NCBI GenBank assembly: GCA_018266355.1
Contig: JAFEAP010000029.1
Span: 14,305 to 78,304 of the forward strand
Length of the DNA: 64,000 nt
Direction of reading: 5' to 3'
DNA from: Bdellovibrionales bacterium
GTDB lineage: Bacteria; Bdellovibrionota; UBA1018
Shown here: one piece after another, positions 1-64,000 of the stretch
Layout of the letters: every line of letters begins with the position of its first letter
Position numbering within the stretch: the first letter of the stretch is position 1
The notes under the pieces: generated by a model
Seen by the model: the letters and a program-made list of their open reading frames with translations, nothing else
The model's database searches: none
Told to the model about the DNA's origin: nothing
Made by a program: the position numbers and the translations under genes

Positions 1-1086
1 TTCGGCGAAAACGGATCGATCAAGATCCAGGGCCGCCGGATCTCGGAATCGGAGACCCACGAGAAGTTCGCCTGGATCAGTCTGAAGAAGATGATCCAAG
101 TCTCCTCGAACGTCATCGCGGCGAAGCTCGCGATGAAACTCGGCCAGGAAAAGTACATGGCCGGGCTCCGGAATTTCGGATTCGGTCAGAAGACCGGCGT
201 CGGATTCCCCGGCGAACTCTCGGGATGGCTCCCGAGCACGAAGAAGCCCTGGCAGCCGCTCACCCTCGCGACGGTCGGCTTCGGCCAGGGGATCATGGTC
301 ACGCCGATGCAGATGGTGCGCAGTTACGCGAGTTTCGTGAACGGGGGCTACCTCGTCGAACCGCGGCTGCTTAAAAACCCGGCGCCCGGACAGGAACCGC
401 CCGCGCCCCGCCGCGTGATTTCTCCCGAAGTCGCCGCGAACGTGGTCGAAGCGATGAAGACGGTCGTCGAGCCGGAAGGCACCGGGAAGAAAGCCGCGCT
501 CGAAGGGTACGTCGTCGCCGGAAAGACGGGAACCGCCCAGACGGTCGATCCGCGCACGAAGCGCTATTCGACGTCGCGCTACATTTCCTCCTTCGTCGGA
601 TTCCCGGTCGGCGTCGAACCGAAGATCGTGATCCTCACCCTGATCGACGATCCGCGCGGAATCTATTACGCGTCGGAAACCGCGGCGCCGCTCTTCCACG
701 ACGTCCTGAACGCGGTCGTCACCCGTTTCGGGATCCCGATGAACATGCCGCTCGCTTCGCCGATCCTTCCGCTCGCGAAAGCGAAGCCGGCGACGACGAA
801 GTCCGCGCTGTTGAAGATCACTCAGTCCCATCCCGCCCCGCCTTCCGCCGAGACGATGCCCACGAAACTCGAACTCCAGGGAAGCGCGCCCGACGGGAAG
901 CTCGTGTTCAAGATGCCCGAGCTTCGCGGTATGACGATTCGCGAGGCGCTTTCGACCCTCCAGGGCTATCCGTTCCAAGTCGACGTCGCCGGCAGCGGGT
1001 GGTTGAAGAACCAATCGCCCGAACCGGGCGCGAAAGTGAGCGAAACCGATCGAATCCGGCTTCGCTTCGACTCGGAAACCGAATAA
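1..1086 (+). CDS. ftsI: Penicillin-binding protein 3 (FtsI) transpeptidase, C-terminal portion; 5' end lies outside the window; C-terminal PASTA-like domain
   Basis: The reading frame is open from nt 1 (FGENGSIKIQG...), in frame with the listed ORF at 91. Transpeptidase-domain motifs are present (KTGTAQ = KTG box). The C-terminal ~60 aa resemble a PASTA domain (LRGMTIREALSTLQG...VDVAGSGWLKNQSPEPGAKV). The gene sits at the head of murE-mraY-murD-ftsW-murG-murC-murB. Confidence 0.85.
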   Translation, partial: FGENGSIKIQGRRISESETHEKFAWISLKKMIQVSSNVIAAKLAMKLGQEKYMAGLRNFGFGQKTGVGFPGELSGWLPSTKKPWQPLTLATVGFGQGIMVTPMQMVRSYASFVNGGYLVEPRLLKNPAPGQEPPAPRRVISPEVAANVVEAMKTVVEPEGTGKKAALEGYVVAGKTGTAQTVDPRTKRYSTSRYISSFVGFPVGVEPKIVILTLIDDPRGIYYASETAAPLFHDVLNAVVTRFGIPMNMPLASPILPLAKAKPATTKSALLKITQSHPAPPSAETMPTKLELQGSAPDGKLVFKMPELRGMTIREALSTLQGYPFQVDVAGSGWLKNQSPEPGAKVSETDRIRLRFDSETE

Positions 1087-1098
1087 ACTTTCCGAGGA

Positions 1099-2565
1099 AT
1101 GATCCTCACCGAGCTGCTCGAAATCCTCCTCGAGGAATTTCCCGAACTGCCGAGACTCCACGGCGGCGAAGTCTCCGCCGTCACGGCATCCTCGGACGAC
1201 GTGCGCCCCGGTTCGGTTTTCGTCGCCATACCCGGGACGAAAATCGACGGCCACTCCTTCCTCGCGAAAGCGAAAGCGGCCGGCGCTCGACTGATGATCG
1301 GCGAGCGGCCGGGCTCCGAATTCGGACTCTCGGACGAGGAATACCTGCGCGTACCGGACTCCCGCCTCGCGCTAGGACTTCTCGCGTCGCAGTTCGAGCG
1401 GAACCCTTCGCGCGAGATGATGGTGATCGGCGTGACCGGCACGAGCGGAAAGACGACGACGAGTTTCCTCGTCGAAGCCATCCTGCGCGCGGCCGGGATG
1501 AAAGTCGGGCTTCTCGGTACGGTTTCGTTCCGCATCGACGGACGTGAACTGCCCTCGACCCACACCACGCCCGGACCGGTCGAGCTTCACCAGCTCCTTC
1601 GCGAGATGAGGAAGGCGGGTTGCTCGGCGGTGGTGATGGAGATCAGTTCGCACGCGCTCAAGCAACACCGGGCGGCCGGACTCGCGGTCGACGCCGCGGT
1701 TTTCACGAACCTCACGCCCGAACATCTCGATTATCATCCCGACCTCGAAGACTACTACTCCGCGAAGCGGATGCTCTTCCGGGAACAGTCCGTCCGATCG
1801 CGGCGCTGGGGGAAAGTCCCCGCGCTGCTCGTGCACGCGGGAAATCCGGAGGGCGTACGCCTCTTGAAGGAAACCCCGCCCGCGACGCCGTTCGAAGTTC
1901 CCGCCGACGCGGTCCTCGACGCCGACGGCGTACGCGGAACGTTTTCCGGGATCGCGATCGATTCGCCTCTCCTCGGCCGATTCAACGCCGAGAACATCGC
2001 CGCCGCGGTCGCGGCGACGAAAGCGCTCGGCATTCCGGAAGCGGCGATCCAAGTCGGGATCCGCGGACTCGCGCGCGTTCCCGGACGCCTCGATCGCGTG
2101 CTCGATCCGAAGGGCGGACGCGTGGTGCTCGTCGATTACGCGCACAAACCCGACGCGCTCGAAAAAGTCCTCGAGGTTCTCCGTCCGATGCGGAAATCCG
2201 GCGGAAAACTGATCACGGTCGTCGGCTGCGGGGGAGACCGGGATCGGACGAAACGCCCGGTCATGGGAGAAATCGCCTGCCGACTTTCCGATCAAGTGAT
2301 CTTCACGTCGGACAACCCGCGCACCGAGGACCCGTCGACGATCCTCCGCGAAATCGAGGCGGGCTGCGCGGCGGCGACGAATCGCGAAAGCGAAATCGAC
2401 CGGAAGAAGGCGATTTATCGCGCGATCAAACTCGCGAAGTCCGGCGACATCGTCCTCATCGCGGGCAAGGGACACGAGGATTATCAGATCCTCGGCACGG
2501 AGAAGATCCATTTCGACGACCGCGAGGTGGCCGCGGCCGCGCTCGTCGATCGGAAGGGAAAATAA
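1099..2565 (+). CDS. murE: UDP-N-acetylmuramoyl-L-alanyl-D-glutamate--2,6-diaminopimelate ligase
   Basis: Mur ligase P-loop GVTGTSGKTTT, the DNPRTEDP motif characteristic of MurE, ~488 aa, and position directly after ftsI. Confidence 0.9.
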   Translation: MILTELLEILLEEFPELPRLHGGEVSAVTASSDDVRPGSVFVAIPGTKIDGHSFLAKAKAAGARLMIGERPGSEFGLSDEEYLRVPDSRLALGLLASQFERNPSREMMVIGVTGTSGKTTTSFLVEAILRAAGMKVGLLGTVSFRIDGRELPSTHTTPGPVELHQLLREMRKAGCSAVVMEISSHALKQHRAAGLAVDAAVFTNLTPEHLDYHPDLEDYYSAKRMLFREQSVRSRRWGKVPALLVHAGNPEGVRLLKETPPATPFEVPADAVLDADGVRGTFSGIAIDSPLLGRFNAENIAAAVAATKALGIPEAAIQVGIRGLARVPGRLDRVLDPKGGRVVLVDYAHKPDALEKVLEVLRPMRKSGGKLITVVGCGGDRDRTKRPVMGEIACRLSDQVIFTSDNPRTEDPSTILREIEAGCAAATNRESEIDRKKAIYRAIKLAKSGDIVLIAGKGHEDYQILGTEKIHFDDREVAAAALVDRKGK

Positions 2566-2568
2566 CCG

Positions 2569-3468
2569 ATGGGCGCGCGGATCCTCGTCGTTTTGGCGAT
2601 CCTCGCCGCCGCCTGGTTCTATCACCGGAATTCGGTCGAGCTCGAACGCGTCCACGCGCTCGAAGCCGCCCGGCGGGCGGACGCCGAAAAATCGAAGGAA
2701 CTCGAATCGGAAGTAAAGCGGATGGCGGGAGAAAACGCCGACCGCGCGGCGAAAGACGAAGCCCGGCGAGCGGAGCTCGGACGGAGAGCGTCCGAACTCG
2801 AAGAGAACCTCCGGGTCTTGAACGATCGGATCCGCGCTTACCGGAACGCCGGCATCGACCGCGCCGCGAACGCTCGACTCGCCGAAAAGATCTACGACGG
2901 AAAATCGCGCTTGAACTCGATCGACGGCGAGATCCGCGACGCCCGCGCCCAGGAAAAGGTCTTGCGCGAAAACGCGCAGAACGCTCTCGCGGCCGAGAAG
3001 AGTCGGTGGCGAGCCGACCATGACGAGCGAGCCGCTCGGATCGCTGCCCTGAACACGGACATCGCGGATGCGAACGCCCGAATCGCCGAATTGAAGAAGC
3101 GGCGTTTCGATTTCGACGCGAAACGGGAAATCTCGGATCTCCACTTGAAAGTCGCCGCGGAGAAGAAAGACCTCGCCGCGCTTCGTGAGTCCCAACGCGC
3201 CGGCGATCGCGAGTGGTCGGAGCGGCAGGCGGCCTTGAAGGCTTCCGAGAACCAGACGAAGGCGATCACGAACGCCGCCGTCTCGGGCCTCGCCGATCAG
3301 AAAGCCGCCGGCCAAGCCGAACTCTCCGCCCGCACGAAGGAGCTCGGCGAAGTCAAAGCCGACGAACACGAGGCGGAGAAGTCGCTCGCGGACCTCGAGG
3401 CCGAAAAAAAACGAACCCAAGACGAACTCGATCGAACCCGCACCGAGCTCTCGGCGGTCGGAAAATAG
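2569..3468 (+). CDS. Membrane-anchored coiled-coil protein (N-terminal TM helix plus ~270 aa of Ala/Glu/Arg/Lys-rich coiled coil) in the position usually occupied by murF
   Basis: The N-terminus ILVVLAILAAAWFY is a hydrophobic helix. The rest is heptad-like low-complexity sequence (ELE..L.., AKDEARRAELGRRASELEENLRVLNDRIRAY...). The gene starts 4 nt after the murE stop. Codon usage (GC3-rich) is like the neighbouring genes. Confidence 0.6.
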   Translation: MGARILVVLAILAAAWFYHRNSVELERVHALEAARRADAEKSKELESEVKRMAGENADRAAKDEARRAELGRRASELEENLRVLNDRIRAYRNAGIDRAANARLAEKIYDGKSRLNSIDGEIRDARAQEKVLRENAQNALAAEKSRWRADHDERAARIAALNTDIADANARIAELKKRRFDFDAKREISDLHLKVAAEKKDLAALRESQRAGDREWSERQAALKASENQTKAITNAAVSGLADQKAAGQAELSARTKELGEVKADEHEAEKSLADLEAEKKRTQDELDRTRTELSAVGK

Positions 3469-3516
3469 GCGGCGGAACGGTCTAAATTTCGCGGAGCGTC
3501 GTTTCCGGTTCTGAAA

Positions 3517-3545
3517 TTGTATAACTATTTGATTTTAAATATGAT
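3517..3545 (+). promoter_or_regulatory. Candidate sigma70-type promoter for mraY and downstream genes, inside a ~130-bp AT-rich island
   Basis: TTGTAT (3517-3522), a 17-nt spacer, then TATGAT (3540-3545). It lies ~50 nt upstream of the mraY ATG at 3596. Region 3470-3595 is the only strongly AT-rich stretch in the first 12 kb. Confidence 0.3.
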
Positions 3546-3595
3546 TTATAAAATTCCTTCCCCCGTTTCCTCGAAATGAGGTAGTCCAGGGAAGA

Positions 3596-4672
3596 ATGCT
3601 CTATCTTCTGCTCTATCCGCTGCGGACCGAGTTCTCTTTTCTGAACGTTTTCAAGTACATCACGTTCCGCACCTTCGGCGCCGCCATGACGAGCGTCCTC
3701 TTCTGTATGCTGCTCGGGCCGGCGTTCATCTCCTATATGCAGAAGAAGCAGATGAAGCAGGTCGTCCGCGACGACGGACCGCAGTCGCACCTCTCGAAAA
3801 AGGGGACGCCGACGATGGGCGGCGCGCTCATCCTCGCGGGCGTCGCGATCCCGACCTTGCTCTGGGCCGATCTCGAGAACCAGAACGTGTGGATCGCGCT
3901 TGGACTCACGCTCGCTTACGGTTTCATCGGGTTCATCGACGACTACAAGAAAGTGATCCGGAAGAACCCGAAGGGCCTCGCCGGTCGTTATAAACTCCTC
4001 GGCCAGGTTTTCTTCGGGGCGATCGCCGCGTACTTCATCTTCAAGGACGGCGCGGTGACGAACGAACTTCGTTTTCCGTTCCTGAAGGACTTCGCGATCG
4101 ACCTCGGCGTCTTCTTCATCCCGTTCGCGATCATCGTCATCGTCGGCGCCTCGAACGCGGTGAACCTCACCGACGGCCTCGACGGCCTCGCCGTCGGCCC
4201 GACGATCACGACCTCGGTGACCTTCCTCATCCTCGCGTACTGCGCCGGTCACGCGGGCATCGCGAACTACCTCTCGATCCCGCACGTCCCTGGCGCGGGG
4301 GAACTCGCGATCTTCCTCTCTACGGTGGCCGCGAGCTGCTTAGGCTTCCTTTGGTACAATACCTATCCCGCGCAAGTTTTCATGGGCGACGTCGGAGCGC
4401 TCGCGCTCGGCGGGGCTCTCGGCGTCGTCGCCGTCATCACGAAGAACGAGATCCTCCTCGCGCTCTGCGGACTGATCTTCGTCGTCGAGGCGCTCTCCGT
4501 GATGATCCAAGTCGTCAGCTTCAAGACGACCGGCAAGCGCGTCTTCAAGATGGCGCCCATCCACCACCATTTCGAGCTCAAAGGCTGGCCCGAACCGAAA
4601 GTCGTCGTCCGGTTCTGGATCCTCTCGATCCTGCTCGCCATCGCCACGCTCTCCACGCTTAAGCTCCGTTAA
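3596..4672 (+). CDS. mraY: Phospho-N-acetylmuramoyl-pentapeptide transferase
   Basis: Polytopic membrane protein with MraY signature regions (KKGTPTMGG, NAVNLTDGLDGLA, HHHFE...GW.E); 358 aa. Confidence 0.92.
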   Translation: MLYLLLYPLRTEFSFLNVFKYITFRTFGAAMTSVLFCMLLGPAFISYMQKKQMKQVVRDDGPQSHLSKKGTPTMGGALILAGVAIPTLLWADLENQNVWIALGLTLAYGFIGFIDDYKKVIRKNPKGLAGRYKLLGQVFFGAIAAYFIFKDGAVTNELRFPFLKDFAIDLGVFFIPFAIIVIVGASNAVNLTDGLDGLAVGPTITTSVTFLILAYCAGHAGIANYLSIPHVPGAGELAIFLSTVAASCLGFLWYNTYPAQVFMGDVGALALGGALGVVAVITKNEILLALCGLIFVVEALSVMIQVVSFKTTGKRVFKMAPIHHHFELKGWPEPKVVVRFWILSILLAIATLSTLKLR

Positions 4673-4687
4673 AAGAAGGAAACGATC

Positions 4688-6070
4688 ATGAGTAAGTACA
4701 AAGGTAAAAAGGTCCTCGTCGTCGGCTTCGGTGTTTCGGGCGTTTCCGTCGCGAAGTACATGGCGAAACAAGGCGCGAAAGTCACCGTCACCGACACGAA
4801 GCAGAAATCGGAACTCACCGAATCGGTGAACGCGTGCGCGGACCTGAAGATCGAGTACGAACTCGGCAAGCACAACGACGCCTCCTTCCGCTCGGCCGAA
4901 CTCGTCGTGATGAGCCCGGGCGTCCCGCTGAACATCAAGCCGCTCGACGGCACTCGCGAGATGAACATCCCGATCACGAACGAGATCGATCTCGCGGCCG
5001 CCGCGCTCAAGGAACCGCTCATCGCCGTCACCGGCACGAACGGAAAGACCACGACGACCACCCTCATCGGCGAAATGTTCAAGGCCGATAACCGCCCGTC
5101 GTACGTCGGCGGCAACATCGGCAAACCTCTCCTCGACTACCTCACCGAAGGAACCCGCGCCGACGTCGTCGTCGCCGAGCTCTCTTCGTTCCAACTCGAA
5201 CTCACCCAAAAGGTCGTCCCGGCGGTCGCCGTCATCACGAACGTCGAGCCGGACCACCTCGACCGTTATCCCTCTTACGAAGCCTACATCGCGGCGAAGA
5301 AGCGCCTCCTCCAAGCGTGCGATAAGAACTCCTACGTCGTGCTGAACTACGACAACCCGGTCACCCAAGCGTTCGGCCACGAGTCGGTCGGTCGGCTGAT
5401 GTGGATCACGAAGAAGAATCCGATGACGATCGGTGGCGAATTCGCCGAGAACTTCAACGGCTGCTACTACGTCGCCGCCGAGAAGAAGATCTATGCGAAG
5501 ATCTTCGGCAAGGAAGAGGTCTACGACGTCTCGAAGATCCGCGTGTACGGCGAGCACAACAAGGAAAACTTCATGGCCGCGATCTGCGCGGCGCGCGCGA
5601 TGGGCGTCAATCCTCAGGCGATCCAAAAGACGATCGACGAGTTCCGGGGCATCCCGCATCGCCTCGAGTTCGTCCGCAAGAAGGACGGTGTGTTCTTCTT
5701 CAACGATTCGAAGGCGACGAACCCCCAGAGCCAGCTCCGGGCGATCGCTTCCTTCCCGGCGAACCCGATCATCCTGATCGCCGGGGGCAAGGACAAGAAC
5801 TTCGACTTCACGCCGCTCGCCGAAGTCGTCCGCAGCCGCTGCAAGCTCCTCATCCTCATGGGCGAAGCGAAGGAAAAGATGAACCGGGCCATCGGGGATT
5901 TCGCCGAGACCTATCTCGTCGGAACCTTCGAAGAGGCCGTGCTCCTCGCCTTCCAAAAGTCCCGGAACGGAGATATCATTCTCTTAAGTCCGGGTTGTTC
6001 TTCCTTCGACATGTTCCGTAACTACGAGGAGCGGGGCGATTACTTCAAAAAACTGGTCCATCAGCTCTGA
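4688..6070 (+). CDS. murD: UDP-N-acetylmuramoylalanine--D-glutamate ligase
   Basis: N-terminal Rossmann GFGVSG, Mur ligase P-loop GTNGKTTTT, 460 aa, dcw context. Confidence 0.92.
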   Translation: MSKYKGKKVLVVGFGVSGVSVAKYMAKQGAKVTVTDTKQKSELTESVNACADLKIEYELGKHNDASFRSAELVVMSPGVPLNIKPLDGTREMNIPITNEIDLAAAALKEPLIAVTGTNGKTTTTTLIGEMFKADNRPSYVGGNIGKPLLDYLTEGTRADVVVAELSSFQLELTQKVVPAVAVITNVEPDHLDRYPSYEAYIAAKKRLLQACDKNSYVVLNYDNPVTQAFGHESVGRLMWITKKNPMTIGGEFAENFNGCYYVAAEKKIYAKIFGKEEVYDVSKIRVYGEHNKENFMAAICAARAMGVNPQAIQKTIDEFRGIPHRLEFVRKKDGVFFFNDSKATNPQSQLRAIASFPANPIILIAGGKDKNFDFTPLAEVVRSRCKLLILMGEAKEKMNRAIGDFAETYLVGTFEEAVLLAFQKSRNGDIILLSPGCSSFDMFRNYEERGDYFKKLVHQL

Positions 6071-6215
6071 TTCGGCCGGCGGTAAGGGCGGCGGCGCGGG
6101 CGAAAAGCTCAGCGACCGTCTTCTCGACGCGCTCTCGGACACGGGCGACCTGACCGACGACCTCCGCACCGAGCTTAAGAGCGTCGACATCGTCCTCCTC
6201 GGCGTCGTTTGCGCC

Positions 6216-7283
6216 ATGGTGATCTTCGGACTCATCATGGTCTACAGCTCCTCGTTCATCTACGCCCAAGAACGCACCGGCGACGGCTTCGCCTTCATCA
6301 AGAAGCAGCTGATTTTCGCCACCCTCGGTTTCGTCGCCATGTTCGTCTCCTCCCGGATTCCTTACCGGAAGTGGGCCGACCATGCCTACCTCGTCGGCGG
6401 CGCCTCGATCGCGCTTCTCGCCGTCGTCCTTGTTCCCGGCGTCGGTTCGCGCGTGCTCGGAGCCCAGCGCTGGCTCCGGCTCGGACCCGTCTCGATCCAA
6501 CCCGCCGAGATCGCGAAATTCTCGATGATCCTCTTCGTGGCCCACCAGCTCGAGAAGAAGAGCGCGGGCGTCCGGCGATTCGTTCCGGGCGTGCTCGCGA
6601 ACTTCATCTTGCCGATGCCGGCGATGCTCCTCCTTCTCTTGCAGCCGGATTTCGGCTCGACCGTGATGATCACCGGCGTGATCTTCGTCCTGATGTTCCT
6701 CGCCGGAGTTCCGAAGCGCTGGCTCGGCGGGTTCGTCGGCCTAGGCGGATTCGCGGCATCGGCATTGATTCTCGGATCGCCCTATCGCCGCGCGCGCCTG
6801 ATGACCTTTCTCGATCCGTGGCAGGATCCCCTCGGGAAAGGGTTCCAGGTCCTTCAGTCCATGCTCGGCGTCCACAACGGCTCGCTCTTCGGCGTCGGAC
6901 TCGGAAACGGCAAGGAAAAGCTCTTCTACCTTCCGGAAGCGCATAACGATTTCATCTTCGCCGTGATCGGCGAAGAGCTCGGATTCCTCGGCATCATCGG
7001 CGTAATCCTCGCATACTGCTTCTTCATCTACCGCGGGCTCAAGATCGCTTCCGACTGCTGGGAAAACCGCCACGACCGTTTCGGCGCGCTCGCCGCGACC
7101 GGCATCACGCTCGCGCTCGGACTCCAGGGCTTCGTGAACATGGGCGTCGTCCTCGGACTCCTGCCGACGAAGGGGCTCACGCTCCCGTTCATCAGCTACG
7201 GGGGATCCGCGCTCGTCGTCGACCTCTTCGCGATCGGAATCCTCCTGAACATCTCCAAGGGAAGTCCGGGATCGCGCGCATGA
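6216..7283 (+). CDS. ftsW: Peptidoglycan glycosyltransferase / lipid II flippase FtsW (SEDS family)
   Basis: Ten-TM SEDS-type sequence with conserved motifs (PAE.AK, GS.LGAQRWL-like region, RTGDGFAF). The frame is open upstream to ~6069 with no ATG/GTG/TTG, so the start is set at the first ATG; the exact start is uncertain. Confidence 0.85.
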   Translation: MVIFGLIMVYSSSFIYAQERTGDGFAFIKKQLIFATLGFVAMFVSSRIPYRKWADHAYLVGGASIALLAVVLVPGVGSRVLGAQRWLRLGPVSIQPAEIAKFSMILFVAHQLEKKSAGVRRFVPGVLANFILPMPAMLLLLLQPDFGSTVMITGVIFVLMFLAGVPKRWLGGFVGLGGFAASALILGSPYRRARLMTFLDPWQDPLGKGFQVLQSMLGVHNGSLFGVGLGNGKEKLFYLPEAHNDFIFAVIGEELGFLGIIGVILAYCFFIYRGLKIASDCWENRHDRFGALAATGITLALGLQGFVNMGVVLGLLPTKGLTLPFISYGGSALVVDLFAIGILLNISKGSPGSRA

Positions 7284-8383
7284 AAACGCCCGGCCTCGTC
7301 GTTACCGGTGGCGGCACGGGCGGCCACATCTTCGCCGGGGTCGCGATCGCCGACGAGTGGAAGAAAAAGTATCCGGGATCGCGCATCGTCTTCGTCGGAG
7401 CGGCCGGCGGAATCGAGGAGCGGCTCGTCCCGAAGGCGGGATATCCGCTCGAACTCGTGCACCTCGGATCGCTCAAGGGCGTCTCGTTCGCGAAGCGGGC
7501 GAAGACCCTCGTCCAAATCCCGCTCGCGCTCCTTTCGGCGGCGAAGATCCTGATGCGCGAAAAACCCGACGCGGTCGTCGGCGTCGGCGGGTACGCCTCC
7601 GGCCCGGTCGTTCTCGTCGCGCGGATCCTCGGCCTTTTCGGTCTCGCCGGTCACGCGCGAACGGCGATCCTCGAACAGAACGCGGTCCCTGGTTTCACGA
7701 ACCGGATCCTCGCGCGATTTTCCCACGCGGTCTTCTGCGCGTTTCCCGGGATCGAGGACCGTTTCCAAAAGGCGAAGACCGCGATCACGGGAAATCCCGT
7801 ACGGAACACCATGGTGCCTTACGCTTCCGCGAAGCGCGACCCGTTCACGGTTTTCATCTTCGGCGGCAGCCAGGGTGCCGTAGGAATCAACTCCCTCATC
7901 CTCGACTCGTTCGAGTACCTTCGGGACCTGCTTCCGAAGCTCCGGTTCATCCACCAGACGGGCGAGCGCGATTACGAGCGCGTATCGGCGGGATACCGGA
8001 AGGCCGGCATCGAAGCCCGCGTCGAGAAGTTCATCTACGACATGCCCGATTGCTACCGCGAGGCTTCCCTTGTCGTGTGTCGCGCCGGATCTTCGACGCT
8101 CGCCGAGCTCGCCGCCGTCCACCGCGCGGCGATCCTCGTGCCGTTTCCGTTCGCCTCGGACAATCACCAGGAAAAGAACGCACGCCTCTTCGTCGATCGC
8201 GGCGCGGCCGAGCTGATGATCCAAGGGAAATCGAGCGGGAAGGAACTCGCCGCGAAGATCCGCGATTACTTCTCCGATCCCGCGAAAGTCTCGGCCCTCG
8301 AGACCGGCATCGCGAAGTTCCACTCCGAGAACGCGACCGGAAAGATCGTTTCTCTCCTTCACCCGGAAACGGCCTCGTCATGA
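7280..8383 (+). CDS. murG: UDP-N-acetylglucosamine--N-acetylmuramyl-(pentapeptide) pyrophosphoryl-undecaprenol N-acetylglucosamine transferase
   Basis: N-terminal GGTGGHIFAG motif, GT28 fold length (367 aa); overlaps the ftsW stop (ATGA). Confidence 0.9.
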   Translation: MKTPGLVVTGGGTGGHIFAGVAIADEWKKKYPGSRIVFVGAAGGIEERLVPKAGYPLELVHLGSLKGVSFAKRAKTLVQIPLALLSAAKILMREKPDAVVGVGGYASGPVVLVARILGLFGLAGHARTAILEQNAVPGFTNRILARFSHAVFCAFPGIEDRFQKAKTAITGNPVRNTMVPYASAKRDPFTVFIFGGSQGAVGINSLILDSFEYLRDLLPKLRFIHQTGERDYERVSAGYRKAGIEARVEKFIYDMPDCYREASLVVCRAGSSTLAELAAVHRAAILVPFPFASDNHQEKNARLFVDRGAAELMIQGKSSGKELAAKIRDYFSDPAKVSALETGIAKFHSENATGKIVSLLHPETASS

Positions 8384-9801
8384 CCGGATCGAAACCGCGC
8401 GGCGGGGATAAACCGCTTCACCTCCATTTCATCGCGATCGGCGGCATCGGCATGTCGGGCGTCGCCGAGGTTTTTTTCAACCAGGGTTATTCGGTCAGCG
8501 GTTCGGACATTTCCGAAAGCGAGACGACGAAACACCTGCGCGAGATCGGGATCGACGTCGCGATCGGGCACCGGGCGGAAAACGTGCGGGAAGCGAGCGT
8601 CGTCGTCTATTCCTCCGCCGTGCGGAAAGACAATCCGGAAATGGTAGAGGCCCGGCGCCTCGGAATCCCCGTGATTCCGCGGGCCGAGGCACTCGGCGAA
8701 CTCATGCGCGGGAAGATCGGAATCGCGCTCGCCGGAACCCACGGGAAAACGACGACGACCACGCTCGTCGCGACGATCCTCGCCGAGGCCGGTCTCGATC
8801 CGACGATCCTCGTCGGCGGAAAAGTCGACGCGTTCGGCGGAAACGCACGCCTCGGCCAAGGCGAGTACGTCGTCGCCGAGGCCGACGAGAGCGACGGTTC
8901 GTTCCTTTTCCTGCCCGCGGTTTACGGCGCGATCACGAACATCGACGCGGATCACCTCGATCATTACGGGGACCTCGCGAAGATCGACGACGCGTTTTGC
9001 GCCTTCGCCGCGCGCATCCCGTTTTTCGGGAAGGTCTACGTTTGCGGAGACGACGCCGGCGTGCGGAGGAATCTCCCGCGCTTTTCGAAGCCGTACGCGA
9101 CCTACGGACTCGACGAGACGAACCACCTCCGCGCGACGAACCTCGAATCCACCGAACGCGGCACTTCCTTCGACGTCGAGGACGCCGAAGCCGGAAAACT
9201 CGGGCGAATCGATCTCGGCACCCACGGACTCCACAACGTCCGGAACGCGCTCGCGGCGGTCGGTCTCTCGGTGACCCTCGGAGTTCCTTTCGAAAAGATC
9301 CGCTCGGGGCTCGCGAAATTCCGCGGAGTCCGGCGGCGGTTCGACCTCCGGTACGAAGACGCGAAGCGCGGCGTTCGAATCCTCGACGACTACGGGCACC
9401 ACCCGACCGAAATCGCGGCGACCGTGGAAGCCGCGCGTTCGCTCCTCGGTCGAAGCGCGCGTAAAGGCCGTCTTCTTCTCGCGTTCCAGCCTCACCGCTA
9501 TACTCGTACCCAGCACTCGGCGGCCGAATTCGCCGAGTGTTTCGGCGGCTCCGATCGCCTCTACCTCACCGAGATTTACGCCGCGGGCGAAGATCCGATC
9601 CCGGGCATCGACGGGAAGTTCCTCGCGGACCGCGTATCGAAGGCGAAATCCCGTCCTCCCGAACTCCTTTTCGAGAAGAGCCTCGAGGACTGCGCGACCC
9701 GCATCGTGAGCGATCTCCGCGACGGCGACCTCGTCCTCTGCATGGGCGCCGGATCGGTGACGAAGCTTCCCGACCTGATCGTTTCCCGGCTCGGCGGTTA
9801 G
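8380..9801 (+). CDS. murC: UDP-N-acetylmuramate--L-alanine ligase
   Basis: MTGSKPRG...HFIAIGGIGMSGVAE, P-loop GTHGKTTTT and DADHLDHYG motifs. Start ATG 8380 overlaps the murG TGA (ATGA). The listed 814-aa ORF is an upstream in-frame extension through murG and was rejected. Confidence 0.9.
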   Translation: MTGSKPRGGDKPLHLHFIAIGGIGMSGVAEVFFNQGYSVSGSDISESETTKHLREIGIDVAIGHRAENVREASVVVYSSAVRKDNPEMVEARRLGIPVIPRAEALGELMRGKIGIALAGTHGKTTTTTLVATILAEAGLDPTILVGGKVDAFGGNARLGQGEYVVAEADESDGSFLFLPAVYGAITNIDADHLDHYGDLAKIDDAFCAFAARIPFFGKVYVCGDDAGVRRNLPRFSKPYATYGLDETNHLRATNLESTERGTSFDVEDAEAGKLGRIDLGTHGLHNVRNALAAVGLSVTLGVPFEKIRSGLAKFRGVRRRFDLRYEDAKRGVRILDDYGHHPTEIAATVEAARSLLGRSARKGRLLLAFQPHRYTRTQHSAAEFAECFGGSDRLYLTEIYAAGEDPIPGIDGKFLADRVSKAKSRPPELLFEKSLEDCATRIVSDLRDGDLVLCMGAGSVTKLPDLIVSRLGG

Positions 9802-9805
9802 CGCG

Positions 9806-10720
9806 ATGGGATGGACGGACGCGCTTCGAAATCTCGAAGGCTTCAGCGGGGACCGTCTCTACGGCGAACCCCTCTCGAAGCACACCTACTTCAAGATCGG
9901 CGGTCCGGCGACGGCCCTCGCGGTGCCGAAGTCGGAAGGGGACCTTCGGCTTCTCGCGAAACTCATCGCCTCCGAAAACGTCCCGTACGCGATCCTCGGA
10001 CTTGGCTCGAATCTGCTCGTCCGCGACGAGGGGCTCGATCTCCTTTGCCTGAAAACGACGAAGCTCCCGGGCGCCGCCGCGGAGGAGGGGGACGGGATCC
10101 GCGCCGGCGCCGGGATCGCGGTCGCGGCGTTCCTTCGGAAAGCCGCCGACTCGGGTTGGGACGGTTTCGAGGCGATCAGCGGCATTCCGGGCACCCTCGG
10201 AGGCGTCGTCGCCATGAACGGCGGAACTCACCTCGGGGAAGCGGCCGATCTCCTGCTCGAAGTCCGCACGTTCGACCTTCGAAAACCGGAAGCGCCGCTG
10301 CGCGCCCGCGGGCGGGACGAACTGAAATTCAGCTACCGGAAGAATCATTTTCTAGAGCCCGGTGAAATCGTCGTCGACGCGAAATGGAAACTCGTCCGGG
10401 GCGACTCCGCGACGATCCGCGAGAAGCTCGATTCGCTCTATCGGCGGCGCAAAGAAACCCAGCCCCTCGACTTTCCTTCTTGCGGAAGCGTCTTCAAGAA
10501 CCCGAAAGAGTCCGGACTTCGCGCGTGGGAGGTCGTCGAAAAGCTCGGCCTTCGCGGACATCGGATCGGGAACGCCCAGATCGCCGAGAAACACCCGAAC
10601 TGGATCTTGAACCTCGGCGACGCGAAGGCGCGCGACGTGATCGCCCTCATCGAGCTCGTGAAGTCCCGGGCGGCGGCCGAACTCGGGGTCACGATGGTCG
10701 AAGAGGTCCGGATCCTCTAA
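9806..10720 (+). CDS. murB: UDP-N-acetylenolpyruvoylglucosamine reductase
   Basis: FAD-binding MurB N-terminus (FKIGGPA, LGLGSNLL) and C-terminal MurB domain (GSVFKNP...G..IGNA..S..H.N...N); 304 aa. Confidence 0.9.
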   Translation: MGWTDALRNLEGFSGDRLYGEPLSKHTYFKIGGPATALAVPKSEGDLRLLAKLIASENVPYAILGLGSNLLVRDEGLDLLCLKTTKLPGAAAEEGDGIRAGAGIAVAAFLRKAADSGWDGFEAISGIPGTLGGVVAMNGGTHLGEAADLLLEVRTFDLRKPEAPLRARGRDELKFSYRKNHFLEPGEIVVDAKWKLVRGDSATIREKLDSLYRRRKETQPLDFPSCGSVFKNPKESGLRAWEVVEKLGLRGHRIGNAQIAEKHPNWILNLGDAKARDVIALIELVKSRAAAELGVTMVEEVRIL

Positions 10721-10855
10721 AAACGACGGAAAATCCGGAAAAGACGCCAATCGGTTGACGCCGATTCCGCGGGGGAAGCCGAAAAATGCATTTTTGGGGC
10801 CTTCCCGGATCTCCCGATATCAACCCGTTTAGGGGCTCCACCGATAAGCCTCTAG

Positions 10856-12058
10856 ATGGGCGCACCCGCCGAAAAACTCCATGCCGTCGACCCGAAGGAA
10901 GACCTGCTCTTCCTGATCCGCGCGTTCATCAAATACAACGCGTCGGACATGCACCTGCGCCCGAATCGACCGCCGCTTTACCGCATCAACGGACGTCTTT
11001 TGCCCGCGAGCATGCCGGCGCTCAGCGCCCAGCAGATCGAACAGATCTTGAACGCGTACATCCCGGACATCATGCGGAATACGCTCCAAACGAAGCGCCA
11101 AATCGACTTTTCGTTCGAGATCGAGGAGCTCGGTCGTTTCCGTTGCAATGTTTTCTACGCGACGAACCGCCTATCCTGCGCCATTCGCCGGATCCCGTTC
11201 GAGATCCCGCCGATCGAAAAACTCCGCGTTCCGGAAGTCTTGAAGGATCTCGTCACGAAATCGCGCGGACTCCTCCTGATCACCGGATCGACCGGCTCCG
11301 GGAAATCCACGACGATGGCGTCGCTCATCCAGCACCTGAACGACACCCAACGGCTCCACGTCGTGACGATCGAAGACCCGATCGAATACGTGTTCAAGGA
11401 CCAGAAAGCCGTGATCACCCAACGCGAGCTCGGCGTCGACTTTCCGAGCATGAACGAGGCGCTCGCCTCGTGCATGCGGCAGGACCCGGACGTCATCGTC
11501 GTCGGCGAAATGCGGGACTACGTCACGATCCAAACCGCGATCACCGCCGCCGAGACCGGACACCTCGTGATTTCCACCCTCCACACGAACGACGCGAAAT
11601 CCGCGCTCGATCGGATCCTCGACATGTTCCCGGCCGACCACAAGAACCAGATCCGCGTCCAGCTCGCGTCATCGCTCATCGGCATCGTCGCCCAACAACT
11701 CCTCGTCCGTGCCGACGGAAAGGGTCGCGTCCTCGCCTCCGAGGTCCTGGTGAAGTCTCCGTCCGTGGAACATGCGATCCGCACGCATCAGTTCGAAATG
11801 ATTCCCGACCTGATGGGCAAGAGCGAACTCTATTACAAGATGCAAACCATGAACATGGACCTCGAACGCCTGATCCGTGGCGAGCTCATCACGCTCGAAG
11901 AAGGCGTCTCCGCGTCCTTGAATCCGGACGACCTGAAACTCCGCCTCGCCGGTATCGACCGGAAGGAAGGTTACGAGTACGGCGCCGAGTCCACGAACGT
12001 CGAGAGCACCATCGAATACCACAACTCGAAGGCCGCCGGCGGCCGCAAAGGCGATTGA
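10856..12058 (+). CDS. pilT: Type IV pilus retraction (twitching motility) ATPase PilT/PilU family, with a ~50-aa C-terminal extension
   Basis: Walker A GSTGSGKSTT, Asp box and Walker B (DPDVIVVGEMRD), His box (HLVISTLHTNDA); 400 aa compared with ~345 aa for typical PilT. Confidence 0.85.
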   Translation: MGAPAEKLHAVDPKEDLLFLIRAFIKYNASDMHLRPNRPPLYRINGRLLPASMPALSAQQIEQILNAYIPDIMRNTLQTKRQIDFSFEIEELGRFRCNVFYATNRLSCAIRRIPFEIPPIEKLRVPEVLKDLVTKSRGLLLITGSTGSGKSTTMASLIQHLNDTQRLHVVTIEDPIEYVFKDQKAVITQRELGVDFPSMNEALASCMRQDPDVIVVGEMRDYVTIQTAITAAETGHLVISTLHTNDAKSALDRILDMFPADHKNQIRVQLASSLIGIVAQQLLVRADGKGRVLASEVLVKSPSVEHAIRTHQFEMIPDLMGKSELYYKMQTMNMDLERLIRGELITLEEGVSASLNPDDLKLRLAGIDRKEGYEYGAESTNVESTIEYHNSKAAGGRKGD

Positions 12059-12119
12059 GCGCGGGCCGTCAGGTCGAAGACCGTTGCCCTTCGTCGTTTT
12101 ATCCCGGTAAGCTAGGGGA

Positions 12120-12863
12120 GTGCGACTTCCTTTCATCTTACTGAAAGTCTTGGCGATCTGGGCCGGCTTCGCCGCCGTTCCGGTCGTCGTCGCGAAGATC
12201 GTTTCCGGAAACCGCGCGGCCGTGGCGACGTTTCTCGTCGTGGGCTTCGTCCTCTTTTTCGTCGCCGCCTTCGGCGAGCGAAAGATTCGGAAAACGCTCC
12301 GACCGAGTTCGATCCGGGTCGGACCCTACCGCGTGTACGCGATCGAAGACCCTTCGAGCCACGCCTTCGCGACCCAAGGCCTCCTCTCCGCCGACCCTAC
12401 GCTTTGGATCACTCGAGGGGCGCTTTCGCTCCTTTCCCCGAACGAGATCGCGTCGCTGATGACGGGCATGCGTGCGGCAGGTCACCAGGGCGGACTGCGT
12501 TTCGAAACGGCTTTGACCGCCATCCTGATCGGATTCACCGCGCGGATCCCGTCGGGCTTCCGCGAAATTCTCTTCTTCCGGCAGAAGCGTTCTAAGACCA
12601 TTTTAATTCGCGAGTCGGCGCGCGGCGTTTTCTGGGCGTCGTTCGTCCTGATCTTAGAGTTCTTTTATTTCGACCGCCGGTCGGGCTCTCCCCCGGTGGC
12701 GGAAGAGATCCTGCGCAAGCTCGAGGCGGAGTCCCGACGGTGCGTACCCCGCCTTCCGGTCGCTCTTTCGAGTCACTCCGCCGTCGCTCCGTGGCCGGAT
12801 GCATTTCTTACCCTCGGTCGCCCTTGTCTCCTTCCCGAGAGAGCGGTAAATCTTGAAGTATGA
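12120..12863 (+). CDS. Hypothetical membrane protein, possibly a degenerate (HExxH-less) HtpX/M48-like fold
   Basis: GTG start. Two N-terminal TM helices. The segment HAFATQGLL...TRGALSLLSPNEIASLMTGMRAAGH resembles the M48 region NAFATG...VTTGLL..L..DELEAVLAHEISH, but the catalytic HExxH is replaced by MTGMR. GC3 bias is consistent with coding. ATGA overlap with the next gene. Confidence 0.4.
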   Translation: MRLPFILLKVLAIWAGFAAVPVVVAKIVSGNRAAVATFLVVGFVLFFVAAFGERKIRKTLRPSSIRVGPYRVYAIEDPSSHAFATQGLLSADPTLWITRGALSLLSPNEIASLMTGMRAAGHQGGLRFETALTAILIGFTARIPSGFREILFFRQKRSKTILIRESARGVFWASFVLILEFFYFDRRSGSPPVAEEILRKLEAESRRCVPRLPVALSSHSAVAPWPDAFLTLGRPCLLPERAVNLEV

Positions 12864-13129
12864 CTTCGGCTCCCGAGACGGGAAATAAAATCGATTTAAC
12901 GACTTTCTTCCTCTCGATCGCGTCCGCGGCTTACATGGGTCTCGGACTCGGCCCCGGGGAAAAAAACGAAACGAACCTCGAACTCGCCCGCCAAAACATC
13001 GACCTGCTCGAACTCATGCAGTCGAAAACGAAGGGCAACCGTTCGGCCGAAGAAGACCGCCTCATCGACCAGCTCCTCTTCGAGCTCCGCCTGCGTTTCG
13101 TCGAAAAGACGAAACCGACCAAGGCTTGA
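12860..13129 (+). CDS. Small acidic protein, DUF1844-like
   Basis: 89 aa, IDLTTFFLSIASAAYMGLG...NLELARQNIDLLELMQ. Overlaps the stop of the upstream gene. Family assignment is from memory only. Confidence 0.5.
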   Translation: MTSAPETGNKIDLTTFFLSIASAAYMGLGLGPGEKNETNLELARQNIDLLELMQSKTKGNRSAEEDRLIDQLLFELRLRFVEKTKPTKA

Positions 13130-13148
13130 TTCCGCGTTCGGAGTATCT

Positions 13149-14606
13149 ATGAAAAAGACGTCGTTCGTATCCGTACTCGCATTCGCTTCCGCGCTGTCGC
13201 TTCCGGCGACCGCGCAGGATCTCGATCCGAACATCTTCGTGAACCTCTCGAAGAAAGTCGTTCCGTCGGTGGTGAACATCCAGACCGTCTCCCGCGGTCG
13301 ACGATCGTATAGCCGCGGCGGCGCGCCGGATGATCTCTTCCGGAAGTTCTTCGAGGACTTTTTCCGGAACGGGGGAGGCGGACGCCGGCCACCGCCGGAC
13401 GACGAGGACGACGGAAACGGAAACGTCCCGGAGGGGATGGCGCTCGGGACGGGCTTCATCATCGACGACTCGGGATTGATCTTGACGAACAACCACGTCG
13501 TCGCCGACGCCGACGAGATCAAGATCATCTTCACCGAGGACAACGACGAGAAGCCGACCGACGCGAAAGTCGTCGGCCGCGACCCGGATCTCGACCTCGC
13601 GCTCATCAAGGTCGAGACGAAACGAAAACTCGTTCCGGCCGTGCTCGGCGATTCCGACGCCCTCCAGGTCGGCGAATACGTCATGGCGGTCGGCAACCCC
13701 TTCGGCCAAGGCCACTCGGTCACTCACGGCATCATCTCCGCGAAAGGTCGGAAGTCTCCCGACTTCGCGCTCGCGAGCTACCTCCAAACGGACGCTCCGA
13801 TCAATCCGGGTAATTCCGGCGGCCCCCTCGTGAATCTGAAGGGCGAAGTCATCGGGATCAACAATGCGATCGACGCCCGCGCCCAGGGCATCGGCTTCGC
13901 GATCCCGATCAATTTCGCGAAGACCGTCCTGCCCCAGCTGAAATCGAAAGGCTCGGTCGCGCGCGGTTACATCGGCATCCAGGTGAACGATCTCACGCCC
14001 GAGATCGCGAATCGCGTCGAGGCACCGAAGGACGTCCGCGGGTGTTTCGTCGCGCACGTCTACCCGGGAGACCCGGCGGAACGGGCGGGCATCCGCCCCT
14101 ACGACATCATCACCGATTTCGCGGGCAAGAAGATCGCCTCTGCGAACGACCTCATCATGGCGGTGACCAGCACGACGGTCGGCGAGCACGCCGCCGTGAA
14201 AGTCGTCCGGTCGGGGAAAAACCAAGAACTCAAGATCAAGATCGGACTGCGGCCGAATTCGGCCCCGGAAGACCGGCGTCGTCCGAAGCCGTCTTCGAAA
14301 GAGGAACTCGGTAAAAAGCTTTCGGGACTCGAGGTCGAAGACCTGACCCCCGAATCGGCGAAAGAACTCGGCGTGAAAGAGAACCAAAAAGGCGTCGTCG
14401 TGAGCGACATCCGCTTCGAAAGCCCGGCGGACAAAGCCGGACTCGGCCGCGGCGACATCATCGTCGAGGTCGACCGGAAGCCCGTGAAAAGCGAGGCCGA
14501 TTTCTACCGGATGTTGCGGACGAAGAAGTCGTACTTGCTGCGGGTCCTTCGCGTCGACGAAACGGGACTCGAGAATTTTCAAGTTCTCGTACTCGACCTG
14601 AAATAA
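13149..14606 (+). CDS. htrA: Periplasmic serine endoprotease DegP/HtrA family (trypsin domain plus two PDZ domains)
   Basis: Signal peptide MKKTSFVSVLAFASALSLPATAQ. Catalytic triad context (TNNHVV, D, GNSGGPLVN). Two PDZ-like C-terminal domains; 485 aa. Confidence 0.9.
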   Translation: MKKTSFVSVLAFASALSLPATAQDLDPNIFVNLSKKVVPSVVNIQTVSRGRRSYSRGGAPDDLFRKFFEDFFRNGGGGRRPPPDDEDDGNGNVPEGMALGTGFIIDDSGLILTNNHVVADADEIKIIFTEDNDEKPTDAKVVGRDPDLDLALIKVETKRKLVPAVLGDSDALQVGEYVMAVGNPFGQGHSVTHGIISAKGRKSPDFALASYLQTDAPINPGNSGGPLVNLKGEVIGINNAIDARAQGIGFAIPINFAKTVLPQLKSKGSVARGYIGIQVNDLTPEIANRVEAPKDVRGCFVAHVYPGDPAERAGIRPYDIITDFAGKKIASANDLIMAVTSTTVGEHAAVKVVRSGKNQELKIKIGLRPNSAPEDRRRPKPSSKEELGKKLSGLEVEDLTPESAKELGVKENQKGVVVSDIRFESPADKAGLGRGDIIVEVDRKPVKSEADFYRMLRTKKSYLLRVLRVDETGLENFQVLVLDLK

Positions 14607-14676
14607 TGTCCCGTCGGCTCGAAAAATAGTCCCAAATTCGAGGATTTGGCGCGTCCCGGTCGCGCCTACGCCGCGA

Positions 14677-14705
14677 CTTGACGGTACGGGGTTTGCTCCC
14701 ATCTT
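14677..14705 (+). promoter_or_regulatory. Candidate sigma32 (RpoH)-type heat-shock promoter upstream of clpB
   Basis: CTTGAC (14677-14682), a 15-nt spacer, then CCCATCTT (14698-14705). This matches the sigma32 consensus CTTGAAA-N13-15-CCCCATNT. It lies ~27 nt upstream of the clpB ATG. Confidence 0.35.
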
Positions 14706-14731
14706 TCCTATAGGAAGAAGGTAGAAAAGCC

Positions 14732-17311
14732 ATGTCCCAGAAATTCACGGAATCGACACAGTCCCTGCTGCAGACCGCCCAGAACGAGGCGATCCGCCGA
14801 GACCACTCCGAATTCCTCCCCGAGCACATCCTTTTCGCGGCTCTCCAGGGCGATACCGCGATCCCCGAACTCCTTACGCTTTCGGGCGTGAAGCCCGACG
14901 CCGTCGCACGCGCGGCCGAGACCCTCCTCAGCCGACTCCCGCGCGTGCACGGCGGTAATTCGAACCTCTATCCCGGCGGAACCACGACGAGACTCCTCGT
15001 CCAAGCCGAGGACGAGGCGAAAAAGCTCGGCGATACCCACATCGCCCCCGAGCACTTCCTCCTCGGGATGCTCTCCCCGAAACTCGAAGGCACCGATCTC
15101 CAAAAAGAACTCCACCGCGTCGGGCTCACCCGAAAAGCCCTCGAATCCGCGATCGCCACCGCCCGAAAAGGGAAGAAAGTCGACAGCGCGACTTCGGACG
15201 CGCTCACGAGCGCCCTCGAAAAATACTGCAGGGACCTCACCGCGCTCGCGCGCAAACAGAAACTCGACCCGGTCATCGGCCGCGACGAGGAGATCCGCCG
15301 CGTGATCCAGGTCCTTTCGCGCAGGACGAAAAACAATCCCGTACTCATCGGCGAGCCCGGGGTCGGTAAAACCGCGATCGCCGAGGGCCTCGCGCTCCGA
15401 ATCGTGAACGGCGACGTTCCCGAATCGCTCAAGGATAAACGGCTCCTAACGCTCGATCTCGGCGCTCTCATCGCCGGCGCGAAATACCGCGGCGAATTCG
15501 AGGACCGGTTGAAAGGCGTCCTTAAGGAAGTGACCGACGCCGAAGGTAAAATCGTCCTCTTCATCGACGAACTCCACACGCTCGTCGGCGCCGGCGCGTC
15601 CGAGGGCGCGATGGACGCCTCGAACCTGCTGAAACCCGCCCTCGCCCGCGGCGAAGTCCACTGCGTCGGCGCGACCACGCTCGACGAATACCGGAAGCAC
15701 ATCGAGAAGGACGCGGCGCTCGAACGTCGGTTCCAACCCGTGTTCGTGAAGGAGCCGACCGTCGAAGACACGATATCGATCCTCCGCGGTCTCCGCGAGC
15801 GCTACGAAGTCCACCACGGCGTCCGCATCCGCGACGCCGCCCTCGTCGCCGCGGCGACGCTTTCGAACCGATACATCACCGACCGTTTTCTCCCGGACAA
15901 GGCGATCGACCTCGTCGACGAGGCCGCCGCCCGCATCCGAATGCAGATCGAATCGAGACCGGAAGAAGTCGACCAGATCGAACGCCGAACGCTCCAGCTC
16001 GAAGTCGAACGCGCGGCGCTCAAAAAAGAGAACGATAAATCCTCGAAGGAACGACTCGAAACCATCGACCGCGACCTCGCGAACCTGAAGGAACGGGGAT
16101 CCGCGCTGAAGGCCCGATGGGAAAACGAACGCGCCGAGATCCAAAAGGTGAAGACGTTCAAGGAACAAATCGAAAAACTTCGGCTTGAATCCGAGGCCGC
16201 CGAGCGTTCGGGAAATCTCGAGCGCGCGGCCGAACTCCGGTACGGGAAACTCCTCGGCCTCCAGAAGGAATACGACGCGATCGTCGCGAAAGGCGGGGAT
16301 CACGGCGACGGCGTCCTCGTGCGCCAGGAGGTCTCGGAGAACGACATCGCCGAGGTCGTCGCGAAGTGGACCGGTATTCCGGTCGCGAAGATGATCGAAG
16401 GCGAGCAATCGCGCCTCCTCAAGATGGAGGACCGGATCGGAGACCGCGTCATCGGCCAAAAGAAGGCGATCGACGCGATTTCGAACGCCGTCCGCCGATC
16501 GCGGATGGGTCTCCAGGAAAAGAACCGGCCGATCGGCTCGTTCCTCTTCCTCGGACCGACCGGCGTCGGGAAGACGGAGACCGCGAAGGCGCTCGCCGAA
16601 TTCCTCTTCGACGACGAACGCGCGATGATCCGGATCGACATGTCCGAATTCATGGAAAAGCACTCGGTCGCGCGCCTCCTCGGCGCCCCTCCGGGCTACG
16701 TCGGGTACGAAGAGGGCGGCGCGCTCACCGAAGCCGTCCGTCGTCGACCGTACTCGGTCATCCTTTTCGACGAGATCGAAAAGGCGCACCCGGACGTCTT
16801 CAACGTCTTCCTCCAGATTCTCGACGACGGGCGGGCGACCGACGGTCAAGGCCGCACGGTCGACTTCACGAACACCGTGATCATCATGACGTCGAACCTC
16901 GGTTCGCACCTGATCCTCGAGGAAAAGGACGTGAAGAAACGAGACGCGGAGATCCAAAAACTCTTGCGTTCGCACTTCCGGCCCGAGTTCTTGAACCGGA
17001 TCGACGAAGTGGTGACGTTCGACAACCTCGAACGCGGCCAACTCGCGAAGATCGTCGAAGCCTACACGTCGAAGTTGAACCAGATGCTCCGCGAACGCGG
17101 GGTCGTCCTCCGCTTCTCGGAAGCGGCGCTCGATCTCCTCACCGAGCGAGGCTACGACCCGGATTTCGGGGCTCGGCCGATGAAGCGGGTCTTCCAACGC
17201 GAGATCCAAAACCCCCTCTCGATCGGTCTCCTCGAAGGACGCTTCCCGAGCGGCACCCAAGTCGAAGTGGGCGTCAAAAAAGGGGAATTCGAGTTCCATC
17301 CGGTTAGTTGA
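14732..17311 (+). CDS. clpB: ATP-dependent chaperone / disaggregase ClpB
   Basis: 859 aa, two AAA+ modules ([15 protein letters not shown]; [15 protein letters not shown]), a long coiled-coil middle domain, and a Clp N-domain at the N-terminus. Confidence 0.95.
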
Positions 17312-17318
17312 TGCGATG

Positions 17319-17359
17319 AGACGACGCGGGGCGTGAAATTCACGTTCCCGTGTCGTCTT
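17319..17359. terminator. Imperfect GC-rich hairpin immediately after the clpB stop
   Basis: agacgacgcggggcgtgaa-a-ttcacgttcccgtgtcgtct forms a long imperfect stem-loop; there is no clear U-tract. Confidence 0.3.
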
Positions 17360-17392
17360 CCGCCTTTCCTGTGCGAGAATCAAGGAAGGGTT

Positions 17393-17701
17393 ATGGACAT
17401 CACCGAGATCAAAGTTTTTCCCGTCAACGAGGAAAAGCTCAAAGCCTACATCACGATCGTGCTCGACGATTGCTTCGTCGTCCGCGATTTGAAAATCATC
17501 GCGGGCGTCTCGGGTCTTTTCGTCGCCATGCCGAGCAAGAAGCGGAAGGACGGCACCTTCAAGGACATCGCCCATCCGCTGAACCAATCGACCCGCGCGA
17601 CGTTCGAGCAGAAGATCCTCGAAGCCTACCTCGTCGAGATCAAGCGGATCGGAGGCCAAGCCACCCAGTCCGCCGCCGAAGCCGAATCCGCCGATTCATG
17701 A
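17393..17701 (+). CDS. spoVG: SpoVG-family nucleic-acid-binding regulator
   Basis: MDITEIKVFPVNEEKLKAYITIVLDDCFVVRDLKIIAGVSGLFVAMPSKKRKDGTFKDIAHPLN matches the SpoVG core (ME.T.V...V.....LKA.A.I..D..FVV.D..VI.G..GLFVAMPS). RBS aaGGAAGGg lies 8 nt upstream. The ORF-track start at 17333 was rejected. Confidence 0.9.
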   Translation: MDITEIKVFPVNEEKLKAYITIVLDDCFVVRDLKIIAGVSGLFVAMPSKKRKDGTFKDIAHPLNQSTRATFEQKILEAYLVEIKRIGGQATQSAAEAESADS

Positions 17702-18717
17702 ACCGCGCGCTCTTCACCGCGCTGGCCCTCGCGATTCCGACGTTCGCCTCGGCGGACGTCCCCGAGATCGTTCGGCGAAACGCTCCGGTCTTCGTCTCGC
17801 GAAAGGACCAGATAGCGAACCCGAACACCGACCGGATCCTCGGCGTCGGCTATTCCATCGCGACCGCGATCGACGGAACCCAGACGATCCGTTACACGAC
17901 GTTCTTCAGCGACGAGGACTCGATGCACTCCACGGAAGGAACCGACCACCAGATGGCCCGTTACGGGCGTCGGCTCGATATCGAGTGGACGTACGAGGTC
18001 CGCATCGATCCCCAATCGGGGAAGGGACACCACCGTCGCTACCACTGCGACGTCGCCCTCGGAGTCGGTCACCGGACTTGCTCTTTCTCCGGGAAATTTT
18101 ACCGAGACACGGATCGGCCGATCCTTTACGTGAACGCGCGCCATAACATCTTCGGCGACCGTCCGAAATTCCCGTACGGAACCGCCTCCGGTCGTCGCAC
18201 GGTGATCGACCCTTCTTTCGAGATTCCCTATCCGAAATCCCGAGATATGATCCCGATCGAAAACCCCGAGATGCTTCGCACGAGCGACGAAGAACTCGCC
18301 CGCGAGGGAAAACTCTCGAGTCCCTCGACGGAGTACGCCTATCTTCGGATTCGCGGGACGCTCGTCGGTTTTCCTCATCTGAGCCTCATCGCGCCCGACG
18401 GAACAGTCTATCAAAACGGAAAGCATCCGAACGACACGCTCCGGGAAATGGGCCTCGATCTTTGGCGGAGGGAAAGCGTCGTCGGAATCGAGCTTCCGGA
18501 GTCCGTTCGGTTCGCATTGAAGTCGGGAGTGGCTTCCTTCCGGCTCGGAATCAGCGGCGCGCTCGCGTTCGCCCCGCCGCTCGCGAAGATCACGCTCGAC
18601 GACGTCGGCCTATACCTCGTCGACCGCGCTCCGAACGGAACTTACGTCACGACGGACCTGAGTTCGCGCATCCGCTGCTCGGATCCGAAAGACCTCGGAA
18701 CCTGCTCGGTCGACTAG
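17698..18717 (+). CDS. Uncharacterised secreted protein, translationally coupled to spoVG
   Basis: ATG 17698 overlaps the spoVG TGA (ATGA). Signal peptide MNRALFTALALAIPTFASA. 339 aa with no recognisable catalytic motif; His/Arg-rich segment HHRRYHCDVALGVGHRTCSFSG. Confidence 0.6.
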   Translation: MNRALFTALALAIPTFASADVPEIVRRNAPVFVSRKDQIANPNTDRILGVGYSIATAIDGTQTIRYTTFFSDEDSMHSTEGTDHQMARYGRRLDIEWTYEVRIDPQSGKGHHRRYHCDVALGVGHRTCSFSGKFYRDTDRPILYVNARHNIFGDRPKFPYGTASGRRTVIDPSFEIPYPKSRDMIPIENPEMLRTSDEELAREGKLSSPSTEYAYLRIRGTLVGFPHLSLIAPDGTVYQNGKHPNDTLREMGLDLWRRESVVGIELPESVRFALKSGVASFRLGISGALAFAPPLAKITLDDVGLYLVDRAPNGTYVTTDLSSRIRCSDPKDLGTCSVD

Positions 18718-18734
18718 TCTCTCGCGCGGCGGTC

Positions 18735-19094
18735 TCAAGTTCCGCGGTAGGTCGAGTATCCGAAGGTGCTCAGAAGGAGCGGAATATGGTGGTGACGCTC
18801 CGGTTCGGTCAGACGGAACTGGACGACGACCTTCGGATAGAAACACTCGTTTCCGCGTTTCGCGAAGTACATCTGGGTGTCGAAGGTGATCTGATACGTC
18901 CCGGGTTGGGCGGGCTCGCCCGCGGGAAGCAAGTCCTCGACGCGGCCGTCGGCATCCGTGTAGGAATGGCCGAGTTGCTTCCATTTGCCTTTCGTGTCGA
19001 GGCCCTCGAGGAGAACGGGAACTTTCGTCGCCGCACGGCCCTCGACGAGGTCGAGGACGTGGGTGGTGATCGGGGATCTCAGTTTCTTCGTCAT
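18735..19094 (-). CDS. uraH: 5-hydroxyisourate hydrolase (transthyretin-like)
   Basis: 119 aa, transthyretin family; the C-terminal YRGT matches the HIU hydrolase signature YRGS. Last gene of the purine-catabolic operon. Confidence 0.85.
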   Translation of the reverse strand: MTKKLRSPITTHVLDLVEGRAATKVPVLLEGLDTKGKWKQLGHSYTDADGRVEDLLPAGEPAQPGTYQITFDTQMYFAKRGNECFYPKVVVQFRLTEPERHHHIPLLLSTFGYSTYRGT

Positions 19095-19594
19095 GCGAGT
19101 AGTTTCTCCAATCGAATTCGGGTGATCTTCGCTTGTTCGCCGGCCGCGATCCGCAGCTCTTCCTCGGGCGAATGATTCATTCGGGATTCTAGAATCGCTA
19201 GCATCTCGGCCGCCGACTTACCGGTCGCGCAGACGAGGAAAATGTGGCCGTAACGCTTCTCGTACCTCGCGTTTCCGTCGGCAAGGCCCTTCAGCACTTC
19301 CTCGGACGCGCCCTGAACTCCGCTTTGTTCGCCGCTCGCCCAGGCCGCGGTCGAACCGAACTTCTTCCGAAGATCGTCGACGCCGCCGATTCGCGGGTGG
19401 TGCACGAAGGCCTCGCGCCAATCGGCTTCGCCGAGCGCGGACCAGATTCGGTCGGCTTCGTCGAAAAGAGCGGCCGGACTCGCGAAGGGGCGGCTTTCCG
19501 CCATTCGCTCGCCCCATCGGCGCGTCCCGCAGCATCTCGCGAACGCCGCGATCGCCTCTTCCTTCGTCAATCGATTCAACTCGTCGAGCGTCAT
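19091..19594 (-). CDS. uraD: 2-oxo-4-hydroxy-4-carboxy-5-ureidoimidazoline (OHCU) decarboxylase
   Basis: 167 aa from MTLDELNRL..., with FVHHPRIGG, GEQSG and HIFLVCATGKSA. The upstream in-frame extension to 19966 was rejected because it overlaps allantoicase. Confidence 0.8.
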   Translation of the reverse strand: MTLDELNRLTKEEAIAAFARCCGTRRWGERMAESRPFASPAALFDEADRIWSALGEADWREAFVHHPRIGGVDDLRKKFGSTAAWASGEQSGVQGASEEVLKGLADGNARYEKRYGHIFLVCATGKSAAEMLAILESRMNHSPEEELRIAAGEQAKITRIRLEKLLA

Positions 19595-19596
19595 CG

Positions 19597-20643
19597 TCAC
19601 GCCGACGGAGTTCCGAAGATCCGAAGGCGTGAAATCCCGCCGTCCGGGTAGATATTCAGCCGAATATAGTCGAAGGCGAGCGCCGTCGCGGCGGCGTTCA
19701 GTTCCTTCCCGAAATGGTGCTGGGTGTGGGCCCGGAGTTTCGTGCGCGGCAGGATCTCGACCCACTTCAAATCCGTACGGTCGCGGAAGTCCGCCGCCAC
19801 GAGATCGCGCGACGGGTACCGGCAGCCTTCGATCGAGCAGCTCTCGGGGTAGTTCCCTTTGAAGTAATTCGTATCGACCTCGATTTTCGAAATTTTTCCC
19901 GCGATCGCCGTCTTGATCACGATCCAATCCGGGGTGACCGGGCCGCGTTTCCGCCGAGTTTCCCATCCTTCGCCCATCGTCTTCGCGCGCCCCGGAAAGA
20001 TGAGGTTATCCTTCGATCCGTAGTGCATGTCGTTCGCGGTCACGACCACGCCGCCGTTCTCGGCGGCGACGAGGTCGATCGTCTTTTTCGAGGCCCGGAG
20101 CTTTTTCGTGTCCGGAACGACCTCGCCGTGCACACGGAAACGCGCGATCCCGCCGTCCGGAAAGGTTCGGAGCCGGAGGTGGGTCCAAACCCGGTCGTTC
20201 CCGATCGGAAAGAGGTTGATCGAATCGCCCTGCAGCCGGGATTTCGTTAGAATCTCGGTCCACGCCGTCTTCGGGCCCGGTTTTCCTTCGGAATGGCAGG
20301 CGTCGACGGCGCAGTATTCGGGATAATTGCCCGTGAAAAAAGCGGTGTCGACGTTCAAACCGCGGACGATTCCCGGAAGTCCGAGTTCGACGATGCACCA
20401 ATCGTGATCGTGTCCCGGACGAAGGTTCCGCTTCCGGCGGCTTTCCCATCCGTCCATCCACTTTCCGGTGTCGACGTATTTCCCCGGGATGAAGATCGCC
20501 GGTTCGGGTTTCAACATGTTTTCCATCGGGGCGAAGAAGTCGTCGCTCGACGCGAGGGTCTTTCCGCCGACCTTCGCCGAAGCGAGATCGATCAGTTCGA
20601 GGAAGGAAACGGCGGGGCGGCGGGAATCGAGGGTCGCGTTCAT
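19597..20643 (-). CDS. alc: Allantoicase (two tandem allantoicase repeats)
   Basis: 348 aa from MNATLD...; duplicated motif FFTGNYPE.C...A / YFKGNYPESCSIEG. The start overlaps the allantoinase stop (ATGA). The 457-aa ORF-track extension was rejected. Confidence 0.8.
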   Translation of the reverse strand: MNATLDSRRPAVSFLELIDLASAKVGGKTLASSDDFFAPMENMLKPEPAIFIPGKYVDTGKWMDGWESRRKRNLRPGHDHDWCIVELGLPGIVRGLNVDTAFFTGNYPEYCAVDACHSEGKPGPKTAWTEILTKSRLQGDSINLFPIGNDRVWTHLRLRTFPDGGIARFRVHGEVVPDTKKLRASKKTIDLVAAENGGVVVTANDMHYGSKDNLIFPGRAKTMGEGWETRRKRGPVTPDWIVIKTAIAGKISKIEVDTNYFKGNYPESCSIEGCRYPSRDLVAADFRDRTDLKWVEILPRTKLRAHTQHHFGKELNAAATALAFDYIRLNIYPDGGISRLRIFGTPSA

Positions 20644-22022
20644 GCTTCGGGCATCCTTTTCAGCTGCGTTCCGATCGCCGCGGCTTCGGGAAATCCGCCG
20701 TCCGCGTAAACCGTTCGGCCGCGCACGATCGTCCGCGCGACCTTTCCGTAAAATTCGAATTCGGCGTACGGAGTGACCGCGTGCCGGTGGTAAATCATGT
20801 CGCGTTTCAACCGAAAGGACGCCTCGGGCTCCCAAAGGACGAGGTCCGCGTCCTTTCCGACGGCGATCGTTCCGTTTCGGGATCCCCGGCCCGCGAAAAT
20901 CGCCGTGCCCTCGCTCATCCAACGACTCACGTCCCGCGAAGTGAAACCGCGTTTCCTCGCCTCGGTCCAAACCACGGAGAGGCTGAACTGAAGTCCCGAG
21001 ATCCCGCCCCAGGCCTTCCCGAAATCACCGGTCGAAGCGAGTTTCAGCGCCGGAGAGCATGGGGAGTGGTCGGAAACCACGAAATCGATCGTTCCGTCGC
21101 GCAAGCCCGCCCAGAGCGCCTCGCGGTTCGCGTGTTCCCGGATCGGCGGCGCGCATTTATAGTGGGTCGCCCCGGCGTCGATCTTTTCCGCGTCGAAATA
21201 GAGGTAGTGCGGGCAAGTCTCGACCGAAATCGGAACGCCCGCGCGTTTCGCCTCGCGAAGGTCCGCGAGGGCGGCGGACGCCGAGAGATGCACGATGTGC
21301 GTGCGGCATCCCGTTTCGCGCGCGAGGCGGATCATCATGCGGATCGCTTCGACTTCCCAGTTCGGAGGCCGCGACTCGAGATAGGCGCCGTAACTGCGTT
21401 CGTCTTTCCCGGGCGGGAGCGCTCCTCCGCTCCGGTGAAGGTCGAGTTCAGCGTGAACGAGGAGCGGTACGCCGAGGCGGGCGAGGATCGGCATCGCGAT
21501 CCGAAGGTCGGCCTCCGTCGACATCGGGAATTCGTCGACTCCGGATTCGATCAGGAAACACTTGAACCCGAGAGCGCCGGCTTTCACCATCGGCTCGAGT
21601 TCGGCGGCGTTTCCCGGAACGACTCCGCCCCAAAACCCGTAATCGATCGCGCATTTTCCGGCCGCCGTCTCCGCTTTCACGTGAAGGGCGGAAAGGGTCG
21701 TCGTCGCCGGGATCGAGTTCAGCGGCATGTCGATTACGCTCGTGATTCCGCCGGCCGCGGCCGCTCGGGTCGCGGTTTGGAACCCTTCCCAGTCGGTGCG
21801 CCCCGGTTCGTTGATGTGCGCGTGGGTATCGAAAATCCCGCTCATGAGCACGCGGTCGCCGCCTTCGATCGTCTCCACGCCCGCGGGAAATGCGTCGTAC
21901 TCGGTGATCGCCGCGATTTTCCCGTTCTCGACGACGACGGCGGAGGGACGAGGCTCACCCTCCGATCCGACGAGCACTCGGCGGCTACGGATTACGAAAC
22001 GAGGGTTCACGGAGGCCGTCAT
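20640..22022 (-). CDS. allB: Allantoinase (cyclic amidohydrolase superfamily)
   Basis: DTHAHINEPGRTDWEGF (metal-binding HxH), a carboxylated-Lys region, and later H/D ligands (SDHSP); ~460 aa. Start MTASVNPRF at ATG 22022. Confidence 0.85.
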   Translation of the reverse strand: MTASVNPRFVIRSRRVLVGSEGEPRPSAVVVENGKIAAITEYDAFPAGVETIEGGDRVLMSGIFDTHAHINEPGRTDWEGFQTATRAAAAGGITSVIDMPLNSIPATTTLSALHVKAETAAGKCAIDYGFWGGVVPGNAAELEPMVKAGALGFKCFLIESGVDEFPMSTEADLRIAMPILARLGVPLLVHAELDLHRSGGALPPGKDERSYGAYLESRPPNWEVEAIRMMIRLARETGCRTHIVHLSASAALADLREAKRAGVPISVETCPHYLYFDAEKIDAGATHYKCAPPIREHANREALWAGLRDGTIDFVVSDHSPCSPALKLASTGDFGKAWGGISGLQFSLSVVWTEARKRGFTSRDVSRWMSEGTAIFAGRGSRNGTIAVGKDADLVLWEPEASFRLKRDMIYHRHAVTPYAEFEFYGKVARTIVRGRTVYADGGFPEAAAIGTQLKRMPEA

Positions 22023-23221
22023 TCGTCGACTTTCGCTCCTTGGTCGATCCACCGTCCGAGCGTCGTGCGCTCTTCCTCGGTGATCTTCGTCATGTTCGCC
22101 ATCGGCATGGTCTTCGTGATCACCGCTCGGAATTTGATCCGGGCGGCGAGGCTATGGATCCGCTCGTTCGTCTCGAACGAAATCCCGCCCGGCATCGGAC
22201 CGAAGGTCTTGATCACGGGGTCTTTCGAATGGCAGCTCACGCATCGACTCTGGATGATGGCGTGCACGTCGCTGAACGGCACCGGCGGTCCGACCGACGC
22301 AGTGGCGTCGCCCACGGGGCGAGTGAACTGGGAAGAAAGCGCGACGAGCGCTAGGAGCGATATCGCGGCCGGGATCGCGGCCCAGGTGCCCTTGCCTTCT
22401 TTCGCGACCATCACGTGACGGACGGACGCTCCGAAGAGGATAAGGAGGATCAGCATCACGTAATTTTTCTGACCGCTGTAGGTCATCGCGTAGTGATTGC
22501 TGAGCATCATGAAAAGCACGGGAAATGTCATGTACGTATTGTGAACGGACCGGCGTTTCGCGTGACCGCTGTGCGCGTAATCGACGGGACGATCCTCGCG
22601 GGTGGCGTCGATCATCTTCTGCTGGGCGGGAAGGATGCGCACCCACACGTTCGCGACCATCCACGTTCCGAACATCGCGCCCATATGAATGAACGCGGCC
22701 CGACCGCTCAGGAAATGACAGAAGAGAAAAGCGAACGCGGCGGCGATGGCCAACGAGACCCCGGTCGCGAGACCGGGTTTCGATTTTCCGACGGTTTGCC
22801 AGAGGCCGTCGTAGAGGAACCACGAGATCGCGAGGGCGGCGAGGCTGCCGCCGACCGCTTGGGCCGGAGTGAGGTTCGCCACCGAAGGATCGATCATATA
22901 AGCCGAGGCGTTTCCGTAATAGACGATGCCGAGGAGGCAGATCCCGCTCGTCCAGGTGAAGAGCGCCTCGTATTTGAACCAGTGGAGGGTCTTCGGCATG
23001 TTCGCCGCGGTGATTTTCTTGCGCTCGACCTCGTAGAAGCCGCCGCTATGGACCATCCAGAGTTCGCCTTCGACGTCGGGCTTGTTCGCCACCGGCTTTT
23101 CGAGCGCGGCGTCGAGCCACATGAAATAGAAGGAGCTTCCGATCCACGAAATACCCGTGATCAGGTGGATCCAGCGCACGAGATAGGCGGACCAGTCGCC
23201 GAAGTGAAGGTCGATCAGCAC
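22019..23221 (-). CDS. puuD: Membrane-bound urate hydroxylase, PuuD-type (DUF989 membrane domain plus C-terminal cytochrome c)
   Basis: Multi-TM N-terminal domain (WIHLITGISWIGSSFYFMWLD) and a C-terminal haem-binding CVSCH. Start set at in-frame GTG 23221 (VLIDLHF...), which is preceded by GGAAGGAG 6 nt upstream and gives ~400 aa. The ORF-track extension to 23659 would overlap allA on the opposite strand. Confidence 0.7.
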   Translation of the reverse strand: MLIDLHFGDWSAYLVRWIHLITGISWIGSSFYFMWLDAALEKPVANKPDVEGELWMVHSGGFYEVERKKITAANMPKTLHWFKYEALFTWTSGICLLGIVYYGNASAYMIDPSVANLTPAQAVGGSLAALAISWFLYDGLWQTVGKSKPGLATGVSLAIAAAFAFLFCHFLSGRAAFIHMGAMFGTWMVANVWVRILPAQQKMIDATREDRPVDYAHSGHAKRRSVHNTYMTFPVLFMMLSNHYAMTYSGQKNYVMLILLILFGASVRHVMVAKEGKGTWAAIPAAISLLALVALSSQFTRPVGDATASVGPPVPFSDVHAIIQSRCVSCHSKDPVIKTFGPMPGGISFETNERIHSLAARIKFRAVITKTMPMANMTKITEEERTTLGRWIDQGAKVDE

Positions 23222-23269
23222 GAGTTTCTCCTTCCGAATTTTTTCCCAAATCGCTAGGCTGGAAGCAAC

Positions 23270-23773
23270 TTGGATCTCTCTTCGGAACCCCTCACGCGAG
23301 ATGCCTATCGTCCGTACGGTGCCGTCGTCGCGGCCGACGCCGCCCTTCCCTCGAAAAGCGCGAATAACGGCACCGCGGAGCGGTATAACCACCTCGGCGA
23401 ATTGAAAAATCTCCGGGAAACGACCGCCTCGCCCAACCTTTGCGTGTTTCGAAGCCGACCCTATCCGGGTTCGCCGTTCCGGATCCGGCTCCTCGAGCGC
23501 CATCCGCACTCGACGCAGCTTTTCGTGCCGATGAGCGAATCCGCGCGCTACCTCGTGATCGTCGCGACGGGCGAAGACTCTCCCGACCGCTCGACCGTTC
23601 GCGCATTCATCGCCCGGTCGGGGCAGGGGATCACTTATCATCCGGGCGTGTGGCACCACCCGCTGATCGCGCTCGATCGCACGACGGACTTCGCCTGCGT
23701 CGTGTACGAGGACGGCTCAGCCGGTGACTGCGAAGCGCGACCGATCGATCCTCCGATCGACGTCCTTTTTTAG
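23270..23773 (+). CDS. allA: Ureidoglycolate lyase
   Basis: 167 aa, TTG start. LSSEPLTRDAYRPYGAVV aligns with the E. coli AllA N-terminus (LPLSQEAFSAYGDVI). Cupin-like motifs with His residues (HPHSTQ, HPGVWHHP). Divergent from puuD with a 48-bp spacer. Confidence 0.75.
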   Translation: MDLSSEPLTRDAYRPYGAVVAADAALPSKSANNGTAERYNHLGELKNLRETTASPNLCVFRSRPYPGSPFRIRLLERHPHSTQLFVPMSESARYLVIVATGEDSPDRSTVRAFIARSGQGITYHPGVWHHPLIALDRTTDFACVVYEDGSAGDCEARPIDPPIDVLF

Positions 23774-23778
23774 TGTCC

Positions 23779-24954
23779 TTATTTCACCGGCGTCGGATAG
23801 ACGCGGGTCGGATCGAGCGCTTCGGTATAGGGCGCGGTCCAAACCGCCTCGAAGACCTTCGTGCCGGTCGCCGCGAGGTCTTTCCGGTACATCACGATCT
23901 CGATGTCGCGGGTGTCGTAAAAATACCCTCGTGACCAATTCGAGGTACCGACCCAATAAATCGTGCCGTCGACGATCATGTGCTTCGAGTGGATCACGCG
24001 CGAAAACGGGATGTGTCCGCCCGGTTGGTCCGGGACGAAGCTCACGCGCACGGTGATGCCGGGAACGAGGGCGAGCGACTGAATCGAGGCGATCTCGCTC
24101 TTCGCCGTATTCCAGTGCGAAACGAGAAGTTCGACCCTCACTCCGCGCGCGGCGGCGGCGCGGAGGGCTCCGTCGATTTCCTTCCACGGCTCGTTCCCGC
24201 TGTAGGCGGTGGTGGAGTAGTCGAGGAGCGCGATTTGGACGGTGCGCTTCGCGTGGGCGAGCAGCGAGACGAGGCGTTTGATCCCTGGCATGAGGCCCTT
24301 CGGGTTCAGGCGTTCCGGGCTCGCGACGAGCTCGACGTCCGGCGGAAGCTTCATGCGCGGAGGAACGGCTTCGTTGCCCCACTTTCCGGTGAGGGCGAAG
24401 TTCCAGTCGTGGGCGAACACGGTGCCGAGTTGGGTCGCGATCGCCTTCGAAATCAGGTGCACGCCGGTTTCGTGGATCTCTTCGAGGGAGAGGTAATCGA
24501 AGTTCTGGCTGCCGACGAAGACTTCGCGTCCGTCGATGATCCAGTACTTCGCGTGGTGAATGCCGCCGGTGACCGGTTTGATGTCGTAAAGGGCGAGGGT
24601 GAGGTTCGGGATCGTTTTGATTCGCGCGACGCCGGCGGGATCGGTGTCCTTCATCCCGGCCCAAAGCAGGAACCGGATCTTCACGCCGCGCTTTCCGGCG
24701 CGATCGAGGGCGTCGACCGTGCGATCGAGCGCGCGGCCCGGTTTCGTGCTGATGTACATCTGCGCGATGTCGATCGTGTGGCGAGCGCCGTCGATCATTT
24801 CCGGCCAGACGTCCTTCGCTTGGCGAAGGTTCGGAACCGCGAGTTTCGTTCCGTTCGGGATCGACTGGACGATCTCGATCGGGGTCGCGGAAGCAAGAGC
24901 CGGGACGAGGGCGAGAGCCACGAGCGCGGAACGGAAGAATGAGAAGTGTTTCAT
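23779..24954 (-). CDS. Secreted phospholipase D-family protein with two HKD motifs
   Basis: Signal peptide MKHFSFFRSALVALALVPALASA. HKD motif 1 is HHAKYWIIDGREVFVGSQN. HKD motif 2 is HSKHMIVDGTIYWVGTSNW. 391 aa. Confidence 0.8.
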   Translation of the reverse strand: MKHFSFFRSALVALALVPALASATPIEIVQSIPNGTKLAVPNLRQAKDVWPEMIDGARHTIDIAQMYISTKPGRALDRTVDALDRAGKRGVKIRFLLWAGMKDTDPAGVARIKTIPNLTLALYDIKPVTGGIHHAKYWIIDGREVFVGSQNFDYLSLEEIHETGVHLISKAIATQLGTVFAHDWNFALTGKWGNEAVPPRMKLPPDVELVASPERLNPKGLMPGIKRLVSLLAHAKRTVQIALLDYSTTAYSGNEPWKEIDGALRAAAARGVRVELLVSHWNTAKSEIASIQSLALVPGITVRVSFVPDQPGGHIPFSRVIHSKHMIVDGTIYWVGTSNWSRGYFYDTRDIEIVMYRKDLAATGTKVFEAVWTAPYTEALDPTRVYPTPVK

Positions 24955-25120
24955 AGACCGGAGTTATGCGAGCGACGGCCGTTTTTCAACAACCGACGTT
25001 TCACGGTTCGGTTAGGTTCGCCCGGATAACGACGCATAGAGTCGACCAAGGTTGCCGGGGCGCCCAACCGGGCTTCCCGCCTTGAATTTACGGGGTATCG
25101 GCGGTTAGCCTCCGGAGATC

Positions 25121-26011
25121 ATGAAATCCTTCCGGCTATGTTTCGCTGTATTGGTCGCTTCGGCGTGTTTCGCTTCCCTGCCTTCCTTCGCCGCCGAGAA
25201 CGAGCTTCGGCTCCATTTCGTCGCCGCCGAAGGAAAGATCGATTGGAGCTCCCCGCGCGGGCTCCTGATCTCCGCCGCCCGGAACGCGATCATTTCCCGT
25301 TACGCATCGATGAGCCACGTCGCCGTCGAGTTGAATTGTCGGAACGCGAATGCGTACGGCGTCCGTCACGTCCTCACCGCGATGGCGGACATCGGCGGAA
25401 AGGACACGCGGAAAACCGTGTTCGTGGAAGGACTCGGTCTCGGGACGCTCCTGCACGGATTTCCGGGCGAGCTCGAAACGAGCGAATCGCTCGGCAAGGA
25501 TCTCGTGGACGCCCGCCGAAACGGCCGCGTACGCACGCTCATCATCCCCACTTCGGACGACCGCTGCGGACAGATGCTCGACTTCCTCGATCGCTGGATC
25601 GAAAACGGATCGTACACGGTTTACGGCGGCGGCCAGGACGTCTACGCCGGTCAGGGCGCGGGATGCGCCGACTTCGCGCGCGTCTTCTTCGAGATTGCGA
25701 CGGGGACGTCGATGCCCGAGGAGTGGCTCGTCCGCCTTCGGCTTCCGAAGGAACTCGTCGGAACGCCGAAGCACCCGGTTTCCCTCTTGAGCGTCCTCCT
25801 CCGGGGAGGCGCGTGGGCGAGCCCCGACGCTTCGAACATCGTTTACCTCACGCCGGACCCGACGCTCATCCACGACTGGATCCACGTCGACGAATCGACG
25901 TGGCCGGGCGGCTACGATCCGGCGACGCCGAAAGAACTCCCGCCGTTCGCCTTCCGCTACGCGACGAAAGCTTCGACGGCGGCGATGTGGAAGGCCGTTT
26001 CGATCCGGTAA
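25121..26011 (+). CDS. Uncharacterised secreted protein (possible His-then-Cys permuted papain-like fold; speculative)
   Basis: Signal peptide MKSFRLCFAVLVASACFASLPSFAA. Conserved-looking HVAVELNC...YGVRHV...GAGCADFARVFFE segment. 296 aa; divergent from the PLD gene. Confidence 0.55.
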   Translation: MKSFRLCFAVLVASACFASLPSFAAENELRLHFVAAEGKIDWSSPRGLLISAARNAIISRYASMSHVAVELNCRNANAYGVRHVLTAMADIGGKDTRKTVFVEGLGLGTLLHGFPGELETSESLGKDLVDARRNGRVRTLIIPTSDDRCGQMLDFLDRWIENGSYTVYGGGQDVYAGQGAGCADFARVFFEIATGTSMPEEWLVRLRLPKELVGTPKHPVSLLSVLLRGGAWASPDASNIVYLTPDPTLIHDWIHVDESTWPGGYDPATPKELPPFAFRYATKASTAAMWKAVSIR

Positions 26012-26109
26012 GCCGTCACGCCCGACGGATTCCGGAACTTCCGCAAATACGGCGAAACCAAACCCAAGCCGGCGAGCGCCGAATACCACGCCAAGATCGA
26101 CCAATACCG

Positions 26110-26129
26110 TCGATGGCGGAGAGGGTGAG
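26110..26129 (-). repeat. 20-bp direct repeat of the tRNA-Ser 3' end (att-like scar)
   Basis: tcgatggcggagagggtgag occurs at 26110-26129 and again at 26283-26302 (the 3' end of the tRNA), in the same orientation. Confidence 0.6.
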
Positions 26130-26247
26130 GCACGAGCGCGGCGATTTCCGAAGGAAATCGATCGCGACGCGTTCCGAGTGCGCGCGAAATCGCGAAGCGA
26201 TTTCATGCGACACGGAGGAAGCGAAACGAGCCATCCCTCGATCGAAT

Positions 26248-26280
26248 AAGAAAGGGCCCCTCGCAGAGGGACCCTTTCTT
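26248..26280. terminator. Strong bidirectional hairpin (15-bp stem) between the secreted-protein gene and tRNA-Ser
   Basis: aagaaagggcccctc-gca-gagggaccctttctt, with one G-U-compatible mismatch, flanked by A/T. Confidence 0.5.
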
Positions 26281-26286
26281 ATTCGA

Positions 26287-26376
26287 TGGCGGAGAGGGTG
26301 AGATTCGAACTCACGGTAGGATCGCTCCTACGCCGGTTTTCAAAACCGGTGCCTTAAACCACTCGGCCACCTCTCC
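26287..26376 (-). tRNA. tRNA-Ser (anticodon UGA), class II with long variable arm
   Basis: Reverse complement reads GGAGAGGTGGCCGAGTGGTTTAAGGCACCGGTTTTGAAAACCGG...GTTCGAATCTCACCCTCTCCGCCA. D-loop GAGTGGTT; anticodon loop TT-TGA-AA; T-loop GTTCGAATC; CCA encoded; 90 nt. Confidence 0.85.
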
Positions 26377-26398
26377 GTATTCCACGGACGCGAACGAC

Positions 26399-27808
<1,410 letters not shown>

Positions 27809-27925
27809 TTAGTTACCGGAAATGACGAGGTTTTCCCGGGCTGTCTAGGACTTGGACGATCCTTCCGCCTCCGCCGCCTCTATAATAGAGGGCGGCGGTG
27901 GTCGGGCGATTGCATTACCCCCGGT

Positions 27926-28387
27926 ATGGCCTACCGTTACTTCCTCGTCGGCGTGTTTTCGATCCTCGCTCTCGCTAGCTTCGCGGAGAACCCGAAGTGG
28001 GCCTATATTTTCGACGACGAGCTCGTGGCTCATTCCATTGCCGAGTTCGCGGCCCGAAAAGACGTCGCCGAAGTCGTGCCTCGCGGTCAGATCGCCGATC
28101 CCCACGCGATGATCCTCGAGAAGCCGATGGCCGCGACCTTTCCGATGCTTTCCCCGACCGTCTCCGGAGGCCTTTCGCGCAAATACCTGCGCATCGCCTG
28201 CGACACCGAGCTCCCGATCCGCCGCAACCGCCACGGCGAGCCGAAAACCGATCGTCACGGCAATCCTAAAACCGACCGGATCACCTCCGTCTCGGGCGAC
28301 TTCGAATCCGACGTCGTCGAGACGCTCCACCTCCTCAGCGGCGAGGCGATCGAAGTCGGTAAGCGCATCTTTTTCTGCGATCCGTAA
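27926..28387 (+). CDS. Hypothetical small secreted protein
   Basis: Signal-peptide-like N-terminus MAYRYFLVGVFSILALASFA; 153 aa; short internal repeat GEPKTDRHGNPKTDR. No recognised domain. Confidence 0.45.
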   Translation: MAYRYFLVGVFSILALASFAENPKWAYIFDDELVAHSIAEFAARKDVAEVVPRGQIADPHAMILEKPMAATFPMLSPTVSGGLSRKYLRIACDTELPIRRNRHGEPKTDRHGNPKTDRITSVSGDFESDVVETLHLLSGEAIEVGKRIFFCDP

Positions 28388-28400
28388 GCCACGAACCTCT

Positions 28401-31400
28401 TTAGAGGTAGCGCTCGATATCGGCTTTGTCCGCGGCGTCCGGCTCCATCTGAAGGTATTTCTGGAACGCTCCGCGCGCGGCGATCAAGTCGCCCATGTCC
28501 CGGTAGCACTCGCCCATGCGCTTGTAGAGGATCGGATTCCCGGCGTCGAGCTGGATCGCGGCCTGGAAGAGCGCGATCGCGCCGGCGTAGTTCTTCATCC
28601 GATGGTTCGCGATCGCCGCGTTCATCTTCGCCTCGGAATTGTTCGGCTGTAGTCCCATCGCTTTCGCGAGCGGGACGAGCGCGCCCTTCGCGTCGCCGAG
28701 CTCGATCTTGGCTTTACCGAGCGCGATCAGCGACGGAACGGAAAGGTCGTTGTTCGCGAGCTCGGTTCCGTATTCCTCGGCGGCGAGCTTGTAGTTCCCC
28801 ATGTTCGTGTACATGAGGCCCTTGTAGTAGTGGAGATTCGGATATTTCGGATAGATCGCGTAGATGCGCTCAAGCTCCGCTTGGGCCTTTTCGAACTGGG
28901 CCTTCTTCATGAAAATCTGGTAGCGTGAAAGATAACCCGAAGGATCCGAGGAGTTCCGATCGGAATAGCTCTTGAATGCGTCGAGCGCTTTATCGAGCGC
29001 TTTCTTGTCCGTATTTTCGTCGTTCAGGTAGATCTGGGCCTGGAGCTTCCACGGATAGGCGTATTCCGGGTTCGCCTGCCGGGACTGCTCGACGTACTGC
29101 TCGGCTTCCTTCCACTGGCCTTTCTTGATCTCGAGTTCGGCGATCGCGGCGAGCAGCTCCGCGCGCGCGAACGATCCCTTCTGGAGTTCACCCTCGAGGT
29201 ATTCGATCCCCGAGTCCGGCCCTTCGACTTCGGCGGCGGCTTTCGCGGTTTGGATCACCGGCTCCGGATTGAGTGGATCGAAGCGACGCGCGAGGGCGAA
29301 GAAAAACGGCGCGTCCTTGTAACTTTTCACCGCCATCAGGATCTTCCCGTACGCGATGTAGACGTCGGGGTCGATCGACTCCCGGCTCATGGCCTTTTTG
29401 TAGAACGCGGCCGCCTCGACGTAGCGGTTTTGTTTCGCGTACATGTCCCCGGCCGCCTTGTCGATCGAGGACTGGCTCACGGGGAGTTTCCGGAACTTAT
29501 CCATCGCCTTTTGGGCCTCGTCCCACTCGTAGCTTTGGATCAAGACGGAGATGTACTTCGACCAAACCTCGATCGAATTCGGTTCGAGCTCGGCCGCCTT
29601 CTGATAATTCAGCCGGGCGTTCACCATGTCGTTCAGCTGGACGAACATATCGCCGATCTTCACGAGCGGCTCGGCGGATTTCGGGTTCTCCGCGCGCGCG
29701 TCGAGGAACTTCGCGAGTGCGTCGTTCACGAGGCCTTCCTTGAGTTTCTTCTCGCCTTCGCCGAGGTTCAGGTACATCCGCGCGATCGCTTTCGCCCGGG
29801 AACTGCTCCCGTTTTCACGGGCCTGGAGCGTGTAATATTCGAGGATGTAGTCCCGGTTCGTGCGATCGAGTTTCAGCGCGCGCTCGATCGCGATGAGCGC
29901 GCCTTCGGAATTTTGGTTCACCGAGAAAAGCTGCGAATAGAGGTAATACGCCTGGGCGAGGTCCTTCGGGGAAAGCGCATCGGGGAATTTCAGGATCGTG
30001 TTCAGATCCTCGGCGGAGCTCTTGACGTTCCCTCCTTTCCACGCGACGTATACCCGGCGAAGCCGAGACTTCGCATGCTCCTTCCACTTCAGGAGGGCCT
30101 TGTCGTACTGCGCGGTCGCGGCGCCCGTGTCCCCGAGCGCCTCCGCGATCCGGCCGCGGACGTAGAAGATCCGCGGGCTCCATGCCTGGTTGTCCTGGAA
30201 GCTCTGGACGTAAGGCGAAGCGCTCTTCGCGTCCCCTTTCGCGAGGAAGGCTTCCGCGATGTAGAGGTAAAGCGAAGGATCGAGGGTCTTCATCCCTTTC
30301 GTGTAATTCACGATTCGCTGGATCGCGGCGTCCGGCCGGCCGGTCACGGTGAGGAATTCCGACTCCGCGATGATCAGCTCGGGGAGATCGATTCCCTTCG
30401 CCTTCGCGGAATCGAGGAGCTGCGAGATGACGGAAAAGAACGTTTCGTCCTTCGTCGAAGTGTCGATGAGATTCACGTACGCGCTCGCGAGCATCGCGTA
30501 GGCTTTCAGGTTCTCGGGATCGGCCGTGACCGCGTTGCTGAAGTGGATGGCGGCGGCTTTGTAGCCCGGAACGTGATCGAAGGAGTAGGCGAAGATCCCC
30601 TTCTTGTACTCTTTTTCGCTGTACGCCGAGTCGACCTTTCCGGGGTTCGGCCGCGGAAGCGTCGGGCGAAAGGATTCGGACTTTTTCAGGATGTTTCCCG
30701 CGACGTCCGTCGTCTCCTTCATGAACGTGTCGTAGCCGAAATAGCCGAGCGCGGCGGCGATGAGTACGATTCGGACGAGTTCCTTGCCCTTCGGAATCCG
30801 TCGCTTCTTCTTCGCCGGCTCGAGTCCGGGACGATAGAGCGCGACGGTCACTTCCTGCACCCGCTTTTTGAAACCCGGATCGGAAAGGGGGTCGGGCAGC
30901 ATCGGTTCGGCGTGCGAATCGACCTCGACGAGCGGGTGGGACCCCTTCACTTCGACGAGCTCGGTCCCGTCCTCGATCGTCAGCGATTCCGGCGGCGGTT
31001 CGGTGGAAAGCGCCGTCGCGGTTCCTCCGGAGTCGGCCGCTTCCGCGCGCATCGGGTTCGGTCCGCGCGGATCCATCATCGTCGGCTCGTCGTCCTCGTC
31101 GGCGACCCGCGTCCGATCGGGATCCGCCGGCCGAATCGCGGCTTTCGGCTGTTGGACGCGGACCTGCGCGCGGTGCTCGACGGTGAGACTCGTCTTCGAC
31201 TCGATTTCGGCGGGCTCCGCCGGAACCGGAGCCGAGGGGAGGACGACGGTCGGCGCGAACTGTTCCCGGGTCGGACTCAGGATCGGGCGATAACTACTCT
31301 GCTCGCTTTTGAGCGCTCCGCTCCCTTCGGTCAATTTTCCCGACGCGTTCAAATAAAGCAGCTCGGCGAGTTCCGGCAGCCGATTGATGTCCTGCCAGAT

Positions 31401-31538
31401 CCCGTTCGGATACTCCTTCGCGAGCTCGACGCCGGTGATTTGGTTTTTCAGGATGAGCTTTTTTATCCGCTCGAGATCGAGCGGCCCTAAGATGCGACCG
31501 GTGTGGTGCTTCACCTTAAAGAGCGGGCCTGAATGCAC
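28401..31538 (-). CDS. Large TPR-repeat protein with N-terminal DUF4339/GYF-like domain, Pro-rich linker and one TM segment
   Basis: 1045 aa. N-terminus ...GPLDLERIKKLILKNQITGVELAKEYPNGIWQDINRLPEL. Pro/Glu-rich region. TM helix LVRIVLIAAALGYFGY. More than 15 TPR-like repeats (A..Y...G.....A...Y.KAL.L.P). Confidence 0.8.
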   Translation of the reverse strand: MHSGPLFKVKHHTGRILGPLDLERIKKLILKNQITGVELAKEYPNGIWQDINRLPELAELLYLNASGKLTEGSGALKSEQSSYRPILSPTREQFAPTVVLPSAPVPAEPAEIESKTSLTVEHRAQVRVQQPKAAIRPADPDRTRVADEDDEPTMMDPRGPNPMRAEAADSGGTATALSTEPPPESLTIEDGTELVEVKGSHPLVEVDSHAEPMLPDPLSDPGFKKRVQEVTVALYRPGLEPAKKKRRIPKGKELVRIVLIAAALGYFGYDTFMKETTDVAGNILKKSESFRPTLPRPNPGKVDSAYSEKEYKKGIFAYSFDHVPGYKAAAIHFSNAVTADPENLKAYAMLASAYVNLIDTSTKDETFFSVISQLLDSAKAKGIDLPELIIAESEFLTVTGRPDAAIQRIVNYTKGMKTLDPSLYLYIAEAFLAKGDAKSASPYVQSFQDNQAWSPRIFYVRGRIAEALGDTGAATAQYDKALLKWKEHAKSRLRRVYVAWKGGNVKSSAEDLNTILKFPDALSPKDLAQAYYLYSQLFSVNQNSEGALIAIERALKLDRTNRDYILEYYTLQARENGSSSRAKAIARMYLNLGEGEKKLKEGLVNDALAKFLDARAENPKSAEPLVKIGDMFVQLNDMVNARLNYQKAAELEPNSIEVWSKYISVLIQSYEWDEAQKAMDKFRKLPVSQSSIDKAAGDMYAKQNRYVEAAAFYKKAMSRESIDPDVYIAYGKILMAVKSYKDAPFFFALARRFDPLNPEPVIQTAKAAAEVEGPDSGIEYLEGELQKGSFARAELLAAIAELEIKKGQWKEAEQYVEQSRQANPEYAYPWKLQAQIYLNDENTDKKALDKALDAFKSYSDRNSSDPSGYLSRYQIFMKKAQFEKAQAELERIYAIYPKYPNLHYYKGLMYTNMGNYKLAAEEYGTELANNDLSVPSLIALGKAKIELGDAKGALVPLAKAMGLQPNNSEAKMNAAIANHRMKNYAGAIALFQAAIQLDAGNPILYKRMGECYRDMGDLIAARGAFQKYLQMEPDAADKADIERYL

Positions 31539-31710
31539 ATTCCCATTTTACCAGAAAAGACGCGCGGGAAGGCGAGAGAGATCATGGGCCTACGCCCCTT
31601 CCTGGCTCCAAACCGGCAAATCCTGCCTACTCTAGATCAATCCTAGAACAGCTCACACCCCTACGGTCGGGCGAAGCCCGCCCATCCGGGCCGTGAGCCT
31701 ACTTGCGGAC

Positions 31711-33222
31711 TTAGAGCTTCGCGACCACTCGCTTCGTGATCGCCATCATTTTCGCCGGGAGGATCCCGATCTGCAGGGTCATCGCGACCATCATCGCCAC
31801 CGCGAACGCCGCCGCGGCCGGGGTGAAATCCTTCGCGGAGGGGGTGTCGGCTTGGGGCTCCCGCATGTACATGTACACGAGGACGCGGAGGTAATAGTAA
31901 ACCGCGATCGCGCTGCAGAGAACCGCGAGCACGACGAGCCAGACTTCCTTCGCTTGGATCGCGGAATAAAGAAGGTAGTACTTCGACGCGAACCCGGCGG
32001 TCGGCGGAATGCCGGCGAGCGAGAAGAGGAATATCGCGAGCGAGAACGCGAGCCACGGGTGGCGTTTTCCGAGACCGGAAAGGTCGTGGAGATTCAAACC
32101 CGTGTCCCCGCGTCCGGCGAGGACGGAAAGAACGGCGAAGGCCCCGAGGTTCATCACCGTGTAGACGGCGAGGTACATCGCGACCGGGGCGAATCCCGAT
32201 TCCGCGTGCGGCGCCGCGATCATCCCGACGAGGAGGTAGCCCGTGTGCGCGATCGTCGAATAAGCGAGCATGCGTTTCAGATTCGTCTGGGTGAGCGCGA
32301 TCACGTTTCCGATGAACATCGTCGCGACGGCGAGCACCCAAAGCACGTCGTGCAGCCGTCCTTCGACGGCGCTCGTGAGGTCCTTCCCGTAACCGAATGC
32401 GACGAAGACGCGGATGAACGCGGCGAAAGCGGCCGCCTTCACTCCGGTCGTCATGAAGCCCGTGATCGGCGTCGGCGCGCCTTCGTAGACGTCGGGCAGC
32501 CACATATGGAACGGCACCGACGCGATCTTGAAGAGGAAGCCCGCGAGCACCATCCAAGCGCCGAGGTGGAAGACCGGGGTCATCAGGTCGCCCTTCGCGG
32601 AAATCCGGGCGAGGATCTCGGTGATGACGAAGGTTCCCGTGGAACCGTAGAGAAGCGCGGAACCGTAGAGAAGGATCGCCGACGCGGCCGCGCCGAGGAT
32701 GAAGTACTTCATCGCGGCTTCGTTCGAACGGCGGTCGTTCCGACGGAAGCCGACGAGCACGTACACGGAGAGGGACATGATCTCGAGCGCGATGAAGATC
32801 GTGATCAGATCGAGGGCCGAAGCCATGAGCATCATTCCGATCGTCGAGAAGAGGAGGAGGATCGTGTATTCCGGGTATTGGAGCTTCTCTTTATCGAGGT
32901 ATTTCAGCGAAGCGCAGAGCGAAAGCGCCGCGGTGCCGAGGAAAAGCACGTTGAAGAAGGCCGAAAACCCGTCGGCGACCATCATTCCGCCGAAGAGATC
33001 CGCGCGATCCATCCCGATCTGATTCGCGGAAACGAAGAGTCCGCCGAGGATCCCGACCATCGCGACGGCGAACACCGTCCATTTCGACGGCAAGAACCGG
33101 ATCACTCCGACGATCATCGCGAGCAGAGCCGCTCCGATCATCCAGAAGTAAGGCCCGAGAAGCGCGAGCTGATCCCCGCTCAGGGTGAGGAAACTCGGAT
33201 CGATGACGTTGAGCTTGTCCAT
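31711..33222 (-). CDS. nuoN: NADH-quinone oxidoreductase subunit N
   Basis: 503-aa antiporter-like subunit; last gene of the canonical nuo operon; family-typical TM pattern. Confidence 0.9.
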   Translation of the reverse strand: MDKLNVIDPSFLTLSGDQLALLGPYFWMIGAALLAMIVGVIRFLPSKWTVFAVAMVGILGGLFVSANQIGMDRADLFGGMMVADGFSAFFNVLFLGTAALSLCASLKYLDKEKLQYPEYTILLLFSTIGMMLMASALDLITIFIALEIMSLSVYVLVGFRRNDRRSNEAAMKYFILGAAASAILLYGSALLYGSTGTFVITEILARISAKGDLMTPVFHLGAWMVLAGFLFKIASVPFHMWLPDVYEGAPTPITGFMTTGVKAAAFAAFIRVFVAFGYGKDLTSAVEGRLHDVLWVLAVATMFIGNVIALTQTNLKRMLAYSTIAHTGYLLVGMIAAPHAESGFAPVAMYLAVYTVMNLGAFAVLSVLAGRGDTGLNLHDLSGLGKRHPWLAFSLAIFLFSLAGIPPTAGFASKYYLLYSAIQAKEVWLVVLAVLCSAIAVYYYLRVLVYMYMREPQADTPSAKDFTPAAAAFAVAMMVAMTLQIGILPAKMMAITKRVVAKL

Positions 33223-33225
33223 GGG

Positions 33226-34760
33226 TTACTTCCCGTCTTTCCGGATCGCGGTTTGGGCGACCATTTCGACTTTTCCGGTCCGCTCGAGGAGCTTCGCGAC
33301 CGAGGTTTCCATCTTCTCGAAGAAGAAATTCGGAACCACGCCCATCACGATCATCGCGACGAGGAGCGGGGTGAGGACGCAGGCTTCGCGGAGCGATAGG
33401 TCCTTGAGTTTCTTGTTCTCCGGATTCGTGAGCGGGCCGAACATCACGCGCTGGAACATCCAGAGCATGTAGACCGCGCCGAAGATCACGCCCGTCGTGG
33501 CAAGGACCGCGAGGCCCGGGTTCGCCTTGAACGCGCCGAGGAGGATGAGGAACTCGCCGACGAATCCGTTCGTGCCCGGAAGCGCGACCGAGGAGAGCGT
33601 CGCGATCATGAAGGCCACCGCGAAGAGCGGCATCACCTTCGTGATTCCGCCGTACTCCTTGATTTCCTTCGTGTGCCGGCGCTCGTAGAGCATGCCGACC
33701 ATGAGGAAGAGCGCCGGAGTGGAAATCCCGTGGTTCAACATCTGGTAGACCGATCCGGTCGCGCCGATCGAATTCAGCGCGAAAAGGCCGATCACGACGT
33801 AACCCATGTGGGAAACCGACGAATAGGCGACGAGCTTTTTCATGTCGGGTTGGACCATGGCGACCCAGGCGCCGTAGACGATGGCGATCGAGCCGAGGAT
33901 CAGGAAGGTGTGCTGATACGTCGCGACCGCCTGTGGGAAGAGCGGGAACGCGAACCGGATGAAGCCGTAACCGCCCATCTTCAGGAGGACGCCGGCCAGG
34001 ATGACCGAACCCGCGGTCGGGGCCTGGACGTGGGCGTCCGGCAGCCAGGTGTGAAGCGGGAAGAGCGGCACCTTGATCGCGAACGCGAGGGCGAAGGCGA
34101 GGAAGAGGAGCCCTTGGGTCGAGAAATAACCCGCGCCGTCGAGCTTCACTTTGTAGAGGTCGAGGAGCGCGGTCGAGAAATTGCCGAATTGGAGTTTGTG
34201 CTGGTAGGCGAGGAAGAAGATCGCGACGAGCATGAGGAGCGATCCGACCATCGTGAAGATGAAGAACTTCATCGCGGCGTAGATGCGTTCCTTGCCGCCC
34301 CAGATGCCGATGAGGAAATACATCGGGATGAGCATCGCTTCCCAGAACACATAGAAAAGGAAGGTATCCATCGCGACGAACGCACCGGTCATCCCGGTTT
34401 GGAGCGCGAGGAGCAGCGTGTAGTAGCTTTTCTCGCGGTCTTCGACGCCTTGGTACGAGGAGAGGATGACGAGCGGAGAGAGGAAGGTCGTGAGGAGGAT
34501 CAGCCACATCGAGATGCCGTCCATCCCGAGCGAGTAATTCACTCCGAGGCCCGGGATCCACTCCGCGGATTCGAGGAATTGGAACTCGGCGCCTTGGGGA
34601 TCGTAGCCGGTATAGAGTTTCAGCGAGAGCAGGAAGACCACGATGGACCCGGCGAACGCCCAGTGCTTCACGGTCTTTTCCGGTAGAAGCGTGCCGACGG
34701 CCGCCCAGACGAGCGGCAGGAAGGTCAAACCGGTGAGCAGATGCGAATTAAACCATTCCA

Positions 34761-34764
<4 letters not shown>
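33226..34764 (-). CDS. nuoM: NADH-quinone oxidoreductase subunit M
   Basis: 512 aa; NuoM/ND4 family motifs (WLPDAHVQAPTAGSVILAGVLLKMGGYG). Confidence 0.9.
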
Positions 34765-36779
<2,015 letters not shown>

Positions 36780-36792
36780 GATCTCCCTATCC

Positions 36793-37113
36793 TCACTCTT
36801 TCAGCAGGCGGATCTCGTCGGTGTCGACGGTTTTGAGCGTACGGAACATCGCGATCAAAAGACCGAGGCCTACGGCGCTTTCCGCCGCGGCGACCACGAT
36901 GATGAAGAAGACGGCCATCTGGCCGCCCATGTCCGCGTGTTGGCGCGAGAAGGCGACGAACGAAAGATTTACCGCGTTCAGCATGATTTCGACGCTCATC
37001 AGGATGACGAGGATGTTTCGACGCATCATCACGCCGGCGAGGCCGATGAAGAAGATGATCGCGCAGAAGGACTGGACCAGCCAAGGCTCGACGCCGGGAT
37101 TGATCTCGTTCAT
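36793..37113 (-). CDS. nuoK: NADH-quinone oxidoreductase subunit K
   Basis: 106 aa from MNEINPG..., with three TM helices; GGAAGG RBS upstream. The ORF-track N-terminal extension to 37332 was rejected. Confidence 0.85.
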   Translation of the reverse strand: MNEINPGVEPWLVQSFCAIIFFIGLAGVMMRRNILVILMSVEIMLNAVNLSFVAFSRQHADMGGQMAVFFIIVVAAAESAVGLGLLIAMFRTLKTVDTDEIRLLKE

Positions 37114-37661
37114 TTCACACCTTCCTTCGGACTCGTCAGGTTTCGTTTCGCGATCGCCACCGCGCCGACGATGCCGGCGAGGAGGAGGATCGACGTGAGT
37201 TCGAACGGAAGCTCGTACTTCGAGAACATCAGCTGCGAGATTACTTTCGAATTTCCCCCGGCCGCGTCGACCGCGGTCGTCGAGAAGAGGCCCGGCATGA
37301 CGAGGCTGACTTCGCTTTTCTTGAACGCCCACACGAAGAACCCGAGGAGCGTGAGACAGAAGAGGCCCACGATCGCGCGCAAGACCGGGTGCGACCGGCC
37401 CATGTCGAACGACGGCTCGTCCGCGTTCAGGAGCATGATCACGAAGATGAAGAGGACCATGATCGCGCCGGCGTAGACGAGGATCTGGAGCGCGGCGAGC
37501 AGATGCGCTCCGAGGAGCGCGTAGATGCCCGCGAACGCGGCGAAAAGCAGGACGAGGCTGAAGGCGCTCGAAACCGGGTTTTTCTTGAATACGACCATCA
37601 GCGCGCAGCCGATGGCGATGCCCGCGAGGAGCGTGAACGTAACCGGGGAAACGTCGATCAT
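37110..37661 (-). CDS. nuoJ: NADH-quinone oxidoreductase subunit J
   Basis: 183 aa; ND6-like TM pattern; ATGA overlap with nuoK. Confidence 0.85.
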   Translation of the reverse strand: MIDVSPVTFTLLAGIAIGCALMVVFKKNPVSSAFSLVLLFAAFAGIYALLGAHLLAALQILVYAGAIMVLFIFVIMLLNADEPSFDMGRSHPVLRAIVGLFCLTLLGFFVWAFKKSEVSLVMPGLFSTTAVDAAGGNSKVISQLMFSKYELPFELTSILLLAGIVGAVAIAKRNLTSPKEGVK

Positions 37662-38101
37662 TTGTGCCCCCGTTGCTCGAGGAGGTAGTCCTTATCGTAG
37701 ACCTTCCGGGTCGAAAGGCTCATCTCGTAGATCTTCGAGAGCTTGATCGCGTCTTTCGGGCAAGCCTCTTCGCACATGCCGCAGAAGCAGCAGCGAAGCA
37801 CGTCGATGTCGAACTTCACCGGGTACTTTTCCTTATCCGGGCGTTCGCCAGCTTCGATGTGGATGCACTCGGCCGGGCAAACCGTCGGGCAGAGCATGCA
37901 CGCCGTGCAGTTTTCGACGCCGTTCGTGGCCTTGATATAGTGCATGCCGCGGTAGCGGTCCGAATAGTTCCGGCGTTCTTCCGGGTACTGGATGGTCACG
38001 TGCCGGACGAAGAGCATGTTCTTCATCGTGATCCAAAGACCCTTCAACACCTCTAAGATGTAGAGGTTTTGGAGGGCGGTAGTGTCGCGTTTAACGAGCA
38101 T
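37658..38101 (-). CDS. nuoI: NADH-quinone oxidoreductase subunit I (2x[4Fe-4S] ferredoxin)
   Basis: Two CxxCxxCxxxCP motifs (CTACMLCPTVCP; CCFCGMCEEACP); 147 aa. Confidence 0.9.
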   Translation of the reverse strand: MLVKRDTTALQNLYILEVLKGLWITMKNMLFVRHVTIQYPEERRNYSDRYRGMHYIKATNGVENCTACMLCPTVCPAECIHIEAGERPDKEKYPVKFDIDVLRCCFCGMCEEACPKDAIKLSKIYEMSLSTRKVYDKDYLLEQRGHK

Positions 38102-38139
38102 CGGTTACTCCGTAAAGAACCCAGGGTTCTTAAGTTAGA

Positions 38140-39258
38140 TCAAAGGACTTTCAGGTAGATCAGATATCCCGTCACGAAGATGTTCGCGAGCGAGAGCGGG
38201 AGGAGGACTTTCCACCCGAGGTTCATCAGTTGGTCGTAACGGAACCGCGGGATCGTCCAGCGGACCCAAACGAAGAGCCACATGAAGAACGCCGTCTTCA
38301 GCGTGAAGCACGCGGCTTCGAGCGCGACGCGCGTCCATTCGAAGGCGAGTCCCTGGAGTCCGTGGTTCGCCGCCGAGGCGAGCACGAGATCGAGACCAGG
38401 GAAAAGCTGCCAGCCCCCGAAATAGAGGGTCGCCGTCAGCGCCGAGGCCACCGTCATGTTGATGTATTCGGCCATCATAAATGCGCCGAACATCATCGAG
38501 TAATATTCGAGGTGGTAACCCGCGACGATTTCCGATTCGCCTTCCGGAAGGTCGAACGGCAGGCGGTTCGTCTCGGCGTAGGTGCAGGTGATGAAGATCA
38601 AGAACCCGATCGGCTGGAGGAAAATCCCCCACTTCGGGATCGCGAGCGGTCCGATATGGAAGAGCGCCGCTCCTTGGGCCGCGGCGATGTCGCCGAGTTT
38701 CAACGACCCGACGATCATCACGAGGCCGATGATCGAGAGGCCCATCGAAAGTTCGTACGAGATCATCTGGGCCGCCGAGCGGAGGCCGCCGAAGATCGCG
38801 TATTTGTTGTTCGAAGCCCAGCTGCCCATGATCACGCCGTAAACGGAGAGCGAGGTGATCGAGAGGATATAGAGGAGACCGACGTTCAAGTCGGCGATCT
38901 GAAACTCGACCGTCTTATCGCCGAGCGTGATGTGGCTCGCGAACGGGATCGCCGCGAACGTCATGAACGCCGGGATGAGCGAAACGAGCGGAGCGAGACG
39001 GAAGTAGAACGGATTCACGTGTCCCGTGACCCGATCCTCTTTGAACATCATCTTGATCGCGTCGACGAGCGACTGGAGCAGCCCGAACGGCCCGATGCGA
39101 TTCGGTCCGAGCCGGTTCTGCAGGAGCGCGGAGCCCCGGCGCTCGACCCACACCATGATCGGCACCACTTGGAGGAGCATGACGACGATCAGGGCGATCT
39201 TCAGCCCCATGGCGACGAGATCGAACGTATCGAATCCGGTAGTTACGGCTTCGTTCAT
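38140..39258 (-). CDS. nuoH: NADH-quinone oxidoreductase subunit H
   Basis: 372 aa; ND1 family motifs (LQNRLGPNRIGPFGLLQS; RLPFDLPEGESE). Confidence 0.9.
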   Translation of the reverse strand: MNEAVTTGFDTFDLVAMGLKIALIVVMLLQVVPIMVWVERRGSALLQNRLGPNRIGPFGLLQSLVDAIKMMFKEDRVTGHVNPFYFRLAPLVSLIPAFMTFAAIPFASHITLGDKTVEFQIADLNVGLLYILSITSLSVYGVIMGSWASNNKYAIFGGLRSAAQMISYELSMGLSIIGLVMIVGSLKLGDIAAAQGAALFHIGPLAIPKWGIFLQPIGFLIFITCTYAETNRLPFDLPEGESEIVAGYHLEYYSMMFGAFMMAEYINMTVASALTATLYFGGWQLFPGLDLVLASAANHGLQGLAFEWTRVALEAACFTLKTAFFMWLFVWVRWTIPRFRYDQLMNLGWKVLLPLSLANIFVTGYLIYLKVL

Positions 39259-40659
39259 ACCGCGGCCTCCTTAGCGGCGCCCGAGTGGAGCCAGAGCATC
39301 AGCACTTCACCGAGCGCTTTCGACTGGCCGACCGGCGTGATCGCCCGGCGGAGCCGCTGCTCGCGTCCTTCGTAGTTCACGATCGTTCCGTCCTTCTCGG
39401 CGAAGCTCGTGCCCGGCAGCACGGCCGCGAACGAGGCGGATTCTGATTCGGTGAAGACGCCGAGCCCGATGACGTTCGAGAGTCCCTCGACCTTCGGCAA
39501 CTGCGCGCGCCCGCCGCGAACGACGAGGATCGCGTCGGCGGCCGGCATGGATTCGAGCGGCTTGATCCCGAGCTTTTCGAATCCGTTCAGATTCGAAGTC
39601 TTCGATTTGCGTTTCAGGATCTTATCCGCCGGAGCGTCTTTCGCGGTCGTCTCGATTCCGGGAGTGCCGAAATGGAGGAGCGCGGAGCCCGGAAACGCCT
39701 TCGGCACGAAGTCTTGGAGGAGCTTCGCTTCTTCGAGGGTGAGGTCGGTGCCCGCGAGGACGACGACTTTCTTCCCGTGAAGGCGCGCTTTCGCTTCGGC
39801 GACCGCCGCGTGCCAGGTCGAGCGCTCGGCGCCGACTTTCGGGGCGGTCACGCGCTTCGGATCGACGACGTAGTGATAATTGAAACGACCTTCGTCGCAG
39901 AGCCAGTACTTGTTGATCTCCGGGTTCGCCCGCGGCACCGTCCGGTGGATCACGTTATTGTCCTGGTGGATCTCCATATTGCAGCCCTTGGAGCAGCCTT
40001 CGCAAACCGTGGCGGTTTTCTTGAGCATCCAAGCGCGCTTGTGGAACCGGAAGTCCTTCAGCGTGAGCGAGCCCGTCGGGCAGATGTCGGCGTAGTTGCC
40101 CGCGTAGTCGGTCTCGAGCGGGCGACCGTCGATCGTCGTGATCTCGGTGTTGTTCCCGCGCTGGACGGCGACCATCTCGTGGATTCCCGCGACTTCGGTG
40201 CCGAAGCGGATACACCGCGTGCAGTGAATGCAGCGGTTCATGTTCTTCTTGATCACCGGACCCATGTCGAGGTCGAGGTACGTACGGCGTTCTTCCGACG
40301 TGCGCATGTAGGCGTCGCCGTATTTGTAAGAGTTGTCCTGGAGATCGCACTCGCCGGCCTTGTCGCAGATCGGGCAGTCGAGGGGGTGGTTGATCAGGAG
40401 GAACTCCATGATCGATTTTTGGTTCTGCTTCGCGCGCTCGGAATTCGTCCGGACGACCATCCCTTCGGCGGCGGGCGTCGAGCACGCGGTTTGGAGCTTC
40501 GGCATCTTCTCGACTTCGACCGCGCACATCCGGCACTGGGCGACGACCGTCAGAGCCGGGTGATAACAGAAGTACGGGACTTCGATCCCGACTTTGCGGG
40601 CGACCTCGATGAGGTTCTCTCCCGCTTTGAATTCGACTTCGCGACCGTCGATCGTGCAC

Positions 40660-40667
<8 letters not shown>
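39255..40667 (-). CDS. nuoG: NADH-quinone oxidoreductase subunit G, short form (~470 aa)
   Basis: N-terminal 2Fe-2S motif (CYHP...C..C.VEV), His/Cys 4Fe-4S ligands (HPLDCPICDKAGEC; CIHCTRCIRF), then a partial molybdopterin-like domain. Start ATG 40667 (MPKCTIDGREV) is preceded by a GAGGTGAG RBS. Confidence 0.8.
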
Positions 40668-41940
<1,273 letters not shown>

Positions 41941-41941
41941 A

Positions 41942-42424
41942 TCAGCCTTTCACTCCGAGCTTCGCGAGCACCTCATCCATTTTGCGAATATCGAGGTTCT
42001 CCACGTAATCATTATTCAGCATCATCGCCGGGGCCGTGCCGCAAGCGCCGAGGCACTCTTCTTCGTGCAGGGTGAACTGTTTGTCCGGCGTCGTTTGTCC
42101 GACCTTGATCCCGAGTTTTTTCTCGGTGTGCTCTACGACGTCGTACGCGCCGCGGAGGCAGCACGCGACGTTCGTGCAGATCTTCAGGTGGTATTTCCCG
42201 ACCGGCTTCAGGTTGTACATCGTGTAGAACGACGCGACTTCCTTCACCTGCGCGGGGTGGATCCCGATGTACGAGCCGATTTCTTCCATCGTCTCCGAGG
42301 AGAGCCAGCCGAGTTCGTCCTGGGCCGCGTGGAGCGCGGGCAAAAGGAGCGCGACCTTCGTCGGATAGCGCGGCTCGAGCTTTTTCATCTCGGCGTAGAA
42401 TTTTTCGGAAAGGACTTTAGCCAT
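41942..42424 (-). CDS. nuoE: NADH-quinone oxidoreductase subunit E (2Fe-2S)
   Basis: 160 aa from MAKVLSEKFY..., with CTNVACCLRG...CLGACGTAP thioredoxin-like 2Fe-2S motifs. The 559-aa ORF-track entry is a spurious upstream extension. Confidence 0.85.
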   Translation of the reverse strand: MAKVLSEKFYAEMKKLEPRYPTKVALLLPALHAAQDELGWLSSETMEEIGSYIGIHPAQVKEVASFYTMYNLKPVGKYHLKICTNVACCLRGAYDVVEHTEKKLGIKVGQTTPDKQFTLHEEECLGACGTAPAMMLNNDYVENLDIRKMDEVLAKLGVKG

Positions 42425-42450
42425 GTCTCTTGAACCTCTGCTTATCTTCT

Positions 42451-43722
42451 TTACCGATCGAGCTCGCCGGCGATGATGTTGATCGACCCGAGCGCGGCGA
42501 CCATGTCCGCGATCAGTCCGCCTTGCGACATCGGCGAAAGCGCCTGGAAGTGGTAAACCGACGGTCCGCGGATACGCATACGGTGGGCTTTCGGCCCCCC
42601 CTTCGAGCAGATGTAGAATCCGAGCTCGCCGTTCGCCGCTTCGACCGTCGTGTAGGCCTCCCCTTCGGGAACGTCGAAGCCGGTCATGAAGAACTTGAAG
42701 TGGTGGATGAGGCCTTCCATCGTGTTGTGCACGACTTCCTTGTCCGGGATTCGCGTGCGCTTGTCGTCGGCCCAGACCGGACCCGGCTTCATGCGTTCGG
42801 CGCACTGCTGGATGATATTCAGCGACTGACGGATTTCTTCCATCCGCACGAGGTAACGATCGAACACGTCGCCGTTCTGGGCGATCGGCACGTCGAACTC
42901 GACCTTGTCGTAAACCAGGTAAGGCGCGTCCCGGCGGAGATCGATGTCGATCCCGGCGGCGCGCGCGCACGGTCCGGTGAAGGAATACTTCAGGCAGTCT
43001 TCCTTGCTGAATCGAGCGACGCCGACGGTCCGCTGGAGCCAGATCTTGTTCCCGGTGAGGAGGCTGTCCATTTCGTCGAGGCATTCGCGGGTTTTCTTCA
43101 CCCACGCCTTCACTTCGTCTTCCCAGCCGACCGGAGCGTCGCCGGCGAGCCCGCCGATCCGGGTGTAGGACGTCGTGAGGCGGGCACCGCAGAGTTTTTC
43201 GATGAGCGTGTAGGCTTCTTCGCGTTGGTGGAATCCGTAGAGGAAGAACGAGAACGCACCGATGTCGACGGCGCCGATTCCGACGCAGACGAGGTGGTCG
43301 ATCACGCGGGCCATTTCCGAGGCGATCATCCGGATCCAAACGCAGCGCTCGGGCACCGAGACGCCGAGCAGGCGCTCGACCGACATCGCGTAGGCGACGT
43401 TGTTGATGAGCGCCGAACAGTAGTTCAAACGATCCGAGTAGACGATGAACTGGTGATAGGTGCGATTTTCGCCGAGTTTTTCCTTCGCGCGGTGGGTGAA
43501 TCCGAATTCGCAGTAGCTCTGCTCGATCGTTTCGCCGTTCACTTTCGCGACCATGCGAAGCGCTCCGTGCATCGCGGGGTGGGTCGGGCCGATGTTCACG
43601 ACGACGCGGGAGTCGCCCCAAATATCGTCCGGATCGTGATCGATCGAATGGAAGTGGTGCGGGCCCTGACCCTGGGCGGAGTAGGTGCCGCTCGTAAACG
43701 GCGTTTCGTTACGGGTTTCCAT
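42451..43722 (-). CDS. nuoD: NADH-quinone oxidoreductase subunit D (49 kDa)
   Basis: 423 aa; motifs GPTHPAMHGALR...; separate from nuoC. Confidence 0.9.
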   Translation of the reverse strand: METRNETPFTSGTYSAQGQGPHHFHSIDHDPDDIWGDSRVVVNIGPTHPAMHGALRMVAKVNGETIEQSYCEFGFTHRAKEKLGENRTYHQFIVYSDRLNYCSALINNVAYAMSVERLLGVSVPERCVWIRMIASEMARVIDHLVCVGIGAVDIGAFSFFLYGFHQREEAYTLIEKLCGARLTTSYTRIGGLAGDAPVGWEDEVKAWVKKTRECLDEMDSLLTGNKIWLQRTVGVARFSKEDCLKYSFTGPCARAAGIDIDLRRDAPYLVYDKVEFDVPIAQNGDVFDRYLVRMEEIRQSLNIIQQCAERMKPGPVWADDKRTRIPDKEVVHNTMEGLIHHFKFFMTGFDVPEGEAYTTVEAANGELGFYICSKGGPKAHRMRIRGPSVYHFQALSPMSQGGLIADMVAALGSINIIAGELDR

Positions 43723-44300
43723 CAGCGGTCTCCCTTTTCGAGATACTCGGGCTTCGGCGCCGGCGTGTCCGGGAAGATTTGGTAGCCGCGGAGCGGATAG
43801 TCCTTACGAAGCGGATGACCGACCCATCGCTCGTCCATCAGGATCCGGCGCGGATGCGGGTGCCCGGTGAACGTGATGCCGAACATGTCGTAGACTTCGC
43901 GCTCCGGCCAGTTCGCCGCTTCCCAAAGCTTCGTCGCGGTCGGGATCTCTTCGCCGTCTTTCAGCCGGACCTTCACGCGGATGCGCGCCATGTTCGTGTG
44001 GGAAAGGAGTTGGTAGACGACTTCGAACCGAGGATCGATTTCTTCGTCGGTCGCCGTGAGATCGGCGAGGAATCCGTATTCGAGGCCCGGCGCCCCGCGG
44101 AGATAGTCGAGTACCGCGATGATCGATTCCTTCTTCACGTAGAGGATCGGCACTTCGGTCGGAAACTCCCGCGGCATCCGGACTTCTTCGATCGCGCCGC
44201 CGAACTTCGCTTGGACCTCGGCGACCTGTTTCTTCCAGGTATCGATGTATTTATCGTAATTTCCGCCGTAAATCGTGGCGACCGGGGTATTGATGTCCAT
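43722..44300 (-). CDS. nuoC: NADH-quinone oxidoreductase subunit C (30 kDa)
   Basis: 192 aa from [13 protein letters not shown]...; the ORF-track extension to 44597 was rejected. Confidence 0.85.
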   Translation of the reverse strand: MDINTPVATIYGGNYDKYIDTWKKQVAEVQAKFGGAIEEVRMPREFPTEVPILYVKKESIIAVLDYLRGAPGLEYGFLADLTATDEEIDPRFEVVYQLLSHTNMARIRVKVRLKDGEEIPTATKLWEAANWPEREVYDMFGITFTGHPHPRRILMDERWVGHPLRKDYPLRGYQIFPDTPAPKPEYLEKGDR

Positions 44301-44875
44301 TACTCGATTCCCTTCTCGACCTTTTCGCCGAGGCGGCGGATCTCGCGCGAATCCGTCGTCGCGATCCGGTTCATCAGGTTCAGCCGCTTCCACGCCTGCT
44401 CGCGCCGCTGGGCGCGCGTGTTGCCTTCTTGGATCATCTCCTGGAGGCGCATCACTCCGTGCATGAGTCCTTCCGGCGACGGCGGACAGCCCGGAACGTA
44501 CACGTCGACCGGGATGATCGTGTCGATGCCTTGGGTGACGGAATAGACGTTGAAGATCCCGCCCGAGGAAGCGCACGCGCCCATCGAGATGACCCACTTC
44601 GGTTCGGCCATCTGCTCGTAGATCGTCCGCAGGATCGGCGCCATCTTCGTGTTCACGATGCCGGCGACGATCATCATGTCGGCCTGTTTCGGCGAAAAGC
44701 GCATCGCTTCCGCGCCGAACCGGGCCATGTCGTAATCCGACGCGAGCGTCGCCATCATCTCGATCCCGCAGCAGCTCGTGCCGAACGGATAAGGCCAGAG
44801 CGAATTCTTCCGGCCGTAATTGATGACGTCGTCGAGGCGCGTGGTGAAATATACTGCCGAGCCGTCTTTACCCAT
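44300..44875 (-). CDS. nuoB: NADH-quinone oxidoreductase subunit B (N2 4Fe-4S)
   Basis: [19 protein letters not shown] and VPGCPP cluster-ligand motifs; 191 aa. Confidence 0.9.
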
Positions 44876-44878
44876 TGT

Positions 44879-45238
44879 CTACTCCCACTCGAGGGCACCC
44901 TTCTTGAGGATGTAGAAATATCCGACGAGCAGAATGCCGACGAAGAATCCCATCTCAAGCAGGATGAAAGAATTGATGCTGAGGTATTCGCGATAGATCA
45001 GCGCGAACGGAAAAAAGAAAATCGCTTCGACGTCGAAAAGGAGGAAGAGAATCGCGACGAGATAGAAGCGCACCGAGAAGCGGTGTTTTGTATCTCCTAA
45101 GGGAGGGACGCCGCATTCGAACGGAGCGTCCTTGATCACGTTTTTAATCTTCGGTCCGAGCAGGCTCGAAAGCCCGATCATACCGCCGCCGATCGCGAGC
45201 CCTACGGCGAGCAGAATCAGAACGGGTAGGTATTGCAT
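44879..45238 (-). CDS. nuoA: NADH-quinone oxidoreductase subunit A
   Basis: 119 aa, three TM helices, ND3 motif (PFECGVPP); first gene of the operon. Confidence 0.85.
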   Translation of the reverse strand: MQYLPVLILLAVGLAIGGGMIGLSSLLGPKIKNVIKDAPFECGVPPLGDTKHRFSVRFYLVAILFLLFDVEAIFFFPFALIYREYLSINSFILLEMGFFVGILLVGYFYILKKGALEWE

Positions 45239-45326
45239 GCGCGTATTCCCCCACGCGATGAAGACTTCGCGCCGAGTTTTTCGGCGTAAGTCTTAGGTTT
45301 GTAAGTCGAATTTAGAATTCGACCAA

Positions 45327-45355
45327 ACTATAGCTTCGGGCTAACGCGGGTTCAA
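45327..45355 (-). promoter_or_regulatory. Near-consensus sigma70-type promoter for the canonical nuoA-N operon, lying between the two nuo clusters
   Basis: On the minus strand: TTGAAC (plus 45350-45355), a 17-nt spacer, then TATAGT (plus 45327-45332), ~85 nt upstream of the nuoA ATG. The AT-rich 5'UTR contains a 7-bp palindrome GTCGAAT...ATTCGAC (45303-45323). Confidence 0.45.
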
Positions 45356-46813
45356 TCACCAAAGGTTAAACGCGACGCTTGCGCCGACCCAGTTCAGCAT
45401 CGGTTCTGCAAAAATCGAGAGCATCGCGAGCGGGAGTAAAAGTCCCAAGACGAGCATTCGGTGCGACCACGAGATCGCGAAACTCTCATTTCGATGACGC
45501 AGTTCGCTGATCCAAGGGTAGATCCACCGGAAGACCGCGATCGACATCAATATAAGAGAGAGAAGAGCGATCGAAACGAGTCCATTCCACTGATGCCGCG
45601 CCGCAGAGCTAATCAGCGTGAACTTCGCGATAAAACCGGGAAGTGGGGGAAGCCCGATGACCGCGACGAGGAACATCAATAACGCGACGCCTTCAGGAAC
45701 GGAGCGGGAAAGCTGTCCTCGGTTGGCTTCTTCGTCGCGTCGATCTTCGAAGAACGCGAGCGAAGAAAAGAGACCACCGACGACCACGACCTCCGTCGCG
45801 AGCCCGAAGAGGATCGAGGCGAACCCGACCTGATCGAGGGATAGGACGCCGAGGAGGTAAAATCCGCTTTGGAGTACGATCACTCCGGCGAGGAGCTTCC
45901 GCGTGTCGGTTTGGCGGAACGTGTAGAGCGCGCTCATGATGAGGGTCACGCCGGCGATCGTCGCGATCACCGGCGTCCACCCGATCGCGGTGATCGGCTG
46001 CCAAAACCCCTTGTCTCCGGACTCCTTCGCGAACTGGATCACGAGCGTCCGCACGAGCACGCCGAAACTCGAAATCCGGAAAAGGCAGGACGCGAATGCG
46101 GTCGCCGGAAGCGACGCTCCCTCGTAGGCGTCTTTCGCCCAGAGCTGGGCTGGGAAGTAAGTGCCGAAAAAACCGAGCGCGAGCACGATCATGGAGAAAC
46201 CGGTGGAAAACACCCGGTCCGGAATCCCCTTATCGACGATCGCGGCGTGGATCCGGTAAAGGTCGAACTCCCCGGTGATTCCGTAGAAAAGGAGCGAGGC
46301 GAGCGCGAGGAGGAGCGTCGCGTAGATCGCGAGGAAGTTCCCTTTGAACGCCGCTTCGATCGCTCGGCGGTCGAATTTTTTCAGCGCGAACGAGAGCGAG
46401 CCGAGAACCTGGACGCCGAAGAGCAGGACGAGGATCCAAACCCAGTGCACCGCCGATACGACGAGCATCGCGAGCGCCGTCGTCCCGAGGATGAGGGTCG
46501 CGTGCTCCGTCCGCGTTTCGAGCGAAACTTCCTGGGATTTACGTTCGGCGAAAAGCCCGATCCCCGCCGAGAGAAGGAGAAGGAGTTTCAGGAACAATCC
46601 GAAACCGTCGTTCACGAAATTCCCGTGTCCGTACCGACTCGCGCCGGCCGTGTAATTCAAGAGCAGCTGAATTCCCGACCCGCCCACCGCGAGAAGCGCG
46701 GTGGAAAGGATCATCCTCACGCGCTCCCCGTGATAGCCTACCTCGCCTAGGATCAATCCGATCGCGGCGAGGATCAGGTAAAGCTCGGGGAGAAATAGGA
46801 CGAAATCCTTCAC
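45356..46813 (-). CDS. Complex I-like antiporter subunit, NuoN/ND2 homologue (second cluster)
   Basis: 485 aa, ~14 TM helices, ND2/ND4/ND5-family architecture. GTG start overlaps the stop of the upstream M-like gene. Confidence 0.75.
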   Translation of the reverse strand: MKDFVLFLPELYLILAAIGLILGEVGYHGERVRMILSTALLAVGGSGIQLLLNYTAGASRYGHGNFVNDGFGLFLKLLLLLSAGIGLFAERKSQEVSLETRTEHATLILGTTALAMLVVSAVHWVWILVLLFGVQVLGSLSFALKKFDRRAIEAAFKGNFLAIYATLLLALASLLFYGITGEFDLYRIHAAIVDKGIPDRVFSTGFSMIVLALGFFGTYFPAQLWAKDAYEGASLPATAFASCLFRISSFGVLVRTLVIQFAKESGDKGFWQPITAIGWTPVIATIAGVTLIMSALYTFRQTDTRKLLAGVIVLQSGFYLLGVLSLDQVGFASILFGLATEVVVVGGLFSSLAFFEDRRDEEANRGQLSRSVPEGVALLMFLVAVIGLPPLPGFIAKFTLISSAARHQWNGLVSIALLSLILMSIAVFRWIYPWISELRHRNESFAISWSHRMLVLGLLLPLAMLSIFAEPMLNWVGASVAFNLW

Positions 46814-48267
46814 GCGAGCACCTTCGTGATCGTCGCCCGTACGATTTCGACGAACGGGGAGGGGAAGAACCCGACGCAGATCGCGACTCCGGCGAGGGGG
46901 ATCAAGAGGAGCCGTTCGCGGAAACCGAGACGGGTGAACCGCTCTTGGACCTTTTCACCGAGGAAGATCCGTCGATAGACTTGGATGAGGAATCCGGTTA
47001 CCACGAGCGAAACGACGAGGGCCGCGAGCACCACGCCCGGATGATAGTTGAAGGCGCCCATATAAAGGAGCGCGAAGGAGATGAATCCCGCCGTTCCCGG
47101 GATCCCGACCGCGCACGCGATCGAGAGCAGCGTCGCCGATCCGAGGTCGGGAAGGGTGCGGAGGACCCCTTGGATCTCCGCGATCGCGTACGTCCGCGTC
47201 CGGTAACGGAGGATTTCCGAGGCGAAGCCCCAAACCGCGAGCGCGACCATCGAGGAAAAGAGGATGAATTGCGAACCGACGAGACCCGTCGGATGCGCGG
47301 TTCCGATTCCGAGGAGCGAAAAGCCCGCGAAAACCGAGGAGAGCGAAACAAGGATGCCGCGCAGGTCGCTCTCTTGGAGGAGGGTCAAGGCCCCGAAAAC
47401 GAGGTTCGCGATCCCGATCCCGATCCACACGTCGAGGTGCGCCTTCATCGTCTCCGGAAAGAGCACGAAACCGATGCGGGTGAAGACGGTGAGAGCGACC
47501 GGAAAACCCGCGAGGAGGGCTCCGACGGCCACGGTCGTCGGGACCTTCAGGATGAATTTTCTAAACCACCCCTGGAGCGGCCAGAACGGCGCGCGAAGCG
47601 CTAGGCCGAATACGATGAGAGGAAAGGCGATGTGTTGGAGTTCGACCGAGATTCCGAAAATCTCGGTCGTTTTTCCCGCGAGCTTCCCCGCGAGGTCCTC
47701 GATCAGGAACGTGTGCGGATCGACGGCGTGATAAATGAGCAGGATCCCGAAGAAAAGACAGGCGCTCGCGACGAGCGAGACCGAGACCATTCGGAACGCG
47801 GAAGTCTCACGGCCCTCGTCGCCCCATATCGACGCGAGGAAATAGAGCGGGATCGGCGTCAGCATCAAGAAGAAGAGAAGCAGAAACAAGTCTCCCGCGC
47901 AAAGCGCGCCGAGGATTCCCGTTTCGAGCAGGAGGAGGAGCGCGTGGATCCCGCGTCGGCCGAACTGCCGGTCCCACTCCGAGATGAGAAGGAACGGGAA
48001 CACGAACGCGGTCACGAGCATCGGCAGGAGATTCAGTCCGTCCACGCCGAGCGCGAAGTGGATCGAATAGGAGCGCATCCAAGCCACGACGTACTTAGGT
48101 GTCTCGAGTCCCGGATCCATCTGGACGAAAAGAGCGATCGCGGCTACCGCGCTCACGAGACTCGCGACGATCGCCAGCGTGCGACTGATCGCCGGGCGCG
48201 GATTCAACGTCTGAAGAAGCGCCCCGAGGGCCGGCGTGAATACGAGAATCGGGATGAGTTCTTTCAA
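46810..48267 (-). CDS. Complex I-like antiporter subunit, NuoM/ND4 homologue (second cluster)
   Basis: 485 aa, polytopic. TTG start preceded by an AAGGAG RBS with a 6-nt spacer. Confidence 0.75.
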   Translation of the reverse strand: MKELIPILVFTPALGALLQTLNPRPAISRTLAIVASLVSAVAAIALFVQMDPGLETPKYVVAWMRSYSIHFALGVDGLNLLPMLVTAFVFPFLLISEWDRQFGRRGIHALLLLLETGILGALCAGDLFLLLFFLMLTPIPLYFLASIWGDEGRETSAFRMVSVSLVASACLFFGILLIYHAVDPHTFLIEDLAGKLAGKTTEIFGISVELQHIAFPLIVFGLALRAPFWPLQGWFRKFILKVPTTVAVGALLAGFPVALTVFTRIGFVLFPETMKAHLDVWIGIGIANLVFGALTLLQESDLRGILVSLSSVFAGFSLLGIGTAHPTGLVGSQFILFSSMVALAVWGFASEILRYRTRTYAIAEIQGVLRTLPDLGSATLLSIACAVGIPGTAGFISFALLYMGAFNYHPGVVLAALVVSLVVTGFLIQVYRRIFLGEKVQERFTRLGFRERLLLIPLAGVAICVGFFPSPFVEIVRATITKVLA

Positions 48268-48277
48268 AGACGTCTCC

Positions 48278-50152
48278 TTAACGAGTCAAATAAATCGAAA
48301 AAATCAGGATCCATATCAACGCGAACCACGCGTAGAGCCGTACGTTCCCGCCGTGCAACCACTGCACGAGCTTTGCCGCCGGCGTGAAGATGCGGCCGTA
48401 ACCTTCCGAGGTGAGCGGATCGACCGCGGCTTCCACGAAACGCGCGATCTTGCGAAGCGCGCCGAGCGTCGCGAGGCCCACCGCCGGAATTCCGCGTTCC
48501 CAGAATGTCGCCGAGACGCTCTCCGTCCAGTACGCTCCCATACGCCGGAACGCGCCGGAAAACCCCTCCTGGATCCAGCCGAGGCCGAAGAGTCCCTTCG
48601 CCGCGCGTTCTCCCCCCGGATATTTCTTCGAGAACGGAAAAAGTTCCGAGGAGCGCCACGCGAAGATCCCGAAAAGCGCGGCGACCAAGACGAGTCCCTG
48701 GGAGAGGCCGAAACCCGCCCAATCCGTCTCGGATCCTTCCGTCGCGGCCTTGATCCACGGCCACGCTTTCGCTCCCTCGATCCAGTCGGGCTCTCCCGGG
48801 AGCGCTCCACCACCGAAACGTCCCGACATTAGGGGTCCGAATCCGAGGACGAAGAAAATCCCGAGAGCCGCCCATTTCGCCGCCGGCGCCGGATTTTCCT
48901 TCCGATCCCCGCCGCGAACGACGAGGCGCCATCCGAACGCTTGATAGAGCAGGAGCAGGAGGAAAATCGGAATTCGCAGCGCGGGATCCGATTCCAACCG
49001 GGAAAAGAAGTTCGCGTACCCGGCCGACGTCGCCCATCCCACGAATCCGGTCGCGCCGAGATAGAAGGCCGCGGCCGTCGCGACGTCCGCCTTCGTGCGC
49101 GGATGATCGATCGCGACCCAAAGCCCGTTCGTCGCTACGAGCGCGCCGAGCAGGAGAAGGTTCGCCTCCCGCGCGGGAAGGAAAGGAAGCAGGACGAGCG
49201 TCGCGACGGGCGCCGTCGCGAGCCAGAGGTGGATCGCACTCGTGCGCGAAGACTGGAAGGTGAGCGCGGCGATCGAAAACGCGGTCGAAACCGCCGCCCC
49301 GACTCCGACGGACAGCAGCCACACTTCCTCGTGAAGGTTTCCGAACGCCCGGTAAAAGATCAATACCGCGATCCATCCGAGGCTCGTCTCGGAAACGAAA
49401 AGATTTTCCTCCACGGTCCGATCGTTCGATTCGTGAAGCGCGCTCGACGAAAGCGCCGGCGTCGCGATCACGAGAAGCCCGAAGACGAGGAGGGCTCCGG
49501 CCACGATCGCGGAGGGCGTCGCCTCGAGCGAAGACCACGGAGTCGAGGCGAGAAAGTCGAGGTGAATACCTTGGGACGCGAGTCCGGCGCCGCCGCAAAG
49601 GAGACTCGCGAGCCCGATCCAAGCGCGCTTCGCAGAAGCGATCCAACGCGCGTCCACTCCCGCGGTTCTTTCCGCGCTCTCGGTCAACGGAAAAGTCCGG
49701 GAAAGAATCTGGATCCCGATCCCGAGGATCGCCATCCAAATCGTCTGCGCGGTCGCGGCGAGTCCGAGGCCGACCCAGGAAAGGACGAGCGCCGAACTCG
49801 TCCGGATCGTCGGACGGTTCCGGATCGCGATCGCCACGGCGGCCGCCCCCGCGAAAAACACGGCGACGAAACTCACCGGGTCGAAAACGAGGCCGAGATG
49901 AAGCGCGTCCTGGGCGCCCTTGTCGAAAACCCAGTGCACGATCGGACGCTCGAGGACGCCGAAACCGCGCGCGGCGTACACGAGGGCGAAAAGCATTCCG
50001 GGAAACGCGAAAATCGCGAACGCGCTCGTCCGGATTTTTTCGAGGCGTTCCGGGAAAAGGCCGGCAATCGCCGCGGTCACGATCGCGAACGAAAGGGCGG
50101 CGATCCAAACGACCAGGAGACTCGAGGGTGAGGAGAGGAGTTCGGCGTCCAT
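48278..50152 (-). CDS. Complex I-like antiporter subunit, highly diverged NuoL/ND5-like (second cluster)
   Basis: 624 aa, Ala/Leu/Gly-rich polytopic membrane protein in the L position between the K-like and M-like genes. Assignment rests mainly on length, position and TM pattern. Confidence 0.6.
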   Translation of the reverse strand: MDAELLSSPSSLLVVWIAALSFAIVTAAIAGLFPERLEKIRTSAFAIFAFPGMLFALVYAARGFGVLERPIVHWVFDKGAQDALHLGLVFDPVSFVAVFFAGAAAVAIAIRNRPTIRTSSALVLSWVGLGLAATAQTIWMAILGIGIQILSRTFPLTESAERTAGVDARWIASAKRAWIGLASLLCGGAGLASQGIHLDFLASTPWSSLEATPSAIVAGALLVFGLLVIATPALSSSALHESNDRTVEENLFVSETSLGWIAVLIFYRAFGNLHEEVWLLSVGVGAAVSTAFSIAALTFQSSRTSAIHLWLATAPVATLVLLPFLPAREANLLLLGALVATNGLWVAIDHPRTKADVATAAAFYLGATGFVGWATSAGYANFFSRLESDPALRIPIFLLLLLYQAFGWRLVVRGGDRKENPAPAAKWAALGIFFVLGFGPLMSGRFGGGALPGEPDWIEGAKAWPWIKAATEGSETDWAGFGLSQGLVLVAALFGIFAWRSSELFPFSKKYPGGERAAKGLFGLGWIQEGFSGAFRRMGAYWTESVSATFWERGIPAVGLATLGALRKIARFVEAAVDPLTSEGYGRIFTPAAKLVQWLHGGNVRLYAWFALIWILIFSIYLTR

Positions 50153-50153
50153 A

Positions 50154-50453
50154 TCAGTGACGGATCTCCTCGTTCCGGCGCCACCGGACGTCGCGGTCGG
50201 AATAATACCTTCGTAGCCCGAGGACGAGCAGCGACGCGAGGGCGATCGCCGCGCCGAAGACGAGCACCCAAAGCAAGACCGCGCCTTCCGCGGGTTTTGC
50301 CCTCTGGAAGACGCTGATCGCGGCGAGCGCGAGCACTCCCTGCCAGGCGACGAGGAACGCGACCGTTCCTCCGATCACGCTCTTACGCATGTGAAGGCCG
50401 GTCCACCCGATCACAAGGAGAGGGAGTGCGTAGGCGACGTGAATACCGGTCAT
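50154..50453 (-). CDS. NuoK-like subunit (second cluster)
   Basis: 99 aa from MTGIHVAYALPLLVIGW..., with three TM helices. The ORF-track N-terminal extension was rejected. Confidence 0.7.
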   Translation of the reverse strand: MTGIHVAYALPLLVIGWTGLHMRKSVIGGTVAFLVAWQGVLALAAISVFQRAKPAEGAVLLWVLVFGAAIALASLLVLGLRRYYSDRDVRWRRNEEIRH

Positions 50454-50959
50454 CTCGACCTCTCCGAATTCCGCTTCCAGCCCGGGCGGCCGACGGTGGC
50501 CCAAGTCACGATCGCGAGGAAAAGCGTGACCCCCATCACCCACGGCAGCTCCGGGAACGCCGCGAGCATTTCCTTCGCGAACTCCGGCGCCGCGAGATCT
50601 CCCCGGGTCTCCGCTTCCGGAAACGTGCTCACGAGCGCGAAGACGAGGATCGCTCCGATCGTCGTACCCGAGCCGATGCCGTAGATCCAATCCTGGCGTT
50701 CGCGCTCCGATTCGGCGCGATGGATCGCACCCGTTCCGAAAACCGCGGAATAGAGCTGTAAGACGGTCGCGCTCGCGGCGACGAACAAAAGATTCAAGAG
50801 CGCGAGGAGCTCGAAACCGATCACGAGGAAAAAGAGCGACTGAAAGAGTCCGACGCCGAGCCAGCCGAGAACGAGCCTTTTCGTCGTCCTGGTGAAGAGC
50901 GTTCCGGCGGCGAGCGCGGTCGAAGCGCCGAGGAGCGCGACGAGGAGAATCGGCTTCAC
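50450..50959 (-). CDS. NuoJ-like subunit (second cluster)
   Basis: 169 aa from GTG (VKPILLVALLG...), preceded by a GGAGAGGAG RBS; polytopic, in the J position. Confidence 0.65.
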   Translation of the reverse strand: MKPILLVALLGASTALAAGTLFTRTTKRLVLGWLGVGLFQSLFFLVIGFELLALLNLLFVAASATVLQLYSAVFGTGAIHRAESERERQDWIYGIGSGTTIGAILVFALVSTFPEAETRGDLAAPEFAKEMLAAFPELPWVMGVTLFLAIVTWATVGRPGWKRNSERSR

Positions 50960-51450
50960 GGGTAATCTCCTCTCCGGGGCGCTTCCCCTTTTCCGAACGA
51001 CTCGACCATTTTTTTCCGGTCGGTCGCGGCGTACTCGTAGCGCTTCGAGTGGGTCAGGGAGTTCGTCGGACAAACATCCACGCAAAGCCCGCACATCAAG
51101 CAGCGCGAGTGATCGATATCGAAGAGAGAAACCCATTCTTTCTGGGTTTCCTCGAGGCGTTCGCTGTCGATCGTGAAGCAGTCGACGGGACAGGCCTTCG
51201 CGCATTCGCGGCATCCGATGCATTGTTCGATCGCGTTGTGCACGAGTCCACGCGTGCGCGGAGGAAGATCGTCCGTCGTCCGCGAGGAAACCGGATCGGG
51301 ATATTGCTCCGTGACTTCCTTCCGAAGCGTGTTCGGGTTCGCGTTGAACAGGTAAGGAAGCGAAGCCGATAGCGCGCGGACGAGCGACTGGGTCCCGTCG
51401 ATCAGGATCGAAAACCCGCGAGCGACCGTGCCGATGATGCTCGCCCTCAT
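50956..51450 (-). CDS. NuoI-like 2x[4Fe-4S] ferredoxin subunit (second cluster)
   Basis: 164 aa with CIGCRECAKACP and CLMCGLCVDVCP. Confidence 0.8.
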   Translation of the reverse strand: MRASIIGTVARGFSILIDGTQSLVRALSASLPYLFNANPNTLRKEVTEQYPDPVSSRTTDDLPPRTRGLVHNAIEQCIGCRECAKACPVDCFTIDSERLEETQKEWVSLFDIDHSRCLMCGLCVDVCPTNSLTHSKRYEYAATDRKKMVESFGKGEAPRRGDYP

Positions 51451-52478
51451 CCGGCACCTCCCGAGAAAAGGCGGATCCACACGAGTTCCCCGACCAGGCA
51501 CAGCGCCGCGACCGGCGTGAGCACTCGCCAGCAGAACTCCGTCATCTGGTCCTGACGAAGCTGCGGGAGAGCGCGCGCCACCACGCGCAGCGCGAGGAAG
51601 AGAACGGCCGCTTTCGCGAGCGCCGTCACGAGTTGATAAAACGCGAAGAAAAACGAAACGTCGCCCGCTTCGGGAATCGACTGGCCGCCGAGGAAGAGCG
51701 CGGAGGCGAGGAGACACCAGACGAGCGTCGCGTAGAACTGGTTCAATCCGAAGAGACCGAGACGAACGCCCGCTCGGTTCCGAACGCCGCGGTCGAGCGA
51801 GTGGAAGGGAGGGAGCTGGAGCGCGACGAGTCCCGAAAGAAGGAAGACGAAGAACGCGACGAAACCGAAGGGACTCGAGAACGCGGTCCAGTGGAAGAGT
51901 CCGTGCGCCTGACTCGTGAGAAGCGTGCTCCACCGCGCGCTGCCCGCGCGCGCGACGGCGACGGTCGCGCCGAGGAGCGCCGGGACCCACGCCGAGATCC
52001 AAAGGAACGACTGCCGATGCGCGAGAATCTCGTTCTCGAGCTCGGCCGCGCCCTCGGTCGCGAAGAGCGAACAGAGAAAGACGCCGGCCATGCACACGAA
52101 CGGAAGGAACGCCCCCATTTCGCTGTCGAGGAGGATCAGCGTGCTTCCGAACGGGACGAAAACAAAGGACGAGAAAAGGATCGCGTTCTGGATCCCGAAC
52201 CACTTCGGGTCGAGGCTCGCGTGTCCGCGAACCGCGCTTTTCGCGCCGAGCTTCAGCGTATCGGCCACGACCTGGAAGAGCCCGCCTCCCGGAGTGCGAT
52301 TCGGGCCGACGCGGGCCTGGAGATCGGCCGCGAGTTTCCGCTCCGCGAACCCGAGCGCGAAGTAGAGCGGAAAAAGCACGAATAGGAAGAACGCGACGAA
52401 CGCGACCGGCGCCGCGATGAACGCCGAAGCCCCTTCGCCGAGCCCGAAAAGCGCGTTCCATCCCGCCGAAGAGGTCAT
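51447..52478 (-). CDS. NuoH/ND1-like subunit (second cluster)
   Basis: 343 aa from MTSSAGWNALFG...; ND1-like motif LQARVGPNRTPGGGLFQVVADTLKL; polytopic. Confidence 0.75.
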   Translation of the reverse strand: MTSSAGWNALFGLGEGASAFIAAPVAFVAFFLFVLFPLYFALGFAERKLAADLQARVGPNRTPGGGLFQVVADTLKLGAKSAVRGHASLDPKWFGIQNAILFSSFVFVPFGSTLILLDSEMGAFLPFVCMAGVFLCSLFATEGAAELENEILAHRQSFLWISAWVPALLGATVAVARAGSARWSTLLTSQAHGLFHWTAFSSPFGFVAFFVFLLSGLVALQLPPFHSLDRGVRNRAGVRLGLFGLNQFYATLVWCLLASALFLGGQSIPEAGDVSFFFAFYQLVTALAKAAVLFLALRVVARALPQLRQDQMTEFCWRVLTPVAALCLVGELVWIRLFSGGAG

Positions 52479-52498
52479 GAGGTTCAGCTCTTCCCCGC

Positions 52499-53653
52499 TC
52501 ACCGATCGACCTCCGAAAGGGAAAGGTCGAGGCTCGCGAGGATGACCGGAACGTCTTGGAGGGTCACGCCCGCGAGGAGGTCCGGCGCGGCTTCGATGTT
52601 CGACTGGCTCGGCGTGCGCCACTGCACGCGCGTCGGGTGAAATCCCCCGTCCGAAACGACGTGACACGCGAGGAGGCCTCGCGGGGACTCGACGCGCGCG
52701 TAGGCTTCTCCCGCCGGAACCGTGAAGTCCGGCATCATGCGGAAGGCGAGGAAATCTCCCGGAGGAACCGCGTCCACCGCGTGCGAAAGGAGAAGGAGGC
52801 TCTCTCGGATCTCCTCGAGACGAACCATCACGCGGTCGAAACCGTCGCCGATCGTTCCGCGCAGCCCGGTGCCGATCGGCACCCGGAAATCGAATTGTTC
52901 GTACGCGCTATAGGGCTCGACCTTTCTGACGTCGAACCGGTTTCCGCTCGCGCGGGCGCTCGGTCCGGTGATCGCCTTGATCTGGATCAATTCGGGGGAA
53001 ATCACCCCCTGCCACGCGAGGCGATCGACGAACGCGCGATTCTCGATCATGAGCGCGTGGTACTCGCGCAAACGGATCTCGATCAACCGCGTGGTTTCGT
53101 GGATCCGTTCGATGAATCCCTCGGTGATGTCCGCGGCGACGCCGCCGAGGCGGAAGAACCCGAGATTGAACCGGCGGCCGGTCATGAGTTCGAGGAGGTC
53201 GAGGACGAGCTCGCGCTCGCGCAAGATGTAGTGGGAGACGGTTTCGAAACCCGTGACGATCGCGAGGCGCGCGAGAAACCCGAGGTGCGAGCCGATGCGA
53301 TCGAGCTCGGCGAGGATCAGGCGGATCGTCTGGGCTCGGCGCGGAACCTGGATGTTGCAGATTTCTTCGACCGCCATCGCGAACGCGAGCTCGGCGGCGA
53401 GCGAAGATTCCGAATCGACGCGATCGACGGGCACGATCGAGGTGAACCAGTTCCGCTTTTCCGCGCTCTTTTCTAGGCCTTTATGGAGGTATCCCGTCTC
53501 GAACCGCGCCCGACGGACGAGGTCTCCCTCGGCTTCCATGTCGATGCGGAAAATTCCGGGCAGCGTCGGATCGCTCGGGCCCCAGGAAAGTTTCGAAACC
53601 GAGGTGTGGAGTTTTTCCGGCGAAAAGATCACGGCGCGATCTCCTCCCGCCAT
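52499..53653 (-). CDS. NuoD-like (49 kDa / [NiFe]-hydrogenase large-subunit-like) subunit (second cluster)
   Basis: 384 aa from MAGGDRAVIF..., preceded by a GGGAGGAG RBS; NuoD-like regions (RIDMEAEGDLV...ETGYLHKGLEK; RVESPRGLL). Confidence 0.75.
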   Translation of the reverse strand: MAGGDRAVIFSPEKLHTSVSKLSWGPSDPTLPGIFRIDMEAEGDLVRRARFETGYLHKGLEKSAEKRNWFTSIVPVDRVDSESSLAAELAFAMAVEEICNIQVPRRAQTIRLILAELDRIGSHLGFLARLAIVTGFETVSHYILRERELVLDLLELMTGRRFNLGFFRLGGVAADITEGFIERIHETTRLIEIRLREYHALMIENRAFVDRLAWQGVISPELIQIKAITGPSARASGNRFDVRKVEPYSAYEQFDFRVPIGTGLRGTIGDGFDRVMVRLEEIRESLLLLSHAVDAVPPGDFLAFRMMPDFTVPAGEAYARVESPRGLLACHVVSDGGFHPTRVQWRTPSQSNIEAAPDLLAGVTLQDVPVILASLDLSLSEVDR

Positions 53654-54099
53654 TCGAACGTCTTTCGGAGCGGGAAGCCCCCGTACGAGCCGAAATTTTT
53701 CCTGACCGCGCCGGCGCCCCGGCTCCCGGTGAACTCGATACCGAAAAGCGGAGCGAGTTCCGTCTCGAACGCTTCCGCGTGCGGCCAGATTCCGACGGCC
53801 GAGGGGACGCTCGCGAGCTCCTGCGCTCCCGGGACGGGCGTGCTCGTGCGCAGAACGAGTTGGTGATTCTGGGAGTGCGAGCGGAGGAAGTAGCTCAAAA
53901 CGAGCTTGTTCTTCGCCTCGTAAACGGTGAACGCTTCCAGAAAGTCGAACCGGAAATTTTCTTCCATGCGCAGCCACGCCGCGATTTCGTGCGCCGACGC
54001 GAACTCCGCCTCGACGACGAACTTTTCGGAACGCCCGAAGTTCCTGATTTGGACCGCGGCTCCGAACGCCGCTTCGATCCGGTTAAGCAGGGGTCGCAC
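53629..54099 (-). CDS. NuoC-like (30 kDa) subunit (second cluster)
   Basis: 156 aa; sits between the B-like and D-like genes; E.ELAPLFGIEF..G resembles the NuoC C-terminal region. Confidence 0.65.
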   Translation of the reverse strand: MRPLLNRIEAAFGAAVQIRNFGRSEKFVVEAEFASAHEIAAWLRMEENFRFDFLEAFTVYEAKNKLVLSYFLRSHSQNHQLVLRTSTPVPGAQELASVPSAVGIWPHAEAFETELAPLFGIEFTGSRGAGAVRKNFGSYGGFPLRKTFEWREEIAP

Positions 54100-54535
54100 G
54101 GATTTTCTCCTGCAATCGGATGAGCCCGTTCATGATCGCCTCGGGCCGCGGCGGACAGCCGGGAACGAAGACGTCGACGGGAATGACTTTATCGAGGGGT
54201 TTCGCTCCGGCGTAGGAGACGTTCGCGTCGAACGCTCCGCCCGAGTTCGCGCACGCGCCGACCGCCATCACGTACTTCGGGAAAGGCATGCGCTCGTAGA
54301 TCTCGCGGATCGTCCCTTCGAGACGATCGGTGACGGCGGTGCTCACGATCAAGAGATCGGCTTGTTCCGGATGGGCCTGAGGAAGGCATCCGAACCGCTC
54401 GAGGTCGTATCGGCAGCCTTGGAGCGAGAGCATTTCGTTCGCGCAGCATCCGCCCGCGATCGTGTAGGTCCAAAGCGACGCCGACTGGGCCCAGTTCACC
54501 ACGTCGTTCAGTTTCGTCGAGACGTAGGCGCTCAT
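54083..54535 (-). CDS. NuoB-like N2-cluster subunit (second cluster)
   Basis: 150 aa from MSAYVSTKLNDVVNW..., with GGCCANEM, GACANSGG and VPGCPP (all four N2 Cys ligands retained). Confidence 0.8.
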   Translation of the reverse strand: MSAYVSTKLNDVVNWAQSASLWTYTIAGGCCANEMLSLQGCRYDLERFGCLPQAHPEQADLLIVSTAVTDRLEGTIREIYERMPFPKYVMAVGACANSGGAFDANVSYAGAKPLDKVIPVDVFVPGCPPRPEAIMNGLIRLQEKIRATPA

Positions 54536-54936
54536 CCGATCCGTTCCTCTTCTCCATCCAAGCGCGATCGACGCGCGCCCCAGGAGAGGTCGCCCTTCCG
54601 CAAACAATAAAACAACGCGATCGCCATCGGCACGATGATCGCGACGAGGAGAAGGCTCGAAAGATCGCCGTCTTCTCCGCGCACGCTGTAAAGCAGCGGC
54701 AACCCGAGAAGCGCGAGGCCGAGAAATCCGAGAAAGAGCAGCGCCGCGAGGTGGAAGCGGACCGAGATCGGTTCGGCGGTCGGATTCGACGCGACGGGGG
54801 GCGGCACGGTCGCCGGTCCACGCTTCGAAATCCCGCCGAGCAGGCGCCAGACCCGCGGAAGTCCGAAGGGAATGAGCCAACCGAGAAGGGCGGTCAGAAT
54901 CACCAAAATATAGCTGGGCCAGCGGGTGGGCATCAT
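54532..54936 (-). CDS. NuoA/ND3-like subunit (second cluster)
   Basis: 134 aa from MMPTRWPSYILVILTALLGW..., with three predicted TM helices; first gene of the cluster. Confidence 0.65.
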   Translation of the reverse strand: MMPTRWPSYILVILTALLGWLIPFGLPRVWRLLGGISKRGPATVPPPVASNPTAEPISVRFHLAALLFLGFLGLALLGLPLLYSVRGEDGDLSSLLLVAIIVPMAIALFYCLRKGDLSWGARRSRLDGEEERIG

Positions 54937-54985
54937 GATTCTAAGCCTTTGAAAAAACGTACAGAAACCGACATATAGAGTCAAC

Positions 54986-57900
54986 GTGATAGCCTCGAGT
55001 TCCATCCTTTCGATCCTCCGTTCCAGTCGCGAACTCGACGAGTCCGTTCGAGTCACAGGGCTTTCGCGCGGCGCGCGAGCTCTCCTCCTCGCGCGGTGGG
55101 GAGCCGAGCGGGAGGGGGGCGCGCCGCTCCTGGTAGTTTGTCCGTCGAACGAACTCGCGACCGAGCTCGCCGAGGAGATCGAAACGCTTTCCGAAACCGT
55201 CCTCGGGCGAAACGTCCGCGCCGCCGCGTTTCCGGGTTGGGACCATTCTCCGTTTTCCTCGATCGCGCCTTCGATCGGCGTCCGTCTTGCGCGAATCGCG
55301 CTGCTGACCCGTCTCGCCAAGGGCGAGGACGTTCCCGACCTGGTGCTCACTTCCCTGCCGGCCGCGCTCCACCGGACGCTTCCGCTCGCGACGCTCGAAG
55401 CCCGTTCTTTCGTGCTTCGAAAAGGAGAAGGCGTCGAATCCCGCGACGTGCTCGCGCGGAACCTCGCGGAAGCGGGCTACCTGCGCGTCGATCCCGTCGA
55501 AGATCGCGGCACGTTCGCCGTCCGCGGCGATCTCGTCGACGTTTTCCCTCCGGAAGCCGCTCGTCCGTACCGCCTCGAGCTTTGGGGGGACGAGGTCGAG
55601 ACGATCCGTGAATTCGATCCGAAAACCCAGCGGACGCTTTCCGAACACTCGCACGCCCAGATCGCCTTCGGTCCCGCGCGCGAGGTCCTGATCAATTCCG
55701 AAACGGTCGCTTCCGTCCGCGAAGGACTCAAGGCCCGCGCCGACGACGCCGGTATTTCCCGCGCCCTTCGCGATCCGCTTTTGGAGCGCGTTCACGCGGG
55801 ATCGTATCCCGAATCGGCCGACTTCTGGTCCGCTTTCGCGTACCCCGGAAAGGCGAGAACGCTCTTCGAATTCCTGCCCTGGTCCCGGGTCGCCGTCATC
55901 GACGCCCTCGGCGCCGAACAGGGGTGGGACGCGTGGGTCGCCGACCAGCGCGAACGCGAAAAGGAAGCGCTCGAATCCGGCGTCGTGCTGCCGAAGATCG
56001 AAGAAGAATTCGACGTCCGTCCTTCGTCCCTCGAAAAACTGCCGATCGCGAAGCGCCTCTTTCTCGACGTCCTCGAACTCGCCGATCTCTCCGCCCGCCC
56101 GGAACTTCCCGAAGCGCCGGAAGACGGCTACACCGACGAATTTTCGTCCGAGATCGGAAAACCCTCGGACGAGCCGAAGGCGCGTCACCGGGCTTTCGTG
56201 AAGACGAACGCCGACCTCCACGACGGAAAGCCGCCTTCCCTCGCGACGCTCGAACCGAAGTTCGGGCTCTGGAGAAAACAGGGGTTCCGCACGCTCATCC
56301 TCGCTCCGACGCCGAGCCAGGTCGAACGACTCCGCTACCTTCTCGAAGAACGGAAAATTCCCGTCACCCTCGGGCCCGAAGGGAACGAGCTCGCCGAACC
56401 GAACGCGGGATCCGTCACCCTCCGCGAGGGTTCCGTGGCGGAGGGTTTCCGGTGGCCGGCGGAGGGGCTCGTCGTCCTCACCGACTCCGAAATCCTCGGC
56501 ACGAAATCGCGCCACCAATCCAAAAAACGCCGAAAACAAGACGAATCCGCGGCGAAAGAGTGGTCGAACCTCCAGGCCACGAGCGACCTCGCGGTCGGCG
56601 ACGCCGTCGTTCACATCGACCACGGCATCGGTCGATACCAAGGAATCGTGCGCCTCGACCTGAACGGCGCTTCGAACGACTTTCTTCTCCTCGAGTACGC
56701 GAACAAGGACAAGCTCTACCTTCCGATCTACCGATTGAACGTCATCCAGAAATACGCGGGTGGGTCGGGCGAGGGTGCCGCGCTCGACACGCTCGGAACG
56801 GGGCACTTCGCGAAAGCGAAGGAAAAGGCGAAGGAGTCCGTCCGCAAGATCGCCATCGACCTCGTGAAGCTCTACGCCGAGCGGAAGATCCGGCCCGGAC
56901 TTCGGTTCTCCCCGCGCGACGCGGAGATGAATCGCTTCGAGGCCTCGTTCCCTTTCGACGAGACGCCCGACCAGCTTCGCGCGATCGAGGCGACGTTCGA
57001 CGACATGGAAAGCGGTCGCGTGATGGATCGCCTCGTCTGCGGCGACGTCGGCTACGGGAAAACCGAAGTCGCGATCCGTGCGGCGTTCAAGGCCGTGTAC
57101 GACGGCTACCAAGTCGCGGTCCTCGTTCCCACGACGGTCCTCGCCCACCAGCACGAGCAAAGCTTCCGCGCCCGGTTCGGGAAGGACTATCCCGCGATCC
57201 GGCTCGAATCCGTTTCCCGCTTCAAATCCGCGAAAGAGCAGAAGGAAATCATCAAATCCGTCGAGTCGGGAGGCGTCGACATCATCATCGGCACGCATCG
57301 TCTCCTCTCGAAGGACGTTCGCTTCAAACGTCTCGGTCTTGTGATCATCGACGAAGAGCACCGCTTCGGCGTCGAGCACAAGGAGCGGCTCAAGACGTTC
57401 CGAACGAATACCCACGTCTTGACCCTCACCGCGACACCGATCCCTCGGACGCTCCACATGTCGCTCTCCGGCCTCCGCGACATCTCGCTGATCAACACCG
57501 CGCCGCTGAACCGCCTTCCGATCCGAACTTACGTCTCGAAGTTCGACGAAGACCTCATTCGGCGCACGATCGAGACCGAGCTTTCGCGCGGCGGCCAGGT
57601 CTTTTTCGTGCATAACCGCGTCGGTTCGATCTACTCCGTCGCGGAAAAGGTGAAGGAACTCGTCCCGCGCGCGCAGATCGGCGTCGGTCACGGCCAGATG
57701 GCCGAGGGCGAACTCGAGAAGGTGATGATGGACTTCTACGAGAAGAAGACGAACGTCCTCGTCGCGACGACCATCATCGAGTCCGGCATCGACATCCCCT
57801 CGGCGAACACGATCCTGATCGACCGCGCGGACGCGTTCGGCCTCGCGCAGCTTTATCAGCTCCGCGGGCGCGTCGGCCGGGCCCAAACGCGGGCCTACGC

Positions 57901-58600
57901 CTACCTCTTCATCCCGGCGGAGGGCGTGATCACCGAAGACGCGAAAAAACGGCTCGAAGTGATCCAAAAATTCGTCGAACTCGGTTCGGGATTCTCGGTC
58001 GCCTCGCACGACCTCGAGATCCGCGGGGGAGGGGACATCCTCGGGCCCCAACAAAGCGGTCACATCAACGCCGTCGGCTTCGACCTCTATACCGAACTCC
58101 TCGAAGAGGCGATCCGCGAGCTCGAGGGCAAACCCCTCGAAGCCGAAGATTCCCACCGGGAGCCCGAGATCAAGGTTCCGTTCAGCGCGCTCCTCCCCGA
58201 GGACTACGTCGCCGATCCCCAACAACGTCTCGCGCTCTATCGCCGACTTTCGGGGGCCTCGCAGGAAGAGCAGATCGACGAAATCGAGGTCGAACTCCAG
58301 GATCGTTTCGGGAAACTCCCCGAGGCGGCGAAAAACCTCCTCTGGCTCATCCGCGTGAAGCGGATGCTCAAGATGCTCAAAGTCGACGCCCTCACCGTCG
58401 GACCCGAACGGGTCGTACTCTCGCCCGGCGCGGACAGCGCGCTCGACCCGATTCGCGCGATCGCGCTCGTCTCGAGTCACGGCGAGAAATATTCCCTCAC
58501 TCCCGATTCGAAATTCATCGCCAGAGTCAAAATCCTGTCGCTCCAGGATCTCTATCACTCCGTCTCCACTCTTCTGCGCGAACTGTCATTCCGGGATTGA
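54986..58600 (+). CDS. mfd: Transcription-repair coupling factor
   Basis: 1204 aa; GTG start. UvrB-homology N-terminal region, RNAP-interaction domain, superfamily 2 translocase motifs (GDVGYGKTEVAIRAAF; DEEHRFG; TATPIPRTL) and a TRCF C-terminal domain. Confidence 0.9.
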   Translation: MIASSSILSILRSSRELDESVRVTGLSRGARALLLARWGAEREGGAPLLVVCPSNELATELAEEIETLSETVLGRNVRAAAFPGWDHSPFSSIAPSIGVRLARIALLTRLAKGEDVPDLVLTSLPAALHRTLPLATLEARSFVLRKGEGVESRDVLARNLAEAGYLRVDPVEDRGTFAVRGDLVDVFPPEAARPYRLELWGDEVETIREFDPKTQRTLSEHSHAQIAFGPAREVLINSETVASVREGLKARADDAGISRALRDPLLERVHAGSYPESADFWSAFAYPGKARTLFEFLPWSRVAVIDALGAEQGWDAWVADQREREKEALESGVVLPKIEEEFDVRPSSLEKLPIAKRLFLDVLELADLSARPELPEAPEDGYTDEFSSEIGKPSDEPKARHRAFVKTNADLHDGKPPSLATLEPKFGLWRKQGFRTLILAPTPSQVERLRYLLEERKIPVTLGPEGNELAEPNAGSVTLREGSVAEGFRWPAEGLVVLTDSEILGTKSRHQSKKRRKQDESAAKEWSNLQATSDLAVGDAVVHIDHGIGRYQGIVRLDLNGASNDFLLLEYANKDKLYLPIYRLNVIQKYAGGSGEGAALDTLGTGHFAKAKEKAKESVRKIAIDLVKLYAERKIRPGLRFSPRDAEMNRFEASFPFDETPDQLRAIEATFDDMESGRVMDRLVCGDVGYGKTEVAIRAAFKAVYDGYQVAVLVPTTVLAHQHEQSFRARFGKDYPAIRLESVSRFKSAKEQKEIIKSVESGGVDIIIGTHRLLSKDVRFKRLGLVIIDEEHRFGVEHKERLKTFRTNTHVLTLTATPIPRTLHMSLSGLRDISLINTAPLNRLPIRTYVSKFDEDLIRRTIETELSRGGQVFFVHNRVGSIYSVAEKVKELVPRAQIGVGHGQMAEGELEKVMMDFYEKKTNVLVATTIIESGIDIPSANTILIDRADAFGLAQLYQLRGRVGRAQTRAYAYLFIPAEGVITEDAKKRLEVIQKFVELGSGFSVASHDLEIRGGGDILGPQQSGHINAVGFDLYTELLEEAIRELEGKPLEAEDSHREPEIKVPFSALLPEDYVADPQQRLALYRRLSGASQEEQIDEIEVELQDRFGKLPEAAKNLLWLIRVKRMLKMLKVDALTVGPERVVLSPGADSALDPIRAIALVSSHGEKYSLTPDSKFIARVKILSLQDLYHSVSTLLRELSFRD

Positions 58601-58634
58601 TGCGAGCGCCCGGCGCGCATAAGCTTAAGGCAAT

Positions 58635-59468
58635 ATGAAGAAAAGCTCGAAGCCGTCGGTTTCCGTTTGGGTGGGTCTCCTCGTCGCGTTCGCCGCCGTC
58701 TCGGCCGCGTTCGCCGCGACCGAAGTCGCGAAAGTGAACGGGAAGGTGATCACCCTCGAGGAGTTCAACAAAAAGTACCAAGCGCTCCTGCCGCTCTATC
58801 AGAACAAGACGCCGACGAAGCAGACCGTGCTCGAAGACATCGTGAAGCGCGAGCTCGGCGTGCAGGAAGCGAAGAAACAAGGCCTCGAGAAGGATCCGGA
58901 AGTCCAGGAAGAGATCAACACCGTCCTCTACCAAGCGCTCCTCCGGAAACAGCTCCAGAAGGATTTCGAGAAGATCTCGATCACGGACACCGACGCGCGC
59001 GCCTGGTACAACAAAAACCCGGAAATCCGCACTTCGCACATCTTCGTTCCGCTCGCTCCCGGAGCCTCGAAGGAAGAGGAAGCTTCCGCTTACGCGCGCA
59101 TCAAGGAAATTCAGAACAAGGAATTGAAATCGGGTAAATCCTTCGCGGAAGTCGCGCAGAAATTTTCCGAAGGCGTCGCGGCTCCGATGGGCGGCGACAT
59201 CGATTACCAAGGCAAATCCCAACTGGATCCGGCTTACTATTCGGCCGCGCTCGCGCTCCGCACGCCGGGCAAAGTGAGCGGCATCGTCCGCTCGCAATTC
59301 GGTCTCCACCTCATCAAGCTCACGGCGATTCGTCCGTGGTCCGAGGTCGACCCCGCGGCGATCCGCCAAGAGGTCTTCAACGAGCGCAAGCAGGCCCTCT
59401 TCGATAACTACATGAAGGGTCTTCGCTCGCGGGCCCAAGTCACGGTGAAGAACGATCTCGTGAAATGA
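58635..59468 (+). CDS. Periplasmic peptidyl-prolyl cis-trans isomerase, parvulin family (PrsA/SurA-like)
   Basis: Signal peptide MKKSSKPSVSVWVGLLVAFAAVSAAFA. SurA/PrsA-like N-terminal chaperone segment, then a parvulin core (SHIFVP...FAEVAQKFSEG......GGD.DY). Confidence 0.7.
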   Translation: MKKSSKPSVSVWVGLLVAFAAVSAAFAATEVAKVNGKVITLEEFNKKYQALLPLYQNKTPTKQTVLEDIVKRELGVQEAKKQGLEKDPEVQEEINTVLYQALLRKQLQKDFEKISITDTDARAWYNKNPEIRTSHIFVPLAPGASKEEEASAYARIKEIQNKELKSGKSFAEVAQKFSEGVAAPMGGDIDYQGKSQLDPAYYSAALALRTPGKVSGIVRSQFGLHLIKLTAIRPWSEVDPAAIRQEVFNERKQALFDNYMKGLRSRAQVTVKNDLVK

Positions 59469-59965
59469 TAAAGACCGTAGCTTCCGCTGCGGTCTCCGGG
59501 ATCCCCGCCCTTTTTTTCGTCCTCGTTTCCTCGTGCGACCGCTTCACGCCGACGCCGAACGCGCCGTCTTCCCTTCCCGCGATCGCACCCGCCGGGAACG
59601 AGCTCTACGTTTTCCCGCACGGCCGGCTTTCGATGAGCGCGTTCGAGGCGATTCGCCGCGAATATCCGGGCGTCGCGCCGGGCGATCTCGCGAAGATCGC
59701 GATGGCGACGCAGTGGCTGGGAACGCGCGTTCGGCCCGGAAAGACCGCCACGCCAGCCGAAACCACGCGGTGCGTTCGCGCGTTGTTTTACCCACCCGCG
59801 GGAAAAATCGCGGAAGCTTCGGCCGTCGCCTTCGCCTCCGATCGATTCGGAATCACCTCCCTCGAACAGCTTCGAAAAGAGTTTCATGACGCGGCGAGTG
59901 GGTGGGTCGTCGAGTGGAACCCGAGCCTCGCGCGCGAGTACGGAATTCCAGGCGCGAATCGTTAA
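59465..59965 (+). CDS. Hypothetical lipoprotein
   Basis: Lipobox LVSSC after a hydrophobic h-region (ALFFVLVSSC); 166 aa; ATGA overlap with the upstream PPIase gene. Confidence 0.5.
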   Translation: MIKTVASAAVSGIPALFFVLVSSCDRFTPTPNAPSSLPAIAPAGNELYVFPHGRLSMSAFEAIRREYPGVAPGDLAKIAMATQWLGTRVRPGKTATPAETTRCVRALFYPPAGKIAEASAVAFASDRFGITSLEQLRKEFHDAASGWVVEWNPSLAREYGIPGANR

Positions 59966-60006
59966 CCGAAGTCCCGCCTTTCGTCGCTTGAGACGACCGC
60001 GCGGCT

Positions 60007-60972
60007 GTGCGAGAACCTTGGGATATGTTTTGGATTTTACTCGCCTTCGCCGGCCTGGCGGAAAACGGAAGCGCCGCGGTAATCGAACGCCTCGAAGCCG
60101 CGGTCAATAACCAGATCGTGATGAAATCCGACCTCGATCGGTTCCGGAAAACGATCCCCCTCCGAGCGCAGCTCGACCCGCTCTTCGGGGGCACCACGAT
60201 CGCGAAGGAGGGCGCCAAGGCGTCCGACAAGGACATCCTCGAATTCCTCATCGACGAGAAGATCATCCTCCAGCAGTTCCCGATGACCGACGCCGAAGTC
60301 GAACAAGAAGTGAATTCGATCCAGGCTAACAATCACATCACGCGCGAGCAGCTGAAACAGGCGATCGGAGCCCAAGGGTTTTCGTTCGAAGACTACTTCG
60401 CACTGATTCGCGTCGGCGCGGCGAAACGGAACCTCATCGACCGCGAAATCCGCACGAAGGTCACCGTCTCGGACGACGACGTCCGGAACTACTATTACAA
60501 CACTTACGCGAAGGGTAAGCCCGCGCCGCAAGCCTACCAGGTCGAAATCGTGACCCAGAAAGACCGAAAAAAAATCGAAGCCGCGCTCGCGGCGCTCAAG
60601 AACGGCGCCGCCTTTTCGGACGTCGCGAAGAAGTACTCCGACGACGACTCCGCCTCGACCGGCGGCGAACTCGGCACGCTCACCGAAGATCAAATGAACA
60701 AAGGCATCCGCTCGGAGCTGAAGAAGCTCAAGGTCGGCGAAACGAGCGGCATCCTCGGCACGGCGAAAACACGATTCTTCTTCCTCCGTCTCGCGGGCGT
60801 CAAAACCGCCGACGACCAGCGCATCAAACAGGTCGCCGACCAGATCCGCTCCCAGCTCGCGGGCGGCGAGTACCAGCGCCAACTCGAGCTCTGGCTCGAG
60901 CGCCAGCGCCAACTCGCCTACATCAGGCGCGCCGGCGATCCGCCGATCGCGGGACTCCCGAAAGGGACGTAA
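60007..60972 (+). CDS. surA: SurA-like periplasmic chaperone/PPIase (SurA N-domain plus parvulin domain)
   Basis: N-terminal hydrophobic signal (MFWILLAFAGLA). SurA_N-like region (AAVNNQIVMKSDLDRF). Parvulin domain (FSDVAKKYSDD.SASTGGELG). Followed by pdxA, as in the enterobacterial surA-pdxA linkage. Confidence 0.7.
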   Translation: MREPWDMFWILLAFAGLAENGSAAVIERLEAAVNNQIVMKSDLDRFRKTIPLRAQLDPLFGGTTIAKEGAKASDKDILEFLIDEKIILQQFPMTDAEVEQEVNSIQANNHITREQLKQAIGAQGFSFEDYFALIRVGAAKRNLIDREIRTKVTVSDDDVRNYYYNTYAKGKPAPQAYQVEIVTQKDRKKIEAALAALKNGAAFSDVAKKYSDDDSASTGGELGTLTEDQMNKGIRSELKKLKVGETSGILGTAKTRFFFLRLAGVKTADDQRIKQVADQIRSQLAGGEYQRQLELWLERQRQLAYIRRAGDPPIAGLPKGT

Positions 60973-60975
60973 CCG

Positions 60976-61995
60976 ATGGGCGCGAAGTTAGCCGTCACGC
61001 CGGGCGATCCCGAAGGGATCGGCCCGGAAGTGGTTTGGAAAGCCATCCGTAAAAATCACGCGAAATGGCGTTCGACGGCGCTTCTCTGCGTCGGCGCGCG
61101 CGATCCCTTCGATCGCCTCGGCGCGAAGGTGGTCGTCGCCGATCCGAATCGACTCGTTCCGCCGAAAATGCGCGGCCCGTTCGTATGGCTCCTCGAGGCG
61201 CCCGTCCATTCCGATCCTTCGGTTTTCCTCCCGGGCTATCAGGCCGGGTGGTCGATCGAGACCGCGGCCGAACTCGTGAAGTCCGGCGCGTGCGCGGCGC
61301 TCGTCACCGGTCCGATCCACAAGGAGCGGTTGAACCGCGGCGGATACGCCTACACCGGGCACACCGATTTCCTCGCCGACGTCTGCGCTCCGAAGAAGAA
61401 CGGCGCGAAGCCGGTCGACGTCACGATGATGCTCGCGAACGACAAACTCCGCGTCTCGCTCGTCACGACCCACTGTTCGCTCGCCGCCGTTCCCGGAAAA
61501 CTCCGGCGCGAAAACATCGCGCGCGCGGTGGATCAGACGATCGAATCGCTCCGAGCGTGGTGGGGAATCGCGAAACCGCGGGTCGCGATTTGCGCGCTTA
61601 ATCCGCATGCCGGCGAGTCGGGCCTCTTCGGCCGCGAGGAAATCGAGCTGATCGAACCCGCGATTCGTTCCCTTCGGAAGAAGTGGGGGGCGCGGGCGGA
61701 GATTTCGAACCCGATGCCGGCCGACACGCTCTTCGCGAACCAGCTCGCCGCGAAACCTTCCCAACGCGCCCACGCGGTGGTCGCGATGTACCACGATCAG
61801 GGACTCACTCCGGTGAAGCTGATCGATTTTCCCCACACGGTGAACGTCACGCTCGGACTGCCGATCCTCCGCACCTCGGTCGATCACGGGACCGCGTTCG
61901 ACATCGCCGGAAAGAACCGCGCGGACCCGCGCAGCTTCGAATCGGCGACGAACCTCGCCTTGAAACTCATTCAGAAAAGGAAACTCAAGAAATGA
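60976..61995 (+). CDS. pdxA: 4-hydroxythreonine-4-phosphate dehydrogenase
   Basis: 339 aa; PdxA motifs (AVTPGDPEGIGPEV; GHTDFLA; NPHAGE.G; MYHDQGL; TSVDHGTAFDIAG). Confidence 0.85.
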   Translation: MGAKLAVTPGDPEGIGPEVVWKAIRKNHAKWRSTALLCVGARDPFDRLGAKVVVADPNRLVPPKMRGPFVWLLEAPVHSDPSVFLPGYQAGWSIETAAELVKSGACAALVTGPIHKERLNRGGYAYTGHTDFLADVCAPKKNGAKPVDVTMMLANDKLRVSLVTTHCSLAAVPGKLRRENIARAVDQTIESLRAWWGIAKPRVAICALNPHAGESGLFGREEIELIEPAIRSLRKKWGARAEISNPMPADTLFANQLAAKPSQRAHAVVAMYHDQGLTPVKLIDFPHTVNVTLGLPILRTSVDHGTAFDIAGKNRADPRSFESATNLALKLIQKRKLKK

Positions 61996-63422
61996 CCGCC
62001 TCGAAATGGCCGACCCACATCTTTCGCGAGTACGACATCCGCGGCGTAGCCGGGAAAGACCTGACCCCCGAATTCGCCGAGCACCTCGGCCAGGCCTACG
62101 CCCAATACGTCGCCGGCCGCACGCCCGCGAAGGGGCGGAGCGCGCTCACGATCGCCGTCGGTCGCGATTGCCGCCTCTCCTCGGACGGCCTCGCCGAAGG
62201 CTTGATTCGGGGTTTGACGGCGGGCGGTCTCGACGTCGTCCGGCTCGGAGTCTGTCCGACGCCGCTCACGTACTTTTCGGTCTTCGAGCTCGATCTCGAC
62301 GGCGGCATCATGGTCACCGGCTCGCATAATCCCGCGCCGGATAACGGCTTCAAAATCGGCGTCGGTCGCGACACCATCCACGGCAAGCAGGTCCAGGACA
62401 TCCGCACGATCATGGAAAAACCCGCGGTGAAGGGGTCCCGCGCGGGCACCGTGACCGATTTCGCGCCGATTCCTCCGTACATCGACTACGTCGTGAAGCA
62501 CGCGAAGCCGCTCACGAAGAAAAAGATCGTCCTCGATGCCGGAAACGGCACCGCGAGCACGGTCGCGCCGGAACTTTTCCGCCGTCTCGGCGCCGAGGTG
62601 TTCCCCCTCTACTGCGAGCTCGACGGCCGCTTCCCGAACCACCATCCCGACCCGACGGTTCCGGCAAACCTGAAGGACATGGTCGCGTTGATGAAGAAGG
62701 AAGGCGCGGATTTCGGGATCGCCTTCGACGGCGACTCCGACCGCATCGGGCTCGCCGACGAAACCGGCCGGATCATTTACGGCGACGAGATGATGGTCCT
62801 CTTCGCGCGCGACGTGCTGAAGGTGAACCCGGGCGCGACGATCATCAGCGAAGTGAAGTCGAGCTACCGGCTCTACGACGACATCGCGAAGAAGGGCGGA
62901 AAGCCTCTCATGTGGAAAACAGGCCACTCCCTGATCAAGTCGAAGATGAAGGAAACGAAGGCGCTCCTCGCCGGCGAAATGTCCGGCCACATCTTTTTCG
63001 CCGACCGCTATTTCGGTTTTGACGACGCGATTTACGCCGCTTCCCGCGTGTACGAGATCGCCTGCGCGACGAAAGGTCCCTTTTCGACTGTCCTCGCCGA
63101 CCTCGAACGCACGGTGAACACGCCCGAAATCCGGGTCCTTTGCGAAGAGGAGAAGAAGTTCGGTCTCGTCGAGGGGACGAAGAAACGCCTGACCGCGCTC
63201 GGAAAAGGCACCGTGAACGACATCGACGGCGTCCGAGTCGATTTCGGCGACGGATGGGGCCTCGTTCGGGCTTCGAACACCCAGCCGGTGATCGTCCTCC
63301 GTTTCGAAGCGAAAACCGCCCCGCGCATGAACGAGATCCGCGAGACGGTCGAAGGGGCCCTCCGCGAAACCGCGAAGCAGCTCGGCCATCCCCCGATCGA
63401 CACCTCGGGTGGCGCGCACTGA
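61992..63422 (+). CDS. Phosphomannomutase/phosphoglucomutase (alpha-D-phosphohexomutase family)
   Basis: 476 aa from ATG 61992 (ATGA overlap with pdxA). Active-site Ser loop TGSHNP, metal-binding FDGDSDR, sugar-binding GEMSGH. Confidence 0.85.
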   Translation: MTASKWPTHIFREYDIRGVAGKDLTPEFAEHLGQAYAQYVAGRTPAKGRSALTIAVGRDCRLSSDGLAEGLIRGLTAGGLDVVRLGVCPTPLTYFSVFELDLDGGIMVTGSHNPAPDNGFKIGVGRDTIHGKQVQDIRTIMEKPAVKGSRAGTVTDFAPIPPYIDYVVKHAKPLTKKKIVLDAGNGTASTVAPELFRRLGAEVFPLYCELDGRFPNHHPDPTVPANLKDMVALMKKEGADFGIAFDGDSDRIGLADETGRIIYGDEMMVLFARDVLKVNPGATIISEVKSSYRLYDDIAKKGGKPLMWKTGHSLIKSKMKETKALLAGEMSGHIFFADRYFGFDDAIYAASRVYEIACATKGPFSTVLADLERTVNTPEIRVLCEEEKKFGLVEGTKKRLTALGKGTVNDIDGVRVDFGDGWGLVRASNTQPVIVLRFEAKTAPRMNEIRETVEGALRETAKQLGHPPIDTSGGAH

Positions 63423-63464
63423 TCGGAAAACGGATCGAAAACGTGATAAGGTAGTCCCCCGGCA

Positions 63465-64000
63465 TGGAGTCCACCGAAACCCCGAAAAAAACGCGCGCGC
63501 CTAGAAAGGGCACCCCCGCGCCGACGGAGACCGCCCGGTTGCCCGACGAGGCGATCGTGGTCCGCGGCGCTCGCGCGCATAACTTGAAGAACCTCTCGGT
63601 CACGATCCCGCGCGACACGCTCACCGTCGTCACGGGCCTCTCCGGGTCCGGGAAGTCGAGCCTCGCATTCGACACCATCTACGCCGAAGGGCAGCGTCGC
63701 TACGTCGAGAGTCTTTCCGCGTACGCCCGCCAGTTCCTGGAGCAGGTGGGAAAACCCGAAGTCGATTTGATCGAGGGGCTCTCTCCGACGATCTCGATCG
63801 AACAGAAAACCGTCGGCTATAACCCGCGCTCGACCGTCGGCACGGTGACCGAGCTTTGGGACTACCTCCGCCTGCTCTACGCACGCGTCGGAAAGCCGTA
63901 CTGCTATAACTGCGGAAAACCGATCAAGTCCCAATCCCCGCAGCAGATCACCGACCAAGTCCTCGGCAATCCCGAGAACACGAAGCTCGCGATCCTCGCG
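63465..64000 (+). CDS. uvrA: Excinuclease ABC subunit A, N-terminal portion; continues beyond the window
   Basis: From ATG 63465: ...[62 protein letters not shown]... and the zinc-finger Cys (CYNCG). Confidence 0.85.

Follow-up and report, generated by a model that had tools for sequence, protein, structure and literature searches.

The cyanobacterial and chloroplast NDH-1, a ferredoxin:plastoquinone oxidoreductase, lacks the N-module of complex I and has the ferredoxin-binding subunits NdhS/V/O, and the archaeal Fpo (F420H2:methanophenazine oxidoreductase) has an 11-subunit core. Bacterial 11-subunit enzymes (NUO11) are found in Chlorobi and Firmicutes such as Desulfitobacterium and Bacillus and are described as quinone-reactive and rotenone-sensitive (PMC4758237, PMC3144371, PMC11238625). 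The substrate of the N2-proximal pocket has changed several times within the superfamily, and every characterised member keeps the residue classes described as essential for coupling (PMC10212512). In this study, we analysed a 64,000-nucleotide stretch of DNA from an uncultured Bdellovibrionales bacterium (the window) in which a second complex I-like cluster stands beside a canonical nuo operon. Judged from its sequence, this cluster fairly probably encodes a non-canonical 11-subunit complex I paralogue that looks expressed, is under selection, bears redox cofactors and is probably non-pumping. No prior description of a stripped complex I paralogue was found in the literature.

The cluster occupies positions 45356-54936 and consists of 11 tightly packed genes, all on the minus strand (as are all features located below), that are homologues of NuoA,B,C,D,H,I,J,K,L,M,N and are designated A2 to N2; A2 starts at 54936, the stop of the N2 gene lies at 45356, and no E, F or G homologue was found between these positions. 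The products, in A to N order, are 134, 150, 156, 377, 351, 164, 169, 99, 624, 485 and 485 aa long. Of the ten gene junctions, eight overlap (seven by 4 nt, one by 17 nt), and at the remaining two the genes are separated by 1 and 10 nt. Two public contigs that carry the cluster (with a 100% identical D protein) have independent gene calls, which yielded identical sets of 11 products. The coordinates, the order A-B-C-D-H-I-J-K-L-M-N and the use of alternative starts given in the preliminary description were all borne out, the starts being GTG for C, D, H, J and N and TTG for M. The cluster is flanked on one side by mfd, which is divergent; the 49 bp between A2 and mfd, on the opposite strand, contain no gene, in agreement with the earlier statement that no donor-module gene lies there. 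The other flank is the complete canonical nuoA-N operon (31711..45238, from ORFs), of which all 14 subunits had been reported and E, F and G were now verified by Pfam. The two sets share strand, direct adjacency and the fold of the 11 common subunits; unlike the canonical set, the cluster lacks E, F, G and the catalytic and pump residues, and identity is 19-44% where BLASTP aligns the proteins, with J, K and L left unaligned by BLASTP. The canonical nuo operon is the invariable downstream neighbour in every related locus that reaches the junction, all of these loci coming from Bdellovibrionota-type or metagenomic assemblies. Such a constant tandem with a full nuo14 operon is unlike NUO11.

In profile-HMM searches against complex I families, proteins B, C, D, H, I, M and N matched clearly (Pfam and NCBIfam), A, J and K of the window gave only sub-threshold Pfam/NCBIfam matches (E 1e-3 to 1e-4) and L matched through a 66-sequence profile. 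In the redox arm, B2 (54083..54535) scores 182.6 bits with the NCBIfam NuoB subfamily model (cutoff 116), C2 (53629..54099) matches Pfam Complex1_30kDa at 2.8e-16, D2 (52499..53632) matches Complex1_49kDa at 1.6e-68 and I2 (50956..51450) matches NCBIfam NuoI at 1e-24, with a conserved N-terminal extension of roughly 20-30 residues beyond canonical NuoI. D2 is of the short type: its alignment to the 366-aa NuoD model PRK12322 and to FpoD is continuous, and that to the long canonical NuoD models falls into two stretches. All 12 Cys ligands of clusters N2, N6a and N6b are kept, namely the four of N2 in B2 (CC...C...C; CC, C and C in 6/6 family sequences aligned) and eight in the two CxxCxxCxxxCP motifs of I2, and those of B and I are conserved in six aligned family sequences down to 51-59% identity, which confirms what the preliminary description had read in NuoB and NuoI.

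NUO11 enzymes likewise have one operon A,B,C,D,H,I,J,K,L,M,N without NuoEFG, a short NuoD with a PRK12322-type alignment and ligands for N2, N6a and N6b. The cluster resembles NDH-1 in lacking the N-module and in the best PDB sequence matches of L2 and protein N2 (NdhF and NdhB), and differs from it in gene organisation and in the absence of an NdhS/V/O counterpart in or beside the cluster. Like Fpo, it has the 11-subunit core, and D2 aligns with FpoD over the full length; unlike Fpo, it is accompanied by no FpoF- or FpoO-like gene, either internally or in its flanks, its host is a bacterium, and all Fpo model scores fall far below cutoff (D2 against FpoD, 282 bits; cutoff 600).

The membrane arm is, as previously stated, strongly diverged, and the assignment of its subunits depends partly on relatives. 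A2 (54532..54936, ATG start) matches Pfam Oxidored_q4 below threshold (E 3e-4), J2 (50450..50959) matches Oxidored_q3 below threshold (1.5e-4), and the family profile of K2 (50154..50453) aligns over its full length with canonical NuoK in hhalign (86%, E 5e-6), whereas the J family profile gives a full-length but weak match to canonical NuoJ (hhalign, 19%). Syntenic orthologues have Oxidored_q4 (A; locus L012), Oxidored_q3 (J; L003 and L012) and Oxidored_q2 (K; L003, L012 and the P0021 locus) matches on record. H2 (51447..52502) matches Pfam NADHdh at 7e-33, M2 (46810..48267) matches NCBIfam NDH_I_M at 3.5e-65 with NuoM chains as best PDB matches, and protein N2 (45356..46813) matches Pfam Proton_antipo_M at 1.3e-28 with NdhB and NuoN as best PDB matches. 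L2 (48278..50152) had been called barely recognisable, and it is extremely diverged, with no family match either alone or as a 13-sequence profile; yet it is a true NuoL, because the 66-sequence profile matches NdhF (3e-13) and E. coli NuoL (2e-9) and the AF2 model (pLDDT 87.2, pTM 0.85) contains 14+ TM helices, a lateral helix of 76 residues (525-600) and, at the C terminus, an anchor helix (604-623). The best 50 Foldseek matches of this model are NuoL/ND5/NdhF chains only.

The His/Tyr/Asp triad of NuoD binds and protonates quinone. In D2, His38 is replaced by Pro, Tyr87 by Ser and Asp139 by Val, so that the suggested check for retained quinone-site His/Tyr was negative. The same columns hold P, S or P, and A, V or S in 56 of 57 database family proteins (P0001-P0057, some of them N-terminally truncated and without the His38 column; P0058 excluded), the one exception being P0051 with I/Y/Q, while the deep-branching P0058 has H/Y/R. 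Canonical NuoDs from the same search have H/Y/D or H/Y/E in 62/62, with triad loss in 0/62. In Yarrowia complex I, some Tyr and His mutants keep partial activity with short-chain quinones. The TM1-2 loop of H2, which lines the quinone cavity (ERK..Q.R.GPNR..Q..AD..KL), is still conserved and suggests that a ligand cavity persists. H2 has lost its acidic TM5-6 loop and the SYE-motif Glu.

The residue classes described as essential for coupling (PMC10212512) are also largely lost, and the check for retained antiporter Lys/Glu gave a negative result, most central-axis residues being replaced in H, A, J, K, N, M and L. A2 has neither FECG nor FDVE (FDVE becomes FLGL or FFGx in 5/5 close family members), the TM3 Tyr of J2 is Phe, and neither conserved Glu of NuoK (E. 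coli E36, E72) is present in K2 in an alignment of seven family members. In L2, GluTM5, LysTM7 and HisTM8 are all replaced; among 69 family sequences the five commonest residues at GluTM5 are A/G/V/S/L, LysTM7 is Gln in 40/69 and a hydrophobic residue in most of the others, and T/A/S predominate at HisTM8. M2 shows GluTM5 to Met, LysTM7 to Arg, LysTM8 to Ala, SHMG His to Phe and GluTM12 to Phe, and protein N2 shows GluTM5 to Gly, LysTM7 to Gly, LysTM8 to Arg and the conserved His to Gln, with LysTM12 retained.

It is thus improbable that the second copy functions as a conventional energy-converting complex I. A very diverged but conventional NUO11-type enzyme, that is, an ion-pumping quinone reductase fed by ferredoxin, flavodoxin or F420, would fit the subunit set and order, the short NuoD, the intact cluster ligands, the conserved NuoH loop, the NuoL lateral helix and the strong purifying selection described below, and many bacteria are known to have enzymes of this type (PMC4758237, PMC3144371, PMC11238625). 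We nevertheless consider it distinctly unlikely, given the loss of the triad across the family against its constancy in canonical NuoDs and the replacement, mostly by non-ionisable residues, of acidic residues in NuoK (the Glu pair), NuoA (the acidic pair) and NuoH (the acidic loop), together with GluTM5/LysTM7/LysTM8 of L, M and N, classes kept by every characterised superfamily member (PMC10212512). Of the earlier assignment to ferredoxin/F420-type modules, the 11-subunit type without N-module and with intact Fe-S ligands stands, and the implied quinone-reducing, ion-pumping role is not supported.

Changes of pocket substrate within the superfamily (PMC10212512), such as protons in Mbh and polysulfide in Mbs, raise the possibility of a different substrate here, perhaps with another coupling ion or none, and the family has conserved replacements of its own, with LPG at the beta1-beta2 loop and with RxD(S/P)E instead of RxDY. 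The cluster shares with Mrp, Mbh, Mbs and Ech the antiporter-like fold of L, M and N and the NuoB, NuoD and NuoI-like module. However, D2 has no Cys at the NiFe ligand positions as read from the sequence, no new conserved metal-binding or redox residues and no accessory substrate-handling gene in or beside the cluster were found, the cluster has the subunit set and gene order of complex I, and the Lys/Glu axis kept in these systems (PMC10212512), Mbh and Mbs included, is lost. This reading appears very improbable.

At 90% identity the NuoDs of the family form at least 57 clusters, and at 50% identity its NuoLs have at least 73 representatives. D2 is about 39-40% identical to foreign NuoDs and 31% to the resident NuoD, which is evidence against recent duplication of the adjacent operon. 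Values of dN/dS, which are rough because dS is near saturation, are 0.04-0.19 across the cluster genes (D2 0.049, I2 0.054, M2 0.044, N2 0.058), where the canonical nuo genes have 0.05-0.08 and mfd has 0.06, and indicate purifying selection. A decaying relic, in which a duplicated or horizontally acquired nuo cluster is pseudogenised and being lost, would account for the lost functional residues and for the very fast divergence seen in A, C, J and L (44-56% identity, compared with 76-89% for canonical subunits); it is contradicted by the selection and conservation data, since no frameshift or internal stop occurs in any locus, the ORFs are intact, the start/stop overlaps are preserved and the family is broad, and its probability is close to nil. 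Residue loss is progressive along the family: the deep-branching L012, which is only half degenerate, keeps GluTM5, LysTM8 and the His of M, the GluTM5 of N and the His38/Tyr87 of D. These residues fall in the same columns and serve as a control on the alignment of the lost ones.

A sigma-70-like putative promoter for canonical nuoA (TTGAAC-17-TATAGT, 45327..45355) lies immediately 3' of the stop codon of gene N2. It had been termed strong, a description that its 9/12 consensus match does not sustain, 1.2 such matches being expected by chance in the region; both hexamers and the spacing are, however, conserved in four relatives (L005, L006, L008 and L009). No minus-strand terminator-like site was found in the 117-bp spacer, so read-through into canonical nuo is possible and the cluster may be co-transcribed with it. 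The proposed independent regulation of the two modules is thus favoured by the conserved promoter and disfavoured by the missing terminator. This arrangement, with the invariable position directly upstream of the active paralogue, would suit a catalytically dead complex whose Fe-S clusters serve folding or assembly only and which acts as a scaffold, assembly platform or regulator of canonical complex I, for example with the membrane arms associating laterally or with NuoEFG docked to it. The progressive loss of catalytic residues, the strong selection on membrane subunits and the retention of structural ones (the TM3 Asp D91 and R268 of L are near-invariant in the 66-sequence alignment) agree with it. 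We regard it as possible but unlikely, as the 12 cluster ligands persist over a divergence that removed the pump residues, which points to a redox role, and the conserved separate putative promoter of canonical nuo would allow the two to be expressed differently.

In the preferred reading, an N-module-less (NUO11-type) ancestor would have given rise to a complex that still forms the L-shaped architecture, as the full subunit set includes a NuoL with lateral helix, and still binds the terminal chain N6a-N6b-N2. The triad is lost, as are most ionisable residues in the E-channel and along the central axis of the three antiporter-like subunits, and canonical pumping-coupled quinone reduction is therefore improbable. 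The most likely role of the complex would be to act in the membrane, with its redox cofactors and without pumping, beside the canonical complex I encoded immediately downstream, electrons being supplied at the NuoI side by a soluble carrier of low potential or by NuoEFG of the adjacent operon. For M2 and N2, selection is as strong as on canonical subunits, which is hard to explain for a purely passive anchor. Some polar and charged residues are still present, namely Gln at the LysTM7 column of L, Gln or Glu beside its HisTM8 column, Arg at TM7 of M and TM8 of N, and LysTM12 of N, and the loss of the canonical residues would be compatible with a relocated polar pathway.

The A2-N2 cluster consists of 11 ORFs on the minus strand, arranged in order from 54936 down to 45356: A2 (54532-54936), B2 (54083-54535), C2 (53629-54099), D2 (52499-53632), H2 (51447-52502), I2 (50956-51450), J2 (50450-50959), K2 (50154-50453), L2 (48278-50152), M2 (46810-48267) and N2 (45356-46813). 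Neighbouring ORFs share a 4-nt start/stop overlap at seven junctions and a 17-nt overlap at one, with gaps of 1 and 10 nt elsewhere, and such tight packing is that of a translationally coupled operon. The same 11 products were present in the gene calls of two public contigs carrying a 100% identical D protein, so that the coordinates and gene list of the preliminary description were correct. The mfd gene (54986-58600) lies on the opposite strand, 49 bp upstream of the cluster, and the canonical nuoA-N operon (45238-31711, minus strand) begins after a 117-bp spacer downstream of N2. The NuoE, NuoF and NuoG genes of the canonical operon were verified by Pfam and are the sole copies; within 45356-54936 none was found, either separate or fused, which bears out the reported lack of these subunits. 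Unlike NADH:quinone oxidoreductase (Nuo14), the cluster thus has no N-module of its own. A 614-aa ORF (48264-50108, minus strand) that overlaps almost all of L2 in another frame was rejected as a gene, since it has no Pfam match and the gene calls of both public contigs place the 624-aa L gene there; it looks like a shadow ORF of GC-rich sequence.

Clear Pfam and NCBIfam matches were obtained for B2, C2, D2, H2, I2, M2 and N2, and the best solved-structure matches were NuoM chains for M2 and NdhB/NuoN chains for N2. A2, J2 and K2 gave only sub-threshold Pfam matches in the window (E 1e-3 to 1e-4), and the assignment of A and J rests mainly on these together with the recorded matches of syntenic orthologues at related loci, namely Oxidored_q4 for A (L012) and Oxidored_q3 for J (L003 and L012). 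For K, Oxidored_q2 is on record in L003, L012 and the locus of the NuoD-like protein P0021, and the K family profile aligned over its full length with canonical NuoK (hhalign 86%, E 5e-6), while the J family profile matched canonical NuoJ weakly (hhalign 19%).

L2 alone had no match in Pfam, NCBIfam or PDB sequences, and a profile of 13 L sequences matched neither PDB sequences nor the window's canonical NuoL (hhalign). An exhaustive profile search yielded 73 representatives, and Proton_antipo_M was found in 0 of the 10 that were scanned. With hmmsearch, a 66-sequence profile recovered cyanobacterial NdhF (3e-13), chloroplast NdhF (3e-12) and, over nearly the full length, E. coli NuoL (2e-9); with hhalign, its match to the single canonical NuoL of the window was insignificant (probability 0.9%). 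The AlphaFold model of L2 was poor when built from 13 sequences (pLDDT 57.7) and reached pLDDT 87.2 and pTM 0.85 with the 66-sequence alignment. Residues 525-600 form a 76-residue helix, and a terminal TM helix (604-623) comes after it; a lateral helix with such an anchor is a feature unique to NuoL. The best 50 PDB matches of the model (Foldseek) were all NuoL, ND5 or NdhF chains. As judged from the 66-sequence hmmsearch and the predicted fold only, the identity of L2 as a NuoL homologue is settled. All 11 core subunits, NuoA, B, C, D, H, I, J, K, L, M and N, are therefore encoded together, which places the cluster structurally in the complex I superfamily as a complete core minus the N-module.

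The Fe-S ligands are fully conserved. B2 keeps the four Cys of cluster N2, and I2 keeps both CxxCxxCxxxCP motifs (N6a/N6b); in the window and the five relatives aligned, 12/12 Cys are conserved down to 51-59% identity, in agreement with the earlier statement that the redox cofactor ligands are retained. The TM1-2 loop of H2 (ERK..Q.R.GPNR..Q..AD..KL) is also kept, and in the 66-sequence alignment the structural motifs of the antiporter fold of L, the TM3 Asp (D91) and R268, are near-invariant. That all 12 cluster ligands and the cavity loop of NuoH are conserved speaks rather for a redox or ligand-binding role.

The quinone site is different. His38, Tyr87 and Asp139 of NuoD are the quinone-headgroup ligands and proton donors, and the best 120 database hits were aligned with a T. 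thermophilus Nqo4 reference, the numbering of which is used here. D2 has Pro/Ser/Val at the three columns. Among the family proteins P0001-P0057, some of which are N-terminally truncated and have no His38 column, all three residues are missing in 56 of 57, with P (rarely S, Q or F) in the first column, S or P in the second, and A, V, S and similar residues in the third; the exception, P0051, has I/Y/Q, and the deep-branching P0058 has H/Y/R. In contrast, the canonical NuoDs from the same search have H/Y/D or H/Y/E in 62/62 cases. The loss of the triad does not depend on the numbering used.

The acidic residues of the E-channel (NuoK, the NuoA acidic pair and the NuoH glutamates) are all non-acidic in the family. 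Both conserved Glu of NuoK (E36 and E72 in E. coli numbering, PMC10212512) are replaced in 7/7 members aligned. The NuoA-like protein lacks FECG, and in place of FDVE it has FLGL or FFGx. In the NuoH-like protein the acidic TM5-6 loop (AETNRxPFDxxEGESE...EY) is replaced by ALQLPPFHSLDRG with two deletions, and the Glu of SYE by Trp; in the NuoJ-like protein the TM3 Tyr is Phe. The antiporter-like subunits are similarly altered. M2 has M/R/A/F at GluTM5/LysTM7/LysTM8/GluTM12, and in the M family these columns hold Met, Leu or Ala, then Arg, then Ala or Val, and finally Phe or His, while the SHMG His is Phe or another non-His residue. N2 has G/G/R/K at GluTM5/LysTM7/LysTM8/LysTM12, so that only LysTM12 is kept, and the N family has Gly or Gln, Gly or Val, and Arg at the first three, with Gln for the conserved His. 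For L2, the three positions read, GluTM5/LysTM7/HisTM8, are G/I/S; among 69 L family sequences the five commonest residues at GluTM5 are A, G, V, S and L, LysTM7 is Gln in 40/69 and otherwise mostly hydrophobic, and HisTM8 is mostly T, A or S. A Gln or Glu stands beside the HisTM8 column in 54/69.

The residue classes lost in these proteins are the core of coupling in current structural work (PMC10212512). The preliminary description had likened the cluster to NDH-1, to Fpo, the archaeal F420H2 dehydrogenase, and to Fqo-type enzymes; the function thereby implied, that of a quinone-reducing pump, is not supported at the quinone site, where the His and Tyr are gone, and at the Lys/Glu of the antiporter subunits, which are mostly replaced in L2, M2 and N2. 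A conventional ferredoxin:quinone pump is accordingly improbable in our estimate, and it keeps some probability because relocated polar residues could in principle provide another pathway. Candidates are the Gln at the LysTM7 column of L, the Gln/Glu beside its HisTM8 column, and the Arg at TM7 of M and TM8 of N; the pattern in L hints at a non-random, conserved polar feature that is not ionisable.

The family appears in the alignments as a graded series of degeneration. In L012, a related locus, the M subunit retains its GluTM5, its LysTM8 and the conserved His, N keeps GluTM5, and D keeps His38 and Tyr87. These residues occupy the same columns as in the alignment of the family, and the losses elsewhere are therefore not alignment artefacts. 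The L012 cluster (2412-12375) is a deep-branching, half degenerate member of the tandem family, and its L already lacks a Pfam match. Intermediates from L012 through the loci L003 and L004 to the type found in the window could show the order in which coupling elements may be lost.

Decay of the cluster as a pseudogene or relic was ruled out by dN/dS values of 0.04-0.19 (Nei-Gojobori, against the closest relatives L013 or L009). Against L013 the values were 0.19 (A2), 0.09 (B2), 0.05 (D2), 0.13 (H2), 0.05 (I2), 0.18 (J2) and 0.10 (K2), with 0.06 for mfd as control; against L009 they were 0.044 (M2), 0.058 (N2) and 0.14 (L2 C-terminus), with 0.05-0.08 for canonical A, B, C, D and F. C2 was left out, its dS being saturated, and dS of the other genes (1.2-2.4) is near saturation, so that these estimates are rough and more likely too high than too low. 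The cluster proteins evolve faster than those of the canonical neighbour: against the related locus L005, identity is 44% for L2 and 51-56% for A2, C2 and J2, versus 76-89% for canonical subunits.

Recent duplication of the resident operon was also considered and rejected. D2 shares 31% identity with the canonical NuoD of the resident operon, compared with about 39-40% with NuoDs of other lineages. It belongs to the short type: FpoD and the 366-aa NuoD model PRK12322 each align with it as a single block, and the long canonical NuoD models as two, about 40 residues being absent from D2. Loss of EFG from a recent copy of the neighbouring operon therefore does not explain the cluster; by these sequence comparisons it descends from an N-module-less lineage of the NUO11 kind, the 11-subunit bacterial complex I-like enzymes known from earlier work (PMC4758237, PMC3144371, PMC11238625). 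A hydrogenase identity was excluded: the CxxC pairs of group 4 [NiFe] hydrogenases (Mbh, Ech, Hyf; RxCGxC N-terminal and DPCxxC C-terminal) are absent from D2, which has two Cys only, neither at NiFe positions, and ends in SLDLSLSEVDR, and NCBIfam hydrogenase models scored only E > 1e-4. An Fpo identity was excluded as well, all three scores lying below the NCBIfam cutoffs (FpoD 282/600, FpoH 80/475, FpoI 62/180), and the cluster has no extra gene for an FpoF-type input subunit. None of the ferredoxin-docking subunits NdhS, NdhV and NdhO of cyanobacterial-type NDH-1 is encoded in the cluster or its 10-kb flanks. On a 3.1-Mb metagenomic contig, L011, a nuo-like cluster (8933-18656) has the order A-C-D-H-J-K-(64 aa)-L-M-N with no NuoB or NuoI gene in it; its NuoD, of a short 386-aa type, has the same ~40-aa deletion as D2, yet keeps His38, Tyr87 and Asp139.

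The L2 of the window matches, at 100% identity, a protein that a Bdellovibrionales MAG lists as "hypothetical protein", and the 13-sequence L search gave six loci, all from MAGs, so that the taxonomic survey is a thin one. Related loci came from MAGs labelled Bacteriovoracaceae, Oligoflexia and Bdellovibrionia, and further relatives from MAGs labelled Bdellovibrionota or Deltaproteobacteria and from metagenome assemblies; none of the family proteins could be assigned to an isolate. At every locus that reaches the junction (L001, the P0021 locus, L003-L008 and L012), the 11 genes are followed directly by canonical nuoA, and L009 carries the cluster tail L-M-N and then canonical nuoA. Wherever the upstream side is annotated, mfd is the divergent neighbour, and no extra gene able to be a donor module was found at any of the related loci. 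The strong promoter proposed between the two modules was upheld in part. As to strength, the match TTGAAC-17-TATAGT agrees at 9/12 positions only, and chance gives about one such match in 10.6 kb; both hexamers, with the distance between them, are kept in four diverged loci, which makes a dedicated promoter for canonical nuo credible. The coding strand of the 117-bp spacer has no terminator-like site, so that transcripts of the 11-gene cluster may extend into the 14-gene operon. Just downstream of the conserved -10, in the 5' UTR of canonical nuoA (45240-45325, minus strand), a direct repeat GACTTAC occurs twice, 14 nt apart; it is conserved in the related loci L005 and L006 and partly in L009, and may be an operator for a regulator of the canonical operon.

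Taken at the level of residues and their conservation, the A2-N2 complex is probably something other than a canonical energy-converting quinone reductase, while being functional and under selection. It would be built like complex I and carry its last three Fe-S clusters, and it would lack the known means of binding and protonating quinone as well as the ionisable relay for proton pumping, operating beside canonical complex I as a non-pumping, redox-cofactor-bearing paralogue. Such a paralogue may still transfer electrons to an acceptor, or it may be a catalytically dead scaffold or regulator of the neighbouring complex. Its pseudoenzyme-like pattern, together with the fixed position in tandem, speaks rather for a partnership with the active paralogue. 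A more specific and distinctly tentative proposal is a conserved multi-subunit pseudoenzyme with the complex I scaffold and Fe-S chain but without quinone site or pump axis, kept in a Bdellovibrionota lineage to partner, regulate or organise canonical complex I, or, in a variant, catalysing a new reaction through the remodelled pocket and the Gln-lined axis.

Multiple or split nuo clusters have been noted in BALOs, and N-module-less 11-subunit complexes are well known (PMC13147790, PMC4758237). The literature searched, the coverage of which was incomplete, gave no description of a conserved 11-gene paralogue that stands in tandem and has lost these residues, and an earlier description may exist. 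What appears new is a natural, selected complex I scaffold from which catalytic and coupling residues of the canonical enzyme are mostly gone. Few features of the complex I/Mrp/membrane-bound hydrogenase superfamily are as conserved as the quinone triad and the chain of ionisable residues in the membrane arm, and all current coupling models rest on them (PMC10212512). Here NuoD and every one of the seven membrane subunits show replacements, while architecture and Fe-S ligands persist and purifying selection is strong, so that the family provides a natural negative control separating what is needed for building complex I from what is needed for running it. Because these proteins are currently annotated as ordinary NADH-quinone oxidoreductase subunits, and L as "hypothetical protein", metabolic reconstructions of the carriers would over-count energy-conserving complex I.

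Apart from a urate-degradation set (19091-23659, minus strand), which encodes a membrane urate oxidase of the PuuD type together with an amidohydrolase and a fusion protein of OHCU decarboxylase, the rest of the window is housekeeping, including a dcw cell-wall cluster (91-10720), HtrA, ClpB and SerRS. Just downstream of canonical nuoN lies the gene of a 1045-aa TPR protein. The canonical NuoG (39255-40676, minus strand) is unusually short (473 aa), and Pfam matches only a small piece of its C-terminal molybdopterin-like domain.
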